From Pseudomonadota bacterium (GTDB lineage Bacteria; Desulfobacterota; Desulfobulbia; Desulfobulbales; SURF-16), in assembly GCA_018816555.1 (NCBI GenBank), contig JAHIVT010000059.1, positions 7,309 through 71,308 of the forward strand: a DNA stretch of 64,000 bases, read 5' to 3'. Both the position numbers and the translations under genes were made by a program. Positions 1 to 64,000 of this stretch are shown piece after piece; positions within the stretch are counted from its first letter, which is position 1; each line of letters starts with the position of its first letter. The notes beneath the pieces are model-generated. The model saw nothing but the letters and a program-made list of their open reading frames with translations. It searched no databases and was not told where the DNA came from.

Positions 1-290
1 CCCATCTTGACGCCGGCAAAACCTTCGGTATAAGTCATGGCCTCGAGCAGCCAGGCGGCAATCTGCAGGTCCTTGGTCTTTTCCGTGAGTGCCTGCACAC
101 TAAGGGTCAATACCTTTTCCCAGTCCGAGGTCTTGATTTCATGCTGCCAGTCACCCCGGTCAAGCATGTCATCCGCCCTTCTCGCCTCCTGGATCTCGTC
201 ATAAACCGGACTGTAACGAAGATATTCGCCGGCAGGATTATCGCCGGTCAGAGGCGTCAGTATCGCTTCAATATCAATGTTTCTCTTCAT
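1..290 (-). CDS. tssA: Type VI secretion protein TssA (ImpA N-terminal domain). Only the 5' part is present; the gene runs off the left edge.
   Basis: Not in the ORF track because it is truncated. The reverse complement of 1-290 reads MKRNIDIEAILTPLTGDNPAGEYLRYSPVYDEIQEARRADDMLDRGDWQHEIKTSDWEKVLTLSVQALTEKTKDLQIAAWLLEAMTYTEGFAGVKM. This fits the ImpA_N pattern (P-x-G-x-x-L-R-Y, Y-D-x-I-x-x-A-R, DL-x-x-A-x-W-L). The ATG at 290-288 overlaps the end of impE. Confidence 0.65.
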   Translation of the reverse strand, partial: MKRNIDIEAILTPLTGDNPAGEYLRYSPVYDEIQEARRADDMLDRGDWQHEIKTSDWEKVLTLSVQALTEKTKDLQIAAWLLEAMTYTEGFAGVKM

Positions 291-1095
291 CGTCAGTTTT
301 CATTTGGGGAAAGTTGAAGGTGACATCAGTAATCTCCAGAATGGTCATATCCTGTCCATCCACATCAAAAACGTGCTGCCCAATCCCGCGGGCCAGAGAG
401 CCGCCCAGAGAAATCCAGTCGGTCATCCGCCCCAGTCTGATCCGCCCATCCTCCTGGATAAAGGATCCGGGGTACAATACCGGCAGAAAGCAGTTCATGG
501 CATATCCCTCCCAGGTGGTGACATGGGCCGAAACCCAGAGCAGGTCAAGCAGGGTTTTGGGTGGGGTTATGGAGAGCTCCCGCAGGGATTCAAAGGGCAC
601 CCACAGATAGCGTTCATGGGCCATCACTTCAAGAAACGGCGCAAGCAGGGTATCGGAGTCGCGGAAACCGGCAAAGGGACTGCCGTTGGCCACACCCGAG
701 ATGGCAGGTATCTGCCCGGCAAGCTGTTTACACAGCTCTTCCGCCTCATCCACTTTTTTTTCAGCCAGTTTCGCCCGGGCCTCTGCATAAAGGCCAAGAT
801 AGGCCGGCGGTTCGGTCAGAAAGGAGGCGCAGCCGCCCTCTTCCATGACAACAAGCCGTTCCTTTTCCGCCCGGATCAGGTTCCGGTAGCCGATAACACC
901 GGCCTCCCGGCTGGGGTCCTGGGTGGCTATGGCCTCCAGATGGCGGTCCGCCTTATCCCACTCCCCGCAAAAGCAGAGCACCTGAAACAGCAAAGTGCGG
1001 GCCGCCAAATCCCCCGGCTTATCCCGCACCACGGCGACGAGCTGCTGCCTGGCCTCGGTGAGTTTTCCGGATTTGATCAGTTCTTTTATGTTCAC
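274..1095 (-). CDS. tagJ: T6SS accessory protein, ImpE/SciE (TagJ) family
   Basis: 273 aa. The N-terminal TPR-like segment LTEARQQLVAVVRDKPGDLAARTLLFQVLCFCGEWDKADRHLEAIATQDP is typical of ImpE. It sits between tagF and tssA. Confidence 0.65.
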   Translation of the reverse strand: MNIKELIKSGKLTEARQQLVAVVRDKPGDLAARTLLFQVLCFCGEWDKADRHLEAIATQDPSREAGVIGYRNLIRAEKERLVVMEEGGCASFLTEPPAYLGLYAEARAKLAEKKVDEAEELCKQLAGQIPAISGVANGSPFAGFRDSDTLLAPFLEVMAHERYLWVPFESLRELSITPPKTLLDLLWVSAHVTTWEGYAMNCFLPVLYPGSFIQEDGRIRLGRMTDWISLGGSLARGIGQHVFDVDGQDMTILEITDVTFNFPQMKTDDEEKH

Positions 1096-1313
1096 AAGAG
1101 AGGTATCCTTATTGCTTCAACTTTCTGACTTGGTCTATTTTACCGAAATAGCGGCTTTATATGACATTGTTACCGCCATGCTTTACGTCATTGGAATTCA
1201 GGAGACAGGAGATAGAATTGGCAATAGGTGATTTTATTACGTTAAATTTTTACTCCTGACTTCTGTATTCTTTACTTGTATCACCTGCAAATCTCCCATT
1301 TCAAACAAAAAGA

Positions 1314-2054
1314 TCATATATCCGTCAGAGGCTGCCACATCCGGGCAAAATCACCGATATTCAACGGTCGGGTAAAAAGGGCAAATCCAGGCTGCTCAAG
1401 GGGTCCGCCGACAAATAAGGTGTTGGGCACCACGCTGATTTTTTCTTTCAGCACCCGGTGCAGATGGATGATCAGGGCAAAGGGATCGCCATGATTCGCG
1501 CAATGCAGGGGCAAAAACAGGGCATCCTGATCACCGGTCACAGCCACAGGCAGGTCGTCTGGCAACAATCCCTCTACCAGCTCAACGCTTTGCCGCTGCA
1601 GATCCTGCCAGCGGGCCTGGGGCGGACGGAGCATGAGCAGATCCTCCTTGAGCCGGTCAAGCCCCTGGTAATTCTTGGTGGCCATCTGTTCCATCCGGTT
1701 CCACAGCCCTTCACAGGCCAGGGGCAGCAGCTCCCAGTTCTCCTCCCAGCTGTCCAGCAGTCCCGCCCCCATGACCAGCAGCGGATAGGGCCGGCCCATG
1801 AAATCACAGCTGTTGCGCATCACTCCGCAAACCAGGTTTTGCCGGCTGCCTGTTTTGGCCCAGAACCGCCACGAACAGTTGGCAACGAGCATCTCGCGGC
1901 CGGCACTACTCTGTTCGGTCCCGAGGCGTATCCACTGGGCAAAGGCCTCTGCCATGGGATTTCTATCGCCGATGGCAAAAAAATCCTTGGCCACCGGATG
2001 CTTGCCGGAAAGATGCCATTGCCAGCTGCCGGCGGATCTACCTAATCCCAGCAT
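1314..2054 (-). CDS. tagF: T6SS-associated protein TagF (DUF2094/ImpM)
   Basis: 246 aa. Motifs SGKHPVAKDFF, WRFW and SCDFMGRPYPLLV match the TagF pattern G-K-L-P-x-x-x-D-F, W-R-F, S-x-D-x-x-G-R-x-Y-P-L. It overlaps the tssM stop by 13 nt. Confidence 0.65.
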   Translation of the reverse strand: MLGLGRSAGSWQWHLSGKHPVAKDFFAIGDRNPMAEAFAQWIRLGTEQSSAGREMLVANCSWRFWAKTGSRQNLVCGVMRNSCDFMGRPYPLLVMGAGLLDSWEENWELLPLACEGLWNRMEQMATKNYQGLDRLKEDLLMLRPPQARWQDLQRQSVELVEGLLPDDLPVAVTGDQDALFLPLHCANHGDPFALIIHLHRVLKEKISVVPNTLFVGGPLEQPGFALFTRPLNIGDFARMWQPLTDI

Positions 2055-5000
2055 TGCACCACTCGTGTCGGCACCTGGCCGGGAGAGGCCTGCTGCAGCT
2101 GGAGAATGGGCCCGTTGCCGGCAAACTGATAGTTAACCTTGATATATTTTATGCCCAGACGCCCCAGCTCCTCTTTCTGCTCGGGAAAGTCCCCTGGATA
2201 AAAGGACTTCTGGCCGGTTTTAAAGTCCTCGAGAAAGCTGACAAAGGCCCGGCTGCCCTTGTAAATCTTGGTAAGCACCAGATTGCTCACCTCAATTTCA
2301 AAGACAACGTCCCCGCATGTTTCCGGCGCCCACTGGAAGCTTTTCATCACTGGAAACTGGAAGTTGTCCAGTTTGACGCTGCCACTGGCGCATTGCAGCT
2401 CGACATGGGTTGCGTGGGGTTTGATCAGGGCATCCTGGTTGGAATCGGTGGGCAGGCCCTTGATGGACACAGCATAACTGGCCTGGACCGTTCTCTTGGC
2501 CGTCACCCCCTTGGTGAGAAAGGTAAAGAAGCCCGGATCAAAGGCAAGCTGGCCATCCAGAGCCCGTACCGCGTAATACCCTTTACTGGGATTTCTGCTG
2601 ATAAAGGGCGCGGCCGGTCCTTTGACGAATTTCATGGCAAAGCCGTCCTCGTCAAGCAGCAGCTGCATCACCTTCTGCTGATCGCTGACGCCCTCAACCT
2701 CCACCAGCACATCCTTTTCCCAGCGATCCTGCAGATAACAGGCAGCCTCGGCCCGTTCAAAATCCCACAAAAAGTCAACTGAACCATTGATCAACGCCCA
2801 GAAGACCTCTTCATCCTTTTTGCCGGAAGTCATATAGGTTTTCATCCTGGCAATCGCCTGCCGGGCGGTGGCAATGGGATTTTTTTCATCCTTGAACACC
2901 GCTGCCGCCGTATCATAAGCGGCCTTGCGCGGCGAAAGCGTTGGCATGGCATCCTGCAGGGAGTTCTGGTAGTCCTTGAGCGCCCTGGCGGCCTGCAGCT
3001 GGTTTTCAAGATTCTCCACCCGGCCACCGCTGTCAAGCTTTTGTCCCACCTTATCGATCAGGTTCATGGACTTTTCCTCGGCCTTGGCCAGCAGACCTCC
3101 GCCTCCTTCTGACTTGCCCATCACCTCGGCCTGGGCGCGCAGATTGCGGTAGGAGCTTGTCAGTGCAACCCAGGCAGGTACAGTCTTGCCTTCCTCGGCC
3201 ACTGCCGTGCACTCATCGGCCATCTTATCAAGCAGGGTTAAATAGGGACCCGACAGGGAGGTAATCTTCTGGGCCATGGGCAGCCATTCCTGGTAACCGG
3301 CCAGCCGTTTTGCCCCCTGGCTGAAGCCGTCGGCAAAACTGCGCCACTCATCAAGATAACTCTGGCGGTACCTGTCGGCAAATTCAAGTTTCTGGCGGGC
3401 GATCTGGGCCGGGCCGGGCTCCGGCAGCGCGGCCTCGATCTCCTGCAGAAAGGCGTCAATCATGGCCTTACCCTTGCGACTGAAAGCCGGGGCAACCCTG
3501 GCACCATCCTCCACATTCCTGCTGCCACCCCAGAAGTCGGCCAGTGACACCTGGGCAAGATTCTCCTGTTCGTTGGCCCAGGGAATCAGCCAGTCAAGCC
3601 TCCCTCCCTTGGAGGCCAGGCAGAATTTCAGCCAGTTCTGCAGCTCGGTGAGCTCCAGGTTGACCTGGCTGTCATCCGGATTCCAATACAGATAATGGAG
3701 ATAGATGCTGCCCATCTTCTTTCTGACTTCCGGGATCAGCTCTTTCTGCTCCTGGGAGAGCAGGATGAGAAAAGGCACCTGGGGCATATTAGACAGGGCC
3801 TCAAGATCATTGGTCTGCAGCCGCTTTTTCAGAAGATTGATGCGGCGGACCAGATGGCTGATATGGCGGTTGAGCAACTGATCAGGGGTGGAAAGGTTGA
3901 AGCCCGCCATCCTGTCCGCCATCCTCTTGTCCAGCGGCAGGAGAAAGGTCTTTCTGAACTGCTGGCTGAATTTTTCCTTCAGCTGCCGTTCCACGTCAAT
4001 GCTGTGGGTTAGGCCGAAGCGCGGCATCCACCAGTTTTTGTTCCGCTGCTCGATGCGCAGAATGGCCTGCTGGTACTGATCAAGACTGACCACATCCATC
4101 AGCAGATCCCCCTGCATCACCGGTCCGGACTGCTGCAGGAATTCCTTGGGCACCTCCCGCATGGTCTGCAGGTTCTTGACAAAGGAAAAGCTCATCAACC
4201 CGCACAGAGCGATGATCAATGCCACCCAGGAGGTGAGCCCCAGATTGCGACTCAGCCGCTGCCACTCCAGGGAACGGGTGGTGGGGGCAAAAATGCCCCG
4301 GTCCATGGGCAGTATCCTGGCAAAGAAATCATGGAGAAAAAGCCCTTTGTTGGTGCCGGGCAGCACTTCCTTTTCACCAAGCAACCCCAGCTTCTGGAGA
4401 AAATGGGAGTATGGGGTGCCTTCCTGCCTGCCGCTGGTGAAGAAAAGCCCTCTGAGGATCGGTGTTTCCTGATAGGGATTTTCCTGGAAGGCCTTGGCCA
4501 TAAAGTTGTGCAGACCACTGCGTAATCTCGCGAATTCGCTCGGGAAAAGAATGAGGGCCGGGTCCACCTTTTTTGACTTGGTGTCATGGAGCACCCGCAG
4601 AAGAAGATTGCCGACCCGTTCACTGACCGTATCCACCGCATTGGCCCAGAAGGCCGGGGTCACCTTCATATGCTGGGGATTGACCACACCCATGGCCTGA
4701 TCGACCACCTTTTCCGGCAGCTTGTCGCAGAAATGGGTCATACCCTTGATCAGGTCACATTTGGTGACCATGACGTAGACCGGGAATTTGCTGCCGATGG
4801 CCAGCATGATCTCATCAATGCGCGAGCGAATCTGCAGCCCTTCGCGTTCAAGCTCCTCCTGACTTGCCTCCAGCAGCTTATTGGCGGAGACGGTGACGAT
4901 CAGGCCATTGAGGGGTTCTTTTTTCCTGAACTTGGCCAGCAGGCCCAGAAAACTGTGCCACTCGTCCTTGTCACGGCTCTCATGTACCGGGATGGCATAA

Positions 5001-5530
5001 CGGCCGGCGGTATCGAGAATGATTGCCTGCTCAAAGAACCACCAGTCGCAGTTCCTTGTGCCCGAGATGCCCGACACCTGGGCTGCCGAGGCAAAAGGTG
5101 AAGAGAGCCGGGCGCTTTTGATGGCAGTGGTTTTGCCGGAACCGCTTTCACCGATCACCAGATACCAGGGCAGGACATAGAGGGGATTGCCGAATTTGCG
5201 CAAATGGGAGCTTTTCAGGGTGTCGATGGCCTCCTTCCAGCGGGCCTGGAGGAGTTGTGCCTCATCCCTTTCCTGGGCCGCCATGGCCTTCAGCTTCAGA
5301 TCATCCTGGGAGATGATCTGGTCAACGAACTTCTGGTCCCCGCGTCGTCGCAGAATTTTGCGCACCAGGATAACGCCGATGGCCGCGCCGAACAGCAACA
5401 GGAGGAAAAAGAAGCCGGTCCACCAGGGCCAGTCAAGGATGAGGACCAGCCCTGCCACCAGTAGAATGACCAGGGCAAGGGCCGTGATAACCAGGAGGGA
5501 TTTTATCAGTATTCGCCAGAATTGTTTCAT
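2042..5530 (-). CDS. tssM: T6SS membrane complex protein TssM (IcmF)
   Basis: 1162 aa. Two N-terminal TM helices are followed by the Walker A motif GESGSGKTTAIKS. The size and its position after tssL are typical of IcmF. Confidence 0.9.
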   Translation of the reverse strand: MKQFWRILIKSLLVITALALVILLVAGLVLILDWPWWTGFFFLLLLFGAAIGVILVRKILRRRGDQKFVDQIISQDDLKLKAMAAQERDEAQLLQARWKEAIDTLKSSHLRKFGNPLYVLPWYLVIGESGSGKTTAIKSARLSSPFASAAQVSGISGTRNCDWWFFEQAIILDTAGRYAIPVHESRDKDEWHSFLGLLAKFRKKEPLNGLIVTVSANKLLEASQEELEREGLQIRSRIDEIMLAIGSKFPVYVMVTKCDLIKGMTHFCDKLPEKVVDQAMGVVNPQHMKVTPAFWANAVDTVSERVGNLLLRVLHDTKSKKVDPALILFPSEFARLRSGLHNFMAKAFQENPYQETPILRGLFFTSGRQEGTPYSHFLQKLGLLGEKEVLPGTNKGLFLHDFFARILPMDRGIFAPTTRSLEWQRLSRNLGLTSWVALIIALCGLMSFSFVKNLQTMREVPKEFLQQSGPVMQGDLLMDVVSLDQYQQAILRIEQRNKNWWMPRFGLTHSIDVERQLKEKFSQQFRKTFLLPLDKRMADRMAGFNLSTPDQLLNRHISHLVRRINLLKKRLQTNDLEALSNMPQVPFLILLSQEQKELIPEVRKKMGSIYLHYLYWNPDDSQVNLELTELQNWLKFCLASKGGRLDWLIPWANEQENLAQVSLADFWGGSRNVEDGARVAPAFSRKGKAMIDAFLQEIEAALPEPGPAQIARQKLEFADRYRQSYLDEWRSFADGFSQGAKRLAGYQEWLPMAQKITSLSGPYLTLLDKMADECTAVAEEGKTVPAWVALTSSYRNLRAQAEVMGKSEGGGGLLAKAEEKSMNLIDKVGQKLDSGGRVENLENQLQAARALKDYQNSLQDAMPTLSPRKAAYDTAAAVFKDEKNPIATARQAIARMKTYMTSGKKDEEVFWALINGSVDFLWDFERAEAACYLQDRWEKDVLVEVEGVSDQQKVMQLLLDEDGFAMKFVKGPAAPFISRNPSKGYYAVRALDGQLAFDPGFFTFLTKGVTAKRTVQASYAVSIKGLPTDSNQDALIKPHATHVELQCASGSVKLDNFQFPVMKSFQWAPETCGDVVFEIEVSNLVLTKIYKGSRAFVSFLEDFKTGQKSFYPGDFPEQKEELGRLGIKYIKVNYQFAGNGPILQLQQASPGQVPTRVVQCWD

Positions 5531-6213
5531 CAGGACACCGCTTTCAGGAAGTTCTCGCCGATATTATTCAAGATGAACGTGTAAATGAAAAAAAGCACAC
5601 CAAACAGCACCACAGGTGCAACAAACACCGCGATGGCCGCCGGGGTGAAAATGCTCTGTTTGGCTGTGGAGGCTGGACCGGCACTTTCCACCGGGTAGGC
5701 CTCGGGGAAAAGCTCGGTCCGGTCAAGGGCAGGCAGGCCAACCGAGCTGCCCAGCAGATATTTGAGATTGGATGTTTTAAGCTGGTCCAGCAGCAGATCG
5801 TCACCATCCTGGTGATATCTGCCCTTGAATCCCATGGCCAGGCAGAGATAGTAAATTTCCCTGGCCCCTCGCTGCTGCTGGTCAAGCCGGTTCAGCCGTT
5901 CAAAAAACTCTTCACCGGCATCGGTGGTCTGGTAATACCTGCGCTGCAGGAGTTCCTTCTGCCATTGGGTCCGCCCCTGCCAGGTTGAATTGAGAATCGA
6001 TTCATCGATCCAGGCACAGATGGCAAAGCGCGCCTCATCGTATTCCTCGCTGGAAATCTGCCCCTGGCGCATCATGGTGTCACTTTCCGACAGCAGCCGC
6101 TGCACATCGGTCTGCACCTGACTGTAGGAGAGACTGTTCTGGATGTCACTTTTTAAAAAATAGGCCACATATGCCACCAGTTCGGCAAAGCAATCCCGTA
6201 AACGCATTGTCAC
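5530..6213 (-). CDS. tssL: T6SS membrane complex protein TssL (DotU/ImpK family), with no OmpA-like extension
   Basis: 227 aa. DotU signatures are ARFAICAWIDESILNSTW, GEEFFERL and YYLCLAMGFKGRY, plus one C-terminal TM helix. It overlaps tssK by 4 nt and abuts tssM. Confidence 0.85.
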   Translation of the reverse strand: MTMRLRDCFAELVAYVAYFLKSDIQNSLSYSQVQTDVQRLLSESDTMMRQGQISSEEYDEARFAICAWIDESILNSTWQGRTQWQKELLQRRYYQTTDAGEEFFERLNRLDQQQRGAREIYYLCLAMGFKGRYHQDGDDLLLDQLKTSNLKYLLGSSVGLPALDRTELFPEAYPVESAGPASTAKQSIFTPAAIAVFVAPVVLFGVLFFIYTFILNNIGENFLKAVS

Positions 6214-7604
6214 GACCTCCCTACGACCATCAGTTCCGCCTTGAAATCATCCGGCGCATTGTCCCAGTATAATGCCAAATTGTTGCCTTTCACCACATTG
6301 CCCCATTGATCGCCGTGATGGTTGATCTGGAAGTAGAGGCAATGCGCCCGCCGGGGCAACTCCTGGGGCGGGATGGCAAGATGTTCCAGCGCAACGCCGG
6401 GAAGCGCCCGGGCTATCAAGAGCGGCAAAGACTCCCGTGAGCCGAGTTTGGCGATGCCCTGCAGGGCGTCGAGCACCTGCTGGGGCTCTTCTTCCGTCTC
6501 CACCACCAGATAATAGCGGTTGCCTTCGGTGAAATGAGCCGGCAACAGATCACCGATGTAATAAGTTCCGTCAAAGACCAGCCTGATGATGTATTCGGGA
6601 CCGGCGGTGATCTCATCAAGCAGCCTGGAAATCAAAGACTGGGCGGCCAGGAAGCATCTGCCCAGGTCATTATGGTTGTAAGCGCCGAGCAGGGCCTGGC
6701 CGTCGTCCAGTTCCCCCAGCACATTGACGGTGCTGGAAAAGGAGGACAGCTCGCCGATCAGCTGGCGCAGCAGTCCGAAAACAGGCCAGGGATGGGTGCA
6801 GGCCGGTTCGGTGAGATGAAACAGCAGCGGCACATACCTGTTCAAGGTGCGCAGGGCCAGCATGAAGACCATGTCCCGGGCACCGAAATCGCTGGTGTGG
6901 ATGCCACGCTGGGCCTTGTACTCATTAAGCTGCCGGCTGCGGCTGCCGATCTGGTCCCGGATGTTTTTGACGGTCTGGAGGAGAACCTCCGAACTCTGTA
7001 TGGTGACCGCAGGTGGGGCAAAGCCCGGAACAAAACGGATCACCTCGCCGTCCCTTTCCAGCTGGGCCAGGGGGAGAAGCAGATAATCGCCCACCATTTC
7101 CTTTTCGCTGTCCCAGAAAAGTTTCAACACCATGTGCAGTTTTTTCACCTCGCCGGGCGGGCCGTTCTCATAGAGGTCGTTGATCTGTTCCGGCTCGGCC
7201 AGGGTCACATAGCGGGTCGACACCTCGCCTATCTTGTCAAGACTTGCCAGCTCCGTCACATTGCTGCCGACCTCATCCAGTTTTTTCAAACCGAGATAAA
7301 CGGTGAAACGCTTGTCCTCCTCAACCCAGGCGTTTTTGAAAGATCGCTTCGCCAGCACGGCATTGCCCGGGAAGACCACATAGGTTCCGTCCTGAAAGAC
7401 GAACTCCCCTTTCAGGATGTCAAAGGAGAAATTGTCCAGCGCCCCCCGGGAGGCCTCCATGGCCGCCACACCCCAGAAGTAGGGATTGAGAAATTTGCGG
7501 AACGGCTGGTGCAGATCCTGGATATACAGGTCATGCTGCTGAAAATGATGGGGCTGGAGAAAAAGCCCCTGGTGCCAAAAAATTGATCGGTTGATATCCA
7601 CCAT
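6210..7604 (-). CDS. tssK: T6SS baseplate protein TssK (ImpJ/VasE)
   Basis: The N-terminus MVDINRSIFWHQGLFLQPHHFQQHD matches the TssK signature W-x-x-G-x-F-L-x-P-Q-H-F-Q-Q. I prefer the ATG at 7604 (SD-like GGAAGGGG upstream) over the track start at 7676. Confidence 0.85.
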   Translation of the reverse strand: MVDINRSIFWHQGLFLQPHHFQQHDLYIQDLHQPFRKFLNPYFWGVAAMEASRGALDNFSFDILKGEFVFQDGTYVVFPGNAVLAKRSFKNAWVEEDKRFTVYLGLKKLDEVGSNVTELASLDKIGEVSTRYVTLAEPEQINDLYENGPPGEVKKLHMVLKLFWDSEKEMVGDYLLLPLAQLERDGEVIRFVPGFAPPAVTIQSSEVLLQTVKNIRDQIGSRSRQLNEYKAQRGIHTSDFGARDMVFMLALRTLNRYVPLLFHLTEPACTHPWPVFGLLRQLIGELSSFSSTVNVLGELDDGQALLGAYNHNDLGRCFLAAQSLISRLLDEITAGPEYIIRLVFDGTYYIGDLLPAHFTEGNRYYLVVETEEEPQQVLDALQGIAKLGSRESLPLLIARALPGVALEHLAIPPQELPRRAHCLYFQINHHGDQWGNVVKGNNLALYWDNAPDDFKAELMVVGRS

Positions 7605-7705
7605 AGTCCCCTTCCATGTATCGGATATTGTAACCCGAAAGCGCGGCATCAGCCGGACATGCGCAAAAACAGGCATGCAGGCTCTGCGCCAGTCAGGCTG
7701 GCTGT

Positions 7706-8260
7706 TTATTGACCGGCAATGCTGGTGATTTTGGTCGGGCCCAATTCAAGATCCACAGTGAGGACGTCCGGTTCCAGCATGCGGAGCGCACCGGGTGTTT
7801 CAGTTGTTTTCTCCACCACGGGAATTTCAAACAGCCGCGTGACATCCTCTTTGCGTACATTGTAGTAACCGGCACCAATGGCCACATACTTGGTGCCCTC
7901 AGCCCGATCCAGGGTATAGGTGACCTTCTGATCAGGCTGGACAATAAAACGTTTGGAGTGGGTGACGCTGGGATCGAACTGGTTACAGGCGAGAAGCTGG
8001 TAGATGCCGTTGATGTCTCCGGTCAACCGGTAAAAGGCGTTGGGATCGCTGAGCTGATAAACACAGAGCAGCAGGGTATGGGGACTGGACTGATAGAGAT
8101 TCAGCTGCGGATCGGAATTGATCTGAATCTTGACCGCATCCTTGCTGTAGGAATACTGCGGTGGCGCAGGCGGTGCCGGGGGTGGCGGCGGCACCTTGGC
8201 GCAGGATGCAAGGAAAAAAAGACACAAAATTCCCCAGGATAGCTTCCAATAATTTTTCAT
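7706..8260 (-). CDS. tssJ: T6SS outer-membrane lipoprotein TssJ (SciN/VasD)
   Basis: 184 aa. It has a signal peptide with the lipobox LASC. The motif SPHTLLLCVYQLSDPNAFYRL resembles the SciN core (P-x-x-V-x-V-Y-Q-L...F). It lies immediately upstream of tssK. Confidence 0.75.
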   Translation of the reverse strand: MKNYWKLSWGILCLFFLASCAKVPPPPPAPPAPPQYSYSKDAVKIQINSDPQLNLYQSSPHTLLLCVYQLSDPNAFYRLTGDINGIYQLLACNQFDPSVTHSKRFIVQPDQKVTYTLDRAEGTKYVAIGAGYYNVRKEDVTRLFEIPVVEKTTETPGALRMLEPDVLTVDLELGPTKITSIAGQ

Positions 8261-9010
8261 TTACTCCCTCTTCTGATAAAGCTTTTGGCAGTTTTTTTCA
8301 AATTCCTTCATAAATGCTTCCAAGAGCAGACCGGATCTGTGCCAGTTCTGCAGGGTCTTATACTTATCCTGGTAGCAGTCAAACTGATGCGCCTTGCGCA
8401 ACGGTCCGAATTTCAGACCATTTTCATTCTCTTCAGCAATTCGTTCAGGATCCAGCTCATTTAAAATTTCGCCGATCTTGGTCTGGGCGGCCTCCTTATA
8501 TGCCCGCAGGGCTATGGCGAAAAACTGACCGATCTGATCAAGATATTTCTCCAGGGAGGCGATCCCTTTCTTTTCATCAATGCTGGAACTGATCACCACC
8601 CGTATGGTTTCCTCGCCGGAGGCGCTGCCCATCAGGGTGGCATTGATGCCGCCGATCAACTTGTTGACCGAATCAAAAACGGTATTTAAGGCGGCGGCCA
8701 GGTGTTTGATCATCTCTTCGGTTGACAGATCTCTCTCCAGTATCTCTTTGCCGAGAAGCATTGTCAACAGGTTGTTGAATGACTCGGAACTCATCTCGGC
8801 AGGGGAAGATGGCGGCGGCACAGGCACCACGGGAACATGACCGAAACCGGCGATGCAGCTTTCCAGAAAGGCCAGCCGCTCGGACGGGCCGTAATCGGCC
8901 AGGGCCTGGTTGAGATGCTCCTCAACCAGGTCTGCGGCATTAACCCTGTCAGCCTGATAGATCCGCCTGATTTCTTCGGCTACCTGCTCCAGTTGAGCGC
9001 TACTTGTCAT
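8261..9010 (-). CDS. Hypothetical protein, family not recognised; co-oriented with and abutting tssJ
   Basis: A 249-aa ORF with no gap to tssJ (8260/8261) and an 11-nt overlap with the upstream 778-aa gene. I recognise no motif in it. Confidence 0.5.
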   Translation of the reverse strand: MTSSAQLEQVAEEIRRIYQADRVNAADLVEEHLNQALADYGPSERLAFLESCIAGFGHVPVVPVPPPSSPAEMSSESFNNLLTMLLGKEILERDLSTEEMIKHLAAALNTVFDSVNKLIGGINATLMGSASGEETIRVVISSSIDEKKGIASLEKYLDQIGQFFAIALRAYKEAAQTKIGEILNELDPERIAEENENGLKFGPLRKAHQFDCYQDKYKTLQNWHRSGLLLEAFMKEFEKNCQKLYQKRE

Positions 9011-11336
9011 TCTTTTTCATTTTCCTCAGCGCTTCAAGTTGTTTCGGATTGATCATCACCGTTTCAGAAAGTCCGGCCTCCGCGGCATCAGGCAACTGCT
9101 GTTTCGCCGGGGCCGTCTTGTTCTCCCTCGGTGCCGGGGCGGCGGCCTTGGCGTTGCGGCCGGCAAGCAGTGCGGCAACAGCATCGGCACTCATAACCAC
9201 TGTCTTTTCCAGATCAGCTTGCTCTGCAGTCCGGGTTTTGCCGGGTGTTCCCCCGGCTGGCGCAGCGGCCTGCGCGCCGCCCGGCCTGATGGTGGGCGGC
9301 ACCTCATCAACAGTGGCATCGGCCTGGGGGGCACTGCCGGACTGGGTATGCTGCTGCATGAGCGCCGCAAGCTGGTCCGCACTCATCATTACTGTTTTTT
9401 CCAGGTCGGCTTGCTCCTCCGCGCCGGGATGCTCCTTTTTCTCTGCGGTCTTGTCTGTTGGTGACACATGGCTGGTGGTCGGCGGGGCACTGCCGGACTG
9501 GACTTCTTTCTGCATGAGCGCCGCAAGCTGGTCCGCACTCATCATTACTGTTTTTTCCAGATCTTCTTCCTCCGGCAGCTCCGCTACCTGCTCATCACCA
9601 TGATCAGCCGTTTCTGCGGCAACTTCCTGCACTGCGGCTTCGGTTGGCAGCTCCGCCATCCACCTCTGCCTGATGCCGAGCAGAATGCGACTGATGGCTG
9701 CATCGCTGTCTTCGGCAGCCATTGCCGTTACCTCTACTGCCTCAACGGCAAACAGGCTCTGCTTTACCTCCTCGGCAAGGCTTGACAGCCGAAGGGTAAA
9801 GGTTGCCGCCGAAAAATCAGAAGCCGGCTGGCAGGATTGGCGCAGCAAAGACCAGCCCAGGACCAGGGCCTGCTGCCAGAGGCCAAGCCATGCAGTGGGA
9901 AGCTGTTGCTGGACAGGCTGCCAGAAAATATTGCCCGGATTCAACACGGGGCTGTGATCTGCTGAGACCAGAAAATCCGGTTGCACCTCTGCCTGATGCC
10001 GTTCATAAAAAGCGGCGAGCATCTGGGCTATATCCCGGGCCGCAACCCTGCTGTTTACCAGCAGGACATTGAACCACAGCAGGGCAAGGGAGTGGATGCC
10101 AAGGGATTCCGGCACCTTGAGGAAAGCGGATCCCTCTGGCGGCGTCAAGCCGACGGCCAGGGGCATGGCCCGGAAATTCCAGAAATAAGGCAACGGCCCC
10201 TCATAGTCGGCAAAGTCAACCCAGAACTGATCAATGGTAAGCCGCAGGTCGGCATGCTGCAGATGGGACAAGGCGGCAAAAGAGGCTCTGCTGACCTGGG
10301 CAAGCAGGCCAAGTTTCAGATAGAGCGCCTCCAGGAAACGTCGTCCGTCCTGGAAAAACAGGGCTATCCTGCCCTCCTGCCGGCCGCCCAGGGCCTTGAC
10401 ACAGACTGCCCGGCCAGGCAAACCCGCTGACTCAAGCCGGGCGGCAAGCTCCTCTGTGGACGCCCCTGAAATAAGGGAAAGAAAATCGCCGGCATGGAGC
10501 TGCCGGGCATGGGTGGCGACCATACGGAACGGATAAAAGGCCAAGGGAATAATCCTTGTCGCAGCCAGCCTGTCAGCAGCGTAACACTCCGCGCACTGCG
10601 GGCAGCCCCGGCAGGGAAAAGCTGTCACCGCAACATTATTTTCGATGAGATGGGCAAATTCATCTATCAGAATTCGCTGGTTCTTCACCGAAGGAGCGGC
10701 GGTATCCGGAGCAGCAAAAGCAAAAAACTCCGCCTGCCCCGTAGCGATCTGACAGGAGGGACAGAAGAGAAAACGCTGCAGGCTTACAGAATAGGCCGGC
10801 AGGCCGGCGGCCAGCAGCACCTCATCCGTGCTGCAGAGTTCCAGCAATTGGCCGCAACGGGGACATGGGGGATGAAAATAACGTTGCCGGTGCAGACAAT
10901 AAAACAGTGACCTCCACAGCGGTGTCGCGCTGCCGCCGGTGGCATGCTGAGTGGTGGAAAAGGGACAGCCGACATCTTCAGCGGCGGCTTCCCCTGCCAG
11001 TTGCCACAGCGCATCGATATCCCGGTTGCTGAAGGGCACCTGGGTTTCCGAAAAGGAGTACTTGTCCTTCTGCACCAGCAGAAAGACATCCTTGAGGGAC
11101 TGTGGCGATCCAGCGGTGAAAGCGGCGGGAATGAGGCGGGCAAGGGGCGAAAAGGCATCAAGAAACGGAAAGTCAGGCGGTGTGATGGAAACAGGTGAGT
11201 CCACGCCAGGCGCAGAAACCTTCAGGTAAATCTTGGAGGATTCCGGATCAAGCCAGGGGAGCAGGGATTCGGTTGACAAAATGTGATCCACGCAGACATC
11301 CTTATTACGAGTGAACGGGAATTCATTCAAATGCAT
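9000..11336 (-). CDS. Large hypothetical protein with Cys-pair (zinc-ribbon-like) motifs and a C-terminal tandem-repeat region; first gene of the T6SS-oriented block
   Basis: 778 aa. Cys pairs are CPRCGQLLELC, CPSCQ and CRGCPQCAEC. The C-terminal third carries four copies of a D-L-E-K-T-V-M-M-S-A-D-Q-L-A-A-L-type motif, and the 156-bp period is visible in the DNA. Confidence 0.6.
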   Translation of the reverse strand: MHLNEFPFTRNKDVCVDHILSTESLLPWLDPESSKIYLKVSAPGVDSPVSITPPDFPFLDAFSPLARLIPAAFTAGSPQSLKDVFLLVQKDKYSFSETQVPFSNRDIDALWQLAGEAAAEDVGCPFSTTQHATGGSATPLWRSLFYCLHRQRYFHPPCPRCGQLLELCSTDEVLLAAGLPAYSVSLQRFLFCPSCQIATGQAEFFAFAAPDTAAPSVKNQRILIDEFAHLIENNVAVTAFPCRGCPQCAECYAADRLAATRIIPLAFYPFRMVATHARQLHAGDFLSLISGASTEELAARLESAGLPGRAVCVKALGGRQEGRIALFFQDGRRFLEALYLKLGLLAQVSRASFAALSHLQHADLRLTIDQFWVDFADYEGPLPYFWNFRAMPLAVGLTPPEGSAFLKVPESLGIHSLALLWFNVLLVNSRVAARDIAQMLAAFYERHQAEVQPDFLVSADHSPVLNPGNIFWQPVQQQLPTAWLGLWQQALVLGWSLLRQSCQPASDFSAATFTLRLSSLAEEVKQSLFAVEAVEVTAMAAEDSDAAISRILLGIRQRWMAELPTEAAVQEVAAETADHGDEQVAELPEEEDLEKTVMMSADQLAALMQKEVQSGSAPPTTSHVSPTDKTAEKKEHPGAEEQADLEKTVMMSADQLAALMQQHTQSGSAPQADATVDEVPPTIRPGGAQAAAPAGGTPGKTRTAEQADLEKTVVMSADAVAALLAGRNAKAAAPAPRENKTAPAKQQLPDAAEAGLSETVMINPKQLEALRKMKKNDK
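9180..9600. repeat. Intragenic tandem repeat with a roughly 156-bp (52-codon) period inside the 778-aa gene
   Basis: ctgcatgagcgccgcaagctggtccgcactcatcattactgttttttccag occurs identically at 9354-9404 and 9510-9560, and gcactgccggactgg precedes both copies. A diverged third copy lies near 9180-9230 and a degenerate fourth near 9003-9070. Confidence 0.8.
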
Positions 11337-11642
11337 TTGCTCATTATTAGATTCACTTTAGGTAATATTTCTTTTAATTTCAACTTCTTTTAACAGAATC
11401 TTTCCCGCTGGCAATCAGGAGAACCCTGTTGGCATTTGTCTTCATCTGCATACCGGAAGAGATGTCCTTGAATTCCCATCCAAAAAAAATGATTTTGCCT
11501 TTTCTCATTTTTATAACATAATAATGCAGGCAGCAACCTCTCTCAGGCTCGACCTCGGGACTGCCGAAAATCCGTCCCGTTTCCACTACTATTGCATCTT
11601 GCAGGAGAAAAACCTTTTCACCACTCAAACAAGGAGTCCAAA

Positions 11643-11957
11643 ATGAAAAAAATCGCTACACTACTCGCCGCATCATGTGCTCTCGTGCTCTTTGCGCTGC
11701 CGGTCCAGGCTGAAGAGGCCTCGGTGGAACTCGGCCACACCCTGTTTAATGATGCGGGGCTGGGAGCATCAAAAAATGACAAAAGCTGCAATACCTGCCA
11801 TGAAAACGGTAAAGGCATGGAAAAGGCGGGCGCCAGTTCCGATCTGGCCGCTCTGATCAACAAGTGTATCAAGGGCCCCCTGCAGGGTGAAGGAATCAGC
11901 GAAGATACCGTTGCCATGGAGTCCCTTAAACTGTACATCAAATCGCTGGCAAAATAG
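11643..11957 (+). CDS. Small secreted mono-haem c-type cytochrome
   Basis: It has the signal peptide MKKIATLLAASCALVLFALPVQA and a CxxCH haem motif (CNTCH). The SD AAGGAG lies upstream of the ATG at 11643; the track ORF starts earlier, at 11592. Confidence 0.7.
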   Translation: MKKIATLLAASCALVLFALPVQAEEASVELGHTLFNDAGLGASKNDKSCNTCHENGKGMEKAGASSDLAALINKCIKGPLQGEGISEDTVAMESLKLYIKSLAK

Positions 11958-11974
11958 CCGGTCAAAACCCACAA

Positions 11975-12020
11975 AAAACACGGTTGTAAACAGGAACGTT
12001 TTACAGCCGTGTTTTATTTT
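11975..12020 (+). terminator. Rho-independent terminator after the cytochrome c gene
   Basis: A 16-bp stem pairs aaaacacggttgtaaa (11975-11990) with tttacagccgtgtttt (12000-12015), with one G.U pair. The loop is 9 nt and a T-rich tail follows. Confidence 0.7.
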
Positions 12021-12034
12021 CCCAGGAGACAGAA

Positions 12035-12763
12035 ATGACCCAGATGCTCATCTATGAGAAAATCGTTGTTCTCGACATCAAGAAACACAAAAACACCAGA
12101 GTTGCCCCGGTGACTGATTTTTCCTTTGCCGCCTCGGCCAATTCCATACCCATTGCCGGGGTGGAATTCATCGAGGCGTCAAAGGATTACCCCATTGCCT
12201 TTATCAAAAACAGCCAGAGCGCTTACATCCCCACCATCATTTTAGGGCTGCAGGACAACCAGAACCTCTTTGTCTCAAAGGAAGGAAAGTGGAACGCCTT
12301 TTACATTCCCGCCTACATCAGGCGTTATCCGTTCGTGCCGTCAACCACCAATGAGGCAGGCAAGCTGAACATCTGCATCGATGAAGCATACAAGGGAATT
12401 GACGCGGAAAAGGGCACTCCCGTCTTCAATGAAGACGGAACCCCGGCGCCGATGCTGGAAAAAGCGGTACAGCTGATCCAGGATTATCATATGCAGATGC
12501 AGCATACCAATTCCTTTACCTCCCGCCTGGCGGATAGCGGCGTGCTGCAGGAAATGAAGGCCGAATTCGGCACCAGGGACGGCAGCAAGAAATTCAGGCT
12601 GAGCGGAATCTTTGTGGTGAATGAGGAAAAACTGCGCGCCCTCGATGATGCAAAGGTGCTCGATTTTTTCAGAAAAGGCGAATTTGCCTGGATTTACAGC
12701 CATCTGACCTCGCTCTCCAATTTCGCGAGGATGCTGGACAAATTCTTTGCCCAGCCGAAATAG
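12035..12763 (+). CDS. SapC family protein
   Basis: 242 aa. The N-terminal pattern (ANSIPIAGVEFIEASKDYPIAFIK, YIPAYIRRYPF) is typical of SapC. Confidence 0.6.
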   Translation: MTQMLIYEKIVVLDIKKHKNTRVAPVTDFSFAASANSIPIAGVEFIEASKDYPIAFIKNSQSAYIPTIILGLQDNQNLFVSKEGKWNAFYIPAYIRRYPFVPSTTNEAGKLNICIDEAYKGIDAEKGTPVFNEDGTPAPMLEKAVQLIQDYHMQMQHTNSFTSRLADSGVLQEMKAEFGTRDGSKKFRLSGIFVVNEEKLRALDDAKVLDFFRKGEFAWIYSHLTSLSNFARMLDKFFAQPK

Positions 12764-12809
12764 GAGACTCATCCGCCGATAACAGGGATGCCATCTTTCC
12801 CGCCTCTCC

Positions 12810-15077
12810 TCAGCTGTACAGGATCTCCATTTTCCATCCATGCAGGATGCCGGTATCCTGGGCGGCCAGGTCACTCACCACAAGCGTCCAGTCTCCATGC
12901 ATCGCAGCACCAACCAGCTCACGCAGTACGTCGTCAGTGCGGGTGCTGTAGGTTTTTTTTATGTCATGGCGACTGGAACCAGACCGGTCATGCAGCACCA
13001 TTTCCCTGCCGGACGGATCAATGAGAATGAGCTGCAGATCCCCTACCCAGGTATGGGAGATATCAACGGTCACATCAGCATGGAGAATGGTGCCGTTCTC
13101 CTCAACGGAGATGGTGCCGGCAACCCCCTGGGGACTGTTGTCCGGGATGGGCAGCTCAGGTCCAACCTCCCTGGCCAGGCTTTTCTGTTCAAGCTTTTCC
13201 ACTGCCATGGTCAATCCCCAGCTGGCCAGTGTGCCCTGATCAAGCCGGGCATGATCGGCCACGATGAGCTGCCACTCTCCCTGCACCATATCGCCGACAA
13301 ACTTCACCAGATCAGGGGTGCCGTCAATGCGGTACTCCTCAATGATGTCATCCTCCTCCCCTCCGGTGCGGTCGTGGAGCACAACCTCCTCGCCGCCGGG
13401 GGACACCAGTCGCACCCGCAGGTCGTTTATGTAGGAATGGTTAATCATGACCACCACGGTTAATTCCCTGAGTATCCCCTGCTCATCAATAACAATGGAG
13501 CTGCTGACTCCCTGGGGCTTATTGTCCGGGATGGCAAGCGACGGGCTGATCTCCTTGTCGATCACGGCGAACCGGGCTGCCGGTTCGCCCACCCCGACCG
13601 CGGCCCAGGCATTCTTGATGGCGGCATATTCCCTGCCCTTGTCGCCGTAAAGCTGGCGGCAGGCATTCAGCGCCGCAAAGCGCGCCTGCTCAAAGGTCCA
13701 GCGGCTCAAGGTGGAGCTGCGCATATATTCGGTCAGACCGAGAAAATAGATCTGCTCCGCCTTTTCCCTGCCTATGCCCTCCACCGTGATGCCGTGGTAA
13801 GTGCCCCCGGCAACGGTGAGATAGGCCGCCTTGCAGGGAATGCCGCAGTTATAATGAACCCAGCCCAGGTCATTTTTTTCCCCATCAGGCAGCTCCTCGG
13901 GCCGGATATGCATGAAAGAGTCCATGTGGTCCGGCAGACCATAGCGGGAGGGATCTGACAGATCGCGCAGGGCGTCGCCGCTGCGGTAAGGGGTATAGAC
14001 TCCCTCACCCATCTGCCAGTCCACTATCTCCCCGTCACTGGATATCATCACCCCGAAGAAATCGGCAAACGCCTCATCCAGGGCGCCGGACTCTTCGGCG
14101 TAGACAAACCGGGCGGTACAGGAGGTGATGGCATGGGTGAATTCATGGCCGACAATGTCCAGGGCATAGGCCAGCGGCAGCCACTGCCGGCCGTCACCGT
14201 CCCCGTAGACCATCTGCTTCCGGTAGCTGTTCCAGTAGGCGTTGTTGTAGGACTGGCCAAAATGCACCGTGGAAACCAGGGGAGAACCCTGGTTGTCGTA
14301 ACTGTCGCGGCCGAAGGTCTTCTGGTAATATTTATAGACCTCCCTGGCATTGTTATGGGCAGCCTGCACCACCTCATCGGTGGAAGTCTGTTCATCCTGG
14401 ATGACCAGGGTACCTGGCAGAGTCTGCTGATTTTTTGCCGTGTAAGTCTTCTGTGCCATGATGGCCCTGCTTTCGGAAAAGCGGTAGAGCACGCTGCCGT
14501 CATGGGCATCGATGAAATAATAGCGGGCGCCATGCTCATGCTGGACCACTATTTCCACCTGCCAGGCCAGATGCACTTTTCCGTCGGTATGCCGGTAGAG
14601 GCAGAGGCCGCTCTTATGCTTCTCCCCCTGCTCCTCCCCGATATCAGCCATGGCGACATGCACGGCATTCACCTCGCTGAAGCGCGGCTGGAAATCCACA
14701 TCCGCCTCGGCCAGCCGGTTATCCTTGTAGGCGGTCACCACCCCGTCATTGCTGATATGCACCTGCACTGAACCCTCATGCACCGGCACATCCCGGATAA
14801 ACTGCGCCAGACAGACATGCGAATGGCCATGGCTGTCACGTTCAATGGATGACACCTCAAGCTGCTCGGAAACACCAGCAGCCAAGGCAAAAAGTTCTCT
14901 GTTATCCGAAATAAAGGCCCGGGCAATGGTTTCCGGACCATCCCCTGAGGGGGCGGAGAGGCGTCCCATGATAAATTTGGCTATTTTGCCATTGTCACTC
15001 CAGAAGATTCTGTTATCCGCATCACCGGTCAGCAGCCGCCCGGATGCCTCTTCCTGTTTTTTCGTTAATTGCATCAC
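12810..15077 (-). CDS. M4 (thermolysin-like) zinc metalloprotease with two C-terminal proprotein-convertase P-domains
   Basis: The HExxH motif is VGHEFTHAIT, and the third zinc-ligand region is LDEAFADFFG. Two P-domain-like modules are present (INHSYINDLRVRLVSPGGEEVVLHDRTGG and ISHTWVGDLQLILIDPSGREMVLHDRSGS). I see no obvious N-terminal signal peptide. Confidence 0.8.
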   Translation of the reverse strand: MMQLTKKQEEASGRLLTGDADNRIFWSDNGKIAKFIMGRLSAPSGDGPETIARAFISDNRELFALAAGVSEQLEVSSIERDSHGHSHVCLAQFIRDVPVHEGSVQVHISNDGVVTAYKDNRLAEADVDFQPRFSEVNAVHVAMADIGEEQGEKHKSGLCLYRHTDGKVHLAWQVEIVVQHEHGARYYFIDAHDGSVLYRFSESRAIMAQKTYTAKNQQTLPGTLVIQDEQTSTDEVVQAAHNNAREVYKYYQKTFGRDSYDNQGSPLVSTVHFGQSYNNAYWNSYRKQMVYGDGDGRQWLPLAYALDIVGHEFTHAITSCTARFVYAEESGALDEAFADFFGVMISSDGEIVDWQMGEGVYTPYRSGDALRDLSDPSRYGLPDHMDSFMHIRPEELPDGEKNDLGWVHYNCGIPCKAAYLTVAGGTYHGITVEGIGREKAEQIYFLGLTEYMRSSTLSRWTFEQARFAALNACRQLYGDKGREYAAIKNAWAAVGVGEPAARFAVIDKEISPSLAIPDNKPQGVSSSIVIDEQGILRELTVVVMINHSYINDLRVRLVSPGGEEVVLHDRTGGEEDDIIEEYRIDGTPDLVKFVGDMVQGEWQLIVADHARLDQGTLASWGLTMAVEKLEQKSLAREVGPELPIPDNSPQGVAGTISVEENGTILHADVTVDISHTWVGDLQLILIDPSGREMVLHDRSGSSRHDIKKTYSTRTDDVLRELVGAAMHGDWTLVVSDLAAQDTGILHGWKMEILYS

Positions 15078-15140
15078 CAGACTCCCCTTTATGATTTCAT
15101 CTGATCTTCATTTACCGCTGCGGCAAGATCCGATCGCCCA

Positions 15141-16523
15141 TCACGGCTTTTTATCCACAAAAAGCCGTATTGACCGGAGCACCAGTCTTTCGGAAAAACC
15201 TGAGACAAATGCCGCAAGCAGCAGGAAATAATTTGTTTTTCCCAGCTTGTCGAAAATATCTTTATTGAAAACTTGCGCGCCGATGCCTGACTTGATAATC
15301 ATGACGATGAGCAGAGCCGACACCATGCCCATGAGAATGCGCAGCATGGTGACCCGGATGGTATGGGCCATTTCCGGTACCCTTGTTGACTTGGAGGCTG
15401 TGGGGGCGGATACTATGGCGCTCACCGTGCCGCCGAGCAGACCGAAAACCATCACGCTAACAAACATCCAGTCATCCGATAACGGCAATTCCGTGGCGGA
15501 GGAAAAAACCCTCTTTATCTGACTGAAATTAAAGGAGAGAAAACTGATCTGCACCAAAAGGATCAGGGCCAGATAGACTACGTGGCTGCGCAACAGTCCG
15601 TCCTTATAGGCCTGATTCATGTAATTTTCGTCAATGACCAGGGCGGCCTGGAAAACATTCTCCGAGTTCATGGCAGCCCCGTTCTCCACATCCGCGAGAA
15701 GATCGCGCACCGCCTCCTTGCGCCAGCCGGTCAATTTTTCCGACTCATTGTACAGGACAATGGCTTTGGTCCGCAGCTGATCCTGATCCAGGGAAAATAT
15801 CTCCATCCGTTGCGCAGCAAAAAAATACTTCCAGCCGCCATCGATGTCACCCTGGTCATCAAGCGCCTGCCGCGCCCGGCGCAGCGCCTCCCTTGCCTCC
15901 TCAATGCAGGGCTCACAAGAGCTCTTTTGGCCTCGAAAGATATTTCCCCGGCACTCGAGTTCCATGGCATAGGAATTTATGGTGGCCGACAACCTCTGCC
16001 AGCGATGCATGGCGGTGATTCTGGTAAAGATCTGGTTGGCTGTCTGGAAAAAACGTGAAAAGGTGGGCAGGTAGCGATCAATGTCATTTTCCCTGCCATA
16101 GATGGCGGCCACCAGCTTTTTTTCCTCGTTATGGGTCAGCCGTTGCAATGCCTCCCGGGGGGTGAGCCACTCCAGTTTTTTTATCTCTCTTGAAGGGGTA
16201 AAACAGCATTCATCCGCGGCAAGCATCTTCCAGAAAAAAACCACTTTCGGGGCCTTGCCGGGATAATAAAAACTGGTACCGGCAAAAGCGGTGATCACCG
16301 CCCGGCAGCCGGTTTCTTCATTGACTTCCCGCAGGGCTGTCTCTTCAATAGATTCCCCCTCTTCCTGCTTCCCCTTGGGCAAGGCCCATTCCTCCCCATA
16401 ACGGTCGCGCAGGATCACGGCAATCATGATCCCCCTTGGGGTTTGTTTTTCCACGATCCCCCCTGCGGCAATAATGAGTTTTGCCGAGGCAGTTGCAGAT
16501 TTACCGGTTGTCATGAGCTTCAC
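15141..16523 (-). CDS. Nudix hydrolase domain fused to a C-terminal multi-pass membrane domain
   Basis: GKQEEGESIEETALREVNEETGC is a perfect Nudix box (GX5EX7REUXEEXGU). A helical linker follows. The C-terminal hydrophobic helices are VVYLALILLVQISFLSF, WMFVSVMVFGLLGGTVSAIVSA, MLRILMGMVSALLIVMII and YFLLLAAFVSGF. Confidence 0.75.
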   Translation of the reverse strand: MKLMTTGKSATASAKLIIAAGGIVEKQTPRGIMIAVILRDRYGEEWALPKGKQEEGESIEETALREVNEETGCRAVITAFAGTSFYYPGKAPKVVFFWKMLAADECCFTPSREIKKLEWLTPREALQRLTHNEEKKLVAAIYGRENDIDRYLPTFSRFFQTANQIFTRITAMHRWQRLSATINSYAMELECRGNIFRGQKSSCEPCIEEAREALRRARQALDDQGDIDGGWKYFFAAQRMEIFSLDQDQLRTKAIVLYNESEKLTGWRKEAVRDLLADVENGAAMNSENVFQAALVIDENYMNQAYKDGLLRSHVVYLALILLVQISFLSFNFSQIKRVFSSATELPLSDDWMFVSVMVFGLLGGTVSAIVSAPTASKSTRVPEMAHTIRVTMLRILMGMVSALLIVMIIKSGIGAQVFNKDIFDKLGKTNYFLLLAAFVSGFSERLVLRSIRLFVDKKP

Positions 16524-16653
16524 ACTTTCGCGGTTATCCTGTTATGAAAGAGAAACTGCACCGCAGAGACATAATGTCCTCTTCAGAAATGATGGTGCAG
16601 GAATGGTCAAAACCACAAAAAGGTGGAAATTTTCCGAGATGCGGTCAGGAGTG

Positions 16654-16974
16654 CTAACAGAGCATACTCCATCCCTTTACCGTCGTCTCCTCAATTTCCG
16701 GAATATCTCCGTACTTTTCCCTGTAGCTTTTCAAGCCATCGGCAAGGACTTGCAACAGCGCCGCTGCATATACCGGACTGGTTATGATGCGGGTATGACA
16801 GACGACATCATTATTTTCCTGAAAATACTGGCCACAATCAATAACAAATTCAAAGGCGTTATGCCCGATATCAAAATAATTTGCGTACCTGCCTTCAATT
16901 GACTTGCTCACAGTTGCCTTACCCTTTTTTGTGGTTTGCGGAATTTTCCCGTCCGGATGAAGCGAACACACCAT
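16654..16974 (-). CDS. DUF3467 domain protein
   Basis: YANYFDIGHNAFEFVIDCGQYF matches the DUF3467 core. The start is uncertain: the ATG at 16974 has no clear SD, and the track ORF extends to 17043. Confidence 0.5.
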   Translation of the reverse strand: MVCSLHPDGKIPQTTKKGKATVSKSIEGRYANYFDIGHNAFEFVIDCGQYFQENNDVVCHTRIITSPVYAAALLQVLADGLKSYREKYGDIPEIEETTVKGWSMLC

Positions 16975-17239
16975 TGCTAACGGTTTTAAGCTAATCAAAA
17001 TCCGCGCCACAGAATACACAAATAAATAAACGAAACAAAACAATATATTAGGGGAAATGATTGACGCCAGTCAAAAACATTTCCCGGCAAACCTGTAACA
17101 GACGGAAGGGCAAGGCACGGATTGGAACGGCAAAGTAAGGGAAACAGACCGGAATTTCAGCTTTCCGGCTGGTGGCTAACGGACGCAGGCTGAATGTGAC
17201 AGATGGACGTCACACGGTAATGTGACAAGTGCCGGACAA

Positions 17240-18643
17240 TTACTGGCGGATCACAGAAAATGGCGTACGGATACTTCGGTGCTGGACAATCTGATGTTTG
17301 GCCATCTTCCGGTAAAGAGTCATGCGGGACCAGTTGAGTTTCTCGGCAGCCTTGCTCTTGTTCCAATTGGCGGCAAAAAGTGCGGACAGCACCTGATCAC
17401 GTTCGCTTTTCGGCCGGAAATCCCCCCCGTAAAACATCTGCTGGAAAGGCTTGGGCAGATCACGGAAGGTGATCGTATCGGACGGACCGTTGATATAGGT
17501 TGCCTCCAGGACATTCCTCAGCTCACGAATATTACCGGGCCAATCATATTTCAACAGGGAAAACCAGGCTTTTTCGCTGAATCCTTTGGTATGCAGGCCA
17601 AAGAGCATGTTGAAATCCTTGACAAATTTGCCAAGCAACACGGGGATATCCTCTCTTCGATCACGTAGAGGAGGCAAATGCACCCGCGCCACATTCAACC
17701 GAAAAAAAAGATCCTTTCTGAACCGTCCCTGCTCCACCAGTTGTTCCAGGTCCTGATTGGTTGCGGCAATGATCCGTACATCAATGTCCGTGGCAACACT
17801 GCCGCCCAGGCGGTGAACCCGCCCACATTCCAGGATGCGCAGGATCTTTGCCTGGGCAAAGGAAGACATCTCGCCGATTTCGTCAAGAAAAAGTGTGCCG
17901 CCGTGAGCCTGTTCGAATTTGCCCGGCTTGGCACTGACAGCACCGGTGAAGGCCCCTTTTTCATAGCCGAAAAGCTCGCTTTCCACCAGTTGTTCAGGCA
18001 TGGCCGAGGAATTGATGCGGATTAAGGGCATATTTTTCCGCCGACTGTGGGAATGGATATAATCCGCCGTCAACTCCTTGCCGGTTCCTGTCTCACCTGT
18101 AACGAGCACGATACTGTCCCGGTTGGCCACTTTCAGCAGGTAATCCCGCAGTTCCTGAATCTGCCTGCTGGAGCCCACCAGTTCGGATTCGCCGTTTTGC
18201 TCCTTTATTTTTTCAGCTGACGATATCTCAAAGGCGGCGGCCCGGTCATGTAAATGATGCTTGATACAACGGGTCAGCTCCTCATTGGCATCAGGTCCGG
18301 AGAAGTAATCGGTGGCGCCGGAACGCAAGGCAGCCACGGCCTTTTTTTCCGAGCCATGGCGGGCAACCAGGAATATGGACATGTCATGGCCCAGAGATTT
18401 AAACCGTTCCAGAAGATAGATGCTGTCCAATGGATCCGGCTGGGAGGAGCAGACAACAACGGCATCCACATTCAGTATTTCCGGGAAATCCTCACCTTCA
18501 CCCCCGAGAATTATTTTCCTCATCAAAAACCCGTTGCCGAGCAAATCGTTGTGTAACTGCTGGGAGAAACTGTCATCTTCAGCAATCAGCAGCAGAGTCG
18601 CCTTCCGTTGCTTCTGTTGAGGATACGTCATCTTGGTCTCCAT
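17240..18643 (-). CDS. Sigma-54-dependent transcriptional activator (NtrC family) with a degenerate N-terminal receiver
   Basis: The AAA+ Walker A is GETGTGKE and the GAFTGA loop is present (EKGAFTGA). A C-terminal Fis-type HTH is present (KSKAAEKLNWSRMTLYRKM). At the receiver's conserved Asp/Thr/Lys positions it reads VVVCSS / LVARH / YFSGPD. Confidence 0.85.
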   Translation of the reverse strand: METKMTYPQQKQRKATLLLIAEDDSFSQQLHNDLLGNGFLMRKIILGGEGEDFPEILNVDAVVVCSSQPDPLDSIYLLERFKSLGHDMSIFLVARHGSEKKAVAALRSGATDYFSGPDANEELTRCIKHHLHDRAAAFEISSAEKIKEQNGESELVGSSRQIQELRDYLLKVANRDSIVLVTGETGTGKELTADYIHSHSRRKNMPLIRINSSAMPEQLVESELFGYEKGAFTGAVSAKPGKFEQAHGGTLFLDEIGEMSSFAQAKILRILECGRVHRLGGSVATDIDVRIIAATNQDLEQLVEQGRFRKDLFFRLNVARVHLPPLRDRREDIPVLLGKFVKDFNMLFGLHTKGFSEKAWFSLLKYDWPGNIRELRNVLEATYINGPSDTITFRDLPKPFQQMFYGGDFRPKSERDQVLSALFAANWNKSKAAEKLNWSRMTLYRKMAKHQIVQHRSIRTPFSVIRQ

Positions 18644-18980
18644 ATCTGTCCCATCATTGTCAATTTCTTCATCATTAACCCGGGCTGCAGGAACCCACCC
18701 GTTGTCCGCAAATTTTCACCGGAGTCAACTGAGGGCTTGTCCCTAGATAAGCCCTCAAGATGTTGCAAGGGCACCCTCGATTAAGGATATTATATCAATA
18801 TATGTTTTTTTTACGTTTCACAAACTATTTTGTTAGAATTACTCAAAAAAAGTAGAGAAACCACGGGGAAAATGTTGGCAAAGAGAGACACTTTCACCAA
18901 AAATGGGCTGATGACCACGCAATGGTAACCCGCGAAATGAAGCAAAGGTTCCGGCATGCTGACCGGGTACTCCCGGACTG

Positions 18981-20324
18981 TCAGTCGTACTTCTTGCGCT
19001 GCCGCTCCTTCAAAATAATTTTCACGGGGATCTTATCCAGTCCGAGGCCGGCGCTGAACTGATTAGCCAGGAAACGATGATAGGAAAAATGTACCCCTTT
19101 CGGGTAGTTGACAAAGATGATAAAGGTGGGCGGCTTGATGCCCACCTGGGTGGTATAATAGAATTTGAGCCGTTTTCCCTTGTGCAGCGCAGGGTTGTGG
19201 GTTTCCACCGCTTTCCTGAGAATATTGTTGATCATATTGGTGGAAAACTCCGCTGTATACTGCTTATAAACCTCATCCAGCACGGAGAAAATCCTGTTGG
19301 TGCCGGCCCCGGTGAGAGCCGAGATATTGAGCACCGGAGCATACTCCATGAAACGCGTGGCCATGGCCACCTCTTCAAGAATTTTCTTCTGCTGTTTTTT
19401 CTCATTTTTCACCAGGTCCCACTTGTTGACCAGGAGCAGACAGGCCCGGCCGCGCTCCAGGGCATAGCTGATCACCTTGGTGTCCTGTTCAGTGATCCCT
19501 TCTCCTGCGTCGATGAGCAGTAAGGCAATGTCACATCGCTCCAGGGTGGACAGGGCTCGCATAACACTGAATTTTTCCAGTTTTTCCGTTACCTTGCCCT
19601 TACGCCGGATGCCGGCGGTGTCGATGAGCAGATAGTTGCGCCCACTTCTTTCAAGCAGGGTGTCCACCGCGTCCCGTGTGGTTCCGGGAATCTCCGAAAC
19701 CACCATGCGTTCCTCGCCGAGCAGACGGTTGATCAGCGATGATTTACCCACATTAGGACGGCCGATGCAGGCAATTTTGATAGTGTTGTCCGGCAAGACC
19801 TCCTCTTCCTCAGAGGGCTTCATGCTGGCCACCAGATTTTCGAGGAAATACGCTACGCCGTATCCGTGCTCTGCCGAAACTCCCCAGAGACGGTCAATGC
19901 CCAGCTCATAAAATTGGGCAAGAAGAGTCTCCTCCTGTTCCGGCCCGTCAATCTTATTGACCACATGGAAAAACGGTTTATCGACCCGCCGCAGCATGTT
20001 AACCACTTCATAATCTTCCGCCAGCAGTCCTCCTCTGGCATCGAGCAGCAGGACGATGATATCGGCCTCCTCAATGGCCTGCTGGGTCTGCTGCTGAATC
20101 AGCGAGCTCATGGTTTCGTCCCGGGCAATCTCTATGCCGCCCGTATCAACGAGAATAAACTGTCGGTCGTTTACCGTTACCTTTTCATAATGACGGTCAC
20201 GGGTGACTCCCGGAGTAGGATCGACGATCGCCTTCCTCGCCTTGGTAATCCGGTTAAACAGGGTTGATTTGCCCACATTGGGTCGGCCGACAAGGGCCAC
20301 CAGCGGGCAACGGGAATTTTGCAT
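18981..20324 (-). CDS. der: Ribosome-associated GTPase Der (EngA), with two tandem GTPase domains
   Basis: Two G1 motifs are present (GRPNVGKSTLFN and GRPNVGKSSLIN), followed by a C-terminal KH-like domain. Length is 447 aa. Confidence 0.9.
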   Translation of the reverse strand: MQNSRCPLVALVGRPNVGKSTLFNRITKARKAIVDPTPGVTRDRHYEKVTVNDRQFILVDTGGIEIARDETMSSLIQQQTQQAIEEADIIVLLLDARGGLLAEDYEVVNMLRRVDKPFFHVVNKIDGPEQEETLLAQFYELGIDRLWGVSAEHGYGVAYFLENLVASMKPSEEEEVLPDNTIKIACIGRPNVGKSSLINRLLGEERMVVSEIPGTTRDAVDTLLERSGRNYLLIDTAGIRRKGKVTEKLEKFSVMRALSTLERCDIALLLIDAGEGITEQDTKVISYALERGRACLLLVNKWDLVKNEKKQQKKILEEVAMATRFMEYAPVLNISALTGAGTNRIFSVLDEVYKQYTAEFSTNMINNILRKAVETHNPALHKGKRLKFYYTTQVGIKPPTFIIFVNYPKGVHFSYHRFLANQFSAGLGLDKIPVKIILKERQRKKYD

Positions 20325-20326
20325 AG

Positions 20327-21391
20327 TTAATCATCCATTCGGAAAAATTGCGCCTTTTTCAGCTGTTCTTCCAGCTCGTCGACAAGCCCGGCCAGGGAGA
20401 GGTATTCCCTGCCCAGGGGATCTTGCAAAAGCGCTTTGAGTGAACCTGCCGCCGGCAGAATAAATTGTTCGAAAAAAATCTTGCCTTTTATCTGGCTCAA
20501 AAAGGCAAAGGCGCCCAGAATCTGCAGATTACGCTGCAGAGCCAGACAGTAATAGCCTGCCCGGAAATTTTCCTGATCAAGAGAAAGCAGGCCGCTTATT
20601 GTATCACAATAATAACCATACAGCACGTCCTGTGACTCCAGGCTTAAACCTGCATAGGGATCAAGCAGCAGTGAGGCCAGATCATAACCAAGCGGGCCGA
20701 GCCGCGCCCCCTGATAATCAATGATGTGCACTTTGCCCCCATGCACCAGCAGATTACGGGACTGAAAGTCCCGATGCAGCAGATACCAGGCCGGTTCCAG
20801 GGCAGCCCTGCGGGCAATATGCTGCAGTTCAAGCAGCAGTCGGGGATCATCGGCGATCCTGCCCATGTAATCCCGGCAGAAGGACAACCTAAAATAATCC
20901 GATTCCCGGCTGAGCATGAGCGGCATGTCATAACGGGGGGTATCCCAGCAGAAGCGGGTATCAAAATTTTGCGCCCCCTCCAGTTGAAAACGGATCAAGC
21001 CGTCAATGGCCTGGCGGTAAAGGGGTTCCACCTCGGCAAACAAGCGTGCCTCGCGGACCACGGCCTGCAAATGGAGATTGCCCAGATCCTCAAAGAGGAG
21101 CAGGCCGTTTTTTTTGTCATAGCCGGCAATCTCCGGAACCGGCACGACCTTGTCATGCAGATGGACGCCGATGCGAAAGGCGGCAGCCTGCTCCTCCATC
21201 CCCCTGGCCGAGGTTGGTGACGGAAAAACGCCGATCAGGGAGCGCCCTGCCTCAATCCGTATGCGGTAAAAGGAGCGATCAGAGCCGTCGCCGCTCATCC
21301 TGTCCAGCTGCGGCAAAGCCCCAACCGGCAGGAGATTAAGCTCCCGCAGCAGGCCAAAAATCAACTCTTTTTCTTTGGTGTTTTCACTCAT
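20327..21391 (-). CDS. Aminoglycoside-phosphotransferase-fold kinase, AmgK-like (anomeric MurNAc/GlcNAc kinase family)
   Basis: The APH-fold catalytic region is LLHRDFQSRNLLV...IIDYQGA. I prefer the ATG at 21391 (MSENTKEK), which overlaps the upstream stop by 1 nt (TGATG). Pairing with a MurU-like nucleotidyltransferase supports the call. Confidence 0.6.
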   Translation of the reverse strand: MSENTKEKELIFGLLRELNLLPVGALPQLDRMSGDGSDRSFYRIRIEAGRSLIGVFPSPTSARGMEEQAAAFRIGVHLHDKVVPVPEIAGYDKKNGLLLFEDLGNLHLQAVVREARLFAEVEPLYRQAIDGLIRFQLEGAQNFDTRFCWDTPRYDMPLMLSRESDYFRLSFCRDYMGRIADDPRLLLELQHIARRAALEPAWYLLHRDFQSRNLLVHGGKVHIIDYQGARLGPLGYDLASLLLDPYAGLSLESQDVLYGYYCDTISGLLSLDQENFRAGYYCLALQRNLQILGAFAFLSQIKGKIFFEQFILPAAGSLKALLQDPLGREYLSLAGLVDELEEQLKKAQFFRMDD

Positions 21392-22257
21392 CAGACGACA
21401 ATCACATCTTCCAGCATTGTCCCATCCGGCACCTGGGCGCCATCCCAGACCACCACCCTGCTTAGACTGCATTGGCGGCCGATGCGGGCACCTGCCCCCA
21501 CACACAACCAGTCCCTGCTGTGCAGATCAGCAGGCATTCTCACGCCGATGCCGTAATAGAAAGGAGAAGCCGCTTTAAATGGCTCCTGGGTCAACAGTAC
21601 CCGGTGCAGGTTCAGATAATCCTCCGGCGTGCCCATATCCGTCCAGAAGTGGTCATGGACAACATGAGCGCGGATTTTCTTGCCCCGCGCAATCCAGTAG
21701 CGGTAACAGTCAATGATATTGTAGAAAATGCCCGGGGCAATCACCCGCAGCAGGTTCGGGTCAAGAACATGGATACCGGTAAAGGCCATTTTTCTGCCGG
21801 CTCCCCTGTCGCCGAATGCGGTAATACCCAGCTTATCATCAACCGAGACATTGTTAAAGCGCGAACAGTCATGGAGAACAAGGGTGGCGTCAGCCCCTGA
21901 GCTGCAGTGCTCCTGATAAACTCGGGCCAGATCAATGGTATGAAAAATATCGCCGTTGGTCACCAGCGCCGGCTCTGATCCGAAAAAATCCAGGGCCATG
22001 CGCAGGCCGCCCCCGGTTCCCAGCTCTATCGGCTCTTCCTGCAGGGAAATGCCATCCCGACCGGCGAGCAAATCGACAATCTGTTCACGCAGATGATGAC
22101 AGTTCACCAGAATGGCATGACACCCCGCCTCCCGCAACTGGGCAATATGTCGCAGAATCAGAGGGTGGTCAAGCACCGGAAAGAGAGGTTTCGGCCTGAG
22201 CAGGGAATAGGGCCTCAGCCGGGTACCGAAACCCGCGGCAAGTATCATGGCTTTCAT
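21391..22257 (-). CDS. Sugar-phosphate nucleotidyltransferase, MurU-like
   Basis: MKAMILAAGFGTRLRPYSLLRPKPL is the canonical NTP-transferase N-terminus. I prefer the start at 22257, because the track extension to 22335 reads through the repeat element. Confidence 0.65.
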   Translation of the reverse strand: MKAMILAAGFGTRLRPYSLLRPKPLFPVLDHPLILRHIAQLREAGCHAILVNCHHLREQIVDLLAGRDGISLQEEPIELGTGGGLRMALDFFGSEPALVTNGDIFHTIDLARVYQEHCSSGADATLVLHDCSRFNNVSVDDKLGITAFGDRGAGRKMAFTGIHVLDPNLLRVIAPGIFYNIIDCYRYWIARGKKIRAHVVHDHFWTDMGTPEDYLNLHRVLLTQEPFKAASPFYYGIGVRMPADLHSRDWLCVGAGARIGRQCSLSRVVVWDGAQVPDGTMLEDVIVV

Positions 22258-22305
22258 GAAAAGAATGGTGAAAAAATTGAGAGTTTGACTGTCTCGCAAC
22301 AACTG

Positions 22306-22410
22306 AAAATTAACCACGGAGAGCACAGAGCCCACCGAGCTAACTCTCAGTAATAAAAACGTTCTCTATGATCTCTGCGTGCTCTGTGGCGAAAAAATGA
22401 CTTTTCCCGC
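22306..22410. repeat. Hairpin-forming intergenic repeat element (REP/MITE-like), copy 1
   Basis: aaaattaaccacggagagcacagag...ctctgcgtgctctgtggcgaaaaaatgacttttcccgc. The internal inverted repeat pairs ccacggagagcacagag with ctctgcgtgctctgtgg. By eye it is about 80 percent identical to 52179-52287, in the same orientation. Confidence 0.8.
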
Positions 22411-22456
22411 TCAAGGTGCTTAATACGCAGCCATCAAGTTTGAGGTGTGGAACCGG

Positions 22457-23293
22457 TCAGAACTCCAACCTGCCGTCTGCTCCCTCGTGCACCCCGACCA
22501 CCACAATTCCGGCCTTATCAGCCTGGCTTATCACCGTTTCAGGATCAAAAAAAAGCGCCTGGCCTGCTTCGACAGCCAAAACAGCAGCCTTTACTTCCTG
22601 CATGGATTCAATGGTCGTCGGACCAATGGCCGGCAGATCAAAACGAAAATCCTGGTCAGGTTTTTTAACCTTCACCACCACTGCGTTTTCCCGGGCCAGG
22701 GCTCCGCCCCTTTTGATGGCGGCATCCGTTCCTTCGATGGCCTCCACGGCCACGACCGCCATATCACGGACCACCACGCACTGGCCGATATCAAGTTTAC
22801 CGATGGCACGGGCCATCTGAAAACCAAATTCAATGTCACGCCTCTGGCCGGCAGTCGGCTTTTTACGGGTGAGAATGCCGGCCGGGAAAAGAAGATGCTG
22901 CAGATAAAGGGTGGAGTCCAACACTTTGATCCCTTCCCTTTCCAGTTCACCGGCAAAGGCTCGCAGAATGGCATCATCCTGGCGCACATCAATTTTATTC
23001 CACAGGGATATCCCCTTCAGGTCAGGAAGCACGTCACGGAAAATACGGGTTTTGGTGATCGTGCCGAGAAAAACCGTTTCCTCCACCTTCTCTTTTTGAA
23101 AAAACTTGATGATCTTGCCCAGCTGGCCGAGTTTTACCCAGCAAAAACAATCCGCTATGGCCTCCAGATCCGGATGGCTCTCCCCTTTGTGGCCGATAAT
23201 GACCACCTCTCGCCCGGCTTTTTTTGCCGCTTCGGCGAAAAGATAGGGAAACTGCCCCCCGCCGGCAATGATCCCGATCCTACTCGTCATCAC
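22457..23293 (-). CDS. lpxI: UDP-2,3-diacylglucosamine pyrophosphatase LpxI (DUF1009)
   Basis: 278 aa. The N-terminus is IGIIAGGGQFP. It lies directly downstream of lpxA with a 14-nt overlap. Confidence 0.7.
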   Translation of the reverse strand: MMTSRIGIIAGGGQFPYLFAEAAKKAGREVVIIGHKGESHPDLEAIADCFCWVKLGQLGKIIKFFQKEKVEETVFLGTITKTRIFRDVLPDLKGISLWNKIDVRQDDAILRAFAGELEREGIKVLDSTLYLQHLLFPAGILTRKKPTAGQRRDIEFGFQMARAIGKLDIGQCVVVRDMAVVAVEAIEGTDAAIKRGGALARENAVVVKVKKPDQDFRFDLPAIGPTTIESMQEVKAAVLAVEAGQALFFDPETVISQADKAGIVVVGVHEGADGRLEF

Positions 23294-24080
23294 TGCTTAA
23301 TCTGACCACGCTGCGGTTGGAAACATTGAAAAATTCAACCATCCTGGCCACCGGGGCGGAATCGAGAATTTCCGCCTTCACCTTCTCCAGCGCTTCCTGG
23401 AGCAGCAACTCCTTGGTTTTGAATATCAAGGTAAATGCCCTGCCGAGATTTCGGATATCATCATTGCTGAATCCGGCCCGTTTGAGACCGATCTTGTTGA
23501 TACCGCGCACCTTCATGTCATTGCGGATGCCGGCCACGATAACATAGGGCGGCACATCCATGCTGATGCCGGACATACCGCCGATAAAAGAGTATTCCCC
23601 GATGCGGGAGAACTGATGGACAGCCGTCATGCCACCCACGGTAACCCGATCGCCGATCTCCACATGCCCCCCCAGGGTGGCATTATTGACCAGAATGACG
23701 TTATTGCCGATGGTACAGTCATGGGCCACATGGGAATAGGCCATGAGCATGCAGTTGTCGCCGATGGTGGTGACCCCGTGACCGCTTGGGCTGCCGCGAT
23801 GGAGGGAACAGTATTCCCTGATGATATTGCTGTCACCGATTTTCAGCAAGGTTTCCTCACCCTTATATTTGATGTCCTGGGGAGGAGCGCCGACGCAGGA
23901 AAAGGCCCCGATGTTATTGGCCTTACCGATGATAAGGGGGCCGGAAAGAAAGGCATGGGGGCCTATCTGGGAGTCAGCATCAATCCTGACCCCTTTACCG
24001 ATGATCGCATAGGGTCCGACAGAAACTGAGGAATCGAGTTCAGCACCCGGGTCAATAATGGCTGTAGGGTGAATAGTCAT
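23280..24080 (-). CDS. lpxA: Acyl-ACP:UDP-GlcNAc O-acyltransferase LpxA
   Basis: MTIHPTAIIDPGAELDSSVSVGPYAIIG begins a run of left-handed beta-helix hexapeptide repeats. Length is 266 aa and it sits in an lpxD-fabZ-lpxA context. Confidence 0.9.
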   Translation of the reverse strand: MTIHPTAIIDPGAELDSSVSVGPYAIIGKGVRIDADSQIGPHAFLSGPLIIGKANNIGAFSCVGAPPQDIKYKGEETLLKIGDSNIIREYCSLHRGSPSGHGVTTIGDNCMLMAYSHVAHDCTIGNNVILVNNATLGGHVEIGDRVTVGGMTAVHQFSRIGEYSFIGGMSGISMDVPPYVIVAGIRNDMKVRGINKIGLKRAGFSNDDIRNLGRAFTLIFKTKELLLQEALEKVKAEILDSAPVARMVEFFNVSNRSVVRLSSDDE

Positions 24081-24238
24081 ATTTTCACAAGATGTTAAGT
24101 GTTACTAGTTGAGATACATTCCTGGCATGCCGATTTCCCTCTATTTTGCATAGAAGCGGGAAAGAGGCAATGAAAAGCTTGTCTTTTTAACACAGACGGC
24201 CTGTAATTACCAGCCTTTCTCATTGCCGTTAAAAGGCA

Positions 24239-24685
24239 TCAGGAAAAGGTGGCCATCAGTACCGCCTCTGCTGCCAGCTTGCCATCCACAAAGGCCTTGC
24301 CGGCAATTTTGAAAAGTTTTGCTTTACGTTTCATGATAGAGAGTTCATAGATAATCTGATCACCGGGAACAATCTTTTTCCTGAAACGCACCCCGTCCAT
24401 GCCGGCAAAATAGACCAGATTCTTGCCGATCTTCTCTTTATCGGTGAGGTAGGCCAGGATCGCACCTGCCTGGGCCATTCCCTCCATTACCAGCACGCCT
24501 GGCATTACCGGCTCGGCGGGGAAATGCCCTTGGAAAAAGGGCTCATTAATGGTGACATTTTTTAATGCCTTGATCGCTTCACCGGGTGTCACCGCAAGAA
24601 CCCGGTCAACCAGAATAAAGGGGTAGCGGTGGGGAAGCAGCTTTAAAATTTCATTGATATCATATTGCGTAACGACTTCACTCAT
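24239..24685 (-). CDS. fabZ: 3-hydroxyacyl-ACP dehydratase FabZ
   Basis: Motifs are LLPHRYPFILVDRV and FFQGHFPAEPVMPGVL. I prefer the ATG at 24685, which has a strong SD (AAGGAGACAGGAG). Confidence 0.9.
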   Translation of the reverse strand: MSEVVTQYDINEILKLLPHRYPFILVDRVLAVTPGEAIKALKNVTINEPFFQGHFPAEPVMPGVLVMEGMAQAGAILAYLTDKEKIGKNLVYFAGMDGVRFRKKIVPGDQIIYELSIMKRKAKLFKIAGKAFVDGKLAAEAVLMATFS

Positions 24686-25739
24686 CTCCTGTCTCCTTAT
24701 TTTTTCCATCGCCTGCCAGTTCACTCACCTGCTTGCGCAAGCGGCGAACATCTTTCAACAACTGGGGAATCCGGGAAAAAGCCGTGGCCGCCTGCAGCCA
24801 TTCCTTATAGGCGATAGCCGGGAAACCGGCAACCACCGAGCCCGGCTTGACGTTGCTGTTGATGCCGCTCCGGCCCGCAGCCATGACCCCGTCGCCGACC
24901 TCCACATGATCTCCAACCCCGGATTGGCCGGCCAGCACAACGCCGTTTCCCAGTTTGCAGCTACCGGCAAGTCCGCTTTGAGACACCATCAGGCATCCCT
25001 CTCCAACCTCGGCATTATGGCCGATCTGCACCAGGTTATCGATTTTCGTGCCCTTGCCGATCACCGTGCTGCCGAAGGTGGCCCTGTCAATGCAGGTATT
25101 GGCCCCAATCTCAACATCATCTTCAAGCACCACATTACCGACCTGGGGACGCTTGATATGGATGCCCCGGGAATTGGTGGCATAGCCGAAGCCGTCACTG
25201 CCGATCACCGCGCCGCTGTAAAGAATAACCCGGCGGCCGATTCTGCAGCCTGCCCGCACCACCACGTTTGCCTCAAGAATTGTCCCGTCGCCGATGATCA
25301 CGTCCTCGCCGATAACCACCCCGGACTCGATGACAACGTTTTCCCCAAGGGTGACCCGTCGTCCGACAACCGCCAGTGGGGCGATGGACACCGAAGGAGC
25401 GATACGGCAATCCGCGCCGATGACGGCATGCTTATCGATCCCCGGGGCCGGGAGCGGCCTTTTATAAAACAGGTTATGGATCATGGCGGCAGCCAGGTAG
25501 GGATTCTTCACCCGAATGGCCGGCAGGGCAACTTCCTGTATATTCTGGGGTACAATGACCGCCGAGGCTTTGCTCCGCTCCAGCTGGTCAACATATTTTC
25601 CCTGGGCAATGAAGGTGATCTCCCCGGCAGATGCATTGGCCACATCATTGAAAGCGGCAATCCTCACCCCCGGATCACCAAGCAATTCTCCTTCAACCAA
25701 TGCGGCAAGCTCCGCCAGTGTTCGTGTTTCCTGCGTCAT
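24678..25739 (-). CDS. lpxD: UDP-3-O-acylglucosamine N-acyltransferase LpxD
   Basis: 353 aa with hexapeptide repeats. It has the canonical position upstream of fabZ. Confidence 0.9.
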   Translation of the reverse strand: MTQETRTLAELAALVEGELLGDPGVRIAAFNDVANASAGEITFIAQGKYVDQLERSKASAVIVPQNIQEVALPAIRVKNPYLAAAMIHNLFYKRPLPAPGIDKHAVIGADCRIAPSVSIAPLAVVGRRVTLGENVVIESGVVIGEDVIIGDGTILEANVVVRAGCRIGRRVILYSGAVIGSDGFGYATNSRGIHIKRPQVGNVVLEDDVEIGANTCIDRATFGSTVIGKGTKIDNLVQIGHNAEVGEGCLMVSQSGLAGSCKLGNGVVLAGQSGVGDHVEVGDGVMAAGRSGINSNVKPGSVVAGFPAIAYKEWLQAATAFSRIPQLLKDVRRLRKQVSELAGDGKNKETGDE

Positions 25740-25893
25740 TTTTTTTACTCTGCGTAATAATTACAGTCCGAGATCTGCATTACCTCTTCCGGCATTATGC
25801 ACATCAGACCCCACAATCAATCTTTCCGATCAGGCCATTGAGAGCTTGTCCGTAAATAAGCTGTCAATCTATCAGAAATTTCAGTCTGAACAA

Positions 25894-25939
25894 TAAAAAA
25901 AGACGGGCAGTTTCCCATTGCTGAAAAACGCACCCGTCT
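25894..25939 (-). terminator. Rho-independent terminator downstream of the IHF-like gene
   Basis: On the minus strand, agacggg pairs with cccgtct (25939-25933 and 25907-25901), with extra pairing inside the loop. A run of seven T follows (the A-run 25895-25901 on the plus strand). Confidence 0.6.
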
Positions 25940-25993
25940 GACAGGACAAAACAGGCAGCAAACGTCCTGTTTGGATCTTTACGCAGAATATTT

Positions 25994-26281
25994 TTAGAGA
26001 ATCCCGTTTACTCTGTCGCGCAGGATCCCTGACGGCTTGAAGGTAACCACCTTCCGGGCAGTCAGTATCAACTCCTTGCCGGTCTGGGGGTTACGCCCCC
26101 TTCTGGCATTTTTGTCTTTAATGTTGAACTTGCCGAAGCCGCTTATCAGAAGATCATCACCATTAGCCAGACAATCCTTGCTGATTTTCAGGAATGTTTC
26201 AACAATCGAGGTTGCCTGTGCCTTTGTTAAATTGTGAGTTTGATAAATTTTCTGCACCAAATCAGCCTTAGTCAGGGTCAT
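25994..26281 (-). CDS. ihfA: HU/IHF-family DNA-binding protein, closest by eye to IHF alpha
   Basis: 95 aa. GFGKFNIKDKNARRGRNPQTGKELILTARKVVTFKPS closely parallels E. coli IhfA [37 protein letters not shown]. Confidence 0.7.
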   Translation of the reverse strand: MTLTKADLVQKIYQTHNLTKAQATSIVETFLKISKDCLANGDDLLISGFGKFNIKDKNARRGRNPQTGKELILTARKVVTFKPSGILRDRVNGIL

Positions 26282-26336
26282 GTTGCTAAACCTCCATCAT
26301 TTGTAGAAACATAGGGTTATGGTCAGACATGGTTGT

Positions 26337-27641
<1,305 letters not shown>

Positions 27642-27820
27642 TCAATTTTATTGCTGTGAAAGCGATGCAAATCATCATCTGGTTTCCTGCTGATATCACT
27701 TACACAATTATCAATTCAACTTTCAGATTTGTCAACAACAACTAAGTAATTTTCTTTTTTAAAACAAGCAAATGGCCTGAAAAAATATACGGGCGGGCCT
27801 GGAAGGGGGTGAAAGACATC

Positions 27821-29065
27821 CTAACCGACAACGCTGGCCATCTTGAAAATCGGCAGATACATGGCGATGACAAGTCCGCCGATGAGACCACCGAGAAAAA
27901 CCATCATAAAAGGCTCAATCATGGCAGTCATGTTCTCCACAGCCTGATCGACCTCTTCATCGTAAAAATCCGCAATCTTCTCCAGCATGGTGTCAAGAGC
28001 ACCCGTGGCCTCACCAACATTGATCATCTGCACAACCATACTGGGGAAAACACCTGTCTCTTCCAACGGTTCGGCAATGGAACGTCCCTCAGTAATACTC
28101 TCCGCCACCCTGAATACGGCCTGCTCGATAACCTTGTTGCCCGCTGTTTTGCCGACCACATTCAACGAATCAAGAATGGGAACGCCACTGTGCAGCATGG
28201 TACCCAGGGTTCTGGTGAATTTCGCCACGGCAACCTTACAGATCAGCGGTCCGAACACCGGAGCTTTAAGAAGCATGTAATCGATTTTTTTCCGCCCCTT
28301 TTCCGTGTTATATATTTTCTTGATGGCAATAATGATAAAGGCTATGGCTGCGCCCATGAAGATGAAATTCTTTTTAACAAAATTACTGGCATCGACCACA
28401 ATCTGGGTGGGAGTCGGGAGCGCCGAACCGAAGTCGGCAAACATTTTGGCAAAAACCGGTACGACGAATATCAAAATGACGGCAGTGATGACGAGAGCGA
28501 TACAGAGACAGATCAACGGATAGGTCATGGCTCCCTTGATCTTTTTTTTCAGGGCCATGCTTTTTTCCATAAAGTTGGCAAGACGGTTAAGAATGGTGTC
28601 GAGAATACCGCCGACTTCGCCGGCATCAATCATGTTGCAGTAGAGATTGTCAAACACCTTGGGATGTTTTTTCATGCCATCGGCAAATGTCATACCTGAC
28701 TCGACATCAATGCGGATGTCGGTCAGCATCTTCTTGAAAGTAATATTTTCCTGCTGATTCGCAAGAATATCCAGACTTTGCACCAGAGGAAGACCTGCGT
28801 CAATCATCGTTGACAACTGCCGGGTAAAAATCACCACATCCTTGCCGGTCACCTTCGGCTGAAACATGGCAATGTTTGAGAAAATATCTTTTGGCGCCTC
28901 CTTCAGAACAGTCGGCTTGATTCGAATCTTCTTTAACTGGGAAAGCGCGGCAGCTTCACTGAAAGCCTCGATTTTTCCTTTTCTCTTCTCACCGTATGAA
29001 TTAACTCCCTTCCAGACATAGACAGGCATGAAATTATCCTTTTGTTTCGTTATAGGATGAGACAT
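27821..29065 (-). CDS. pilC: Type IV pilus / type II secretion platform protein (GspF/PilC family)
   Basis: 414 aa with the duplicated T2SS-F architecture and three hydrophobic segments. The start may instead be the ATG at 29029 (MPVYVWKG). Confidence 0.8.
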   Translation of the reverse strand: MSHPITKQKDNFMPVYVWKGVNSYGEKRKGKIEAFSEAAALSQLKKIRIKPTVLKEAPKDIFSNIAMFQPKVTGKDVVIFTRQLSTMIDAGLPLVQSLDILANQQENITFKKMLTDIRIDVESGMTFADGMKKHPKVFDNLYCNMIDAGEVGGILDTILNRLANFMEKSMALKKKIKGAMTYPLICLCIALVITAVILIFVVPVFAKMFADFGSALPTPTQIVVDASNFVKKNFIFMGAAIAFIIIAIKKIYNTEKGRKKIDYMLLKAPVFGPLICKVAVAKFTRTLGTMLHSGVPILDSLNVVGKTAGNKVIEQAVFRVAESITEGRSIAEPLEETGVFPSMVVQMINVGEATGALDTMLEKIADFYDEEVDQAVENMTAMIEPFMMVFLGGLIGGLVIAMYLPIFKMASVVG

Positions 29066-29264
29066 TCACGAAAGTGAAATGTTTTTTTCACCGCAAAACG
29101 GCTAATCACCAGCATCCAGAAATAAATTTTATATCAAGATTTCTAGAAATACAACTTTATTGACAATGTTTTCCATTTCTTATGGACTTTTTCTCCATTC
29201 ACCCCAAACAGATGCAAAAACCTGACCACGAGCCGGCAGCATGGTTCCAAGGCACTTTTTTCTG

Positions 29265-29293
29265 TTGACAGAGCCATCTCTTTCATTTAGATA
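29265..29293 (+). promoter_or_regulatory. Candidate sigma70-type promoter for the PxxKW gene
   Basis: TTGACA (29265-29270), a 17-nt spacer, then TAGATA (29288-29293), about 75 nt upstream of the ATG at 29370. This is a pattern match only. Confidence 0.25.
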
Positions 29294-29369
29294 GATATGT
29301 TTCGTAAACACAAATTTATTTTTCTATTGAGACAAATATTCTTATTTTTCATACAAGGAGGGTCCTGTC

Positions 29370-29633
29370 ATGGCTACCAATGCACCGACAGCAAGTGAAC
29401 TGCAAAGCAGCGGTTTTTTTAATCCCATCATCGATCAGTGTGATGGATGCGACAGAGTCGTCGAGGCAAACAATAACAAGTATTGTCAGACTTTCGCCTT
29501 TCCCGATGCAAAATGGCGTCTGGGTATCTGCAATTTTGCCACCCACAAAAAACCTGAGATAGTTGTCAGCACCATCAAGGTCAACCCTCTGAAAGCAGCA
29601 AAGAGGGCCTCAGGCGGCAAGAAAAAGAAATAG
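29370..29633 (+). CDS. Small cysteine-rich protein, apparently of the PxxKW family
   Basis: 87 aa. Cysteines occur at CDGCD, YCQ and ICNF. The motif FPDAKW fits P-x-x-K-W and the tail is Lys-rich. An SD AAGGAGGG lies upstream. Confidence 0.5.
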   Translation: MATNAPTASELQSSGFFNPIIDQCDGCDRVVEANNNKYCQTFAFPDAKWRLGICNFATHKKPEIVVSTIKVNPLKAAKRASGGKKKK

Positions 29634-29648
29634 TTCTAGCGGATCTAT

Positions 29649-29683
29649 GCAACTGGATGTCGGTACGGCCGGCATCCAGTTGC
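29649..29683. terminator. Hairpin between convergent genes, possibly a bidirectional terminator
   Basis: An 11-bp perfect stem pairs gcaactggatg (29649-29659) with catccagttgc (29673-29683). There is no strong T-tail. Confidence 0.4.
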
Positions 29684-29716
29684 CCGCAGACTGGAGTACT
29701 CCAATATTTTGTCCTG

Positions 29717-30268
29717 TCATCCCCTGGCCTTGGGGTAAAGCGAGAGAAGGAATTCCTCATCCTGCAGAATTTCCTGAAATCTTGAATAATTATCCCGAAA
29801 ATTCGCCGAAGCTTTCCCTTCCTTGATCAATAATTCAGCCGCCTGCTCAAGCATTCCCCTGGAATGATCCCTTATAGCATAAAAAATCTTGTCAAGAATG
29901 AACTGCGTTTTTTTCTCATAGGGTGGGACTTTCTTCAAAAGGGCAATTTCCGCGTGTCTCAATGTCGGATTCGAACATAAGGCAAACAATTTCGGTGTAT
30001 CATAGATATCTGCCGCCTCCAGAAAACGATACTGCATCTCCGCATCAAGTTCCCTGAACGCTTTCCTGAGCTGTCCCTGCTCTTCACCGCTTTTTTCCGC
30101 CAGTAACAAACGGATATAGGGCGTTATTTCTTCCTGAGACAAAATTCCTTTTCTGAAGACGCCTATAAGCCACCTGATCTTCATTTCCGGACTTTTTGAG
30201 ACAAAGGGAAGACATCTCTCCAGCCAGTTATTGGTCTTTTTATTTTTTAAAAAAGATATCATATTCAA
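29717..30268 (-). CDS. Hypothetical protein
   Basis: A 183-aa ORF downstream of and co-oriented with the CheY-like gene. No motif recognised. Confidence 0.45.
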   Translation of the reverse strand: MNMISFLKNKKTNNWLERCLPFVSKSPEMKIRWLIGVFRKGILSQEEITPYIRLLLAEKSGEEQGQLRKAFRELDAEMQYRFLEAADIYDTPKLFALCSNPTLRHAEIALLKKVPPYEKKTQFILDKIFYAIRDHSRGMLEQAAELLIKEGKASANFRDNYSRFQEILQDEEFLLSLYPKARG

Positions 30269-30301
30269 GACTATACAATTCTTATTGTTGCCGTACCAGG
30301 A

Positions 30302-30679
30302 TTACCGCACAACCTTATTAATGATGTACTCCATATATTCAGAGGTAAAAGGTTTGGTTACGTACTGCTGCGCCCCTTCTCTGAATGCGGCGATTATCTG
30401 TCCGAGTTGCGCCTCAGCAGTTACCATGACAAACGGCATGTCCTTATTTTTAGGGTCACGACGTATGGCTTTCAGCAGCTCAAGGCCGCTCAACCCGGGC
30501 ATGGAATAATCGGAAATGACCACCGCAACCTGCTCTGTGGCAATAGTCTTCAGGGCGCTACCAGCGTCAGACGCCTCCAGCACATCTTCATATCCCATTT
30601 TTGCCAGAAATGAGGAAATAATCCGCCTCATTACCCTTGAATCATCCACAACCAGAATTTTCCCGGATGCCTTTGTCAT
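30302..30679 (-). CDS. Single-domain response regulator (CheY-like receiver)
   Basis: KILVVDDSRVMRR, VVISDYSMPGLSG, FVMVTAE and YVTKPF show the canonical Asp/Thr/Lys residues. Confidence 0.85.
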   Translation of the reverse strand: MTKASGKILVVDDSRVMRRIISSFLAKMGYEDVLEASDAGSALKTIATEQVAVVISDYSMPGLSGLELLKAIRRDPKNKDMPFVMVTAEAQLGQIIAAFREGAQQYVTKPFTSEYMEYIINKVVR

Positions 30680-30898
30680 AATTTAAGGTAAGCGCTTATA
30701 TCAATTTTTGTTACCCGCTGAACATTTACAGATTGATGTCAGGGGGATATAAGAAATAATATTTCTGTTTGACGGAATAAACAAAGCAAGATACATTAAC
30801 TTGCAGCATAACAAATAAAATCCTTCCAAGCCATGCAGAAGTCCTATTTCGTCATATATTATCAAAAAAAATCTTTAAATGACAAGAAGTGAACAATC

Positions 30899-31831
30899 AT
30901 GTCAAACGCCAAGAAAACCGCCCCCAGCAAAACAATTATTATCCTTGTTCTTCTCGCCCTTGCCGCTGTTGCAGCATTGCTGATAGTAAATGCCAGCCGG
31001 AAAGCGGACAAAAAAACGGCCATCTCCCTGGAGCAGGAGCAGCAGAAACTCCAGGAAAAGGTAAATATTCTTGACAAGGAACTTGCCGCCCCGGAAGGCT
31101 CCGAATCCGGAGGTCAGAGCGAATCTGCCGGCATGCAGACCGAGTCCGGCGCCGAGGCTGATAACCAGGCAGCAGGCAAAGACATTACCATGGATCCCTG
31201 CAAAACCACCTCAGCCGGAATTGATAGGTTTTTTACCCGGCTGGACCAGGAAGATTACATTATCGATCTCAACCTGGAAGGCGGTTCAAAGGCATACTTC
31301 ATCACGGTCATCAATAAGCTGCTGGCCAACAAGCCCACCATCACCAGGGAAACTGACAATCTGCTGTCCATACTCCAGAATGCCGCCCACTTTTATCGTG
31401 TGCTGGGCGAAAAAAATATCTTTACCCTGAAAAAAATCATGGCCCTGGAAAAAGGTCAATTAGAACCGGTGATGGCTGACTTTTACTCTCTCATCCTGCA
31501 CCGGGATGAATGCCTGAGCGTTCAATATCCGATCCAGTTGCCCATGGAGGATTTGTACAGCTATTCGACCTTCTTTCTCAATACCCTCGGAGGCCAGTCC
31601 TATCTGTTTCGCCGAGAACCGGCTTTCAGGACCCTGGTCAAATATTACTGCGTGCTGGTCATGGACCTGGCCAACATGAAGAACGCCAATCCTCTGGGCA
31701 TTGATATCAGATATCCCATCAACAGCCTGATCGAGGAAATGACTGCGACATCCGGCCTGGAGAATAAGGACAAATACCTGGATAATCTTCTCCAGCTGCA
31801 GGAAAAGTATAAAACACTGTATGGCAACTGA
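30899..31831 (+). CDS. Hypothetical membrane-anchored protein
   Basis: 310 aa. It has an N-terminal TM anchor (IIILVLLALAAVAALLIV), then a coiled/acidic linker. No family recognised. Confidence 0.5.
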   Translation: MSNAKKTAPSKTIIILVLLALAAVAALLIVNASRKADKKTAISLEQEQQKLQEKVNILDKELAAPEGSESGGQSESAGMQTESGAEADNQAAGKDITMDPCKTTSAGIDRFFTRLDQEDYIIDLNLEGGSKAYFITVINKLLANKPTITRETDNLLSILQNAAHFYRVLGEKNIFTLKKIMALEKGQLEPVMADFYSLILHRDECLSVQYPIQLPMEDLYSYSTFFLNTLGGQSYLFRREPAFRTLVKYYCVLVMDLANMKNANPLGIDIRYPINSLIEEMTATSGLENKDKYLDNLLQLQEKYKTLYGN

Positions 31832-31878
31832 AATCTGAGATTCCCTGATTTCCGCCAACCTGGCCATAACATAAAGAA

Positions 31879-31912
31879 AGGGAACTGACCGCACAGTCAG
31901 TTCCCTTTTTTT
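31879..31912. terminator. Rho-independent terminator hairpin between the convergent 310-aa gene and the RyR gene (end of the cassette)
   Basis: The stem pairs agggaactgac (31879-31889) with gtcagttccct (31895-31905), followed by a T-run to 31912 on the plus strand. The minus-strand tail is T/C-rich, so it may act in both directions. Confidence 0.7.
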
Positions 31913-31933
31913 ATGTCTATTCTGTTCAAGCAA

Positions 31934-32251
31934 TTATTGCCGAAAAATTCCAAGCCTGATCATTTCGGCAATGATCGCCTTGGCACCCTCCACGTCGATT
32001 CGTTTTTCCGATTCCGGGAGGTGCTCATACGGGACGAGATTCGGCTGCAGCTTCCGGGCTTCATCCCGCTCTTCCCCGTAGCGCCACCCCTGGCCAATCC
32101 TCTCCGCCGCCCACCTGTCATGGTTGACCCGGGCGATTGCCTCCAGCGCGTCGCCCATGACCGCTGCCGCACGCTCCAGTTCGTCGCGACCGGCAATCCG
32201 CGGCTCATACTCCCCGAAAGGTGTCGCGATCTTTTTTACTGCCGCGCTCAA
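31934..32251 (-). CDS. Small RyR-domain protein (ryanodine-receptor repeat, Pfam RyR type); fourth gene of the cassette
   Basis: 105 aa. NHDRWAAERIGQGWRYGEERDEARKLQPNLVPYEHLPESEKRIDVEGAKAII matches the RyR pattern (H-x-x-W-x-x-x-R-x-x-x-G-W-x-Y-G...P-x-L-V-P-Y-x-x-L-P-E-x-E-K). A TTG start at 32251 overlaps the CHAT gene stop (TTGA), and an SD AGGAGA lies 7 nt upstream. Confidence 0.7.
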   Translation of the reverse strand: MSAAVKKIATPFGEYEPRIAGRDELERAAAVMGDALEAIARVNHDRWAAERIGQGWRYGEERDEARKLQPNLVPYEHLPESEKRIDVEGAKAIIAEMIRLGIFRQ

Positions 32252-34215
32252 GGTCTCTCCTTTTGGGGGGATACATTACTGTCACCGAGCGCGGCAAGTG
32301 CGGCCCTGGCAAAATCATCCCATTCATTTTGTTTCCAGATATCGACATAGCGGCGGAACTGCCGCATGGTTGATTGCACGGGAAACTCCTTGGGACCACA
32401 AGTTTCCAGGATCTCGTTGCAGCAACGGATAATTTCCTTCTTAGCCTCCTCCGCACTGTACTGCTCGCCTCCATAAAGAGCGCCCAGCATTTCCAGTTCC
32501 GCCAGCGTTCCGCAGGCCCAGGCCCGCTCGCTCCCAACCGCATTGAGCAACCTCCAGTGGCTGATTTGCCGAGCTGTGCTCCACCAGTGACCATGTTTTT
32601 TTGCCAATTCGGTCATGCCGACTTTTTCAGCCCTCATTAAGACCGCCAGCATTGACAGATACTGGGTGATAACCCAGTTGTTGGAGGGCTCGGCCACCAT
32701 GGCCTGCCTGTATAACAGGCAGCATTTCTGATAGGCTTCCAGTTTTTCCTTCTCCTTGCCTGCGATCTGCTCATAGGCGATGCCGATCCGTTTTTCACTG
32801 GCAGCGCTCACCCCCAGTCGTTCAGCCAGTTCCCTGTCGGAAGATTGCGCCTCAGGTTCTTCCCGCCATGCTTGCAGTTCCTCACGGATGGAGGCACAGA
32901 GACCATCCATCTCCCCGGTCACCGTTTTCTCATCCTGGCCCTCAAACTCTCCGATCTTGAGCAGATCATCGATCCGCGCGAATTTGGTTTCGATCCGCCC
33001 GCGGGTCTGCTTTTCGCGAAAATCGCTGACCTGATTTTCAAAATCCCAGGGCACGGTTGCATAGGTCACGATACTCGCCCAGTCATGCGTTTCCGGGCAA
33101 GAGGTGCGCAGACGCTGCCGCACTTCGTGGAGGACGCAGCGGGGATCGGCCCCCTTGAGCAGACGTTTGTACAGTACTTCAGTAAAGATGGTCGAGGAAC
33201 GCATCCACAGGGGAAACTGGGAGGCAAAGACCCAGGGGATGCCGGCGGCGTGCAGCTCGTGGGCTATGCTGCCGCCGGGGGTGAGCACGGAGCGCACATT
33301 GCCGGAATCGCAGGTTGCCAGCGAGAGCACAGTGGGCCGATGACGGGCGGCGCAGTCCAAAGCGCGGTCCGTGGTAAGGGCAATGGCGAGCCGCTCGCCG
33401 TCAACCACATCGACCTCTGCCGGGTTCGTGCTGTCGCACAACGCAAGCCCGTACTGCTGGTCGCCGGCATGATCATAGGGGGCGCCGTGGGCCAGGATAT
33501 GGACATGGGTGTACTCGGTATCCATACAGGCCTGCCGGATCTGCTCAAGCGTTGCTTCCGGCAGCACGGTGAGTATATTTTTTACCTCGGCCAGCCGCGC
33601 TTCCTCACTGTTCTTGATTTTTATCCAGGGGTCAATAGCGCGGCGCAGGGCAACCAGATGCCGTTCGGCAGGCACCACCGCGAGTCCGCCAGGGGAGGCA
33701 AAGATAAACAGGATGCGGGGCGGACGATTCCATTCCACCGGCAGGGGCCGGCCGCGCCGCACCTCCCTGGTCAGGGTGATGGGTGTCTTTGATTGCAGAA
33801 AGAGCGGCGAACCGGATCCGGGAAAACCTGCCGGGGCAATGGCCGCCTCAAAAGGCAAAAGAGCCAGTTCAAAACCGGAAAGCGACAGCCGCAGATGCAC
33901 AAACTTTCCCTTGGCCGCCTGGACGCTGCCGAGTTCGGCAAGCAGGCCGGGAACCTGGCCGAACATCTGACCGATGGTCTCGCCCAGTTCGCGCAGCTCG
34001 GCCTCCCGCTGACCTGCGGGCACAGGTGTTCCCTCGGTGTAATAGCGGAGCCGTTCCAGGCGGATGAGCAACTGCCGCTGTTCAAAGGGCAGGCGTACGG
34101 TCACCGGTCCGTCGGCACCGCAGAGGACGAGGTAAGGGGTCAGCGGTGACAGGAGCTGGTTGTGCGCCGGGCCGGGTCGCAGGATTTCCAGTTTGACGTT
34201 GTGGATCTCAGACAT
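32248..34215 (-). CDS. CHAT-domain (caspase-like) protease with a C-terminal helical-repeat region; third gene of the cassette
   Basis: The His/Cys dyad context is THVHILAHGAP (His codon at about 33487-33489) and VLSLATCDSG (Cys codon 33310-33312). An upstream ELALLPFE motif is typical of CHAT N-regions. I prefer the ATG at 34215 (MSEIHNVKLEIL) with SD GAGG, 4 nt after the stop of the upstream gene; the track ORF extends to 34362. Confidence 0.8.
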   Translation of the reverse strand: MSEIHNVKLEILRPGPAHNQLLSPLTPYLVLCGADGPVTVRLPFEQRQLLIRLERLRYYTEGTPVPAGQREAELRELGETIGQMFGQVPGLLAELGSVQAAKGKFVHLRLSLSGFELALLPFEAAIAPAGFPGSGSPLFLQSKTPITLTREVRRGRPLPVEWNRPPRILFIFASPGGLAVVPAERHLVALRRAIDPWIKIKNSEEARLAEVKNILTVLPEATLEQIRQACMDTEYTHVHILAHGAPYDHAGDQQYGLALCDSTNPAEVDVVDGERLAIALTTDRALDCAARHRPTVLSLATCDSGNVRSVLTPGGSIAHELHAAGIPWVFASQFPLWMRSSTIFTEVLYKRLLKGADPRCVLHEVRQRLRTSCPETHDWASIVTYATVPWDFENQVSDFREKQTRGRIETKFARIDDLLKIGEFEGQDEKTVTGEMDGLCASIREELQAWREEPEAQSSDRELAERLGVSAASEKRIGIAYEQIAGKEKEKLEAYQKCCLLYRQAMVAEPSNNWVITQYLSMLAVLMRAEKVGMTELAKKHGHWWSTARQISHWRLLNAVGSERAWACGTLAELEMLGALYGGEQYSAEEAKKEIIRCCNEILETCGPKEFPVQSTMRQFRRYVDIWKQNEWDDFARAALAALGDSNVSPQKERP

Positions 34216-34219
34216 GTCT

Positions 34220-35713
34220 TTACCTCGTGAACTGTTGAATGATCGTGCGGGTGACGGGATCGGTTCCTGCAATGTGGGCCAGTTCGCCGACCACTGTGCC
34301 GTCTTCGTCGGCCCTGATGCAGACCGCGCTCTGTTGCCGCAGGACAAAGGATTGCCGGTCAAAGACCGCCTGATCGATATCCTTCATCCGGCCTTTGACA
34401 AGCAGCTCATACACCGGCTTGAAGGTTTCTTCGCTGGCAAGCATGGCCTCGGTGAAACGGAGCAGGCGGATCCAGGTGCCGCAATTAAAATAAAAACGGC
34501 CGCCGCCCAGATCGATGGCGCGTTCAAGATGGGTATGACCGGTGACGATGAAATGGATACCCTGCCCCACCGAGTCGACCATCTCCTTGCAGGCGTCGTC
34601 CCGGTCCGCTATCTCGAAAGTCTTGTCACCCTTGAGCCAGTCTTTCAGTGCCCGGCGCAGGGCCTCGATCTTGCTGACGCCGCTAAACCAGCCGGTGAGC
34701 CGGTCCCAGAGATACTGGCCGGTACCGAGGGTTTCGTCCTGGGGATCAGTGACGGCGCTGCCGGTCTTGTATTGCTTTTCCGCCGCCAGCAGCAGGGCGT
34801 CGGCTGAGGGACGGCTGGCCCCGGCACCGCTGCGCAGTCCCTCCATGAGGTTTGGTCCCAGCAGACCCTCCACAGCCACGGGCCGTGCCTGCTTTTTGGC
34901 CGGGGCGGTGAAACCCTCGGCCGAAAGCCGCTGGTCCACCTCCCTGCTGCCCTCCACCTTCTCACCGATAACCGGGATGAGGCGGTTGATCTTTTCGAGC
35001 TGGCCGGGGTCAAGGGCCAGGAGCACGCCGACAGCGGCCGTCATCTCCGGTTTTAAAAGGTCAATCCAGGGATATTGCCCCTTCACCTTGTTCATGACGT
35101 CCTTGACCATCTTAGTGCCGGCGTTGGGCTCCCATTCGCCAGCCTTAAGCGATCGGCCGCTGTTGAGCCGCCGGGCCGCCTTGGCGAGGTCCTCGTAACG
35201 GACATAGTTCCAGGCGTCCACTTCGTTGCCGTGGGTGCAGAACACCCGGGCGCCGCCCACCAGGCAGGAGTAGCCGGCCCCCATGGTGGAAAACTCGATG
35301 CGGGCCCGGGCCAGGAGATCAGCACCGGCGAGCCGTTCGACCACGGCGCGCTGTACCACCGGAAAAGACAGCTCAAGGTCGTGGTTGCCAAGGGCGATGA
35401 CCAGGGTGCGTTTGTCAATTTTCACAAAATCCGCCAAGGCTTCCCAGATGGGGGCAAAAGCAGGATCTGCCATGATCCGTTTGATCACGGTCTCGGCATT
35501 GTCCACGGCGATGTAGCCGCCGCTCTCCTCGGCCAGGGTGTCGATGACATCACCGTTTAAGACCAGGGCCACTTGCCCGTCCGGCTTTTGTGCCGCCACC
35601 CAGCGGATGAATCCCGCCAGTTTCCCGGTCTCCCGGAGAATCTGAAAACCGGGTTCACCTCCCATGTGGAGGTCGGAGATGACATGAACTTCGTCGAATT
35701 GGGGTAAGGGCAT
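34220..35713 (-). CDS. Calcineurin-like metallophosphoesterase; second gene of the cassette
   Basis: All five MPE motifs occur in order: VISDLHMGG (DxH), NGDVID (GD), LGNHD (GNHD), CTHGNE (H) and VTGHTH (GHxH). A roughly 180-aa insertion precedes the last motif. An SD AAGGAG lies 8 nt upstream of the ATG at 35713. Confidence 0.8.
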   Translation of the reverse strand: MPLPQFDEVHVISDLHMGGEPGFQILRETGKLAGFIRWVAAQKPDGQVALVLNGDVIDTLAEESGGYIAVDNAETVIKRIMADPAFAPIWEALADFVKIDKRTLVIALGNHDLELSFPVVQRAVVERLAGADLLARARIEFSTMGAGYSCLVGGARVFCTHGNEVDAWNYVRYEDLAKAARRLNSGRSLKAGEWEPNAGTKMVKDVMNKVKGQYPWIDLLKPEMTAAVGVLLALDPGQLEKINRLIPVIGEKVEGSREVDQRLSAEGFTAPAKKQARPVAVEGLLGPNLMEGLRSGAGASRPSADALLLAAEKQYKTGSAVTDPQDETLGTGQYLWDRLTGWFSGVSKIEALRRALKDWLKGDKTFEIADRDDACKEMVDSVGQGIHFIVTGHTHLERAIDLGGGRFYFNCGTWIRLLRFTEAMLASEETFKPVYELLVKGRMKDIDQAVFDRQSFVLRQQSAVCIRADEDGTVVGELAHIAGTDPVTRTIIQQFTR

Positions 35714-35737
35714 TGCTGTTCTCCTTGGGTTAGATAG

Positions 35738-38686
35738 TTATGGTGTCTGAATGGTGGCCTTGGCCGGGTCGGCGACGGCCAGCAATTTTTCAAGTTCCTG
35801 GACTTCCCGGTCCCGACGGTGGTAGCCGGTTTCCGCGACCAGTTTTTTGACCTTAACTAGGTGTTCGCGGGCGGAGGGCAAGTCGTTTTCGGCCAGCAGC
35901 AGTCGGCAGCTCTCGAGATGATAATCGGTGAGGAAGAGACGCATACCGCAGCGTTCGGCGATTTCAAAAACTTCGTCCAGGTCGCGGCGGGCAGAGCCAA
36001 ATTGCCCCTGCTCCCGGCAGAAGAAGGCCCGGTCCAGCAGGCCGCGGGGAAGATAATCCTGTCTCCCTGCCTTACGCAGGAAATCAACGGCCACGGCCAG
36101 ATGGCTGACGGCTTCGGCCGTCTCGTCCAGCCGCTGGCAGGCCCGGCATAGGGTGAGATGGTCCAGGCCGATGTCGAGGGGCCAATTTTCAGCCTTAATC
36201 CATTCAAGAGTTTTCTCCGCCCGCTCCCTAGCCTCGGCCGGCCGGTCGAGTTCAAGGAGCAGGTCACAGTAGCGATAGCCCTGCAAGGAGTAGAGGAAAG
36301 GGTACTGGGGCTGGCACTCCCGCTGCATGGCCTCGGCCTGGCGGAACAGCTCCTCCGCTTCGGCCAACCGGCCGTCCTGATGGAGGGAGCCAGCACGGGT
36401 GGTGCGGGTGGCCAAGTGCCAAAAGGCATCACCGCTCTGGTCGGCCAGCTCCACCGACCTTTTCCCATACTCCATAGCCCGGTCCAGGTCACCCGTGACG
36501 AGGAAAAGTTCGCTGAGGTTGCCGGCAATGATGGTCGCATCTTGCCAATTTTCCTGCTGGACCCGCATTTCCAAACCGGCCCGCATCGGCCCGGCCGCCT
36601 CGTCCAACCGACCCAGGGCTCGGAGGCTGAAACCGGCCCAACTCAGAAGCGCCGCCTGATCAAATTCGCGAAGTCCGGTCGCGGGCCGGTCCCAAAGCTT
36701 CTCGAAAAAGTTAGCCAAGGCGCCCAGATCGGAGCCGAATGCGCCGAGTTTGCTCGTGCAGTAATGGTCGGTCATCCTTATGAGTCGTTGCCAGTAAACC
36801 TCCTCCAGCGTCTCCTGCTGCCGGCCGGCCCGGCAGCCATGGGCGCAGGCGTAAAAAAGCGGAGCCATTTCCTCGATGGTGTCCGGCAGTTCCCTGGCAA
36901 TGCCCTTGTAATGCTCATAAAGCCGCAGGTTGCCCTCCTGCCAGGCTGAGGGGAAATGCTTTTGAAGAAGGTCGGCCATATGCTCCCGCACCAGGGGGTG
37001 GCAGTCCAGGTCGCCGGGGCGATGGCTGCTTGTCGGGGCCAGGAGACCGAAGCGCCGCAGTCGACTGAGGCACTCATGGCGGTCTCCTTTTTCCACTGCC
37101 ATGATGCGGCCGGTCAACTCTGGGATGGCCGGCGGGGTGAGGAGTGCTGCCAGGGCCTCCCTGTCGGCCGGGCGATCAAAGAGGCCAAGGAGCCGCAGAT
37201 ACTCGACCTCCGGTGAATCCCCTAAAAGACCGACCAGGGCGGCCATAACCCGCCGGGGTTGGCGACCATGCTCCTCGGGGAGGTCCAGGTCAGGGATATC
37301 GGCCGCGTGTTGGATGTGGTGTTCGGGGATCTCATGGAGATAGGCGGCCAGGAGCTTGACGGCCAGGGCGTGGTTGCCAAAGGCTCGCGAAGCCTCCTCC
37401 AGCTCCAGGTCCGTGCCCCGCACCCCGCCCACGCGCAAAAGCGCTCGGCCGGCTGCGGCGGAAATCTGCTCCAGGTTGCGTGCCTGAACGGTTTGCGGGA
37501 AACGACGGAGATCAGCCACCTCTTCCCGACTGGTGATGAGGCAGAGGCCGGGATTATTCCTGGCCAGTTCCGTGACCAGGGCAGCAAGGCCGGGGTCCTT
37601 GATGCGGCCCTTGTCAAAATCATGCTCGGCCTGCAACGGCTCCAGGCCGTCCAGCACCAGCAGCGTCCGCTGCTGCTTGATGAGGCCTGCCAGCCGCTGG
37701 CCCTTGTCCCAGGGAGAGCCGGTAATAGGATTCGGGTCGCCGAACCAGGCCAGGGCCCCGGCAATGAAGCGGTCCGCCGAGGTGACCCGCTCCCCGCTCC
37801 CCTGGCTGTAAAAAGACCAGCCAAAGACTCGGGCCGCACCGCGATAGTTGTCCGCGGCCATCTCGGCAAGCCAACGGTTGACCAAAGTGGATTTGCCCAC
37901 CCCACCCCAGGCAACAAAAGAGATAATATTGGTTTTGCCCTGCTCCCAGGCACTGTCCAGTAACTCAAGCTCCGCCTCCCGACCAAAGAGTTCTGCCCCG
38001 GTTATAGGCAGACGGGAGATCTCCACCGGAGGCAGCAATAATTCCAAGAGCGAGGTTGGCGTACTTGATTGGCTGAGTGCTTCTTCCGAAAAGTCAATGT
38101 TGAGCAAGAAATCCTGTTCTGTGGGAATGTCCTTATCAGAGAGGCCCGGCAGTGACGGTCCCATTACATTGCCAAGGATCTCATCAATCAACAGATTTTC
38201 AAAAACGAAAGCCTCATGCTCCGGGACGGTCTGCTGCGCCTGTTCCGCCACCTTGATAGCAAAATCCGCGAGCTGCTGTTTCCGCTTTGTTTTACCCCTA
38301 ATGGCAGCAAGACACTTGTTGCCGGTGGGAAACATCTGGATGCCTTTGAGCCAGCGGATGGCCTGCCACGGGCAGGGCTCAGCCAGTAGGGGCAGGATGG
38401 TCAGGTTTTCAGCCGCCCGCCGTTTAAGCAGGGCCGGCACCTCCTCCTTGATGATAAAATCCGAGGCCAGAAAATTTTTGGTGATGAGGCAGACCGCTAC
38501 TCGGGCCCCCTCCACCGCCTCTTTAATCTCCGGGTACCAGTCAGCGCCGGTGTTGATCTTGCGGTCATGCCAGAGCAGCAGATCGCCTTGCTGCTCAAAT
38601 GCCTTGAGATGGGGGAGAAGCTGATTTTTCCACTCCTCATCCAGGTGGCTATAACTGATGAACACCGTGGGCCTGGCAGTACTCAT
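35738..38686 (-). CDS. TIR - NB-ARC (STAND NTPase) - TPR protein; first gene of the cassette
   Basis: The N-terminal TIR is TVFISYSHLDEEW...ARVAVCLITKNFLASDFIIKEE. Walker A is AWGGVGKSTL (DNA 37886-37907). Walker B is NB-ARC-like, TLLVLDGLE, followed by CLITSRE. About 550 aa of C-terminal TPR-like repeats follow. The start is either the ATG at 38686 or the TTG at 38746. Confidence 0.85.
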   Translation of the reverse strand: MSTARPTVFISYSHLDEEWKNQLLPHLKAFEQQGDLLLWHDRKINTGADWYPEIKEAVEGARVAVCLITKNFLASDFIIKEEVPALLKRRAAENLTILPLLAEPCPWQAIRWLKGIQMFPTGNKCLAAIRGKTKRKQQLADFAIKVAEQAQQTVPEHEAFVFENLLIDEILGNVMGPSLPGLSDKDIPTEQDFLLNIDFSEEALSQSSTPTSLLELLLPPVEISRLPITGAELFGREAELELLDSAWEQGKTNIISFVAWGGVGKSTLVNRWLAEMAADNYRGAARVFGWSFYSQGSGERVTSADRFIAGALAWFGDPNPITGSPWDKGQRLAGLIKQQRTLLVLDGLEPLQAEHDFDKGRIKDPGLAALVTELARNNPGLCLITSREEVADLRRFPQTVQARNLEQISAAAGRALLRVGGVRGTDLELEEASRAFGNHALAVKLLAAYLHEIPEHHIQHAADIPDLDLPEEHGRQPRRVMAALVGLLGDSPEVEYLRLLGLFDRPADREALAALLTPPAIPELTGRIMAVEKGDRHECLSRLRRFGLLAPTSSHRPGDLDCHPLVREHMADLLQKHFPSAWQEGNLRLYEHYKGIARELPDTIEEMAPLFYACAHGCRAGRQQETLEEVYWQRLIRMTDHYCTSKLGAFGSDLGALANFFEKLWDRPATGLREFDQAALLSWAGFSLRALGRLDEAAGPMRAGLEMRVQQENWQDATIIAGNLSELFLVTGDLDRAMEYGKRSVELADQSGDAFWHLATRTTRAGSLHQDGRLAEAEELFRQAEAMQRECQPQYPFLYSLQGYRYCDLLLELDRPAEARERAEKTLEWIKAENWPLDIGLDHLTLCRACQRLDETAEAVSHLAVAVDFLRKAGRQDYLPRGLLDRAFFCREQGQFGSARRDLDEVFEIAERCGMRLFLTDYHLESCRLLLAENDLPSAREHLVKVKKLVAETGYHRRDREVQELEKLLAVADPAKATIQTP

Positions 38687-38746
38687 CCGATTCTCTTTCC
38701 GGGTTGGCTGTTTAGCGGGAAATGGGGATGTTGACGTCTTCCCCAA

Positions 38747-39018
38747 AAATGAATGATTGCTCAGAAAAAAACCCGCAATTAAAGAATTTGCAAGAGAAAA
38801 CTGCTATGAGATGGCAGGAAAAAGAAAAAAAAGGAAGAAAGCGGATGGGGATGTAGGGGCACCCCTTGTGGGTGCCCTATCCCAGGCGGATACCGAATTG
38901 GCCATCATGCAGTACGCGAACTCTAACTGCCTGGACAGTGGCAAACAACGGGTAGCCCGCTCCCAGGGCACCCACAAGGGGTGCCCCTACAGGAATGACA
39001 ATTGGCAATCATTCATTT
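38747..39018. repeat. MITE-like 272-bp element bounded by 14-bp perfect terminal inverted repeats and containing a pair of inverted palindromic modules
   Basis: The terminal inverted repeats are aaatgaatgattgc (38747-38760) and gcaatcattcattt (39005-39018). The internal module tgtaggggcaccccttgtgggtgccct (38862-38888) recurs as its reverse complement at 38964-38990, and each copy is itself a hairpin (gggcaccc/gggtgccc). Confidence 0.7.
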
Positions 39019-39063
39019 GTACCCCGTGTCATTCCCATGCAATCGTCCCGCCTAGATACAAGG

Positions 39064-39085
39064 GGGGCGGTTCGCGAACCGCCCC
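39064..39085. repeat. Perfect 22-bp GC-rich palindrome
   Basis: The sequence is ggggcggttcgcgaaccgcccc. It lies about 40 nt downstream of the BI-1 gene stop on the minus strand, with no T-tail. Confidence 0.7.
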
Positions 39086-39123
39086 TACTAATTCCCCGTG
39101 GCAAAAGCCAGGCCGGGCGACAA

Positions 39124-39840
39124 CTAATCCCGGTTGCCGAGGAACTGCAGCAGGCTGAGGAACAGGTTGATAAAATCAAGATACAGGGCCAGGGCCCCCA
39201 TGATCGCCCCCTTGCGGATGGCTGACTCGCCCTGCTGCATGATGCCGGAGGCGCCGATCTGGGTGATTTTCTGCACGTCATAGGCGGTGAGCCCGGTGAA
39301 GATAATCACGCCAAGCCCGGAAACGATCCAGGCCATCATGGAGCTCTGCAGGAAAATGTTGACCACCGAGGCAATGATCATGCCGACCAGACCCATAAAC
39401 ATGAATGAGCCCAGGCCGGAGAGATCCTTCTTGGTCACCATGCCGTAAATGGCCATGGCGCCGAACATGCCTGCGGTGATAAAGAAGGTGGCGGCCACGG
39501 AAGTGGATGTATAGATACGCAGGATGACGGACAGGGTGACGCCGTTTAAGGCCGAGTAGATGAGAAAGAGGGCGGTTGCCACCGGGGCGGAGAGACGCGT
39601 CACCCTGGCTGACAGATAAAAAACCAGCCCCAGCTCGGCAATGATGATGCCCCAGCGCATCATGGGGTTAAAGATGAAAATCTGCATGGCGGTTTCCGAG
39701 TTCGCCACCAGAAAGGCCATCAGCCCGGTGAGACCCAGCCCGATAGCCATCCAGTTGAAAACCTTGGCCAGGAAAATTGTTGAGGCCTGGGTTTCGGCCT
39801 GTGAAACGGTTATCGTTCTATTTAAGCCATTCTCAAACAT
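39124..39840 (-). CDS. Bax inhibitor-1 / YccA family membrane protein
   Basis: Seven hydrophobic segments. The N-terminal region reads STIFLAKVFNWMAIGLGLTG. I prefer the ATG at 39840 with SD GAAGGAG. Confidence 0.8.
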   Translation of the reverse strand: MFENGLNRTITVSQAETQASTIFLAKVFNWMAIGLGLTGLMAFLVANSETAMQIFIFNPMMRWGIIIAELGLVFYLSARVTRLSAPVATALFLIYSALNGVTLSVILRIYTSTSVAATFFITAGMFGAMAIYGMVTKKDLSGLGSFMFMGLVGMIIASVVNIFLQSSMMAWIVSGLGVIIFTGLTAYDVQKITQIGASGIMQQGESAIRKGAIMGALALYLDFINLFLSLLQFLGNRD

Positions 39841-39960
39841 TTTCTTGCTCCTTCGTAATATGTGAAAAAAGTTGAAAGTCTTGGTCAAACAAACCATGCG
39901 GCGCCGCTGCGCCCAGAATTTTTATAAAATCACCTTAAGGGTTTGTCCATAAATAAGCTC

Positions 39961-41037
39961 TTATTTCTTTGCACTCATTAATATAGCCACTGCTCTCGTC
40001 GAGTCAAGCTGTTCAAAGGCTATTTTCAAGGCGGCGGTCAAGGGAACCGACAGCAGCATGCCGGCAATTCCCCACATCCAGCCCCAGAAAACCAGGGAGA
40101 GCAGAACCACCAGGGGACTGAGGTTAAGACCCCTGCCCATAACCTTCGGTTCCAGGATATTACCCACCACCATCTGGATGAGGACCAGGATAAGCGCCAC
40201 CAGGGCGGCCTTACCGAAACCGAACTGAAAAAGGGTGATGGCCACCGGCGGCAGCACGGCTATCAGCGAGCCGATATTGGGGATGAAATTCAGCAGAAAG
40301 GCCAGCACCCCCCAGAGCAGGGCAAAGGGAACGTCAAAAAGCGCCAGGGCAATGGTGACCAGCACGCCGGTCAACAGACTGATCAGGGTCTTCAGGCCGA
40401 GATAGCTCTGCACCGCCTTGTTGATCCGGCCAATGACCTCAAGCGTCGGCTTGGCATTTTTCGCACCCAGCCCCTCGACCAGACGCTGGGTGATGCTCTC
40501 CCGCTCGGCCAGCATGAACACCATGATCAGAATCACCCAGAACATGTTGCCGAAAAAGGAAAAAAAGGAACCGCTCAAGCGCTGCACCATGCTGCCTATG
40601 GGTTGCAGATCGACCTGTTTGAAGCTCTTGATAACCGAGTCGTACATTTCCCGGGCCTGATCGGGGCTGATATTGAACCATTTGAGCAGATACGCGGCAT
40701 AGTCCCAGAATTTCTTCTCAAACTCGGGAAGCTGCTGGTAAAATTCTTTAATATTAAGGCTTACCATGCTGCCGATGAGATAGATAACACTGAGGATGAA
40801 GAAAACCACGATGATGATGCGCAGAGAGCTGGGGACTTTGAGACGCTGCAGGATTTCCATGGGAATGCCCAGGGCGTAGCAGAGCAGCAGCGAGATGAAA
40901 AAAGGGACAAACAGGAAGCCCAGGGTTTTGAAAATGAGCGTCATGCACACCAGCAAGGTGGCCCAGGCCGCAGCCTTGACCACTCCGAGCCCTTGGAACT
41001 TCATCATCTTTTGCATTTCTTCTCGTCTATTTTCCAT
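39961..41037 (-). CDS. AI-2E family transporter (PerM/YhhT-like)
   Basis: A polytopic membrane protein with the AI-2E C-terminal pattern (NFIPNIGSLIA, GNILEPKVMG, LSPLVVLLSLVFWGWMWGIAGMLLSVPLTA). The start is uncertain: I chose the ATG at 41037, just after the MBL gene stop, while the track ORF extends to 41202. Confidence 0.75.
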   Translation of the reverse strand: MENRREEMQKMMKFQGLGVVKAAAWATLLVCMTLIFKTLGFLFVPFFISLLLCYALGIPMEILQRLKVPSSLRIIIVVFFILSVIYLIGSMVSLNIKEFYQQLPEFEKKFWDYAAYLLKWFNISPDQAREMYDSVIKSFKQVDLQPIGSMVQRLSGSFFSFFGNMFWVILIMVFMLAERESITQRLVEGLGAKNAKPTLEVIGRINKAVQSYLGLKTLISLLTGVLVTIALALFDVPFALLWGVLAFLLNFIPNIGSLIAVLPPVAITLFQFGFGKAALVALILVLIQMVVGNILEPKVMGRGLNLSPLVVLLSLVFWGWMWGIAGMLLSVPLTAALKIAFEQLDSTRAVAILMSAKK

Positions 41038-41041
41038 TTCT

Positions 41042-41806
41042 TCACGTCTCTGAAAGAATTCTAAACATATCACCCGGTTCCGGCAGAAAAACATGGAGCC
41101 CGCCAGTTCCGTCCAGCCCGGCAACTTTTTTCTTGGCGGTTTCTCTGCAGGTTCGCTCCAGATGTACCAGGGCAAGATGTTTCCCCCCGGCGCGGCTGGC
41201 AAATTCGAGGCATTTCATGATATTGCCGTGGTTTTCCACCTCCCTGTCCAGCCTGAAGGCCTCGTGCACGATCAAATCACATCCTGCTGCCAGAGTTTCC
41301 GTTTCCCTGGTCGGCCTGCCATCCCCGCTGTAAAAAATCCGGTGGCTGCCGTCATCAATGCGTATGGACAGACAACGCTGGGAATGGATATTTTCCGCCG
41401 AGCTCCAGTTCGTGCCGGCAATTTCCCGGGCCTGTCCCGGTTCTATTTCCACAAAATCAAGGTGGTACATGAGCCGCGGCAGAAAGCCGGGGTAGGCAAG
41501 CTCCATGGCCGCCGTAATCTTTTCCAGGATGCCCTGCTGCCCGGCAATAACCAGCTTTTTCCTCCGGCCCATTTCCCAGAATCTGAGGAGCAACAGCGGC
41601 ATGCCGAAAAAATGATCGCCATGAAAGTGAGAAATCCAGACAGCGTCCAGTTCGTCCGGATCGCTGCTCAGACCAAAATAGAGATGGGGGGTGGTAAAAC
41701 CGCAGTCCAGCAGGAACCGCTGCCCCTTTCCCGCTGTCACATGAAGCGAGGTATTGGGACAGTGTTGATCGCAGGCTTCGCCAACCCCTAAAAAGTGTAT
41801 TTTCAT
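41042..41806 (-). CDS. MBL-fold metallo-hydrolase (RNase Z-like)
   Basis: 254 aa. The HxHxDH motif is ISHFHGDHF and the N-terminus is MKIHFLGVGEA. Confidence 0.75.
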   Translation of the reverse strand: MKIHFLGVGEACDQHCPNTSLHVTAGKGQRFLLDCGFTTPHLYFGLSSDPDELDAVWISHFHGDHFFGMPLLLLRFWEMGRRKKLVIAGQQGILEKITAAMELAYPGFLPRLMYHLDFVEIEPGQAREIAGTNWSSAENIHSQRCLSIRIDDGSHRIFYSGDGRPTRETETLAAGCDLIVHEAFRLDREVENHGNIMKCLEFASRAGGKHLALVHLERTCRETAKKKVAGLDGTGGLHVFLPEPGDMFRILSET

Positions 41807-42008
41807 ATGATGAACAAACTGAAAAAAAAGTACTTTGTCCAGTTAAAAAGCATGACAAGGCCATCATCCCTGCACAAAATTATTTCCATGTACCCGGCCA
41901 ATAGCATGCTGTTGACAGAGACGCAAGCCGGGCAAAAAAAATGTTCGCCGGCATATTGTCTGATAAAAATGAGCAAGTCAGACGGCAATTATATGGTATA
42001 CTACCAAA

Positions 42009-45000
42009 ATGGCAAATTTTTCATTCACCCAGGAAATTACTCACCTGCTCTCAAAATACGAAGCTCTGGCGCCGGAAGAGCAGAAACTGCTCCAGTTCAT
42101 CTCGATTGTTTTCGAGCCCGCCGGCGCTGCAACCACCATCAGCTGTTTTCGGGAATTTACCGGCAGGCATGATGATGAAAGTCTGCCCGGTGAGGAGCGA
42201 TCACAATCAGCGGCGCTACGCAAACTGCAGGAACAGGGTCTCGCGACCTGGCGCTGCCAGTGCAACCCCCTAATTGTGGAAATCATCAGCAGAAAGGCCC
42301 TGAGCGCAGGTAACTTTGCCCGCATGGCCCGCATCATTGCCAGAAATCTTCCCGTCCAGGGGCAGGCGTACGATGCCCTGCAGCAGAAAGGCCAGCGCCA
42401 TCTGCGGGAAATGCGCATCGGGCTGTATCTGAACGATTTCGATCATTTTAATGACCATCTGCTGCGCTACTATGACTGCCCGGAAACCTCGGAACAGCAC
42501 TCGCCCCTGGTGGAGATCGTCAACAACCCGTTTGAGGCGCAGTGGTTCAGCACCCTGCCGCCCCACCTGCAGCTCCACGGCCTGCATGAAATAAGCAGAA
42601 AAAGCCTGCTCCATCTTGAATCGTTTGCCCAGCCCCTTGCCTATCTCTCCGATGAAAACATCCTGAAGATCATCCCTCCACCGGGCTGGCCATCAGTCTA
42701 TTATCTGCTTATCCTCAACCAGTTGCTGCGCGCCGACATCAAGGCAGCCCGGGAAAAAATCGCCGAAGGCAAAAACCATATTGATTCCTTCGGCCTGCGG
42801 GGCTGGCTGGAATTCCTGGAGGGCCGCAACAGCGATGCCATCGCCAGCTTCCAGGAGGATCTGATCGATCTGCGCCTCAAAAAAGAGTCGAAAAACGTTT
42901 TTTTCATCGGCATGGAAGGACTCATCTTCATCCTGGCTCTGCTGAAATCCGGAGACTACAGAAAGTATCCGATCATTGCCACCTTCATCTCCACCTTGGA
43001 AACAGAGCAGAGTAATAATCCCCTGCTTCCTGCCTACAGGATTCTCCAGCAGGTGACCAAGGCAAAACTGGAAAACTTCAAGCTGGACTCCACTGCACAG
43101 ATATGGCAACAGGATGAAAAAGACGCGGTGACGGCCCTATTCATGGGGCTTGGCAGTTTCTGGCTCAATGGCGCGCTGGAATCAGCCCAGCGCCACGAAC
43201 TGCATGAATTTTACACACGGGCCAGAGAAAACGGCTACGACTGGCTGGCCATGGAATATGCTTCCCTGCTCTATCAAGCCACCGAAATCGAGTCTTATCA
43301 AGACTTCAGCCGCTCTATCTGCGGGGAATCGGCACTCACCTCTCTGCACTCCGTGCTACCCCATGAGAAATCGTGGCAACGAGCCCTGAAGGCCTTAAAT
43401 ATCGTCAGCCTGGAAAATGAGGAGAATGGCCAACTCCAGTACAGAATGGTCTGGATGGTGGACTTCAAGGACGGTTTTGTTACCATTTACCCCAGGGAAC
43501 AGAAGTTTACCGCCAGCGGCAAATGGAGCCAGGGACGCTCCGTGGCCTTGAAGCGTCTGTATGCCGGAGAGAATCTCTCTTTCCTCACGGAGCAGGACCA
43601 GAGAATCAGGGCAACATTACGCAAAAAGGAGTTCAGCCATGAAACATCCTTTGAATTTGACATGGATGAAACCCTGTCCGCCCTGGTCGGTCACCCCCTG
43701 CTCTTTTCCAGCACACACACCTCAGTGCCGGTTGAATTCACCAGAGGGGAACCGGAACTGCATGCCACCCAGAAAGATGACAAGGTGCTGCTGGAATTTT
43801 CCTCACCCATCGGCGACGAAAAAGTAATGGCCTTACGGGAAACCCCCACCCGCTTCCGCATTATCGAGATCTCCGAAAAACACCGCAAAATTGCGGCAAT
43901 CATCGGCGACGACGGCCTCATCGTTCCGGAAGGCGCTAAAAAACAGGCCCTTGAAACCCTGGGCAATCTTTCCTCCTGCCTGACCATTCACTCTGATATC
44001 GGCGCCACCTCCAGAGAAATAGAAGAGGTACCGGCGGCGGACAAGATCATCATGCAACTGCTGCAGGTGGGTAACGGCTTCAGAGTCTCCATGCTGGTTA
44101 AGCCCTTTGCCACCGGCGGTCCCTATCTCTACCCCGGCGAAGGGGCGATGAACGTCATGGCCGAAATCAACGGCAAACGCCTGCAAACCTGTCGCAACCT
44201 TGACAAGGAGAGAGAGAACTGCGCGCAGATTGAAGAGAGATGCCCTACCCTGGCCAGACTGGGCGGGATGGACGGCGAATGGTTCATCGAAAATCTGCAG
44301 GATTGCCTTGAGGTTCTTTCTGAAATCCAGAACCTGGGGGATGATGTCATCATTGAGTGGCCGGAAGGGGAAAAACTCACCATCCGTCATCATGCCTCGT
44401 TTCATGATTTCCATGTGCAGATCAGACAGAAACAGAACTGGTTTGAACTGGAAGGACAGCTCACCATCGACCAGGAAAAGGTGATGGAGATGAAAACGCT
44501 GCTGGAACTGACCCAGGCCAATTCAGGCAGATTCATTCCGCTGGGCAAAGGCGAATTTATGGCCCTGTCCCGGGAATTCCGCAAACAGCTGGATGAATTA
44601 ACCTCCTTTACCGAACCCCTTGGCCAGAAACGGCGGATGCATCCTCTGGCATCCTGCGCCCTGGAAGGTTTCACGGAAAGCGGCGTTCAGTTGACCGCCG
44701 ACAGCTATTGGCAGGAACAGCTGCAGCGCATCCGGGAATCACGCTCCTTTCACAGTGAGGTGCCGACAACCCTGCAGGCTGAACTGCGCGAGTACCAGAT
44801 TGAGGGATTCAAATGGCTGGCCCGTCTCAAACACTGGGGTGTCGGCGCCTGTCTGGCAGACGATATGGGACTGGGGAAAACCGTGCAGAGCCTGGGCATC
44901 ATTCTGCAGGAGGCGCCCCAGGGCCCTTCCCTGGTGGTAGCCCCCACCTCCGTCTGCATGAACTGGCAGGAGGAAATCCTCCGTTTCGCTCCCACCCTGC

Positions 45001-46154
45001 AGGCGGTGATCTTCGGCGGCAAAGAACGGCAACAGCTGCTTGACACTCTTGCGCCTTTTGACGTGCTTATCTGCAGCTACGGTCTTCTGCAGCAGGAAAC
45101 CACACTCCTTTCCTCCAGAAAATGGCAGGTCATTGTGCTGGACGAGGCCCAGGCCATCAAAAATATTGCCACCAAGCGCTCCAGGGCAGCCATGGAACTC
45201 GATGGCAATTTCAAGATGATCACCACCGGCACCCCCATCGAAAACCACCTGGGAGAACTATGGAATCTTTTCAACTTCATCAATCCTGGTCTTCTCGGTT
45301 CCCTGGATCAGTTCAATCAGCGCTATGCCCTGGCCATTGAAAAAGACAAGGACAAGAATGCCCGGAAAAAGTTAAAAAAACTGATCCAGCCCTTCATCCT
45401 GCGGCGTTTGAAAAGTCAGGTCCTGGAGGAGCTGCCGCCGCGTACCGAGGTCACTCTCCAGGTCAATATGAGCCCTGAAGAGACAGCCTTCTACGAAGCA
45501 TTACGCTTCCGCGCCCTGGAGAAAATCGTACGCAGTGACGCCTCTCCCTCCCACCGGCATATGCAGATCCTGGCGGAGATCATGAAACTGCGGCAGGCCT
45601 GCTGCAATCCCAAGCTTGTCCAGCCGGATACGACCATTCAAAGCTCCAAACTCGAGCTTTTCGGCACCATCATCACGGATCTCATCGAAAACCGCCATAA
45701 GGCCCTGGTTTTCAGCCAGTTTGCCCGGCACCTGCACATCCTGCGCGCCTTTCTTGACCAACGCCATATCACCTATAAATATCTTGACGGCTCCACACCG
45801 GCGCTGAAACGCCAGGAACAGGTGGCTGAGTTCCAGGCCGGAGAAGGGGATCTCTTCCTCATCAGCCTCAAGGCAGGCGGTCTGGGGCTCAACCTCACCG
45901 CTGCCGATTATGTTATTCATATGGACCCATGGTGGAACCCGGCGGTGGAGGACCAGGCCTCGGATCGAGCCCATCGCATCGGCCAGAAGCATCCCGTCAC
46001 CGTTTACCGGCTTGTCACCAAAAACACCATCGAGGAAAAAATCATCAGATTGCATCATGACAAACGCGAACTGGCTGACAGCCTCCTGGAAGGCAGCGAT
46101 ATGAGCCATAAACTGCGGGCGGAAGATCTCCTGGAGCTCCTGAAAGATTTTTAG
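42009..46154 (+). CDS. SNF2-family helicase/translocase with a roughly 900-aa uncharacterised N-terminal region
   Basis: Motif I is LADDMGLGKTVQ and motif II is VLDEAQAIKN. The C-terminal helicase lobe includes LISLKAGGLGLNLTAADYVIHMDPWWNPAVEDQASDRAHRIGQ. Confidence 0.85.
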   Translation: MANFSFTQEITHLLSKYEALAPEEQKLLQFISIVFEPAGAATTISCFREFTGRHDDESLPGEERSQSAALRKLQEQGLATWRCQCNPLIVEIISRKALSAGNFARMARIIARNLPVQGQAYDALQQKGQRHLREMRIGLYLNDFDHFNDHLLRYYDCPETSEQHSPLVEIVNNPFEAQWFSTLPPHLQLHGLHEISRKSLLHLESFAQPLAYLSDENILKIIPPPGWPSVYYLLILNQLLRADIKAAREKIAEGKNHIDSFGLRGWLEFLEGRNSDAIASFQEDLIDLRLKKESKNVFFIGMEGLIFILALLKSGDYRKYPIIATFISTLETEQSNNPLLPAYRILQQVTKAKLENFKLDSTAQIWQQDEKDAVTALFMGLGSFWLNGALESAQRHELHEFYTRARENGYDWLAMEYASLLYQATEIESYQDFSRSICGESALTSLHSVLPHEKSWQRALKALNIVSLENEENGQLQYRMVWMVDFKDGFVTIYPREQKFTASGKWSQGRSVALKRLYAGENLSFLTEQDQRIRATLRKKEFSHETSFEFDMDETLSALVGHPLLFSSTHTSVPVEFTRGEPELHATQKDDKVLLEFSSPIGDEKVMALRETPTRFRIIEISEKHRKIAAIIGDDGLIVPEGAKKQALETLGNLSSCLTIHSDIGATSREIEEVPAADKIIMQLLQVGNGFRVSMLVKPFATGGPYLYPGEGAMNVMAEINGKRLQTCRNLDKERENCAQIEERCPTLARLGGMDGEWFIENLQDCLEVLSEIQNLGDDVIIEWPEGEKLTIRHHASFHDFHVQIRQKQNWFELEGQLTIDQEKVMEMKTLLELTQANSGRFIPLGKGEFMALSREFRKQLDELTSFTEPLGQKRRMHPLASCALEGFTESGVQLTADSYWQEQLQRIRESRSFHSEVPTTLQAELREYQIEGFKWLARLKHWGVGACLADDMGLGKTVQSLGIILQEAPQGPSLVVAPTSVCMNWQEEILRFAPTLQAVIFGGKERQQLLDTLAPFDVLICSYGLLQQETTLLSSRKWQVIVLDEAQAIKNIATKRSRAAMELDGNFKMITTGTPIENHLGELWNLFNFINPGLLGSLDQFNQRYALAIEKDKDKNARKKLKKLIQPFILRRLKSQVLEELPPRTEVTLQVNMSPEETAFYEALRFRALEKIVRSDASPSHRHMQILAEIMKLRQACCNPKLVQPDTTIQSSKLELFGTIITDLIENRHKALVFSQFARHLHILRAFLDQRHITYKYLDGSTPALKRQEQVAEFQAGEGDLFLISLKAGGLGLNLTAADYVIHMDPWWNPAVEDQASDRAHRIGQKHPVTVYRLVTKNTIEEKIIRLHHDKRELADSLLEGSDMSHKLRAEDLLELLKDF

Positions 46155-46171
46155 TAATAGTTATTATTTAT

Positions 46172-46199
46172 TTGCCTTTTTCTCCATCCATGCTATGAT
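46172..46199 (+). promoter_or_regulatory. Candidate sigma70-type promoter for the downstream small Cys-motif gene
   Basis: TTGCCT (46172-46177), a 16-nt spacer, then TATGAT (46194-46199), about 40 nt upstream of the ATG at 46238. This is a pattern match only. Confidence 0.3.
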
Positions 46200-46237
46200 G
46201 TTAAAAAAAACAACTCATTAATATAGTGGAGGAAATT

Positions 46238-46681
46238 ATGTGTCTTGAAGTGAAGAAAAAATGTGAATGCGGTAGCAGACAGGTACAGTTTCATCTGCGG
46301 GACAATATCATGAACCCCAATGTGCTGGACCGTCTTTTCTGCCCGGACTGCTCGGCAGACACCCCCATCAACCGGGAGACCATGCTCCAGGATAACGGCT
46401 GGATCATCGAGTATGACATGACCCTTGCCAGAATGTACGGTCTCACCCAACTCTCCCTGTCAGCCGATGAGATCAGTCCGGAATTTATTTTTGATCAGGG
46501 CTATGCCACCTGGCGGGAAATGTATCCCGGTGAGTCCGGGGATATTGCCGGTGAAAGGGAGCGTATCATTGCCGGGAGAGACGAGAACCCCAAAAGGTAT
46601 CTGCAGGAAATCAACGCCTGGGCCATCACCCGGATCAACCGCCTGAAAGAGGCGGGCTGGCGCAAGGCGATGCTCGCTTAA
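46238..46681 (+). CDS. Hypothetical protein with an N-terminal CxC...CxxC (zinc-ribbon-like) motif
   Basis: The Cys motifs are CECG...CPDC. GGAGG lies 7 nt upstream of the ATG at 46238; the track ORF starts at 46226. Confidence 0.5.
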   Translation: MCLEVKKKCECGSRQVQFHLRDNIMNPNVLDRLFCPDCSADTPINRETMLQDNGWIIEYDMTLARMYGLTQLSLSADEISPEFIFDQGYATWREMYPGESGDIAGERERIIAGRDENPKRYLQEINAWAITRINRLKEAGWRKAMLA

Positions 46682-46827
46682 GACAGGGGGACAAATGCGC
46701 CTCACCCCTCTTTACCTCATTCTTGCTTGACACCCGAGCAAAGGCGGGTTTATCCTGAAATGTACGGGGAAAATTCCGCCTTTGACCAATTTTTACAACC
46801 GCAATGAGTCTGCCCGGGAGAGTCATC

Positions 46828-47262
46828 ATGAAACAAACCATTCTGTTTCTTTTCTTTCTGCTTGTCCCCTTTCTCTTCTCCGCCCCCACCGTTTCCGCCC
46901 AGGAAGGCTATCTTACCACCGCTGAGCTGAAAAAAATTCTCTCCGACAGAACCTTCCTGATAACAGCCTCGGACGATATCCCGAATGGCAGTCATATCTA
47001 TTTTGCCGGTGACGGCAGATATACCATCCTCTTTCCCACCGGCAACACCCGCTCATCAGATATTTGGAATATTGACGAAAATAATAATTTTTGCATGCGT
47101 CGGGCTCGCCGCTCGGGAAGCGGTACAAATTATATCACCCACTGCGGCAAGGTATCCCTGGCCGGAGCCAATGCCTTGACTCTCTACAATGAAGAGGGTA
47201 ATCCGGCTAAAATGCTGCAGTTCGTGGGTAATGGCGACCTGCTCAGGCAATTCGCCAAGTAA
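46828..47262 (+). CDS. Hypothetical secreted protein
   Basis: It has the signal peptide MKQTILFLFFLLVPFLFSAPTVSAQ. The ATG is at 46828. Confidence 0.5.
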   Translation: MKQTILFLFFLLVPFLFSAPTVSAQEGYLTTAELKKILSDRTFLITASDDIPNGSHIYFAGDGRYTILFPTGNTRSSDIWNIDENNNFCMRRARRSGSGTNYITHCGKVSLAGANALTLYNEEGNPAKMLQFVGNGDLLRQFAK

Positions 47263-47468
47263 CAATCAGCGCGTTGAGAATGCCCTCCAACCCGACGTGA
47301 TGCATCCCCACGTTATCGCATCGCCACAGCAAACCCCACCGATTACTCATCCTGGTCCCTTATTCCCCTGACACGAAGTTTCTTGTTGGCAATTACCGGC
47401 TACATGGTATATCAGTGTTATTTCAAGATGAAACGTTAGGCATCATGGGTAAGATAGGAGAAAAAAGC

Positions 47469-48923
47469 ATGGAAAGTCTCGTTGGGAGATATACCATCAG
47501 GCGAAGGCTCATTTTCATCACCATACTGTTTATGGTGTTTGGCGGCCTGCTGGTGCCTGACTACTCCTGGCAGATATTCTCCCTGAAAAAGAAACTCATG
47601 GCCCTGGAGCAGTTTCATAATTTTTTGGATGATGTACTGGAGTTGCGCCGGTACGAGAAAAATTTCCTCTTCGGTATCGGCAACGATAACGTCTCCCCCA
47701 TTTTAGCCTATCTGGGCAAGATCCAATCCCATATCGCCACCCTGGAGGATGATATTCTTGAAGTCACGGACAGGAAGGAATATGATAATTTTCTCGGCAC
47801 CTTCTACCATTACAAGGAAATATTCCGAAAATACAGCTATTCCGCGGAGGTAGACTCAACAGAGATCAGGGAATCAGGCCGGGACATGGTGGAGTTCGCC
47901 GAGAAGCTGGTCAAACGCAAGCATGACCATCTGCACAGCAGTCTCGAACTTCTCCTTTACCGGTTTGTCGGCATCACGGGCACCCTTTTCTTTGCCCTTA
48001 TCCTCATCTTCCAGCTGCAGGTCAGGAACGTGTTGAAACGCATCGCCTTTGTCCAGAAAGCTACCCGTGACGTGGTCAAGGACAAGTTTACCCCCATCGC
48101 CGATAACGCCAAAATCCAGGACGAGGTCACCGGACTGATTATTGCCTTCAACAAGATGGTCACCGAGATCGATGCCAGAAAGGAACAGCTGGTACAATCC
48201 CGTAAGCTGGCCGCCATCGGCACCTTCTCCTCCGGTATCGCCCATGAATTAAACAACCCCCTTAACAACATTTCTCTGTCAGCCGATACCCTTCTGGAGG
48301 AATATGATAACCTCTCCGAAGCAGAGGCCAAGGAGATCATTACCGACATCATCAGCCAGACGGAAAGGGCTTCCGGAGTTGTCAAGAACCTGCTGGATTT
48401 TTCCCGGGACAAAGCCCCATCCTCCATGCCGCTGCGCATTACGGACGCGGTGGAAGCTTCCCACAAACTTATCGCCAACCAGCTGATGATCAACGCCATC
48501 TGGTTTGAAAATTATATCCACGAGGATCTCCCCCTGGTCATGGGTGATATGCAGAAACTGCAGCAGGTGTTCATCAACCTGTTCGTCAACGCCATCCAGG
48601 CGATGCCCGAGGGCGGGGGTCTCCTATACGTAGATGCCCAGCCGGCGCCGGACGGCATGCTCAAGATCATCGTCAACGATACGGGACCGGGTATACCACC
48701 GGAGATCATCGGTCATATTTTCGATCCTTTTTACACCACCAAGGAGGTCGGTGCCGGAACCGGCCTTGGCCTGTCCATTGTTTACGGTATTATCAAAAAA
48801 CATGGCGGCTATGTTGAAGTAAAGAGTAAAGTGAATGTCGGCACAACATTCATAATTTATCTGCCCATTGCAGGAAACCCGGAAGAACAGCAGGAAAAGC
48901 AAGATGAAAGTCGCCATAATTGA
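47469..48923 (+). CDS. Sensor histidine kinase (TM-sensor-HAMP-HisKA-HATPase)
   Basis: The H-box is FSSGIAHELNNPL. The N and G boxes are INLFVNAIQAM, NDTGPGI and GTGLGLSIV. There are two TM segments. I prefer the ATG at 47469, which has an AGGAG SD. Confidence 0.85.
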   Translation: MESLVGRYTIRRRLIFITILFMVFGGLLVPDYSWQIFSLKKKLMALEQFHNFLDDVLELRRYEKNFLFGIGNDNVSPILAYLGKIQSHIATLEDDILEVTDRKEYDNFLGTFYHYKEIFRKYSYSAEVDSTEIRESGRDMVEFAEKLVKRKHDHLHSSLELLLYRFVGITGTLFFALILIFQLQVRNVLKRIAFVQKATRDVVKDKFTPIADNAKIQDEVTGLIIAFNKMVTEIDARKEQLVQSRKLAAIGTFSSGIAHELNNPLNNISLSADTLLEEYDNLSEAEAKEIITDIISQTERASGVVKNLLDFSRDKAPSSMPLRITDAVEASHKLIANQLMINAIWFENYIHEDLPLVMGDMQKLQQVFINLFVNAIQAMPEGGGLLYVDAQPAPDGMLKIIVNDTGPGIPPEIIGHIFDPFYTTKEVGAGTGLGLSIVYGIIKKHGGYVEVKSKVNVGTTFIIYLPIAGNPEEQQEKQDESRHN

Positions 48924-50247
48924 TGATGAAGAGATGGCCTGCCGCCTTATAAAACGCGTCCTTGATGCAGAAGGGTTTGAGGTGGAATATTTCCTGACCG
49001 GCCATTCCTTTCTGCAGAGACTGACCATGGAGACATTTCCCGTTGTTTTTATCGATCTGCATCTGCCGGATATGAACGGCATGGAAATTCTCACCCAGGT
49101 CAAAAAAAGATTTGAAGATACGGAGGCGATCATCATAACCGGCCACGCCTCAATCGAAACGGCGGTGGATGCCATCAAGGCCGGAGCCTACCATTACATC
49201 ACCAAGCCCTTCAAACGTCATGACGTGCGGTTGCTGGCCAACAAGGCCAGAAAAAAAATCGACCTGCTGGTGGAAAACCGTGCTCTCCGCCAGGCCCTGA
49301 GCCAGGGCGGCACCATCGCCGGCTTTGTCGGTTCCAGTCCGGCCATGCAGGAGGTCTTCGCCATGATCAAAAAAGTGGCCATGGTCAACTGCAATGTCCT
49401 GCTCCAGGCGGAGACCGGTACCGGTAAGCAGATGGCGGCCAGGGCCATCCATTCCCTGAGCCCCAGAAAAGAAAATGCGTTCATCGCCTTCAACTGCGGC
49501 GGATTTGCCGAAGAACTCATTGCCAGTGAACTGTTCGGCCATGAGAAAGGCGCCTTTACCGGCGCCACCGCCACCAAAATCGGCCTGCTCGAATCCGCTG
49601 CAGAAGGCACCGTATTTTTAGACGAGATAGGCGAAATGCCCCTGTCCATGCAGGTCAAACTGCTGCATGTGCTGCAGGAACGACAGATTTTCAGGGTGGG
49701 CGGCACCAAGTCCATTGATCTGGATATCCGCATCATTGCCGCCACCAACAAGGACCTGAAAAAGGAGGTTGAGGCGGGCTCATTCAGGGAGGACCTCTTT
49801 TACCGCCTCAACGTGGTCACCATCCGCCTGCCCAAGCTCACGGAAAGAAAAGACGATATCCCGCTGCTGATTTCCCATTTTATCGAGAAATTCAGTCTGG
49901 CCTTCAGCAAGGACACCAGGCAGATCTCCCCCCAGGCCCTTGATATCCTGCTGCATTATCATTACCCCGGCAATGTCCGCGAACTGGAAAACATCATCCA
50001 GCGGGCGGTGGCGCTGGCCGAAGGGGAAAGCATCCAGGTCCGGGACCTGCCGGCTGATCTCAGAAAACTGGCCTTTACCACCTTCGAGGGCGAGGACCTG
50101 CTCTCCCTGGAAACCATGGAAAAACATCATATCTCTAAGGTGCTTGATATTACCGGCAACAATCGCAAGCTGAGCAGCGAGATTCTCGGCATTCCACTGA
50201 CCACCCTGTGGCGGCGCATAAAAAAATACGGACTCGGCAAAAAGTAA
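48904..50247 (+). CDS. Sigma-54-dependent response regulator (NtrC family)
   Basis: The receiver is canonical (MKVAIIDDEE, VFIDLHLPDMNG, YITKPF). AAA+ motifs are AETGTGKQ and EKGAFTGA, and a C-terminal HTH is present. It overlaps the kinase gene by 20 nt. Confidence 0.9.
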   Translation: MKVAIIDDEEMACRLIKRVLDAEGFEVEYFLTGHSFLQRLTMETFPVVFIDLHLPDMNGMEILTQVKKRFEDTEAIIITGHASIETAVDAIKAGAYHYITKPFKRHDVRLLANKARKKIDLLVENRALRQALSQGGTIAGFVGSSPAMQEVFAMIKKVAMVNCNVLLQAETGTGKQMAARAIHSLSPRKENAFIAFNCGGFAEELIASELFGHEKGAFTGATATKIGLLESAAEGTVFLDEIGEMPLSMQVKLLHVLQERQIFRVGGTKSIDLDIRIIAATNKDLKKEVEAGSFREDLFYRLNVVTIRLPKLTERKDDIPLLISHFIEKFSLAFSKDTRQISPQALDILLHYHYPGNVRELENIIQRAVALAEGESIQVRDLPADLRKLAFTTFEGEDLLSLETMEKHHISKVLDITGNNRKLSSEILGIPLTTLWRRIKKYGLGKK

Positions 50248-50310
50248 TAAAGCCTGACGGCAGACCTTTTAATTTTTACCGGATGCTGCGAGGAGAGGAG
50301 AATCGCCGCT

Positions 50311-50601
50311 ATGGCCGCTTATCTTGTCATAAGGGTGAACATCACCGACTGGGACAGATTCAAAGAATATCTGCAGGTAACGCCTGCCATCATTGCCAAG
50401 TTCGGGGGCAGACATATCGCCCGCGGCGGAGAAACAATGACCCTTGAAGGCCCTGAGGAAAAGCGCAGGGTCGTGTTGATTGAATTCCCGAGCATGGAAC
50501 AGGCGAAAAAATTTTACAACTCAGCCGAATACCAGCAGGCCAGAAAACTCCGAGAAGGCGCGGCCGAGGGCGAAATACTGGCTGTTGAAGGCGTATTTTA
50601 G
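50311..50601 (+). CDS. DUF1330 domain protein
   Basis: 96 aa. MAAYLVIRVNITDWDRFKEY...IEFPSMEQAKKFYNSAEYQ fits the DUF1330 pattern. Confidence 0.65.
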   Translation: MAAYLVIRVNITDWDRFKEYLQVTPAIIAKFGGRHIARGGETMTLEGPEEKRRVVLIEFPSMEQAKKFYNSAEYQQARKLREGAAEGEILAVEGVF

Positions 50602-50741
50602 CCCATACCAGACCCTGTTTCACAGCCATGCCTTGCAACAACTCCCTTACCATCGGCATAGAGAGCCGGCTGGCCCTCAAGCCGTCGACTTTCCCATGCC
50701 GGAGGCCATTACTAAATATTTTATCACTCAAGAGGTGACCA

Positions 50742-50939
50742 ATGAAGCTCTACTCCTATCTTACCGGACCCGATGATGAAACATTCTGCAAAAGAGTATG
50801 CGCCAAGCTTAACGACGGCTGGGAGTTGTACGGCAACCCGACCCTGACCTTCGACGGGAAAAATGTCATTGCCGGTCAAGCGATTGTTAAAGTGGTGGAA
50901 GGAAAATTTCATGACGAAATCAATTTAAAGCAAATGTAA
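50742..50939 (+). CDS. DUF1737 domain protein
   Basis: 65 aa. YLTGPDDETFCKRVCAKLNDGWELYGNP fits the DUF1737 pattern. Confidence 0.55.
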   Translation: MKLYSYLTGPDDETFCKRVCAKLNDGWELYGNPTLTFDGKNVIAGQAIVKVVEGKFHDEINLKQM

Positions 50940-50970
50940 TTGGCTGAGCCGGTTTGAGGCACACCGAAAT

Positions 50971-51105
50971 GAAGTCCGCCAGATGATGTTCGATGAGCGC
51001 TTTGTCCGCATGTGACGGTTCTACCTGGCGGGCTGTTCCTCCTCATTTTGGCATGGCAAGATGCATGTGTTCCAGCTGCTTTTCTCCAGACTGAGGGGTT
51101 TGAAT
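50971..51105 (+). pseudogene. 3'-terminal remnant of a cyclopropane-fatty-acyl-phospholipid synthase (cfa-like) gene
   Basis: The frame starting at 50971 reads EVRQMMFDERFVRM*RFYLAGCSSSFWHGKMHVFQLLFSRLRGL. This parallels the Cfa C-terminus (..ERF-x-RMW/F-x-YYL-x-x-C-x-x-x-F....Q..FSR). An in-frame TGA (51013-51015) lies where an aromatic residue (Trp/Phe) is expected, and the upstream roughly 330 codons are absent. Confidence 0.6.
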
Positions 51106-51297
51106 TTTTTCGCGGTTTTTGCGCAAATCATTCTGTCCCGTTGTTATGATAAAATATGGGCAGATTGAGTTGTTTTATTGTAGTTTTACAACAGACGAAA
51201 GGAGCAAAACCTCTCAACTTCAGCACAATGAATTGCCGAAGTCAAATACAAAGCATATTCCTATTCCCAGGGTCAGCTTATAGGAGAAAATGAATCC

Positions 51298-52185
51298 ATG
51301 CCCACCACCCTTCATATCACCAGCGGCGATATCGCCGGGAGTAACCTTGCCAAGTCAGGCCTGGGCGGCGAGGTGTTTGTCTGGCACGACATACTCTACG
51401 ATGGCCCCAGGAATCCCGGCTGGCCAACGGATGATACCCTCACCGCCCGGGCCTGGTTTCTTGAACAGGCAACCGGCGGCGGCCTGGACCAGGACCTCAT
51501 TCTGAGCACCTTGGAGAATCAATACCGCAAGATCGCCACCACAACGGAATATGAACGAATTGTCCTGTGGTTTGACGCCTGCCTCTTTGATCAGGCAATG
51601 CTCGTCCACATCCTTGCCTGCATGCTGCACCAGGGCATCCGGCAGGCGGAACTGCTCTGTGTGGACACGTTTCCAGGAATCGTGCCCTTCAACGGGCTGG
51701 GCCAGCTTCAGCCACCGCAGCTTGCTTCACTGTATGACAGGCGGCGACCTGTCACGGATGAACAGTTCCGCTTAGCCCTGGTGGCGGATAAGGCCTTTGC
51801 CACCCAGGACCCAATACTCTTTGCCGAGTTGTCACGCAACACCACTGCGCCCCTGCCGTGGATTCCCCCTGCCGTGACGCGCTGGCTGCAAGAACAGCCC
51901 GATCCAACAAGCGGCCTTGGCCGGCTTGAGTCCCTGGCCCTGCAGGCTATCCGCGGGGGGTGCGCGACCCCGGCGGAGATCTTCTCCGCCGTGGCAGCCG
52001 CTGATACCCCTCCGCAATATTGGGGCGACATGACATTGTGGGCAAAAATCAACGGGCTGGCGGATCGCGAGCCACCGCTGGTGCAGATCGAAGGACCGAC
52101 CCCACGGCTGCCGCAATGGGAAGGCATAACGGATCTGCAACGATTCCGGATCACCAGTCTGCCGATCCAGACTGAAGGAAATTAA
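51298..52185 (+). CDS. DUF1835 (plus DUF3658-like C-terminus) domain protein
   Basis: The N-terminus LHITSGDIAGSNL...VWHDILYDGP is typical of DUF1835. Length is 295 aa. Confidence 0.6.
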   Translation: MPTTLHITSGDIAGSNLAKSGLGGEVFVWHDILYDGPRNPGWPTDDTLTARAWFLEQATGGGLDQDLILSTLENQYRKIATTTEYERIVLWFDACLFDQAMLVHILACMLHQGIRQAELLCVDTFPGIVPFNGLGQLQPPQLASLYDRRRPVTDEQFRLALVADKAFATQDPILFAELSRNTTAPLPWIPPAVTRWLQEQPDPTSGLGRLESLALQAIRGGCATPAEIFSAVAAADTPPQYWGDMTLWAKINGLADREPPLVQIEGPTPRLPQWEGITDLQRFRITSLPIQTEGN

Positions 52186-52287
52186 CCACAGAGAGCACAG
52201 AGGCCACAGAGTTGACTGAGTGTAATTTAAAAATAAAAAATTCTCCGTGATCTCTGTGCTCTCTGTGGTGAAAAAAGATTTTCCCGC
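52179..52287. repeat. Hairpin-forming intergenic repeat element (REP/MITE-like), copy 2
   Basis: aaattaaccacagagagcacagaggccacagag...ctccgtgatctctgtgctctctgtggtgaaaaaagattttcccgc. The internal inverted repeat pairs ccacagagagcacagag with ctctgtgctctctgtgg. It is homologous to 22306-22410. Confidence 0.8.
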
Positions 52288-52310
52288 AGCTGCGTAACAG
52301 GAGGCTATCC

Positions 52311-53282
52311 ATGATCAGAGTAGGAACCTTTAATCTCAACAATCTCTTTTCCCGCTATAATTTTGAGGCCGAAATTGCTGCCATACCCGGTGAGGACCCG
52401 GGCGGGATCGCCCTGACTTTTGAGAGCTCGCAAGTCAAAGTTCGCACCTTTATGGGGCGGCTGGTCAAGGCAAAAAAACAAGATGATACGGTGGAAATTG
52501 GCAGGCGGATTGTCGAGGTGATGAATGCCGATGTCCTGGCGGTCCAAGAGGTTGAACACATAGAAATTCTCAAACAGTTTAACCAGGAGTATCTCCAGAA
52601 CCTCTATCCTTACATCGCGCTGGTGGAAGGAAACGATCAACGTCTGATTGACGTGGGGATCATGTCAAAGCTGCCCATCGGCACTATCATCTCCCATCAA
52701 ACCGCCACCCACCCGGAAAAACCGGATGAACGGGTTTTCAGCCGGGACCTGCTGCAGGTGGAGATCCTTGACCATAACCGGAAAAAACTTTTCACCCTCT
52801 ATAATACCCATCTGAAAAGTCACTACGTGCCGTACTGGGAGGACCCAATTCAGGGTGCTCTGGAGGCCAATAATCGGCGGCGACGGCAGGCTGAAACAAT
52901 TTCGAGAATCATCAGCCACATGGAACGTCCGAACAGCAAATTCGTGCTCACCGGGGACATGAATGACGGGCCGGATTCCCAGTTCCTGTCACCAATGTTT
53001 ACCGCAGATAAACAACAGCTGGTCAATGCCCTGCAAAACCCCGCGGAGACGCGCCCGCCCAAGGCCGAATCAACCGGCCAGGGTCCAGGGCCGCAGACCA
53101 CGGCCTGGACCCACAGATTTAATCCCCCTGGCCCGCCATTACCCGAGTACCGGCTCTTTGACCAGATCTGGTTGAGTCCTGCACTGGCTAACCGATTCGC
53201 CAATCCGACCATCGACCGCCGTACCAAACATGGCGGAGATGGCAGTGACCACGATCCGGCCTGGATTGACCTGGACCTGTAA
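52311..53282 (+). CDS. Endonuclease/exonuclease/phosphatase (EEP) family protein
   Basis: Motifs are RVGTFNLNNLF, DVLAVQEVE, LTGDMND and the C-terminal GSDHDPAWIDL. Length is 323 aa. Confidence 0.75.
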   Translation: MIRVGTFNLNNLFSRYNFEAEIAAIPGEDPGGIALTFESSQVKVRTFMGRLVKAKKQDDTVEIGRRIVEVMNADVLAVQEVEHIEILKQFNQEYLQNLYPYIALVEGNDQRLIDVGIMSKLPIGTIISHQTATHPEKPDERVFSRDLLQVEILDHNRKKLFTLYNTHLKSHYVPYWEDPIQGALEANNRRRRQAETISRIISHMERPNSKFVLTGDMNDGPDSQFLSPMFTADKQQLVNALQNPAETRPPKAESTGQGPGPQTTAWTHRFNPPGPPLPEYRLFDQIWLSPALANRFANPTIDRRTKHGGDGSDHDPAWIDLDL

Positions 53283-53471
53283 ACAGCCGGGATAAGATGA
53301 TTTCCAGGCCAAATCAAAGAGATTAACTCAGTCAACTGTTCAGTGAGTGGCAAGAAAATTTCCCTTTCGTTTTTTTTTGCAGTATTCTTTTTATAAGCAG
53401 GCACATAACCAGAGAATGGTGCCTGCAAGCCCATAGCAACATCGTCAATCCACAGCCAAAAGGGACTCTCC

Positions 53472-54773
53472 ATGGAACCGGCTAAAAATCTTCAGGACCT
53501 CTCACATATAAATATAACCCACCCACGCTTCGGTGATCTCACCCGGCCCCAGGCCGTCAGCCTGGCAAATCCCGCCGAAAACCAGCTTCTCCCGCCCTTT
53601 TGTGAGAAGGATCTCGCCTATATCCATCTTTCGGTCACCGGACGCTGTAATGCCCGGTGCAAGGGCTGCATCAATTCCACCATCTCCAATTCCTTTACCG
53701 ATGACCGCAGAGTGGTCGCACCGATCCAGGACACCGTGCCGGAACGGGATGCGGCATGCATCCTCCATCTGCTGGCAGAGACGGACAAGGAAGGAGCGAT
53801 TATCTGTTTTTACGGCGGTGAGCCCCTGCTGGCTATGGACAAGCTCATAAAGATAAAAGAGATTATCGACCATGCCTGCTGTACTCTACCGGTCCGCTAC
53901 ATGCTGTACACCAACGGCAGCCTGCTTGATAAGGAGGTGGCAAATCATCCCGATTTCTTCAGGGATCTCTGGCTCACCTCCATCTCCATTGACGGACGCA
54001 GGCAGCAGCATGAAGCGGTGCGCCCCGGCACGGATCTGCAGAAAATCCATCAGGGGCTGATCGCCCTGCGCAGGATTGCCACCGGCAAAATCCTCATGTG
54101 GTCCACCCTGCGGGAAAACCAGTCCCTGGCCGACTGCTTTGCCGAATTTCTTGGTCTCCATGAGCAGAAACTGATGGATCTCTTTTTCTGGCACTGGGTG
54201 GAAACGGAGCAGCCCTTTGAACGATTCGCGGACTATTGCGCCCGGTACGAAGCCGACCTGGAGCTGGTGATGGATCACTATCTTGCCCGGCTCAGGGAGG
54301 GCTCTATCCTGCCCCTGATTCACATCAACGAACTGATTATTTTCGCCCTCACCGGCCTGCGCCGCAATTCTTCCGGCTGCGGGGTGGAAGTGGCTGATAA
54401 TTTCGATCTGATTGACGGCAAGATCCACTCCTGCGCCGACCTGCCCCCGGAGATGGCCATCGGCCATATTGACCCTGAGGGACATCCCCATATCCGTCCT
54501 GTTGATCTCATGGGCCTGGTGGAGTACAAAAAAACCCTGGGCTGCTACCAGTGCGGGGTGCATGATTACTGCGGCGGCCGCTGTCCGGTGCAGGCGCACA
54601 TCAGCAGCGGGGAGCGTCTTCGCCAGTATTGCCAGCTCATGCGGCTGCACGTGGGCATTGTCCTGTCCTCTCTCGATGAGATCAGAAAAGCCATGGCTGC
54701 CCACGGTCTCACTCCCCAGCATCTCTATGACCAGGCGGCATTCTATGCCCAGTTTACCGATGTGACGCCATGA
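53472..54773 (+). CDS. Radical SAM enzyme with a C-terminal SPASM-type Cys cluster
   Basis: The CX3CX2C motif is CNARCKGC. FYGGEPLL is the GGE-type SAM motif. The C-terminal Cys cluster is CYQCGVHDYCGGRCP. Confidence 0.8.
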   Translation: MEPAKNLQDLSHINITHPRFGDLTRPQAVSLANPAENQLLPPFCEKDLAYIHLSVTGRCNARCKGCINSTISNSFTDDRRVVAPIQDTVPERDAACILHLLAETDKEGAIICFYGGEPLLAMDKLIKIKEIIDHACCTLPVRYMLYTNGSLLDKEVANHPDFFRDLWLTSISIDGRRQQHEAVRPGTDLQKIHQGLIALRRIATGKILMWSTLRENQSLADCFAEFLGLHEQKLMDLFFWHWVETEQPFERFADYCARYEADLELVMDHYLARLREGSILPLIHINELIIFALTGLRRNSSGCGVEVADNFDLIDGKIHSCADLPPEMAIGHIDPEGHPHIRPVDLMGLVEYKKTLGCYQCGVHDYCGGRCPVQAHISSGERLRQYCQLMRLHVGIVLSSLDEIRKAMAAHGLTPQHLYDQAAFYAQFTDVTP

Positions 54774-55954
54774 GTCTGCTCACCCGTCAGAGAAACTTCG
54801 ACACCCTGATCGTGGCCGGCGTCGGGGCAATCGGCAGCAGCATGATCAGCCTTGGTTGCGATGTGCTGCCATTCTTTAAAAAAGTGATTCTGGTGGATCT
54901 TGATGCCGGCCGCTTTGCCGGGTTCCGCAGCCGCGGCTTCAGCTTTGTGCAGGGCTCGGTGGAAGACAGTGAGGTGCTTGCCAAAGTAACGGACATGGTG
55001 GAGGGCAAGGGACTGTTGGTCAATCTCTGCGCAGATGTGGACAATGTGCTGATTCGTCGCATGCTGGCCCCTCGTGACCTGGCCTATGTGGACTCCTGCG
55101 CCGGGGCAGGCCGCAATCCAGGGGAGCACCTTTTCAGCAGCAGCATGGAGTATGCCCTGACCCCGGTGGAAAGCCGCTGCCCCCAATGGCTCTGCTGGGG
55201 AATCAACCCCGGCATGGTGGAGATCATTGTCCGCCGTATCATGCGGGAAACCCCCCAGCTTCGTGGCGGGCTGGATGTTACTGTTTATGAACATGATCAG
55301 CTTGAGGCCCCGGATCTTGATAAAAAAATTGCGGTGGGTTGGTGCCCCTCCGCCTTTATTGAAGAGATGATGCTTTTCCCCACCCTGGAGATCAGAAACG
55401 GCCTGCCCCGCGAAGATTGCCAGCCTGGAGCCCGCCGGGCCATGGCCTTCTGGCAGGGCGATCCCATTGCCTCCCGCATCGTCGCCCACGAGGATATCTG
55501 GAACATGGGCATGATAGGCGGAGTCAAGGACGCCTGTTTTGTCTACGGTCTGCACCCTCTGGTCATGGGCATCCTGGATCGCACCCCCCGGGAGGCGGAG
55601 GATGTTCTGCAGGTCCCTCCGGCAAACGTTCCTGTCTGCGGCCTTGAACGGGTGGCCGTCAGGGTAGGCGACGCTGCAGCCCATTGGCAGAGAACCCTGT
55701 GCTGGCAGACAGACCACCAACAGACCTGGAAAGAGCATGGCATCAATGCCGTACAGCTGCAAACCGCCCTCTCCATGCTGCTGGCTGTCCTGCTCCTGCA
55801 GCAGACCCGTTACGGCAGGTTGGCCGGCACCTATTGCGCCGCTGATCTGCCCATTTGCGCCGGGGACTGGCAGGAGTTCGAGCGGATCATGCCGGCCCTT
55901 GGCATGGCCTGGGAGGATGGTGACCATCTTGATCTCCGTTTCCAGAGAATGTGA
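54770..55954 (+). CDS. Saccharopine-dehydrogenase / homospermidine-synthase-like NAD(P)-binding protein
   Basis: The N-terminal Rossmann motif is LIVAGVGAIGSS. WGINPGMVE and GWCPSAFIEE resemble the GANPG and W-S-x-x-G-F-x-E-E motifs of the family. It overlaps the rSAM gene by 4 nt (ATGA). Confidence 0.55.
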   Translation: MSLLTRQRNFDTLIVAGVGAIGSSMISLGCDVLPFFKKVILVDLDAGRFAGFRSRGFSFVQGSVEDSEVLAKVTDMVEGKGLLVNLCADVDNVLIRRMLAPRDLAYVDSCAGAGRNPGEHLFSSSMEYALTPVESRCPQWLCWGINPGMVEIIVRRIMRETPQLRGGLDVTVYEHDQLEAPDLDKKIAVGWCPSAFIEEMMLFPTLEIRNGLPREDCQPGARRAMAFWQGDPIASRIVAHEDIWNMGMIGGVKDACFVYGLHPLVMGILDRTPREAEDVLQVPPANVPVCGLERVAVRVGDAAAHWQRTLCWQTDHQQTWKEHGINAVQLQTALSMLLAVLLLQQTRYGRLAGTYCAADLPICAGDWQEFERIMPALGMAWEDGDHLDLRFQRM

Positions 55955-56055
55955 GTTGGTGGGAAATCTCTCCATAACCCATCAGGAATAAGAGCACTTT
56001 TACAAAATCCAGAGAAGAAGAGGAACGATTGCATCCGAGTACATGAGGGAAAGAG

Positions 56056-56418
56056 ATGGCGAAAACAACTATCACCTACTGGAACCCGCTCAGCCCTGAA
56101 AACAACCATAAATGGCTGCCAATCAAAGGCCTTGGGGGAATGGCTGAGGAATTGACCTTGAGTATTGACGAGCAAAGCGGTGAATATACCCGTTTAACTC
56201 GATTTCATCCCGGGGCGGACACAACCCCCTTTGGCGGCAAAAGCCATGATTACCCTGAAGAAGTCTTTATTGTCAGCGGACGCCTTTATGATGCCGCATT
56301 TGATTTGTGGCTGGAAGCCGGCCATTATGCCAGCAGGCCTCCGGGTGAGCTACACGGGCCGTTCCGCACCGATAGAGGATGTGTGGTGCTTGAACTGTCG
56401 TTTCCCAATAGAAATTAA
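56056..56418 (+). CDS. Cupin-domain protein (ChrR-cupin-like)
   Basis: 120 aa. The core HDYPEEVFIVSGRLYD...GHYASRPPGELHGPF fits the cupin pattern. Confidence 0.55.
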   Translation: MAKTTITYWNPLSPENNHKWLPIKGLGGMAEELTLSIDEQSGEYTRLTRFHPGADTTPFGGKSHDYPEEVFIVSGRLYDAAFDLWLEAGHYASRPPGELHGPFRTDRGCVVLELSFPNRN

Positions 56419-56455
56419 TAGATAAGCAAGCCATTCAAACGAAGGAGAACAGCTT

Positions 56456-57022
56456 ATGCAGGCACGTGGCCCCCTCATGATAGAGCATCGGTTCATTGAA
56501 CGGATGATCACTTTAATCAAGCATGCCCTGGCTCAGACGGAGAAAACCAGGGAAATTGATCCGGTGTTCGTCGACAAGGCGGTTGACTTTGTCCGGACCT
56601 ATGCGGACCGCACCCACCACGGCAAAGAGGAAGACATCCTGTTTAAGAACCTGCAGGACAAAAAACTGTCAGATGCGGATCGCAGAGTCATGAATGAACT
56701 GATCGAAGAACATGCCTTCGGACGGACCACCACCAGGGCTCTCGTCGCGGCTAATACCCGTTATCGGAACGGCGACGCCTCGGCCCTAGCAGACATTGCC
56801 AACTGCCTGCGCACCCTGGTGGATTTCTACCCAAAGCATATCGAGAAAGAGGATAAAGTCTTTTTCCCTGCCTCCCGGGTCTACTTCACCGAAGCAGAAG
56901 ACCAGGCAATGCTTGCTGCGTTCTGGGAATTCGATCGGCAGATGATTCACGAACACTATAAGTCTGTGGTCGATGACCTGGAAAAACACTATGCAGTCCC
57001 GGCAACTGCCACAAGCTCGTAA
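56456..57022 (+). CDS. Hemerythrin-domain protein
   Basis: Motifs are LMIEHRFIERM, HHGKEEDILF, EEH and FWEFD. Length is 188 aa. Confidence 0.65.
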   Translation: MQARGPLMIEHRFIERMITLIKHALAQTEKTREIDPVFVDKAVDFVRTYADRTHHGKEEDILFKNLQDKKLSDADRRVMNELIEEHAFGRTTTRALVAANTRYRNGDASALADIANCLRTLVDFYPKHIEKEDKVFFPASRVYFTEAEDQAMLAAFWEFDRQMIHEHYKSVVDDLEKHYAVPATATSS

Positions 57023-57238
57023 CCGGGCAACGCAGGCAAAAGTACTTAAAATGCACTCAAGTACTTAAATTTTTGCCGCCCTTGCCTTTGCAAATGGCGT
57101 GTGATAGCCCTACAACAGCATGGAGGTTCACGCTGGGTTTTCAGTCTCGCGGGTATACTTTGCAACTAAGTGCAATCAAGACAACACCCATCGGGTTGGG
57201 GTAAAGCAACCCGTTCATGAATTGACAAGGAGAGAACC

Positions 57239-57664
57239 ATGATCAAACGTACTGTAATTCTTTCAGTTGTGGCCGGCGTTGTATCAATGTTTCCTGTTGT
57301 TTCCATGGGTGCGGAACAGGATCACACCCAGGTACAAACCCAGATGCAGCAACAGGAGCAAATATATGGCAGCCAGTTAATGAGCCCCGAGGAAATGGCC
57401 GAGCACCGGGCAAAAATGCGTAGCTTGAAGACCAATGAGGAACGAGAGGCTTACCGTTTGGAGCATCATCAGATGATGCAGGAGCGCGCAAGAGAACAAG
57501 GAGTCACCCTGCCTGATGAACCGCCCACCCCGGGAGGAGAAATGGGGTCTGGCATGGGTATGGGAAGTGGGGGTATGGGTTCCGGTAGTGGCATGGGCTC
57601 GGGAGGCGGTGCTATGGGAAGTGGCGGCATGGGTATGGGATCCGGCGGTGGCCGCAACCGCTGA
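57239..57664 (+). CDS. Secreted protein with a Gly/Met/Ser-rich low-complexity C-terminus
   Basis: It has a signal peptide (VILSVVAGVVSMFPVVSMGA), a helical EEMAEHRAKMRSLKTNEEREAYRLEHHQMMQERAREQG segment, and then a tail of GMG/SG repeats. Confidence 0.6.
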   Translation: MIKRTVILSVVAGVVSMFPVVSMGAEQDHTQVQTQMQQQEQIYGSQLMSPEEMAEHRAKMRSLKTNEEREAYRLEHHQMMQERAREQGVTLPDEPPTPGGEMGSGMGMGSGGMGSGSGMGSGGGAMGSGGMGMGSGGGRNR

Positions 57665-58218
57665 CATTGCCTGCAATTGGAACTTGAGAGGCGCCGCATC
57701 CGTGGCGTCTCTCTCTGTCTGCTGCAGCCACATCATCCTTTTCCATTCTCCCTATCCCTTTCAGCAAAGATTTCATATTGAAATGCCGACAGCCTGACTA
57801 ATGGCTTAATCCCCTGTCAGGCATGGATTTGCACGCCCCTCCCCCCTGCCATTTCAAAATGAAATGCGAACTCTATAAAAACCACTTCACTTCCCTGTCC
57901 CCCCGCGCCCTGTTTTCCAAACGTGGCACACCCAGTCGTCAATAGACTCAGCCAGTCCGCTCCATTCCCTGCTCTGCAGTGAGCAGACCTTCCCCATTGC
58001 CCGGCTCAACATAATCCGCGACTGCGGCGTATAAAATTAAATCAATAATTCCAAAAACATAACCACTTATTTCTGCCATATTTTTCTCTATTCCAGTCTC
58101 TGGCACGGTTCCTGATAATACCAGATGATGAAAGGAACCGAAGCTTGCACGCGCTGGCACTTTCAGCAACTGAACGGCCGGGTACAAGAAGTTAAGGAAG
58201 CAGTGGAATGAAGGAAAC

Positions 58219-58680
58219 ATGAACAGAATTCTGGTAGCAGTTGAGACCGGGCACCCAAGCGTGTCAGCCGTGGTTTATGCCCTTAATCTTGCACAACGGA
58301 TACAGGCTCAGATCTCTTTTCTTCTGATCGACCACCCTGGTGACGAGGTTGACGCCTCGGCGGGAGAGACCAATGATGAGTTTACCGTACAGAAACAATT
58401 ACTCACTCTCATCAGCGACAGCAGTCGCAGGGATGGAGTGAAGGTAAATTTCTATGTGGGGAACGGGTCCTATGAAATGGAACTTATCAATTTTGTTCAG
58501 CAAAACAATATTTCCCTGCTGATCGTCGGCTTTCCCGCCCCCGGCCAGCAAGAGGGAGCAGGTCGCTTTCTGGAGAGGCTGATGAACATCAAACAAAAAA
58601 TCAACTGCCGGATCATGATTGTATCAGAGAAGTTATCCAGCACAAGTTTAACATTCAACCAAAAAAGAGGAGTACGTTAA
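58219..58680 (+). CDS. Universal-stress-protein-like (USP fold) protein
   Basis: ILVAVETGHPSVSAVVYALNLAQ and LLIVGF resemble the USP pattern, but the match is weak. It abuts the TauE gene (58680). Confidence 0.4.
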   Translation: MNRILVAVETGHPSVSAVVYALNLAQRIQAQISFLLIDHPGDEVDASAGETNDEFTVQKQLLTLISDSSRRDGVKVNFYVGNGSYEMELINFVQQNNISLLIVGFPAPGQQEGAGRFLERLMNIKQKINCRIMIVSEKLSSTSLTFNQKRGVR

Positions 58681-59612
58681 TGTGGCACATGTATCTTCCA
58701 ATCGCGGGAAACAGCGTGAATATTCTAACGATTTTCGGCCTGGGAGGGGCGGTCGGCCTCCTGTCCGGCATCTTTGGCGTGGGAGGCGGTTTTCTCATGA
58801 CCCCTCTGCTGATCATGTTCGGTATCCCGGCCACGGTGGCGGCAGCCTCTGATTCCAATCAGATCGTCGGCGCCTCCACTTCAGGCACCCTGGCCCACTG
58901 GAAACTGGGCAATGTTGATTTCAAAATGGGCTTTCTGCTGCTCATCGGCGGCGTTCTGGGCGGCACCCTGGGCGTACAGGTCATCAAGATCCTGCGAGCC
59001 ATGGGCAATGCCGACTTTCTCATCACCGTAACCTACGTGCTGATGCTGGGTGGCGTGGGCTCTTACATGTTCATTGAGGCCCTCCAGTCGCTTAAGAAAA
59101 CAGAGGCCCCGGTTGTGTCAGCAACAGCTGCTCCGAAGAAAGAGTCCACCTACGCCCGGATGCTGAAGAAACTGCCCTGGCAGACCAAGTTCGCCAAGTC
59201 GGGAGTTGAGATCTCCCTGCTGCTGCCGCTCGTCCTCGGCACACTGGTCGGCGTGCTTGCAGCCATCATGGGAGTGGGCGGCGGTTTCATCATGGTACCG
59301 GTCATGGTCTATCTGCTGAGAATGCCCATGCACGTGGTCGTAGGAACCAGCCTGTTCCAGATTCTCTTTACCTGTGTAAACGTAACAATCATGCAGTCAT
59401 GGAGCAACCACACCGTGGATTTCGTGCTGGCGCTCCTGCTGCTGCTCGGATCAACCATTGGCGCTCAGGTCGGCACCAAGTTAAGCAAAAAACTGAAAGG
59501 CGATCAGCTGAAAATCCTGCTGGCATCACTGGTATTGATTGTCTGTGTGAAAATGATGGCCGACCTGCTGCTGACGCCAGACATACTTTTATCATACAAA
59601 GGGGGGCACTAA
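58680..59612 (+). CDS. Sulfite exporter TauE/SafE family permease
   Basis: 310 aa and polytopic. The duplicated GVGGGFLMTPLL / GVGGGFIMVPVM motifs are typical of TauE. Confidence 0.8.
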   Translation: MWHMYLPIAGNSVNILTIFGLGGAVGLLSGIFGVGGGFLMTPLLIMFGIPATVAAASDSNQIVGASTSGTLAHWKLGNVDFKMGFLLLIGGVLGGTLGVQVIKILRAMGNADFLITVTYVLMLGGVGSYMFIEALQSLKKTEAPVVSATAAPKKESTYARMLKKLPWQTKFAKSGVEISLLLPLVLGTLVGVLAAIMGVGGGFIMVPVMVYLLRMPMHVVVGTSLFQILFTCVNVTIMQSWSNHTVDFVLALLLLLGSTIGAQVGTKLSKKLKGDQLKILLASLVLIVCVKMMADLLLTPDILLSYKGGH

Positions 59613-59613
59613 T

Positions 59614-60405
59614 ATGTCTCAGAAAATTGTCATTACACTGTTTTTCCTGTTCGCAACTCTTGTCAGTCTGCCGCCGGCCCTGCGGGCGGAGCAGCCTGTT
59701 ACCCTCAACCTTGACCCGACCAGCATCAGCATCAGCGCCTTTTACAATGGCACGGATGTCAAAGTTTCCGGCGAAGCGCCGGCGGATGCTGAGCTGCTTA
59801 TCCGCCTCACCGGCACCCGCCATGACGTCACCCTGAAGAAAAAAGGCAAGGTCGGCGGTGTATTGTGGATGAATGTCGGTGAAGTGACCTTTGAAAATGT
59901 GCCCTCCGTCTACCTGTTATACACCTCTAAGGGGTTGGGGGAAATAGCCACATCTGAGAACTCCAACAAGTGGGACAGTATGGGCCTTGGTTTTGATGCA
60001 ATCAAGCAGGAAATGCAGGTTCTCCCCGTTCCCAACGACAAGGAGGTCGTTTTCAAAGAGTTCATGAAACTCAAGAAACACGAAGATCTGTATAAGCTGG
60101 AGCCTGATGCGGTTCAGTTTACCGACGCCACAGGAGCGATGAAGCCTTACACAGCCACCATTCATGTGCCGCCGAAATTAAAACCGGGCACCTACCAGGT
60201 GGATGTGATCGCGGTCAAAGGCGATAAGATCGTTGAAGGCAGCAGCAGCCAGCAGCTCAAATTGACTCAGATCGGATTTCCCGCTTTCCTGTCGTCCATG
60301 GCCTTTGATCGTTCCCTGTTATACGGCATCATGGCCGTTGTCATCGCCATCTTCGCAGGCCTTGGCACGAGCCTTATATTCAGGAGCAAGGGTGGTGCTC
60401 ATTAA
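59614..60405 (+). CDS. TIGR02186-family (Alph_Pro_TM-like) membrane protein
   Basis: It has a signal peptide, a periplasmic domain and a single C-terminal TM helix. It lies immediately after a TauE permease, which is the usual partner as I recall it. Confidence 0.5.
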   Translation: MSQKIVITLFFLFATLVSLPPALRAEQPVTLNLDPTSISISAFYNGTDVKVSGEAPADAELLIRLTGTRHDVTLKKKGKVGGVLWMNVGEVTFENVPSVYLLYTSKGLGEIATSENSNKWDSMGLGFDAIKQEMQVLPVPNDKEVVFKEFMKLKKHEDLYKLEPDAVQFTDATGAMKPYTATIHVPPKLKPGTYQVDVIAVKGDKIVEGSSSQQLKLTQIGFPAFLSSMAFDRSLLYGIMAVVIAIFAGLGTSLIFRSKGGAH

Positions 60406-60507
60406 GCACGGTGACCTATTGCACTATCTATTAAAAAGGCATACTGTTAGGATTGAAATCACTTACGGGGTGTCGGGCTGACAACCGGACACCCCCGGTG
60501 AGGAGAG

Positions 60508-63255
60508 ATGACAATGGTTTCCATCAGCAAGTCTCTTATACGCCTTAATGGCGAGACATATTTACCTCATCCGCTTATGCGGGACTTACCGGATGCCAGG
60601 GGTAATGGAAACCACCCTGTGGCCGACCGGTCCCCGGTTAAAGACAGAAGTTTACAAACAATGAAAAAGATCATTTCATGGGCCAACCGCACCTTTCATC
60701 TGGAACCTAAAACTACTGGGCGTGTTCCTTTTGCCACCCTTTTCGGCAAATTCCAGAATATTCTGGCACTGAACAACCGGTCACTGGAACTCATTGCCGA
60801 GGCCAACGACAAACTGGGTGGCCAATATGTTTTTGATCAGCAGTATATTCACTCTTTCTGCCGGGAGCTGAGGGAACTCGTCGATCAACTGATCTATAAT
60901 TTTGAAGGTCTGGCCCCGCAGAAATACCCGGGAATTTATAAGGTATTCAGAGAGATCAATTACGATATCGAAGCAGACCTGGCCAGGCGCCTGGTGATTT
61001 CCGGTTCCGATTTTGTCATGCCCTATGCACGAATCAGCAGAGAACATATCAATGTGGTGGGGGGCAAAAATGCCCGACTGGCGGAAATGAAAAATGTTCT
61101 CGGTCTGCGTGTCCCGGATGGTTTCGCCATCACGGCCCGCTCCTTTCAGTCTTTCATGGAGTCCAACGAACTCTGGCCCAAGGTACAGGCAATCACCGAA
61201 GACTGGCAACACAACAGACTGAGCGGTGAGCAGGCCTCGGCCAAAATAATGGCCCTTATCCGTAAGGCCACTGTTCCCGTGGACGTGATAAAGGCGGTGC
61301 AGGCTGAACTTGAGCAGCTTCGTCAACGCCGGGAAAACAAGACCCTCCATCTGGCCGTGCGCAGCAGCGCCTGGGGTGAAGACAGCGATTTTTCCTTTGC
61401 CGGCCAGTATAAGAGCATGTTGAATGTGGCCGAAGAGAACCTGTTTCAGGCCTACAAGGATGTGATTGCCAGCACCTTTTCCCCCGCGGCCATGGAATAC
61501 CGGCGCCATAACGGTTTCGGCGATCAGGAAATGTCCATGTCCGTTGCCTGCCAGGCCATGATCGATGCCAGGATAAGCGGGGTGATATATACCATCGCTC
61601 CCTCTTCGCCCCGGCAGGACGACCTGATGATTTCCGCTGCCTGGGGATTGGGTGAACCGGTGGTTTCCGGTGAAATCAGCGCCGATCAGTACACCATCAG
61701 CAGAAAAAAACCACACAAAATTTCAGCCGTCAGCCTGGTGCGCAAGGAAAAACAGCTTATCCTGCAGCCGGAGGGCGGCACAGTAATGCAGAAGGTGGAG
61801 GATTCCCGCAAGAGCAATGCCTCTCTGACCAACGATCAGATCAGCCAACTGGCCACCACCGCTCTGGAGATCGAACAGTTTTTCAGATCCCACATGGATA
61901 TCGAATTTACCATTGACCAGCAGGGGCAACTGGTTATCCTGCAGGCGCGCCCCCTGAACGTGGCATCGCAAAATCCGCAGCAGCTCTGTGACATTGCCGC
62001 CATCGTCAAGAAATATCCTGTTCTCATGAAGGATAAAGGCGTTATTGCCCAGAAAGGAATCGGCGCCGGCAAGATATTTGTGGTGAACAGCAACGCCGAT
62101 CTCAATCATTTTCCCAGCGGCGCCATCCTGGTGGCCAGATATGCATCTCCACTTTACGCCAAGGTGATGAGCAAGGCGCGCGGTATCATCACCGATGTGG
62201 GTTCAGCCACCTGTCACATGGCAACCATCGCCAGGGAATTCCGTGTACCCACCATCGTCAATACGGGCAATGCCACCGAGGTGTTCACCACCGGTCAGGA
62301 TGTCACCATCGATGCCGAGGAAAACATTGTTTACGGGGGAACCATCGACGAACTCTGCTTTTACGGTCTGACCACGGAACGGATTGAAGAGACTTACGAA
62401 TACCGGCTGCTGCGCCGCATTCTGAAAAAAATCGAACCGCTTTACCTGGTGGATCCCACGGAAGAAAATTTCATTCCGGAAGGCTGCCGGAGTTTTCACG
62501 ACATTATCAGGTTTGTCCATGAAAAGGCTGTGGAAGAACTGATTAATCTCCATTACACCCAACAGCACGATCCACAGTCCCTGTCCGGCAAACTGCGCTG
62601 GGATCTGCCCCTTGACATGATCCTCATCGATATCGGCGGCGGTATCACCGCACCAGACAAAGACGGCGACATCGACATCGCTCGGATCGCTTCCATTCCC
62701 ATGCGGGCTTTTGTCAAGGGCCTGAGCAGTCCCGGTGCATGGAACAATGAACCACTGTCCGTTGATATGTCCAGTTTCATGTCCAGTCTGACCAAGACTA
62801 TGCCCGCCGAACTCACCAGTCCTAAATATATGGGACAGAATCTGGCCGTGATCTCGAAGGGATATGCAAACATCAGTCTGCGGCTGGGCTACCACTTCAC
62901 CATTATCGATGCCTATGTCTCCGATAATCTCAATGACAGCTATATCTACTTCCGCTTTGCCGGCGGCGTAAGCGATTTGACCCGCCGTTCACGCAGGGCC
63001 AGATTTTTAGAAAAAATTTTAACGGAAAACGATTTCGTGGTTGAGGTGCACGGCGATCTTGTTATTGCCAGAATCAAGCAACTGCCCACCAGCGACATCG
63101 AAACAAAGATCAACTTTCTTGGTCTGCTGGTGGGATTTACCCGCCAGCTGGACATTCTGCTGATCAGTGATCAGCACATCAACCAGTTCGTTTCAGGCTT
63201 TGAGATGCTGGTTAGAAAAAATACCGATAAATTATATCCGGAGGCACTCACATGA
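60508..63255 (+). CDS. PEP/pyruvate-binding (PPDK_N) plus PEP-utilising mobile-domain protein (phosphoenolpyruvate-synthase-like)
   Basis: The N-terminal ATP-grasp-like region is VGGKNARLAEM. The phospho-histidine swivel motif is GSATCHMATIAREFRVPTIV. The start is more likely the ATG at 60514 (AGGAG 8 nt upstream) and could be 60661. Confidence 0.75.
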   Translation: MTMVSISKSLIRLNGETYLPHPLMRDLPDARGNGNHPVADRSPVKDRSLQTMKKIISWANRTFHLEPKTTGRVPFATLFGKFQNILALNNRSLELIAEANDKLGGQYVFDQQYIHSFCRELRELVDQLIYNFEGLAPQKYPGIYKVFREINYDIEADLARRLVISGSDFVMPYARISREHINVVGGKNARLAEMKNVLGLRVPDGFAITARSFQSFMESNELWPKVQAITEDWQHNRLSGEQASAKIMALIRKATVPVDVIKAVQAELEQLRQRRENKTLHLAVRSSAWGEDSDFSFAGQYKSMLNVAEENLFQAYKDVIASTFSPAAMEYRRHNGFGDQEMSMSVACQAMIDARISGVIYTIAPSSPRQDDLMISAAWGLGEPVVSGEISADQYTISRKKPHKISAVSLVRKEKQLILQPEGGTVMQKVEDSRKSNASLTNDQISQLATTALEIEQFFRSHMDIEFTIDQQGQLVILQARPLNVASQNPQQLCDIAAIVKKYPVLMKDKGVIAQKGIGAGKIFVVNSNADLNHFPSGAILVARYASPLYAKVMSKARGIITDVGSATCHMATIAREFRVPTIVNTGNATEVFTTGQDVTIDAEENIVYGGTIDELCFYGLTTERIEETYEYRLLRRILKKIEPLYLVDPTEENFIPEGCRSFHDIIRFVHEKAVEELINLHYTQQHDPQSLSGKLRWDLPLDMILIDIGGGITAPDKDGDIDIARIASIPMRAFVKGLSSPGAWNNEPLSVDMSSFMSSLTKTMPAELTSPKYMGQNLAVISKGYANISLRLGYHFTIIDAYVSDNLNDSYIYFRFAGGVSDLTRRSRRARFLEKILTENDFVVEVHGDLVIARIKQLPTSDIETKINFLGLLVGFTRQLDILLISDQHINQFVSGFEMLVRKNTDKLYPEALT

Positions 63256-63650
63256 CTATAGAACAGAAGACATCAATCCTCATCCTGGACGATGAGCCGA
63301 TTGTCAGCAAACGACTGAAACCATCACTTGATAAAAACGGCTATGAGGTCGAGACCTTTGTCCGCAGTGTTGACGCCTTGAGTCGCATCCGGGAAAGGGA
63401 TTTCGACATTATCATCACCGACCTGAAGATGGAAGGCGTCAACGGCATGGAATTTCTGACCGAGGCCAAGAGGCGTTCTCCCTCAACCGAGGTGATCGTC
63501 ATCACCGGTTTTGCCACCATGGAAACGGCCAAGCAATCCTTCAGCAAAGGAGTATTTGATTTCCTGGCCAAGCCTTTCAAGCTGGGGGAAATCCTTGAGG
63601 TGATCCGCAAGGCGGACATAAAGCGAAAAGAAAAGGTCGCAGCAGCATAA
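63252..63650 (+). CDS. Single-domain response regulator (receiver)
   Basis: ILILDDEP, IIITDLKMEGVNG, VIVITGF and FLAKPF are the receiver motifs. It overlaps the upstream gene by ATGA. Confidence 0.85.
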   Translation: MTIEQKTSILILDDEPIVSKRLKPSLDKNGYEVETFVRSVDALSRIRERDFDIIITDLKMEGVNGMEFLTEAKRRSPSTEVIVITGFATMETAKQSFSKGVFDFLAKPFKLGEILEVIRKADIKRKEKVAAA

Positions 63651-63771
63651 AACCGACGACTTTTCACCACTTCCGGAGGCGTTGCCGTAAGCAGTGCGAC
63701 AACTGCGCCGGTTACCCTCAAGCCCCGCTTATAAATTCGAATACACACTGTCAGGTGTGAGGTGAACAACC

Positions 63772-64000
63772 ATGATAAAAACCCTTCTCTCTCTGGATGA
63801 AAATTTAGCTTCAAGTATTGCCCTGCGCTATGCCTTCCACCAGGCCAATCTCATTCCGGCCATGAAACTGCAGGCGATCCATGTGGAAGAACCGGATAAC
63901 AATAAAAAGCATTCGGCCGGCTCCGGGTGGGTCAGGCGCACCTGGGAAAAAGGAATGGAAGCTGCCGGCGCCGATGAGGTCAACAGGCTGCTGAAAACGG
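63772..64000 (+). CDS. Hypothetical protein (possibly USP-like). Only the 5' part is present; the gene runs off the right edge.
   Basis: The ATG at 63772 opens a frame reading MIKTLLSLDENLASSIALRYAFHQANLIPAMKLQAIHVEEPD... that stays open to the window end. Confidence 0.4.
   Translation, partial: MIKTLLSLDENLASSIALRYAFHQANLIPAMKLQAIHVEEPDNNKKHSAGSGWVRRTWEKGMEAAGADEVNRLLKT

What the first reader, a model, noticed from the sequence alone, without database searches (positions are those of the whole stretch)
34220..35713. Metallophosphoesterase with a large internal insertion, embedded between the TIR-STAND and CHAT genes
All five calcineurin-like motifs are present (DLH, GDVID, GNHD, HGNE, GHTH). 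The last motif is separated from the fourth by an insertion of roughly 180 aa that I cannot assign to a family.

Inference gives two alternative roles in a TIR-containing operon:
- A nuclease or phosphodiesterase effector, of the Mre11/SbcD or LpxH-like fold.
- A hydrolase that shapes or quenches a TIR-derived nucleotide signal.

Neither role is established for a partner of TIR-STAND proteins as far as I know.
Basis: partly seen in the sequence, partly recalled or inferred. Interest (0 to 1): 0.6.

Follow-up and report, generated by a model that had tools for sequence, protein, structure and literature searches.

The report
Phosphoesterase locked to a CHAT protease
The gene is a real, probably active metal-dependent phosphoesterase with a large conserved insertion, but its constant partner across bacteria is the caspase-like CHAT protease encoded right after it, while TIR proteins such as the TIR-STAND gene upstream are frequent but optional neighbours, so this looks like an undescribed protease-phosphoesterase immune or cell-death module.

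Summary
Window 34220-35713 (-) encodes a 497-aa calcineurin-like metallophosphoesterase (MPE). All five motifs are intact, and about 230 residues separate motifs IV and V. It lies in a four-gene operon: TIR-STAND-TPR, MPE, CHAT, RyR.

The interpretation needs re-centring. The obligate partner of the MPE is the CHAT protease, not the TIR-STAND protein.
- The same CHAT family follows the MPE in 80/80 species genomes, usually within 1-5 nt.
- It also follows it in 6/6 loci of distant relatives (32-37% identity).
- Starting from CHAT, 71/72 metagenome loci carry the MPE upstream.

TIR genes are optional but non-random neighbours. They occur in 17/103 lineages, in about 15 architectures, and are about 8-fold denser within 2.5 kb than at 5-10 kb.

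The insertion has three parts: an invariant lid-like part, a variable acidic low-confidence loop of about 65 aa bounded by near-invariant Leu-Ser/Gly motifs, and a conserved helix. The nearest solved fold is LpxH. No hit was found in PADLOC, NCBIfam, PDB sequences, phages or the literature searched.

Best reading (about 0.4): a protease-gated pro-phosphoesterase effector pair, analogous to the nuclease-protease and "canu" systems, recruited here by a TIR-STAND sensor. Rivals are a hydrolase of a TIR-derived signal, a regulatory subunit of CHAT, and lipid metabolism.

The parts
34220..35713 (-). Metallophosphoesterase (MPE), 497 aa. LpxH-like dimetal core with an insertion of about 230 aa between motifs IV and V.
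   Evidence: ORF and translation. Pfam Metallophos E=9.4e-9. Metal ligands invariant. AF2 model and Foldseek hit to LpxH, E=2.8e-6.
34550..35221 (-). Insertion, residues about 165-388. It has three parts. The N-terminal part (165-245) carries near-invariant motifs: WxPNAGT, N208, K211 and DLLKPE. The middle is a variable loop. The C-terminal part is a conserved helix (E350, R353, L356) followed by D363xxF366 and D372.
   Evidence: Column statistics over 136 family representatives. pLDDT is 50-68 for residues 167-245, below 50 for 246-344, and about 80 for 345-385. No Pfam family matches.
34730..34924 (-). Variable, acidic, low-confidence loop, residues 264-328. It is bounded by near-invariant [F/L]-L263-[S/G] and L329-G330. 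I predict it is a gating segment and that the bounding motifs are CHAT cleavage or docking sites (inference).
   Evidence: Length ranges 44-89 aa. Net charge is negative in 98% of 135 representatives, median -8. L263 is conserved at 97%, L329 at 97% and G330 at 86%.
32248..34215 (-). CHAT (caspase-like) protease, 655 aa. It has a conserved N-terminal region, a protease core with H243-G244 and C302, and a C-terminal TPR-like helical repeat domain. It is the obligate partner of the MPE.
   Evidence: Pfam CHAT E=1.2e-23. Catalytic dyad invariant. AF2 model and Foldseek hit to SAVED-CHAT 8tl0 and to TPR superhelices. Adjacency in 80/80, 6/6 and 71/72 loci.
35738..38686 (-). TIR-STAND(P-loop NTPase)-TPR protein, 982 aa. 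NLR/Avs-like sensor with an N-terminal TIR domain. It is a lineage-specific accessory to the pair.
   Evidence: Pfam TIR_2 E=8.6e-14, NACHT E=3.7e-5 (below the gathering score), AAA_16, TPR_MalT and TPR_12. PADLOC ThsB-like TIR E=1.6e-18. GGVGKST P-loop visible in the translation. The NTPase module was found only in L001-L003, and the same gene in L091.
31934..32251 (-). RyR-domain protein, 105 aa. Fourth gene of the operon; its start overlaps the CHAT stop codon by 4 nt.
   Evidence: Pfam RyR E=7.3e-18. Called as a gene in L001. A RyR gene lies next to the pair in 11 loci.
31877..31908 (-). Terminator-like hairpin that closes the operon after the RyR gene.
   Evidence: Stem of 14 pairs followed by a T-rich tail.

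Best explanation
The MPE and the CHAT protease encoded immediately after it form one obligate two-gene module that is conserved and horizontally spread across many bacterial phyla.

Proposed mechanism:
- The MPE is the effector, an LpxH-like dimetal phosphoesterase.
- It is made as a latent pro-enzyme. Its large insertion carries a conserved lid plus a variable acidic loop, which I propose occludes or mimics substrate at the dimetal site.
- The CHAT protease docks on the insertion through its conserved N-terminal region and/or its C-terminal TPR-like domain. It then cuts at the two conserved Leu-Ser/Gly motifs (after L263 and L329) and releases phosphoesterase activity.
- The active enzyme would degrade nucleotides, NAD-derived compounds or nucleic acid, and arrest or kill the cell.
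- In this window the module has been captured by a TIR-STAND-TPR (NLR-like) sensor. On activation the sensor would switch CHAT on, either through a TIR product or through assembly.

Shown here:
- obligate pairing and tight coupling of the two genes;
- intact catalytic sites in both proteins;
- the anatomy of the insertion;
- the recurrent TIR neighbourhood.

Inferred, not shown:
- the direction of control (CHAT acting on the MPE);
- the cleavage sites;
- the substrate;
- an immune role.
For: **Pairing**
- The MPE is followed by the same CHAT family in 80/80 species loci and in 6/6 loci of relatives at 32-37% identity, including Adhaeribacter and Nitrospira.
- Plasmid loci show the same arrangement.
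- Starting from CHAT, 71/72 metagenome loci carry the MPE upstream.
- Stop-to-start spacing is mostly 1-5 nt or an overlap.
- Pairwise divergences of the two proteins correlate, r=0.76.

**Both enzymes look active**
- The eight metal ligands are kept in at least 134/136 MPE representatives.
- The CHAT His-Gly and Cys are invariant.

**Insertion anatomy fits gating**
- It has a variable-length loop of 44-89 aa that is net negative in 98% of members and modelled at pLDDT<50.
- The loop is bracketed by L263 (97%) and L329-G330 (97% and 86%).

**Conserved regions that a monomer model cannot place**
The CHAT N-terminus (residues 1-155) and the MPE lid are highly conserved in sequence but poorly modelled as monomers. 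That is expected of interface regions.

**Precedent**
- MBL pro-nucleases with gating insertions are activated by trypsin-like or caspase-family partner proteases. The authors name protease co-evolution and active-site-blocking insertions as hallmarks for finding more such pairs (PMC12799240).
- TPR-CHAT proteases cut at L|D, M|K and A|S (PMC11106740). Leu at the residue just before the cut (P1) is therefore plausible.

**Recruitment by different sensors**
The neighbouring TIR proteins include TIR-STAND, LRR-Roc-COR-TIR, SIR2-TIR, TIR-TPR, TIR-FGE-sulfatase and ThsB-like forms. This mirrors the 'recurrent acquisition' pattern of the nuclease-protease pairs.
Against: - No experiment and no complex model supports cleavage. 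Coordinates of the AF2 model were not available, so I could not check that the loop covers the active site.
- The N-terminal half of the insertion is as conserved as the catalytic motifs. It looks like a substrate-binding lid, as in LpxH, rather than a disposable plug.
- Most loci (about 83% of lineages) have no TIR or other recognisable sensor nearby. There the CHAT-TPR protein would have to sense the trigger itself.
- Many loci sit among housekeeping genes rather than in defence islands. Only about 6-7 of 77 immediate upstream neighbours hit PADLOC models.
- Sequence conservation is high (55-60% identity across classes), which is unusual for defence genes.
- Strict co-occurrence is explained equally well if the MPE is a regulatory subunit of CHAT.
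Confidence: 0.4

Rival explanations
1. Signal-processing enzyme of a Thoeris-like pathway. The TIR domain makes an ADP-ribose-derived nucleotide. The LpxH-like MPE cuts its pyrophosphate or phosphodiester bond, either to mature the ligand that activates CHAT or to quench it and reset the system. CHAT is the executioner protease.
For: - TIR genes are 8-fold denser within 2.5 kb of the pair than at 5-10 kb, and occur in 17/103 lineages in about 15 architectures.
- The catalytic Glu column is kept in 11/12 neighbouring TIR domains.
- The closest solved fold is LpxH, a nucleotide-diphosphate-sugar pyrophosphatase.
- Entry 2nxf, a zebrafish dimetal phosphatase, is also a weak hit. From memory this is ADPRibase-Mn; I did not verify that.
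- TIR plus a caspase-like effector is an established system, type IV Thoeris, which signals with N7-cADPR.
Against: - About 83% of lineages have no TIR within 5 kb, yet they keep the MPE with intact ligands.
- No SLOG, Macro, SAVED or CARF-type ligand sensor was detected in CHAT.
- By analogy with ring nucleases (my recollection, not checked here), accessory signal-degrading enzymes are usually sporadic. They are not 100% co-inherited and tightly spaced with the effector gene.
Confidence: 0.25
2. Regulatory or sensor subunit. MPE and CHAT form a stable heterocomplex. Binding or turnover of a small molecule (nucleotide alarmone or lipid) at the MPE site controls the CHAT protease. CHAT is the only effector and cleaves cellular proteins.
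For: - Strict 1:1 pairing and tight gene spacing.
- Conserved regions in both proteins that cannot be modelled as monomers, which suggests an interface.
- Most loci lack any other sensor.
- The conserved polar lid residues (N197, T200, N208, K211, D218, K221, E223) look like a ligand pocket.
Against: - No precedent I know of for a catalytically intact MPE acting as the sensor of a protease.
- It does not explain the acidic variable loop with its conserved Leu-Gly/Ser brackets.
Confidence: 0.2
3. Not immunity. The pair is part of lipid or envelope metabolism or remodelling: an LpxH-like lipid pyrophosphatase working with lipases, with CHAT as a processing protease.
For: - JGI annotates family members as LpxH, and LpxH is the best fold hit.
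- A block of alpha/beta-hydrolase, ADC-like, patatin and GMC oxidoreductase genes abuts the pair in a gammaproteobacterial clade, about 20 loci. The first three families recur, rearranged, in Adhaeribacter (Bacteroidota).
- Lipase_3 is the upstream neighbour in 3 loci.
- Many loci lie among housekeeping genes.
Against: - No NCBIfam LpxH or any other NCBIfam hit.
- No signal peptide or transmembrane segment is obvious by eye in either translation (not tested with a predictor).
- Patatin and hydrolases are also common immune effectors (my knowledge, not tested here).
- The patchy, horizontally transferred distribution, the GC-distinct island here and the TIR/NLR-like neighbours point to a conflict system.
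Confidence: 0.1

Closest known systems
Pro-nuclease/protease pairs of Hachiman, AVAST and Lamassu, and the caspase-nuclease 'canu' system (Science 2025, PMC12799240)
   Same: - A hydrolase gene is paired with a co-inherited protease gene.
- The hydrolase carries low-confidence insertions with conserved small-residue motifs.
- The pair is attached to different sensors, including STAND NTPases.
- In canu the protease is of the caspase family.
   Different: - The effector here is a calcineurin-like MPE, not an MBL-fold nuclease.
- The protease is a CHAT-TPR protein, not trypsin-like or MALT1-like with Ig domains.
- In the trypsin systems the nuclease gene is typically upstream, as the MPE is here. 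In the main canu clade the nuclease lies downstream of the caspase.
- Cleavage and activation are untested here.
- Most loci are stand-alone pairs.
Type IV Thoeris (TIR plus caspase-like protease, N7-cADPR; Rousset et al., bioRxiv 2024.10.24.620036)
   Same: - A TIR-domain protein is encoded next to a caspase-superfamily protease that carries a C-terminal non-catalytic domain.
- The TIR domains are predicted to be catalytic.
   Different: - The third, obligatory component (the MPE) is absent from type IV Thoeris.
- The TIR here is fused to a STAND NTPase and TPR repeats.
- TIR is absent from most loci of this family.
- The protease is CHAT-type with a TPR-like tail.
LpxH (UDP-2,3-diacylglucosamine pyrophosphatase)
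   Same: - Best solved-structure match, E=2.8e-6.
- Same superfamily.
- LpxH also has a helical insertion (lid) between motifs IV and V (my recollection of the LpxH structures).
   Different: - Only 10-18% identity.
- The insertion is about 230 aa instead of about 50.
- Motif III is GNHD rather than GNRD (the LpxH motif is from memory).
- No NCBIfam LpxH hit.
- No lipid A gene context for the pair.
- Always paired with CHAT.
SAVED-CHAT and TPR-CHAT (Csx29/Craspase) of type III CRISPR systems
   Same: - The CHAT protease core is the best fold match (8tl0).
- These are specific endopeptidases that cleave a dedicated co-encoded substrate protein.
- TPR-type repeats are present in Csx29.
   Different: - No CRISPR, SAVED or cOA context here.
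- The helical repeat domain is C-terminal rather than N-terminal.
- The putative substrate or partner is an MPE.

Membership tests
Calcineurin-like metallophosphoesterase superfamily (PF00149) | Five motifs, DxH / GDxxD / GNH[DE] / H / GHxH, that supply the dimetal ligands | tested here: met
   D14, H16, D55, N110, H111, H161, H393 and H395 are present and invariant. The Pfam hit is above the gathering score for motifs I-IV.
Calcineurin-like metallophosphoesterase superfamily (PF00149) | Beta-sandwich MPE fold | tested here: met
   The AF2 core has pLDDT mostly 85-98. Foldseek hits are LpxH, purple acid phosphatases, Mre11 and GpdQ.
LpxH (UDP-2,3-diacylglucosamine hydrolase) | Match to the curated LpxH model, a protein of about 240 aa with a short lid, and a lipid A pathway role | tested here: not met
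   No NCBIfam hit at E<0.1. The protein is 497 aa with a 232-residue IV-V spacing. The constant neighbour is CHAT, not lipid A genes.
Mre11/SbcD nucleases | Mre11-type capping domain and a co-encoded SbcC/Rad50 ATPase | tested here: not met
   Only weak partial fold hits, E about 5e-3 over about 190 columns. No SbcC-like family appeared among the 25 most frequent Pfam families of the 77 immediate upstream neighbours. No sequence hit in the PDB.
Protease-activated pro-effector pairs (nuclease-protease, canu) | Effector strictly co-inherited with a protease gene | tested here: met
   80/80, 6/6 and 71/72 loci; distance correlation r=0.76.
Protease-activated pro-effector pairs (nuclease-protease, canu) | Effector is an MBL-fold nuclease | tested here: not met
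   The effector is a calcineurin-like MPE.
Protease-activated pro-effector pairs (nuclease-protease, canu) | An insertion blocks the active site and is removed by the partner protease | not testable with these tools
   A variable acidic loop with conserved Leu-Gly/Ser brackets exists. Occlusion of the site and cleavage need a complex structure or biochemistry.
Thoeris (TIR signalling systems) | A TIR protein with catalytic Glu encoded next to an effector that carries a signal-binding domain | tested here: inconclusive
   The TIR is present with Glu in the conserved column. No known signal-binding domain was detected in CHAT or the MPE. TIR is absent from 86/103 lineages.
STAND/NLR-like (Avs, bNACHT) sensors (upstream gene) | P-loop STAND NTPase between an N-terminal effector or signalling domain and C-terminal repeats | tested here: met
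   TIR_2, then NACHT/AAA_16 (below gathering scores) with a GGVGKST P-loop, then TPR_MalT/TPR_12.
CHAT/caspase-hemoglobinase fold proteases (downstream gene) | His-Gly and Cys catalytic dyad in a CHAT domain | tested here: met
   PF12770 E=1.2e-23. H243-G244 and C302 are invariant. The fold matches SAVED-CHAT and caspase-4.

The most novel reading that the evidence does not exclude
This is the first metallophosphoesterase effector that is kept latent by an internal acidic gating loop and switched on by a dedicated caspase-like (CHAT) protease. It would form a widespread, self-contained two-gene cell-death or immune module. TIR-bearing NLR-like, ROCO-like and Thoeris-like sensors have repeatedly plugged into it. 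In that reading the window's operon is a bacterial counterpart of a TIR-NLR feeding a downstream protease-and-effector cascade.
Probability: 0.35. Interest if true: 0.8.

Novelty: new variant of a known kind. Interest (0 to 1): 0.62.

Why it matters
If the pair works as proposed, proteolytically licensed effectors would extend from MBL nucleases and gasdermins to the metallophosphoesterase superfamily.

It would define a large family with no functional annotation. At least 750 clusters at 50% identity score E<1e-30, members come from many phyla, and none matches PADLOC models.

It would also offer a tractable four-gene operon for asking how a bacterial TIR-NLR-like sensor hands over to a caspase-like protease.

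The alternative, an MPE that processes a TIR-derived nucleotide for a protease, would be new too. It would add a signal-maturation or signal-reset step to TIR signalling.

Either way the testable unit is the MPE-CHAT pair, not MPE plus TIR-STAND.

Tried and rejected
**Ideas rejected**
- **TIR-STAND as the conserved partner.** The STAND NTPase module was found only in L001-L003, and the same TIR-STAND-TPR gene in L091. The 77 immediate upstream neighbours fall into 111 different Pfam families.
- **A true LpxH.** No NCBIfam hit and the wrong genomic context.
- **Mre11/SbcD.** Only weak partial fold hits, and no SbcC-like family among the frequent upstream neighbours.
- **A named domain in the insertion.** Pfam finds nothing at E<0.1. 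Profile hits to delta-crystallin (E=0.25-0.44) are spurious low-complexity helical matches.

**Searches that found nothing**
- Sequence searches of the PDB with the MPE and with CHAT.
- PADLOC and NCBIfam for the MPE.
- Viral contigs and the phage collection.
- Literature searches for a CHAT plus metallophosphoesterase system returned no relevant paper. The Aravind-lab papers list calcineurin-type phosphoesterases only generically, as effectors of NTP-dependent conflict systems.

**Tools unavailable**
- I did not attempt a complex prediction.

**Minor dead ends**
- Fusion proteins P0359 (774 aa) and P0216 gave no informative extra domain.
- The single exception to the pairing, L169, has 6-phosphogluconate dehydrogenase and a DM13 protein upstream of CHAT on a 5.5-kb contig. 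I did not pursue it.
Full report
**1. What is at the coordinates**

Window 34220-35713 (minus strand) is an ATG-started ORF of 497 aa.
- D14-L-H16
- G54-D55-V-I-D58
- G109-N110-H111-D112
- H161-G-N-E164
- G392-H393-T-H395

Pfam Metallophos matches residues 9-175 (profile positions 3-130 of 191) at E=9.4e-9 and 36.4 bits, against a 21.5-bit cut-off. The profile stops at the insertion, so I verified motif V in three other ways.
- H393 and H395 are invariant among 36 close homologues and present in 135 of 136 representatives of the wider family.
- An AlphaFold2 model (mean pLDDT 72, core mostly 85-98) matches LpxH over the whole chain, Foldseek E=2.8e-6. Purple acid phosphatases, Mre11 and GpdQ follow.
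- Deleting residues 176-380 in silico lets Metallophos_2 and the MPE-fold protein Vps29 align HGNE and GHTH together, though weakly: E=0.004 and about 1.

H161 and H393 are 232 residues apart (family median 229). The insertion alone hits no Pfam family. The whole protein hits nothing in NCBIfam, PADLOC or PDB sequences.

**2. The operon**

The gene is the second of four co-directional genes on the minus strand.

| Gene | Coordinates | Size | Notes |
|---|---|---|---|
| TIR-STAND-TPR | 35738-38686 | 982 aa | TIR_2 E=8.6e-14; GGVGKST P-loop; NACHT and AAA_16 below the gathering score; MalT-like TPRs |
| MPE | 34220-35713 | 497 aa | 24 nt after the STAND stop |
| CHAT protease | 32248-34215 | 655 aa | 4 nt after the MPE stop, with a GAGG upstream |

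These assignments rest. Terminator-like hairpins bracket the unit at 39064-39085 and 31877-31908. The unit is GC-rich (0.60-0.635), whereas the sequence on its low-coordinate side is about 0.45 and that on its high-coordinate side about 0.53. This is consistent with acquisition by horizontal transfer. The closest syntenic genome locus comes from a Thermodesulfobacteriota MAG (L003).

**3. The family and its real partner**

The MPE belongs to a large, uniform family.
- More than 1,100 homologues were found, with the listed hits nearly all about 500 aa.
- 751 clusters at 50% identity score E<1e-30.
- Members come from Desulfobacterota, Gamma-, Beta- and Alphaproteobacteria, Methylomirabilota/Rokubacteria, Nitrospirota, Bacteroidota, Chloroflexota, Planctomycetota and Acidobacteriota.
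- Sources label it only 'metallophosphoesterase' or, by COG transfer, 'LpxH'.

The pairing with CHAT holds in every sample I took.
- In 80 of 80 loci from different GTDB species, the MPE is followed at once by a protein of one CHAT family. That family shares the N-terminal region, protease core and C-terminal domain of the window's protein. Stop-to-start distances are mostly 1-5 nt or overlaps.
- Six loci of distant relatives (32-37% identity to the window MPE; Adhaeribacter, Nitrospira and metagenomic genomes) show the same arrangement. So do Paraburkholderia megaplasmids and a 37.5-kb Methylobacterium plasmid.
- The reciprocal test starts from the CHAT family in metagenome contigs. There, 71 of 72 loci with at least 600 nt upstream carry the MPE. 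The exception, L169, is a 5.5-kb contig.
- Pairwise divergences of the two proteins correlate, r=0.76.

By contrast, a STAND NTPase like the window's was found upstream only in L001-L003, and the same TIR-STAND-TPR gene in L091. The nearest relatives, L004, L005 and L007 (76-79% identical MPE), have MPE-CHAT-RyR without it. Across 77 loci the immediate upstream gene falls into 111 different Pfam families, including RNase E, M16 peptidase, flotillin, DsbD and GMC oxidoreductase. The conserved unit is therefore MPE-CHAT.

**4. The TIR link is facultative but not random**

Sensitive searches, confirmed with Pfam, found TIR-domain genes close to the pair in 28 of 168 loci. That corresponds to 17 of 103 lineages after collapsing at 90% CHAT identity. 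About 15 architectures are involved:
- TIR-STAND-TPR
- LRR-Roc-COR-TIR
- SIR2-TIR
- TIR-TPR
- TIR-FGE-sulfatase
- TIR-GGDEF
- TIR-pterin-4a-dehydratase
- PG-binding-TIR
- ThsB-like and other stand-alone TIRs

Most lie directly upstream or downstream.

As an internal control I compared TIR ORF density by distance from the pair. It is 3.8 per 100 kb within 2.5 kb, against 0.46 per 100 kb at 5-10 kb (2 in 435 kb). The catalytic glutamate column is occupied by Glu in 11 of 12 of these TIR domains, including the window's.

For CHAT the link is obligate. For TIR it is enriched but optional. For STAND it is confined to one lineage.

**5. Anatomy of the insertion**

Across 136 representatives (32-58% identical to the window protein) the insertion has three parts.
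- **Residues about 165-245.** These are as conserved as the catalytic motifs: D166, N169, W194, N197, G199, T200, V203, N208, K211, D218-L-L-K221-P-E223. The model shows helices at pLDDT 50-68. This resembles a substrate-binding lid, which is what the much shorter LpxH insertion forms (my recollection).
- **Residues about 246-345.** pLDDT is below 50, and both length and sequence vary. The segment between residues 264 and 328 spans 44-89 aa. It is net negative in 98% of members (median -8, against about neutral for the rest of the protein) and 61% of its residues are disorder-promoting. It is bracketed by two near-invariant dipeptides: [F/L]-L263-[S/G] (L263 at 97%) and L329-G330 (97% and 86%). 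Weaker Leu-Leu motifs lie inside the segment.
- **Residues 346-388.** A conserved helix (E350, L352, R353, L356), followed by D363xxF366 and D372.

**6. The CHAT partner**

Its His243-Gly and Cys302 are invariant. The AF2 model (pLDDT 75) gives a confident protease core. The best solved-structure match is the SAVED-CHAT filament 8tl0 (E=7e-7), followed by caspase-4. The C-terminal helical repeat domain (392-645) is very confident and resembles TPR superhelices. Weak TPR-S Pfam hits support this.

The first 155 residues carry the family's most conserved sequence, LExLRxGPxHNQLLSPLTxY. Yet they are modelled at pLDDT below 50. Highly conserved regions that cannot be modelled as monomers, in both proteins, are what an obligate interface would look like. 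This is inference.

**7. Mechanism**

No tool result shows what the MPE does. I weigh four readings.

**(a) Protease-gated pro-enzyme, about 0.4.** CHAT cuts the acidic loop at the Leu-Ser/Gly brackets and frees an otherwise occluded phosphoesterase, which acts as the effector. In this window the TIR-STAND protein is an added sensor.
- For: obligate co-inheritance, activity-competent sites in both enzymes, and the loop anatomy.
- For: the precedent of MBL pro-nucleases with gating insertions activated by trypsin-like or caspase-family partners and repeatedly captured by Hachiman, AVAST, Lamassu and 'canu' loci. Those authors predicted that other enzyme classes would follow the same logic (PMC12799240).
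- For: TPR-CHAT proteases are known to cut at L|D, M|K and A|S (PMC11106740).
- Against: half of the insertion is lid-like rather than a plug. There is no structural or biochemical evidence. Most loci lack an external sensor. The defence-island signal is modest, with about 6-7 of 77 upstream neighbours hitting PADLOC.

**(b) Hydrolase of a TIR-derived signal, about 0.25.** The TIR enrichment and the LpxH-like (pyrophosphatase) fold make this chemically attractive, and TIR plus caspase is an established design in type IV Thoeris. However, 83% of lineages have no nearby TIR and still keep an intact MPE. No known ligand-sensor domain is detectable in CHAT.

**(c) Regulatory or sensor subunit of a CHAT executioner, about 0.2.**

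**(d) Lipid or envelope metabolism, about 0.1.** This is suggested by the LpxH resemblance and by a recurrent neighbouring block of alpha/beta-hydrolase, ADC-like, patatin and GMC oxidoreductase genes.

**8. Comparison with what is known**

- **Membership.** The protein is a member of the calcineurin-like MPE superfamily: motifs, profile and fold were all tested and met. It is not LpxH: no NCBIfam hit, twice the size, different context. It is not Mre11/SbcD.
- **Nuclease-protease and canu pairs.** The module works like them in genetic logic. It fails their defining feature, an MBL nuclease, so it is an analogue and not a member.
- **Type IV Thoeris.** The window's operon shares TIR plus a caspase-superfamily protease. 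It differs by the obligatory MPE, the STAND fusion, and the dispensability of TIR across the family.
- **Literature.** Full-text searches combining CHAT with metallophosphoesterase or phosphoesterase and with phage, defence or TIR terms returned no relevant paper. A 2026 domain-centric screen does not mention either domain. Aravind-lab surveys list calcineurin-type phosphoesterases only generically among effectors. The library is incomplete, so prior description in a supplement cannot be excluded.

**9. Verdict**

The finding is best described as a widespread, uncharacterised MPE-CHAT two-gene module with a recurrent, optional association with TIR sensors. This window shows it in a TIR-NLR-like four-gene operon.

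Novelty: a new variant of a known kind, namely protease-coupled effector modules and TIR-caspase systems. Interest: 0.62.

Noticed in passing
window 31934-32251 (-); also L003, L004, L005, L007, L019, L052, L090, L091, L092, L114: A small RyR-domain protein (Pfam RyR E=7e-18) is the fourth gene of the operon, overlapping the CHAT stop codon. A RyR gene lies next to the MPE-CHAT pair in 11 loci, in at least three arrangements: same strand downstream, opposite strand downstream, and opposite strand upstream. It occurs with or without a TIR gene. Its role is unknown.
   Followed up: partly
L020 4367-9856 and about 20 other loci (L032, L038, L042-L046, L053, L054, L107-L109, L122, L124, L130, L131, L134, L150); L083 11021-15512: A four-gene block of alpha/beta-hydrolase, acetoacetate-decarboxylase-like, patatin and GMC oxidoreductase genes sits directly upstream of the pair in Methylobacter, Rheinheimera, Shewanella and Azotobacter. 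The first three families recur, rearranged, downstream of the pair in Adhaeribacter (Bacteroidota). This suggests a larger lipid-acting module linked to the pair.
   Followed up: partly
ADC-like gene of that block, e.g. L038 5628-6464 versus L032 5636-6502: Identity of the ADC-like protein to the L020 copy is bimodal, about 79-93% or about 51-53%. The flanking hydrolase, patatin and GMC genes stay at 60-90%. This looks like replacement of one gene by a divergent allele inside a conserved block.
   Followed up: no
window 32000-38000 versus flanks: The four-gene operon has GC 0.60-0.635, against 0.45-0.46 on its low-coordinate side and about 0.53 on the other. This is consistent with a horizontally acquired island.
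   Followed up: partly
CHAT protein residues 1-155 (window 33751-34215): This is the most sequence-conserved part of the CHAT family (LExLRxGPxHNQLLSPLTxY, PFE, TRE motifs). AlphaFold models it at pLDDT below 50. It may fold only against a partner.
   Followed up: partly
L170 (Methylobacterium plasmid NZ_CP099612.1, 37.5 kb), locus 9186-14084: On this small plasmid the pair lies beside a cluster on the opposite strand: Dam methyltransferase, a second and different 401-aa metallophosphoesterase, and two hypothetical proteins. This could be another defence system.
   Followed up: no
L083 5417-6607; L085 6099-6908: A subtilisin-like Peptidase_S8 gene lies immediately upstream of the pair in two distantly related loci. 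It is co-directional in L083 and divergent in L085.
   Followed up: no
L051 13489-14643 (-), also L112; L076 13482-14885: Unusual TIR fusions flank the pair. A TIR-GGDEF protein lies downstream of the pair in L051 and L112, which also carry LRR-Roc-COR-TIR upstream. A SIR2-TIR protein lies directly downstream in L076.
   Followed up: partly
window 41042-41806 (-) and 42009-46154 (+): Just beyond the operon lie a 254-aa metallo-beta-lactamase-fold protein that hits the Pfam 'Anti-Pycsar Apyc1' family and a 1381-aa SNF2-family helicase. Both are also present in the syntenic locus L003, so they are probably resident genes rather than part of the island.
   Followed up: no
L169 (WBZL01014190.1) 381-3360: This is the only CHAT-family locus found without an MPE upstream. 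It has 6-phosphogluconate dehydrogenase and a DM13-domain protein there instead. It may reflect a rearrangement, a misassembly or a genuine solo CHAT.
   Followed up: partly

Follow-up and report, generated by a model that had tools for sequence, protein, structure and literature searches.

A TIR-STAND-TPR receptor and its operon partners in a desulfobacterotal genome: comparison with Avs, plant TNL and Thoeris systems

Prokaryotic NLR-like STAND receptors, the Avs/AVAST proteins among them, are a described class (Gao et al., 2020, 2022), and a 2026 survey comprises 589 STAND clades (PMC13581612). The receptor presented here is encoded in a window of 64,000 nucleotides (contig JAHIVT010000059.1, assembly GCA_018816555.1), for which domain identities, conservation of catalytic residues, fold, gene order and recurring gene associations were computed. 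As in Avs/AVAST, a single polypeptide joins an effector at the N-terminus to a STAND NTPase and, at the C-terminus, a TPR-like sensor; within its family effectors are swapped (TIR, PNP, Mrr), and the family is patchily distributed across phyla. It differs in that its NTPase and sensor have no PADLOC match to Avs, bNACHT or TIR-NLR models. Further, the family usually lies outside recognisable defence neighbourhoods, its sensor is strongly conserved across phyla, and in the window the receptor gene leads an operon containing genes that may respond to a signal.

Plant TNL receptors such as RPP1 and ROQ1 possess the same order of TIR, NOD and repeats and the same conserved catalytic Glu. Foldseek aligns about 610 columns across the TIR and NOD of RPP1, and signalling by a small molecule to a separate executor is a possible further likeness. 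In contrast to the plant proteins, the receptor has TPRs in place of LRRs and no C-JID, its NOD remains under the Pfam NB-ARC threshold, its Walker B reads DGxE and not DDVW, and 13-16% of the residues are identical. Convergent assembly of the TIR-NOD-repeat architecture is more likely than direct descent; for the NLR architecture such a convergent assembly was reportedly proposed by Urbach and Ausubel in 2017. The best overall structural match is PH0952 (6mfv; E 1e-12, 767 columns). A NOD-arm-TPR layout is common to PH0952, MalT (1hz4) and the receptor; the former two are transcription regulators with DNA-binding effector domains, whereas the receptor has a TIR.

The operon as a whole invites comparison with Thoeris. 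A precedent is type IV, in which N7-cADPR made by the TIR switches on the caspase-like protease ThsE (10.1101/2024.10.24.620036); in type VIII cADPR activates ThsI, which has a TPR sensor. Similarly, in the window a TIR gene is followed by a gene for a caspase-superfamily protease whose C-terminal domain may sense nucleotides, PADLOC classes the TIR as ThsB-like, and the protease shares its TPR-S-like domain with ThsI-type effectors. Differing from Thoeris, the TIR resides in a 982-aa NLR-type receptor instead of a short ThsB, the protease is of the CHAT family and always paired with a metallophosphoesterase, and the operon also contains a RyR-domain gene of the host. Avs-type TIRs were explicitly left out of the published Thoeris screen.

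Craspase (Csx29-Csx30) and SAVED-CHAT-PCaspase, CHAT proteases with dedicated adjacent substrates, resemble the window CHAT: the protease carries a domain for regulation or sensing, and its partner gene always lies next to it. Here, however, the partner is a calcineurin-like phosphoesterase, a CRISPR association is absent, and cleavage of the partner is a prediction. Finally, the phage protein RyDEP (PMC13232231) shares PF02026 with the window RyR protein, which retains the H...W...D spacing. In contrast to RyDEP, the window protein is host-encoded in a putative defence operon, the phosphate-binding His is a Gln, and its role would be regulation and not immune evasion.

Gene model and domains of the receptor

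The receptor gene is located on the minus strand (35738..38686) and codes for 982 aa, as delineated by motifs, domain calls, an AF2 model (pLDDT 88.3) and Foldseek. An ORF at 35738..38746 on the minus strand begins with TTG. Judged by sequence comparison the true start is the ATG at 38686, because the N-termini of homologues (MSTARPTVF) align there and a Shine-Dalgarno-like stretch, GGAAAGAG, precedes it. The protein is composed of a TIR domain (residues ~6-152), a disordered linker (157-212), NBD (225-405), HD1 (410-465), WHD (475-565), an arm (566-660) and about eight TPR-like repeats (674-977). Mean column identity in an alignment of 118 homologues is 51%, and the domain assignments lie well outside what chance would produce.

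The domain order of TIR, STAND NTPase and helical-repeat sensor, as proposed in an earlier note on this DNA, is correct. Next to VFISYSH (8-14), the motifs GGVGKST (Walker A, 261-267), LLVLDGLE (Walker B, 342-349) and CLITSRE (382-388) are present where that note described them. The extents of the domains required revision. The TIR exists as claimed and reaches to about residue 152 instead of spanning about 120 aa, and the linker, thought to be about 150 aa long, has about 55 disordered residues, compared with only about 25 in most homologues. The repeats were rightly called TPR-like (TPR_MalT, TPR_12); they form a sensor of about 300 aa (about 400 aa if the arm is counted) and not of 550 aa. 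HD1 and the winged helix, which belong to the NTPase module, occupy residues 410-565.

The TIR coding region (38231..38671, minus strand), supported by TIR_2, PADLOC ThsB1 and phmmer, contains a conserved KEE motif with E81 and E82. TIR_2 (PF13676) reaches 52.5 bits (cut-off 28, E 8.6e-14), TIR (PF01582) 31.3 bits (cut-off 21.3), and the best TIR match in PADLOC is ThsB (ThsB1, 1.6e-18). The catalytic Glu, the absence of which would have spoken against the earlier proposal, is present: phmmer aligns E81 or E82 with the catalytic Glu of the plant TIRs 3jrn (AtTIR), RPP1 (5teb) and 7xoz, the motif compared being WCLDEL or SxWCLxEL in the plant alpha-C helix. Across 118 sequences E82 never varies, and conservation of E81 is 90% or higher; both are within a helix modelled by AF2 (76-91). 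Profile and catalytic Glu are consistent with a TIR of the enzymatic class, and cleavage of NAD+ is predicted. Phmmer also aligns the TIR domains of TLR1, TLR2 and TLR6 with that of the receptor, as one would expect of a non-catalytic adaptor recruiting partners via TIR-TIR contacts as in animal TLR signalling. We consider such an adaptor function hardly conceivable, because the position of the catalytic Glu is invariant, the domain matches ThsB and plant TIRs with enzymatic activity best, and the operon encodes no second TIR protein.

The NOD module, NBD-HD1-WHD (36992..38014, minus strand; residues ~225-565), was recognised by sub-threshold profiles and Foldseek. Its STAND features are GGVGKST, LLVLD (342-346), the sensor-1 R387, GNHALAV (437-443) and H563 (H563-P564). 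The order of secondary structures in the AF2 model, i.e., NBD, helical domain, winged helix and repeat sensor, fits STAND. Profiles for NACHT, AAA_16 and NB-ARC give sub-threshold matches in 11 of 11 family members, and the receptor itself stays below threshold for all three. Its NB-ARC score (PF00931) is 13.9 bits against a gathering score of 23.5, and NACHT (PF05729) is narrowly missed with 24.1-25.9 bits against 26.7; the best family members attain E-values of 2.5e-5 and 1.5e-7, respectively. A search with the NOD retrieved 2,773 cluster representatives at E<=1e-30.

A tiny residue following the Walker B Asp and an acidic residue at +3 are the NACHT hallmark; NB-ARC has DDVW at this place. 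The hallmark is said to have been defined by Koonin and Aravind in 2000. The receptor has D346-G347-L348-E349, with D, G and E invariant. Unlike the NB-ARC sequence LLVLDDVW, with which the earlier note compared it, LLVLDGLE has DG, not DD, and looks NACHT-like. By eye, GNHALAL resembles GLPLAL and AHPLVRE resembles MHDLLRD. Of the suggested plant-NLR likeness the domain order persists; membership in the NB-ARC family is not supported by the score or by the NACHT-like DGLE.

Structure comparison points in another direction within the superfamily. Foldseek with the AF2 model returned STAND proteins only, the nearest being PH0952 (6mfv), RPP1, Apaf-1, CED-4 and the wheat G10 and the NRC4 resistosomes. 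NACHT proteins are absent from the top 50, in which the AP-ATPase members RPP1, Apaf-1, CED-4, G10 and NRC4 are present. The PH0952 clade is the sister of the APAF1 clade (PMC6468293). The assignment of the NTPase to STAND is thus borne out by the profiles in all 11 members and by the Foldseek neighbours. Sequence and model suggest a STAND switch ATPase from the Apaf-1/PH0952 side of the superfamily, beneath the limit for Pfam NB-ARC.

The sensor and the receptor family

The C-terminal sensor (35738..36667, minus strand; residues ~674-982) resembles MalT domain III. The profiles TPR_MalT and TPR_12 both exceed their cut-offs, and Foldseek matches the sensor with MalT domain III (1hz4) at a TM(target) of 0.70. 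The C-terminus is an all-helical TPR without an LRR profile match. Between syntenic relatives no other part of the receptor differs nearly as much as the arm and TPR half, with 64-66% identity and a dS of 0.8-1.3 compared with 0.13-0.19 in flanking genes. It is a divergent allele within otherwise near-identical genomic contexts, and recombination has replaced the sensor half among close relatives. Mosaicism by recombination is seen in the sensor half as well as in the MPE-CHAT cassette described below. The earlier view of the C-terminal repeats as a ligand-sensing surface gains indirect support from the strong divergence of the arm/TPR half.

The receptor family counts over 3,500 homologues, with identities of about 50%, in bacterial phyla and archaea. 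Its spread across domains is patchy, including ANME and Methanosarcinales archaea, which by sequence distribution implies horizontal transfer. In 78 of 79 genome loci the receptor gene is solitary, i.e., neither MPE-CHAT nor any recurrent neighbour is present, so the receptor does not depend on MPE-CHAT. A shared NOD-TPR chassis bears other N-terminal effectors, namely PNP_UDP_1, Mrr_cat, DUF4062, SEFIR and other TIRs. Solitary loci combined with swappable N-terminal effectors are characteristic of an Avs/NLR-like receptor that is complete in itself. In PADLOC 2.0 no Avs, bNACHT or Rst_TIR-NLR model matches the NTPase or the sensor; matches are limited to a ThsB-like TIR, SAVED_TIR and a weak TPR model. 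The family is missing from the family-level models of NCBIfam, PADLOC and Pfam that were used.

One might ask whether such a protein is antiviral at all. A conserved switch for stress or programmed cell death, operated by an endogenous ligand, would account for the high conservation and the ordinary genomic neighbourhoods. Across phyla identity is about 50% over the full length including the TPR (conservation index 0.58 versus 0.62 for the TIR), and neighbours are mostly housekeeping families, recognisable defence neighbourhoods being unusual. Full-length copies were not found on plasmids or phages, and in four related genomes the gene occupies a conserved chromosomal position. Yet we regard this explanation as quite improbable. 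The patchy spread across domains implies horizontal transfer, defence receptors typically exchange their effector for nuclease or PNP domains as this family does, the gene is located within a GC-anomalous island, and it is the sensor half which recombination replaced among close relatives.

Operon partners and the question of a TIR signal

The receptor gene is the first of a four-gene operon on the minus strand. It is followed after 24 nt by a gene for a calcineurin-like metallophosphoesterase (MPE; 34220..35713, minus strand, 497 aa). PF00149 scores 36.4 bits against 21.5, and the residues of the metal-binding motifs DxH, GD, GNH(D/E), H and GHxH are invariant (D14, H16, D55, N110, H111, H161, H393 and H395). 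A C-terminal extension of about 320 aa has no recognised fold. Four nucleotides past the MPE stop codon begins the gene for a caspase-like CHAT protease (32248..34215, minus strand, 655 aa; PF12770, 84.5 bits against 24, E 1.2e-23), in which the dyad H243/C302 is invariant in 53 sequences. TPR-S matches 23 of 37 C-termini of the CHAT family (best 1.6e-5), the match in the window's own copy being weak (15.6 bits, E 0.025). A TPR of this type is predicted to sense TIR signals and is present in the cADPR-activated effector ThsI (10.64898/2025.12.03.692087). MPE and CHAT are obligate partners: they occur together in 77 of 80 loci, contig ends cutting the other three, and have more than 1,100 homologues.

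The start of the last gene overlaps the CHAT stop codon. It encodes a Repeat12-type RyR-domain protein of 105 aa (31934..32251, minus strand; PF02026, 65 bits against 27.4, E 7.3e-18), which in phmmer matches RyR1 Repeat12 at 1.4e-28 and 3nrt at 2e-13. Its N-terminus is conserved, and the orthologue in locus L080 has an ATG at the aligned position. By spacing, H75, W78, H100 and D117 of RyDEP correspond to H44, W47, Q69 and D86; relatives have His where the window protein has Gln. RyR-domain proteins bind or hydrolyse 2'/3'cADPR (PMC13232231).

Each of the four products is independently tied to NAD-derived nucleotide signalling, and herein lies the interest of the operon: the TIR as producer, the TPR-S as predicted sensor, the RyR protein as cADPR binder or hydrolase, and the MPE, which may process nucleotides or be a toxin activated by the protease. 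Taken alone, the receptor is one more prokaryotic TIR-STAND receptor, of a strikingly large and conserved family with thousands of 50%-identity clusters in bacteria and archaea.

Does the TIR signal to the MPE-CHAT cassette? TIR-bearing genes are positioned directly upstream of, and co-directional with, MPE-CHAT in at least four independent lineages, with three to four different sensor architectures. These are TIR-STAND-TPR (the window clade and the Nitrospirota locus L004), LRR-Roc-COR-TIR (two groups), X-TIR (L094) and a TIR together with a TPR protein (L114/115). A TIR gene occurs within 6 kb in 7 of 25-31 MPE-CHAT lineages, compared with 4 extra TIR genes across 79 control loci; about three quarters of the lineages have no TIR within 6 kb and neighbours of the housekeeping type. 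The earlier note had named the receptor the probable trigger of the downstream genes; this is plausible but not established. That an NLR-type TIR drives a Thoeris-like cascade is likewise plausible, with the chances evenly divided.

The same locus might harbour two unrelated systems in one hotspot, i.e., a single-gene abortive-infection receptor with a NAD+-depleting TIR beside an independent MPE-CHAT(-RyR) module, without cross-talk. This would agree with the solitary occurrence of the receptor family in 78 of 79 loci, its swappable N-terminal effectors and the autonomy of MPE-CHAT in most loci. Close relatives differ in cargo: in L080 the orthologous receptor is followed by an alpha/beta-hydrolase-CHAT-TPR-S protein in place of MPE-CHAT. 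Relative to L089 the receptor has a dS of 0.43-0.9 and the MPE-CHAT-RyR cassette one of 0.11. These discordant values indicate different histories of receptor and cassette, and also fit two independent systems. A TIR screen treats Avs-type TIRs as NAD+-depleting effectors (10.64898/2025.12.03.692087). We nevertheless consider the coincidence of two systems rather unlikely. Varied TIR-bearing sensors would then have come to lie immediately upstream of MPE-CHAT, and in the same direction, in independent lineages. Moreover, both alternative cargos are CHAT proteins with TPR-S, the RyR protein with its cADPR-binding fold accompanies both modules, and the genes have operon-like spacing without an internal terminator.

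On balance, we are inclined to view the receptor as a prokaryotic NLR-like (Avs-like) immune receptor, the TIR product of which probably serves in this lineage also as a second messenger for the operon. We infer the ligand, oligomerisation, chemistry of the TIR product, sensing by TPR-S and cleavage of MPE by CHAT as follows, the receptor mechanism by analogy with solved STAND receptors. At rest ADP would be bound in the NOD, and arm and TPR would hold the receptor closed. The probable ligand is a cue of infection or a conserved phage protein; its binding to the TPR would permit exchange of ADP for ATP and head-to-tail oligomerisation. Clustering of the TIRs would create composite active sites centred on Glu81/82, at which NAD+ would be cleaved. 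In solitary family members, the majority, NAD+ cleavage would be the entire output. In the lineage of the window the TIR product probably doubles as a second messenger. Sensing by the CHAT protease, via its C-terminal TPR-S, would lead to cleavage of targets, most likely with the obligate partner MPE among them. The RyR-domain protein may bind or hydrolyse stray signal of the cADPR type and so set a threshold.

A more specific version is offered tentatively, with the odds somewhat against it. It would see here the bacterial counterpart of plant TNL signalling, in which TIR-NOD-TPR, elsewhere an LRR-Roc-COR-TIR GTPase, responds to infection by generating an ADPR-derived messenger for CHAT-TPR-S, which activates or cleaves MPE, the RyR protein acting as buffer or off-switch. 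The operon thus poses the question whether NLR-type and ROCO-type bacterial receptors act upstream of a separate executor by way of a small molecule, as happens in plant TNL-EDS1 immunity and in Thoeris. If so, MPE and CHAT-TPR-S (with RyR) would be a new effector module for TIR signalling; MPE-CHAT is at present an uncharacterised module of two genes. Large switch-NTPase receptors, and not short ThsB proteins alone, would then generate signals in prokaryotes, and bacterial RyR-domain proteins, of which only a role in phage counter-defence has been characterised to date, would gain a host-side function.

Operon boundaries and upstream region

The GC content is 0.60-0.61 throughout the operon, and terminators are located only at its two ends. 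Downstream, a strong hairpin (31869..31916) lies between the convergent RyR and orf310 genes and is likely a bidirectional terminator that closes the operon. Upstream, the intergenic region (38687..39123, minus strand) comprises an AT-rich leader, a Bax1-I terminator hairpin (39064-39085) and a pair of perfect inverted repeats of 27 nt (38852-38878 and 38965-38991).

Gene model, architecture and TIR domain of the receptor

The open reading frame of the receptor occupies 35738..38746 on the minus strand and opens with TTG. An ATG is located at 38686 where close homologues begin with MSTARPTVF, and a purine-rich Shine-Dalgarno-like stretch lies just 5' of it. Since this ATG matches the homologue starts, the coordinates of the earlier note (35738-38686, 982 aa) are right. 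The motifs quoted there are all found in the order given: VFISYSH (residues 8-14), GGVGKST (261-267), LLVLDGLE (342-349) and CLITSRE (382-388). Pfam recognizes a TIR_2 domain at residues 8-117 (52.5 bits vs. a cut-off of 28), and TPR_MalT and TPR_12 span residues 719-952. A NACHT match at 262-415 stays below threshold (24.1 bits vs. 26.7), as does a match to AAA_16; the full-length protein has no NB-ARC match in Pfam.

Domain boundaries were taken from an AlphaFold2 model which rests on 118 homologues (pLDDT 88.3, pTM 0.74). The model predicts a TIR domain (residues ~6-152), a disordered linker (157-212), the NBD (~225-405), a helical domain (410-465), a winged helix (475-565), an arm (566-660) and a sensor of sixteen paired helices, i.e., about 8 TPR-like repeats (674-977). 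This revises earlier length estimates. The linker, previously put at about 150 aa, has ~55 aa in the model and only ~25 aa in most relatives; the repeat region, thought to comprise about 550 aa, shrinks to ~300-400 aa. According to Foldseek the sensor resembles domain III of MalT (1hz4, TM 0.70 on target).

The plant TIR domains of AtTIR (3jrn), RPP1 (5teb) and 7xoz were aligned to the receptor TIR by phmmer. The receptor stretch 'NFLASDFIIKEEV' aligns over the plant sequence 'NYA(A/S)S(S/R)WCLDELV', and the catalytic Glu of the plant TIRs corresponds to E81, or to E82 in one alignment. Among 118 family sequences E82 never varies, and E81 is conserved in at least 90%. The alignment which the earlier note proposed for locating the catalytic Glu thus finds it present. 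PADLOC recognizes the TIR as the sole part of the receptor, as ThsB-like (1.6e-18). The identity as an NLR/Avs-like TIR-STAND-TPR protein with a TIR predicted to be catalytically competent is solid. TIR-STAND-TPR proteins have been known from bacteria for a long time, so a plant-NLR-like domain order is nothing new there.

Affiliation of the NTPase module

Sequence profiles are equivocal with respect to the clade of the NTPase module (NOD, residues ~225-565). In 11 diverse NODs of the family, NACHT, AAA_16 and NB-ARC each match every member, with best E-values of 1.5e-7, 3e-7 and 2.5e-5, respectively. For the NOD of the receptor itself none of the three reaches its gathering score. The evidence from motifs is mixed. 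Judged by eye, the helix ahead of the P-loop together with GGVGK(S/T)T is similar to NB-ARC, and the family motifs GNHALAL and AHPLVRE we take to resemble GLPLAL and MHDLLRD. The Walker B motif had been likened to the DDVW of plant NB-ARC proteins. This comparison fails: the D-G-L-E of the receptor instead carries what we take to be the NACHT signature, a tiny residue after the Asp and an acidic one at +3.

Searching the PDB with a NOD profile gave marginal matches confined to the P-loop region, TnsC (E 0.08) and wheat NB-ARC 9h2l (E 0.09), the latter being the only STAND match. When distant NB-ARC or NACHT relatives were sought with the NOD among 1.84 billion representatives, the best 150 matches were all family members. 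An AlphaFold2 model of the NOD alone, built from 11 sequences, has a pLDDT of 49.6.

The predicted structure favors a position of the NOD toward the Apaf-1 side. When the full model is compared with the PDB by Foldseek, the top match is PH0952, a STAND-TPR protein of archaeal origin (6mfv; E 1e-12, 767 columns), followed by RPP1, Apaf-1, the wheat G10 resistosome, CED-4 and NRC4. The RPP1 alignment extends over ~610 columns and covers TIR plus NOD. NACHT proteins are absent from the top 50 matches. The PH0952 clade is reported to be the sister of the APAF1 clade, with MalT in a basal position (PMC6468293).

A receptor family without a fixed partner, and MPE-CHAT as an obligate module

More than 3,500 proteins are related to the receptor at E<=1e-5 in a word-indexed search. 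The best 120 of these are full-length, share 50-80% identity and come from bacteria (Proteobacteria, Thermodesulfobacteriota, Acidobacteriota, Planctomycetota, Chloroflexota, Bacteroidota and Poribacteria) and archaea (ANME-2 and Methanosarcinales). A NOD-module profile retrieves 2,773 cluster representatives (50% identity) at E<=1e-30 from 1.84 billion proteins. Source annotations read 'TIR domain-containing protein' and nothing more, NCBIfam holds no family model for these relatives, and full-length relatives were not found in plasmid and phage collections. Family-wide, the TPR region is conserved nearly like the TIR (conservation index 0.58 vs. 0.62); therefore, the family probably recognizes something conserved.

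In the family cluster 29 of 87 proteins are not matched by the window TIR in BLAST, several being merely fragments. In about 20 of these 29 the alignment with the window protein does not start until about residue 220, with ~50% identity. The N-termini which replace the TIR are other TIR or SEFIR types, PNP_UDP_1, Mrr_cat and DUF4062. Exchange of N-terminal effectors on a constant NOD-sensor chassis is a hallmark of Avs/NLR-like single-gene receptors. Because of these swaps we argue that the TIR is the receptor's own output domain. Very probably, the protein serves as an NLR-like receptor in immunity or abortive infection and acts through its TIR. Four family representatives, P0241 (1,726 aa), P0261, P0275 and P0340, have N-terminal regions of 600-980 aa ahead of the NOD and look like larger or tandem architectures; the NOD profile matches P0241 in two stretches.

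A survey of 79 genome loci encoding receptor relatives yielded no conserved neighbor when flanking ORFs were clustered, and in a Pfam tally of 136 immediately adjacent genes no family accounts for more than 4. MPE and CHAT follow a receptor relative in a single one of the 79 loci (L004, from a Nitrospirota MAG), which rules out MPE-CHAT as the normal partner of the family.

In the window three minus-strand genes follow the receptor. The calcineurin-like MPE (34220-35713; Metallophos 9e-9) begins after a 24-nt gap, the CHAT protease (32248-34215; CHAT 1e-23) after a further 4 nt, and the gene of the 105-aa RyR-domain protein (31934-32251; PF02026 7e-18) overlaps the CHAT stop codon. All four genes have a GC content of 0.60-0.61 vs. 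0.43-0.55 in the flanks. Strong hairpins are confined to two places: one (39064-39085) follows the Bax1-I gene upstream, the other (31869-31916) follows RyR. The metal ligands of the MPE are invariant (D14, H16, D55, N110, H111, H161, H393, H395); its profile has no meaningful match in the PDB. In all 53 sequences compared, the H243/C302 dyad of CHAT is unchanged. Pfam TPR-S, the candidate sensor of a TIR-made signal, is detected in 23 of 37 CHAT C-termini of ~270 aa (best 1.6e-5), weakly so in the window copy (15.6 bits); an HMM built from the CHAT C-terminus proved too narrow to pick up TPR-S in other proteins. The RyR-domain protein matches Repeat12 of RyR1 (1e-28, phmmer). Phage proteins with an RyR domain (PF02026) have nanomolar affinity for 2'/3'cADPR; one of them, RyDEP, hydrolyses these signals via H75 and D117, and its W78 and H100 are in contact with the ligand (PMC13232231). 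Judged by residue spacing and not by alignment, H44, W47, Q69 and D86 of the window protein may correspond to RyDEP H75, W78, H100 and D117. In the third position the window protein has Gln (Q69), its relatives His.

More than 1,150 proteins are homologous to the MPE, at ~60% identity. In 77 of 80 metagenome loci CHAT follows directly, usually after 8 nt; the remaining 3 loci end at a contig edge. The pair is also present in Methylocaldum, Desulfosediminicola and a third genome. Given this pairing, MPE and CHAT form an independent module of two obligate partners. Its usual flanks are unrelated genes, e.g., GMC oxidoreductase or lipase_3, and a full receptor precedes it in 1 of 80 metagenome loci (L089, closely related to the window).

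TIR proteins of other architectures are encoded next to the module in lineages of MPE-CHAT that are independent of one another. Genes for LRR-Roc-COR-TIR proteins lie directly upstream and co-directional in the group L133/134/138-144/147 and in L163; in L134 a 657-aa TPR-S protein (L134:983-2956) precedes this gene. These proteins (L134:2967-5831, L163:2124-5474) are ROCO-family GTPases with a C-terminal TIR, and the LRR-GTPase-TIR architecture in bacteria deserves separate study. The genes of a 434-aa X-TIR protein in L094 and of a 400-aa TIR protein in L114/115 likewise lie directly upstream and co-directional, the latter being followed by the gene of a 989-aa TPR protein. Downstream, additional TIR genes occur in L120, L125 and L163. 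With near-identical loci collapsed and at least 3 kb of upstream sequence required, 7 of 25-31 MPE-CHAT lineages have a TIR gene within 6 kb; as a control, all 79 receptor loci together contain 4 extra TIR genes. A special TIR subtype which tracks MPE-CHAT is unsupported, since the neighboring TIRs either share just 30-40% identity with the window TIR or escape detection by tblastn.

The RyR-domain gene follows CHAT in the window clade. It also follows MPE-CHAT without a receptor (L090, L091) and is convergent after CHAT in L114/115. In L013 it comes directly after the receptor relative, MPE-CHAT being absent. This Nitrospirae family member (L013:7014-11083) has an N-terminal extension of ~330 aa, the RyR-domain gene encodes 92 aa, and a further TIR gene (6354-7007) is located just upstream of the receptor relative.

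The closest genome by flanks, L080, has another gene in the slot after the orthologous receptor, and MPE and CHAT are absent there. The protein encoded by L080:10998-16427 (1,809 aa) combines two DUF7379/alpha-beta-hydrolase (LCAT-like) regions with a CHAT domain, and its C-terminus carries TPR-S (28.5 bits, above cut-off). Because this protein also carries both domains, both cargos of the slot comprise CHAT plus TPR-S proteins. Conflict-system caspase-like peptidases are regularly paired with an alpha/beta-hydrolase gene (Kaur et al., 2020; PMC7159879), a parallel to both cargo types seen here. In type VIII Thoeris the cADPR-activated ThsI holds a TPR domain of the type predicted for TIR signaling by Burroughs and Aravind (2020); that screen left out the TIRs of Avs proteins on purpose as presumed NAD+ depleters (10.64898/2025.12.03.692087).

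History of the locus and proposed coupling of receptor and cassette

Compared with L080 the flanking genes are almost identical (SNF2 97.8% aa identity, dS 0.13; Bax1-I dS 0.19; RyR dS 0.155). Within the receptor dS is 0.44 in the TIR, 0.36 in the NOD, 0.83 in the arm and 1.31 in the TPR region, with dN/dS close to 0.2 in every part. Both dN and dS climb toward the 3' half, and this joint rise indicates allele replacement by recombination. Point-mutational positive selection on the sensor is ruled out by a dN/dS of ~0.2-0.3 and by the raised dS itself. The pattern marks arm and TPR region as the part exchanged between lineages, as would suit a specificity determinant. In the comparison with L089 the MPE-CHAT-RyR cassette has a dS of 0.11, the receptor 0.43-0.90 and a backbone gene 0.69. 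Set against L080, L082, L083 and L089, the locus 31934-38686 is a recombination mosaic. The backbone is nearest to L080, the cassette to L089/L083 (94-96% aa identity), and the arm-TPR half of the receptor is equidistant from all four (64-66%).

The earlier note had proposed the receptor as the trigger of the downstream genes. This cannot be extended to the family at large; for this operon it stands as a reasonable hypothesis. It is reasonable because a TIR producer, a putative TPR-S sensor, a putative RyR binder or hydrolase and a phosphoesterase are transcriptionally coupled, and because comparable gene sets occur repeatedly around TIR-bearing switch proteins of unrelated kinds. The proposal is weakened because, by dS against L089, receptor and cassette have different histories within the clade and because most MPE-CHAT pairs have no TIR close by. 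Taking both sides together, the chances that the receptor signals to CHAT, MPE and RyR appear evenly balanced to us; that the adjacency is a hotspot coincidence we consider less likely.

Three points are not represented in the curated resources queried, with the 2026 STAND survey tables outside the comparison: the size and conservation of the receptor family, the MPE plus CHAT-TPR-S (plus RyR) module, and the recurrent pairing of MPE-CHAT with large TIR-bearing NTPase sensors, ROCO-type included.

Between the Bax1-I terminator and the receptor lies a perfect 27-nt inverted repeat pair (38852-38878 / 38965-38991) with an 86-nt spacer. Each arm is a GC-rich hairpin (GGGCACCC ACAA GGGGTGCCC). The repeat has two copies in the window, where chance would predict none, and could be either a MITE/REP-like element or a scar left by an insertion at the island boundary. 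Further upstream, 2.4 kb from the receptor, a metallo-beta-lactamase-fold gene (41042-41806, minus strand) weakly matches Anti-Pycsar Apyc1 (PF23023, 1.3e-4). It is syntenic in L080, L082 and L083, where the precomputed Apyc1 match is stronger, and its product could be a cyclic-nucleotide phosphodiesterase of the host or just a housekeeping enzyme resembling RNase Z. An AI-2E transporter ORF (39961-41202, minus strand, TTG start, 413 aa) overlaps this gene by ~160 nt; its true start is probably further downstream, because the L080 orthologue has 349 aa. L082 and L083 lack the transporter gene between the metallo-beta-lactamase-fold gene and Bax1-I. Near the island, two syntenic ORFs at 30899-31831 (plus strand, 310 aa) and 29717-30268 (minus strand, 183 aa) have no Pfam match. 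The region from 28 to 32 kb has a low GC content of 0.43-0.50 vs. a window mean of 0.54.
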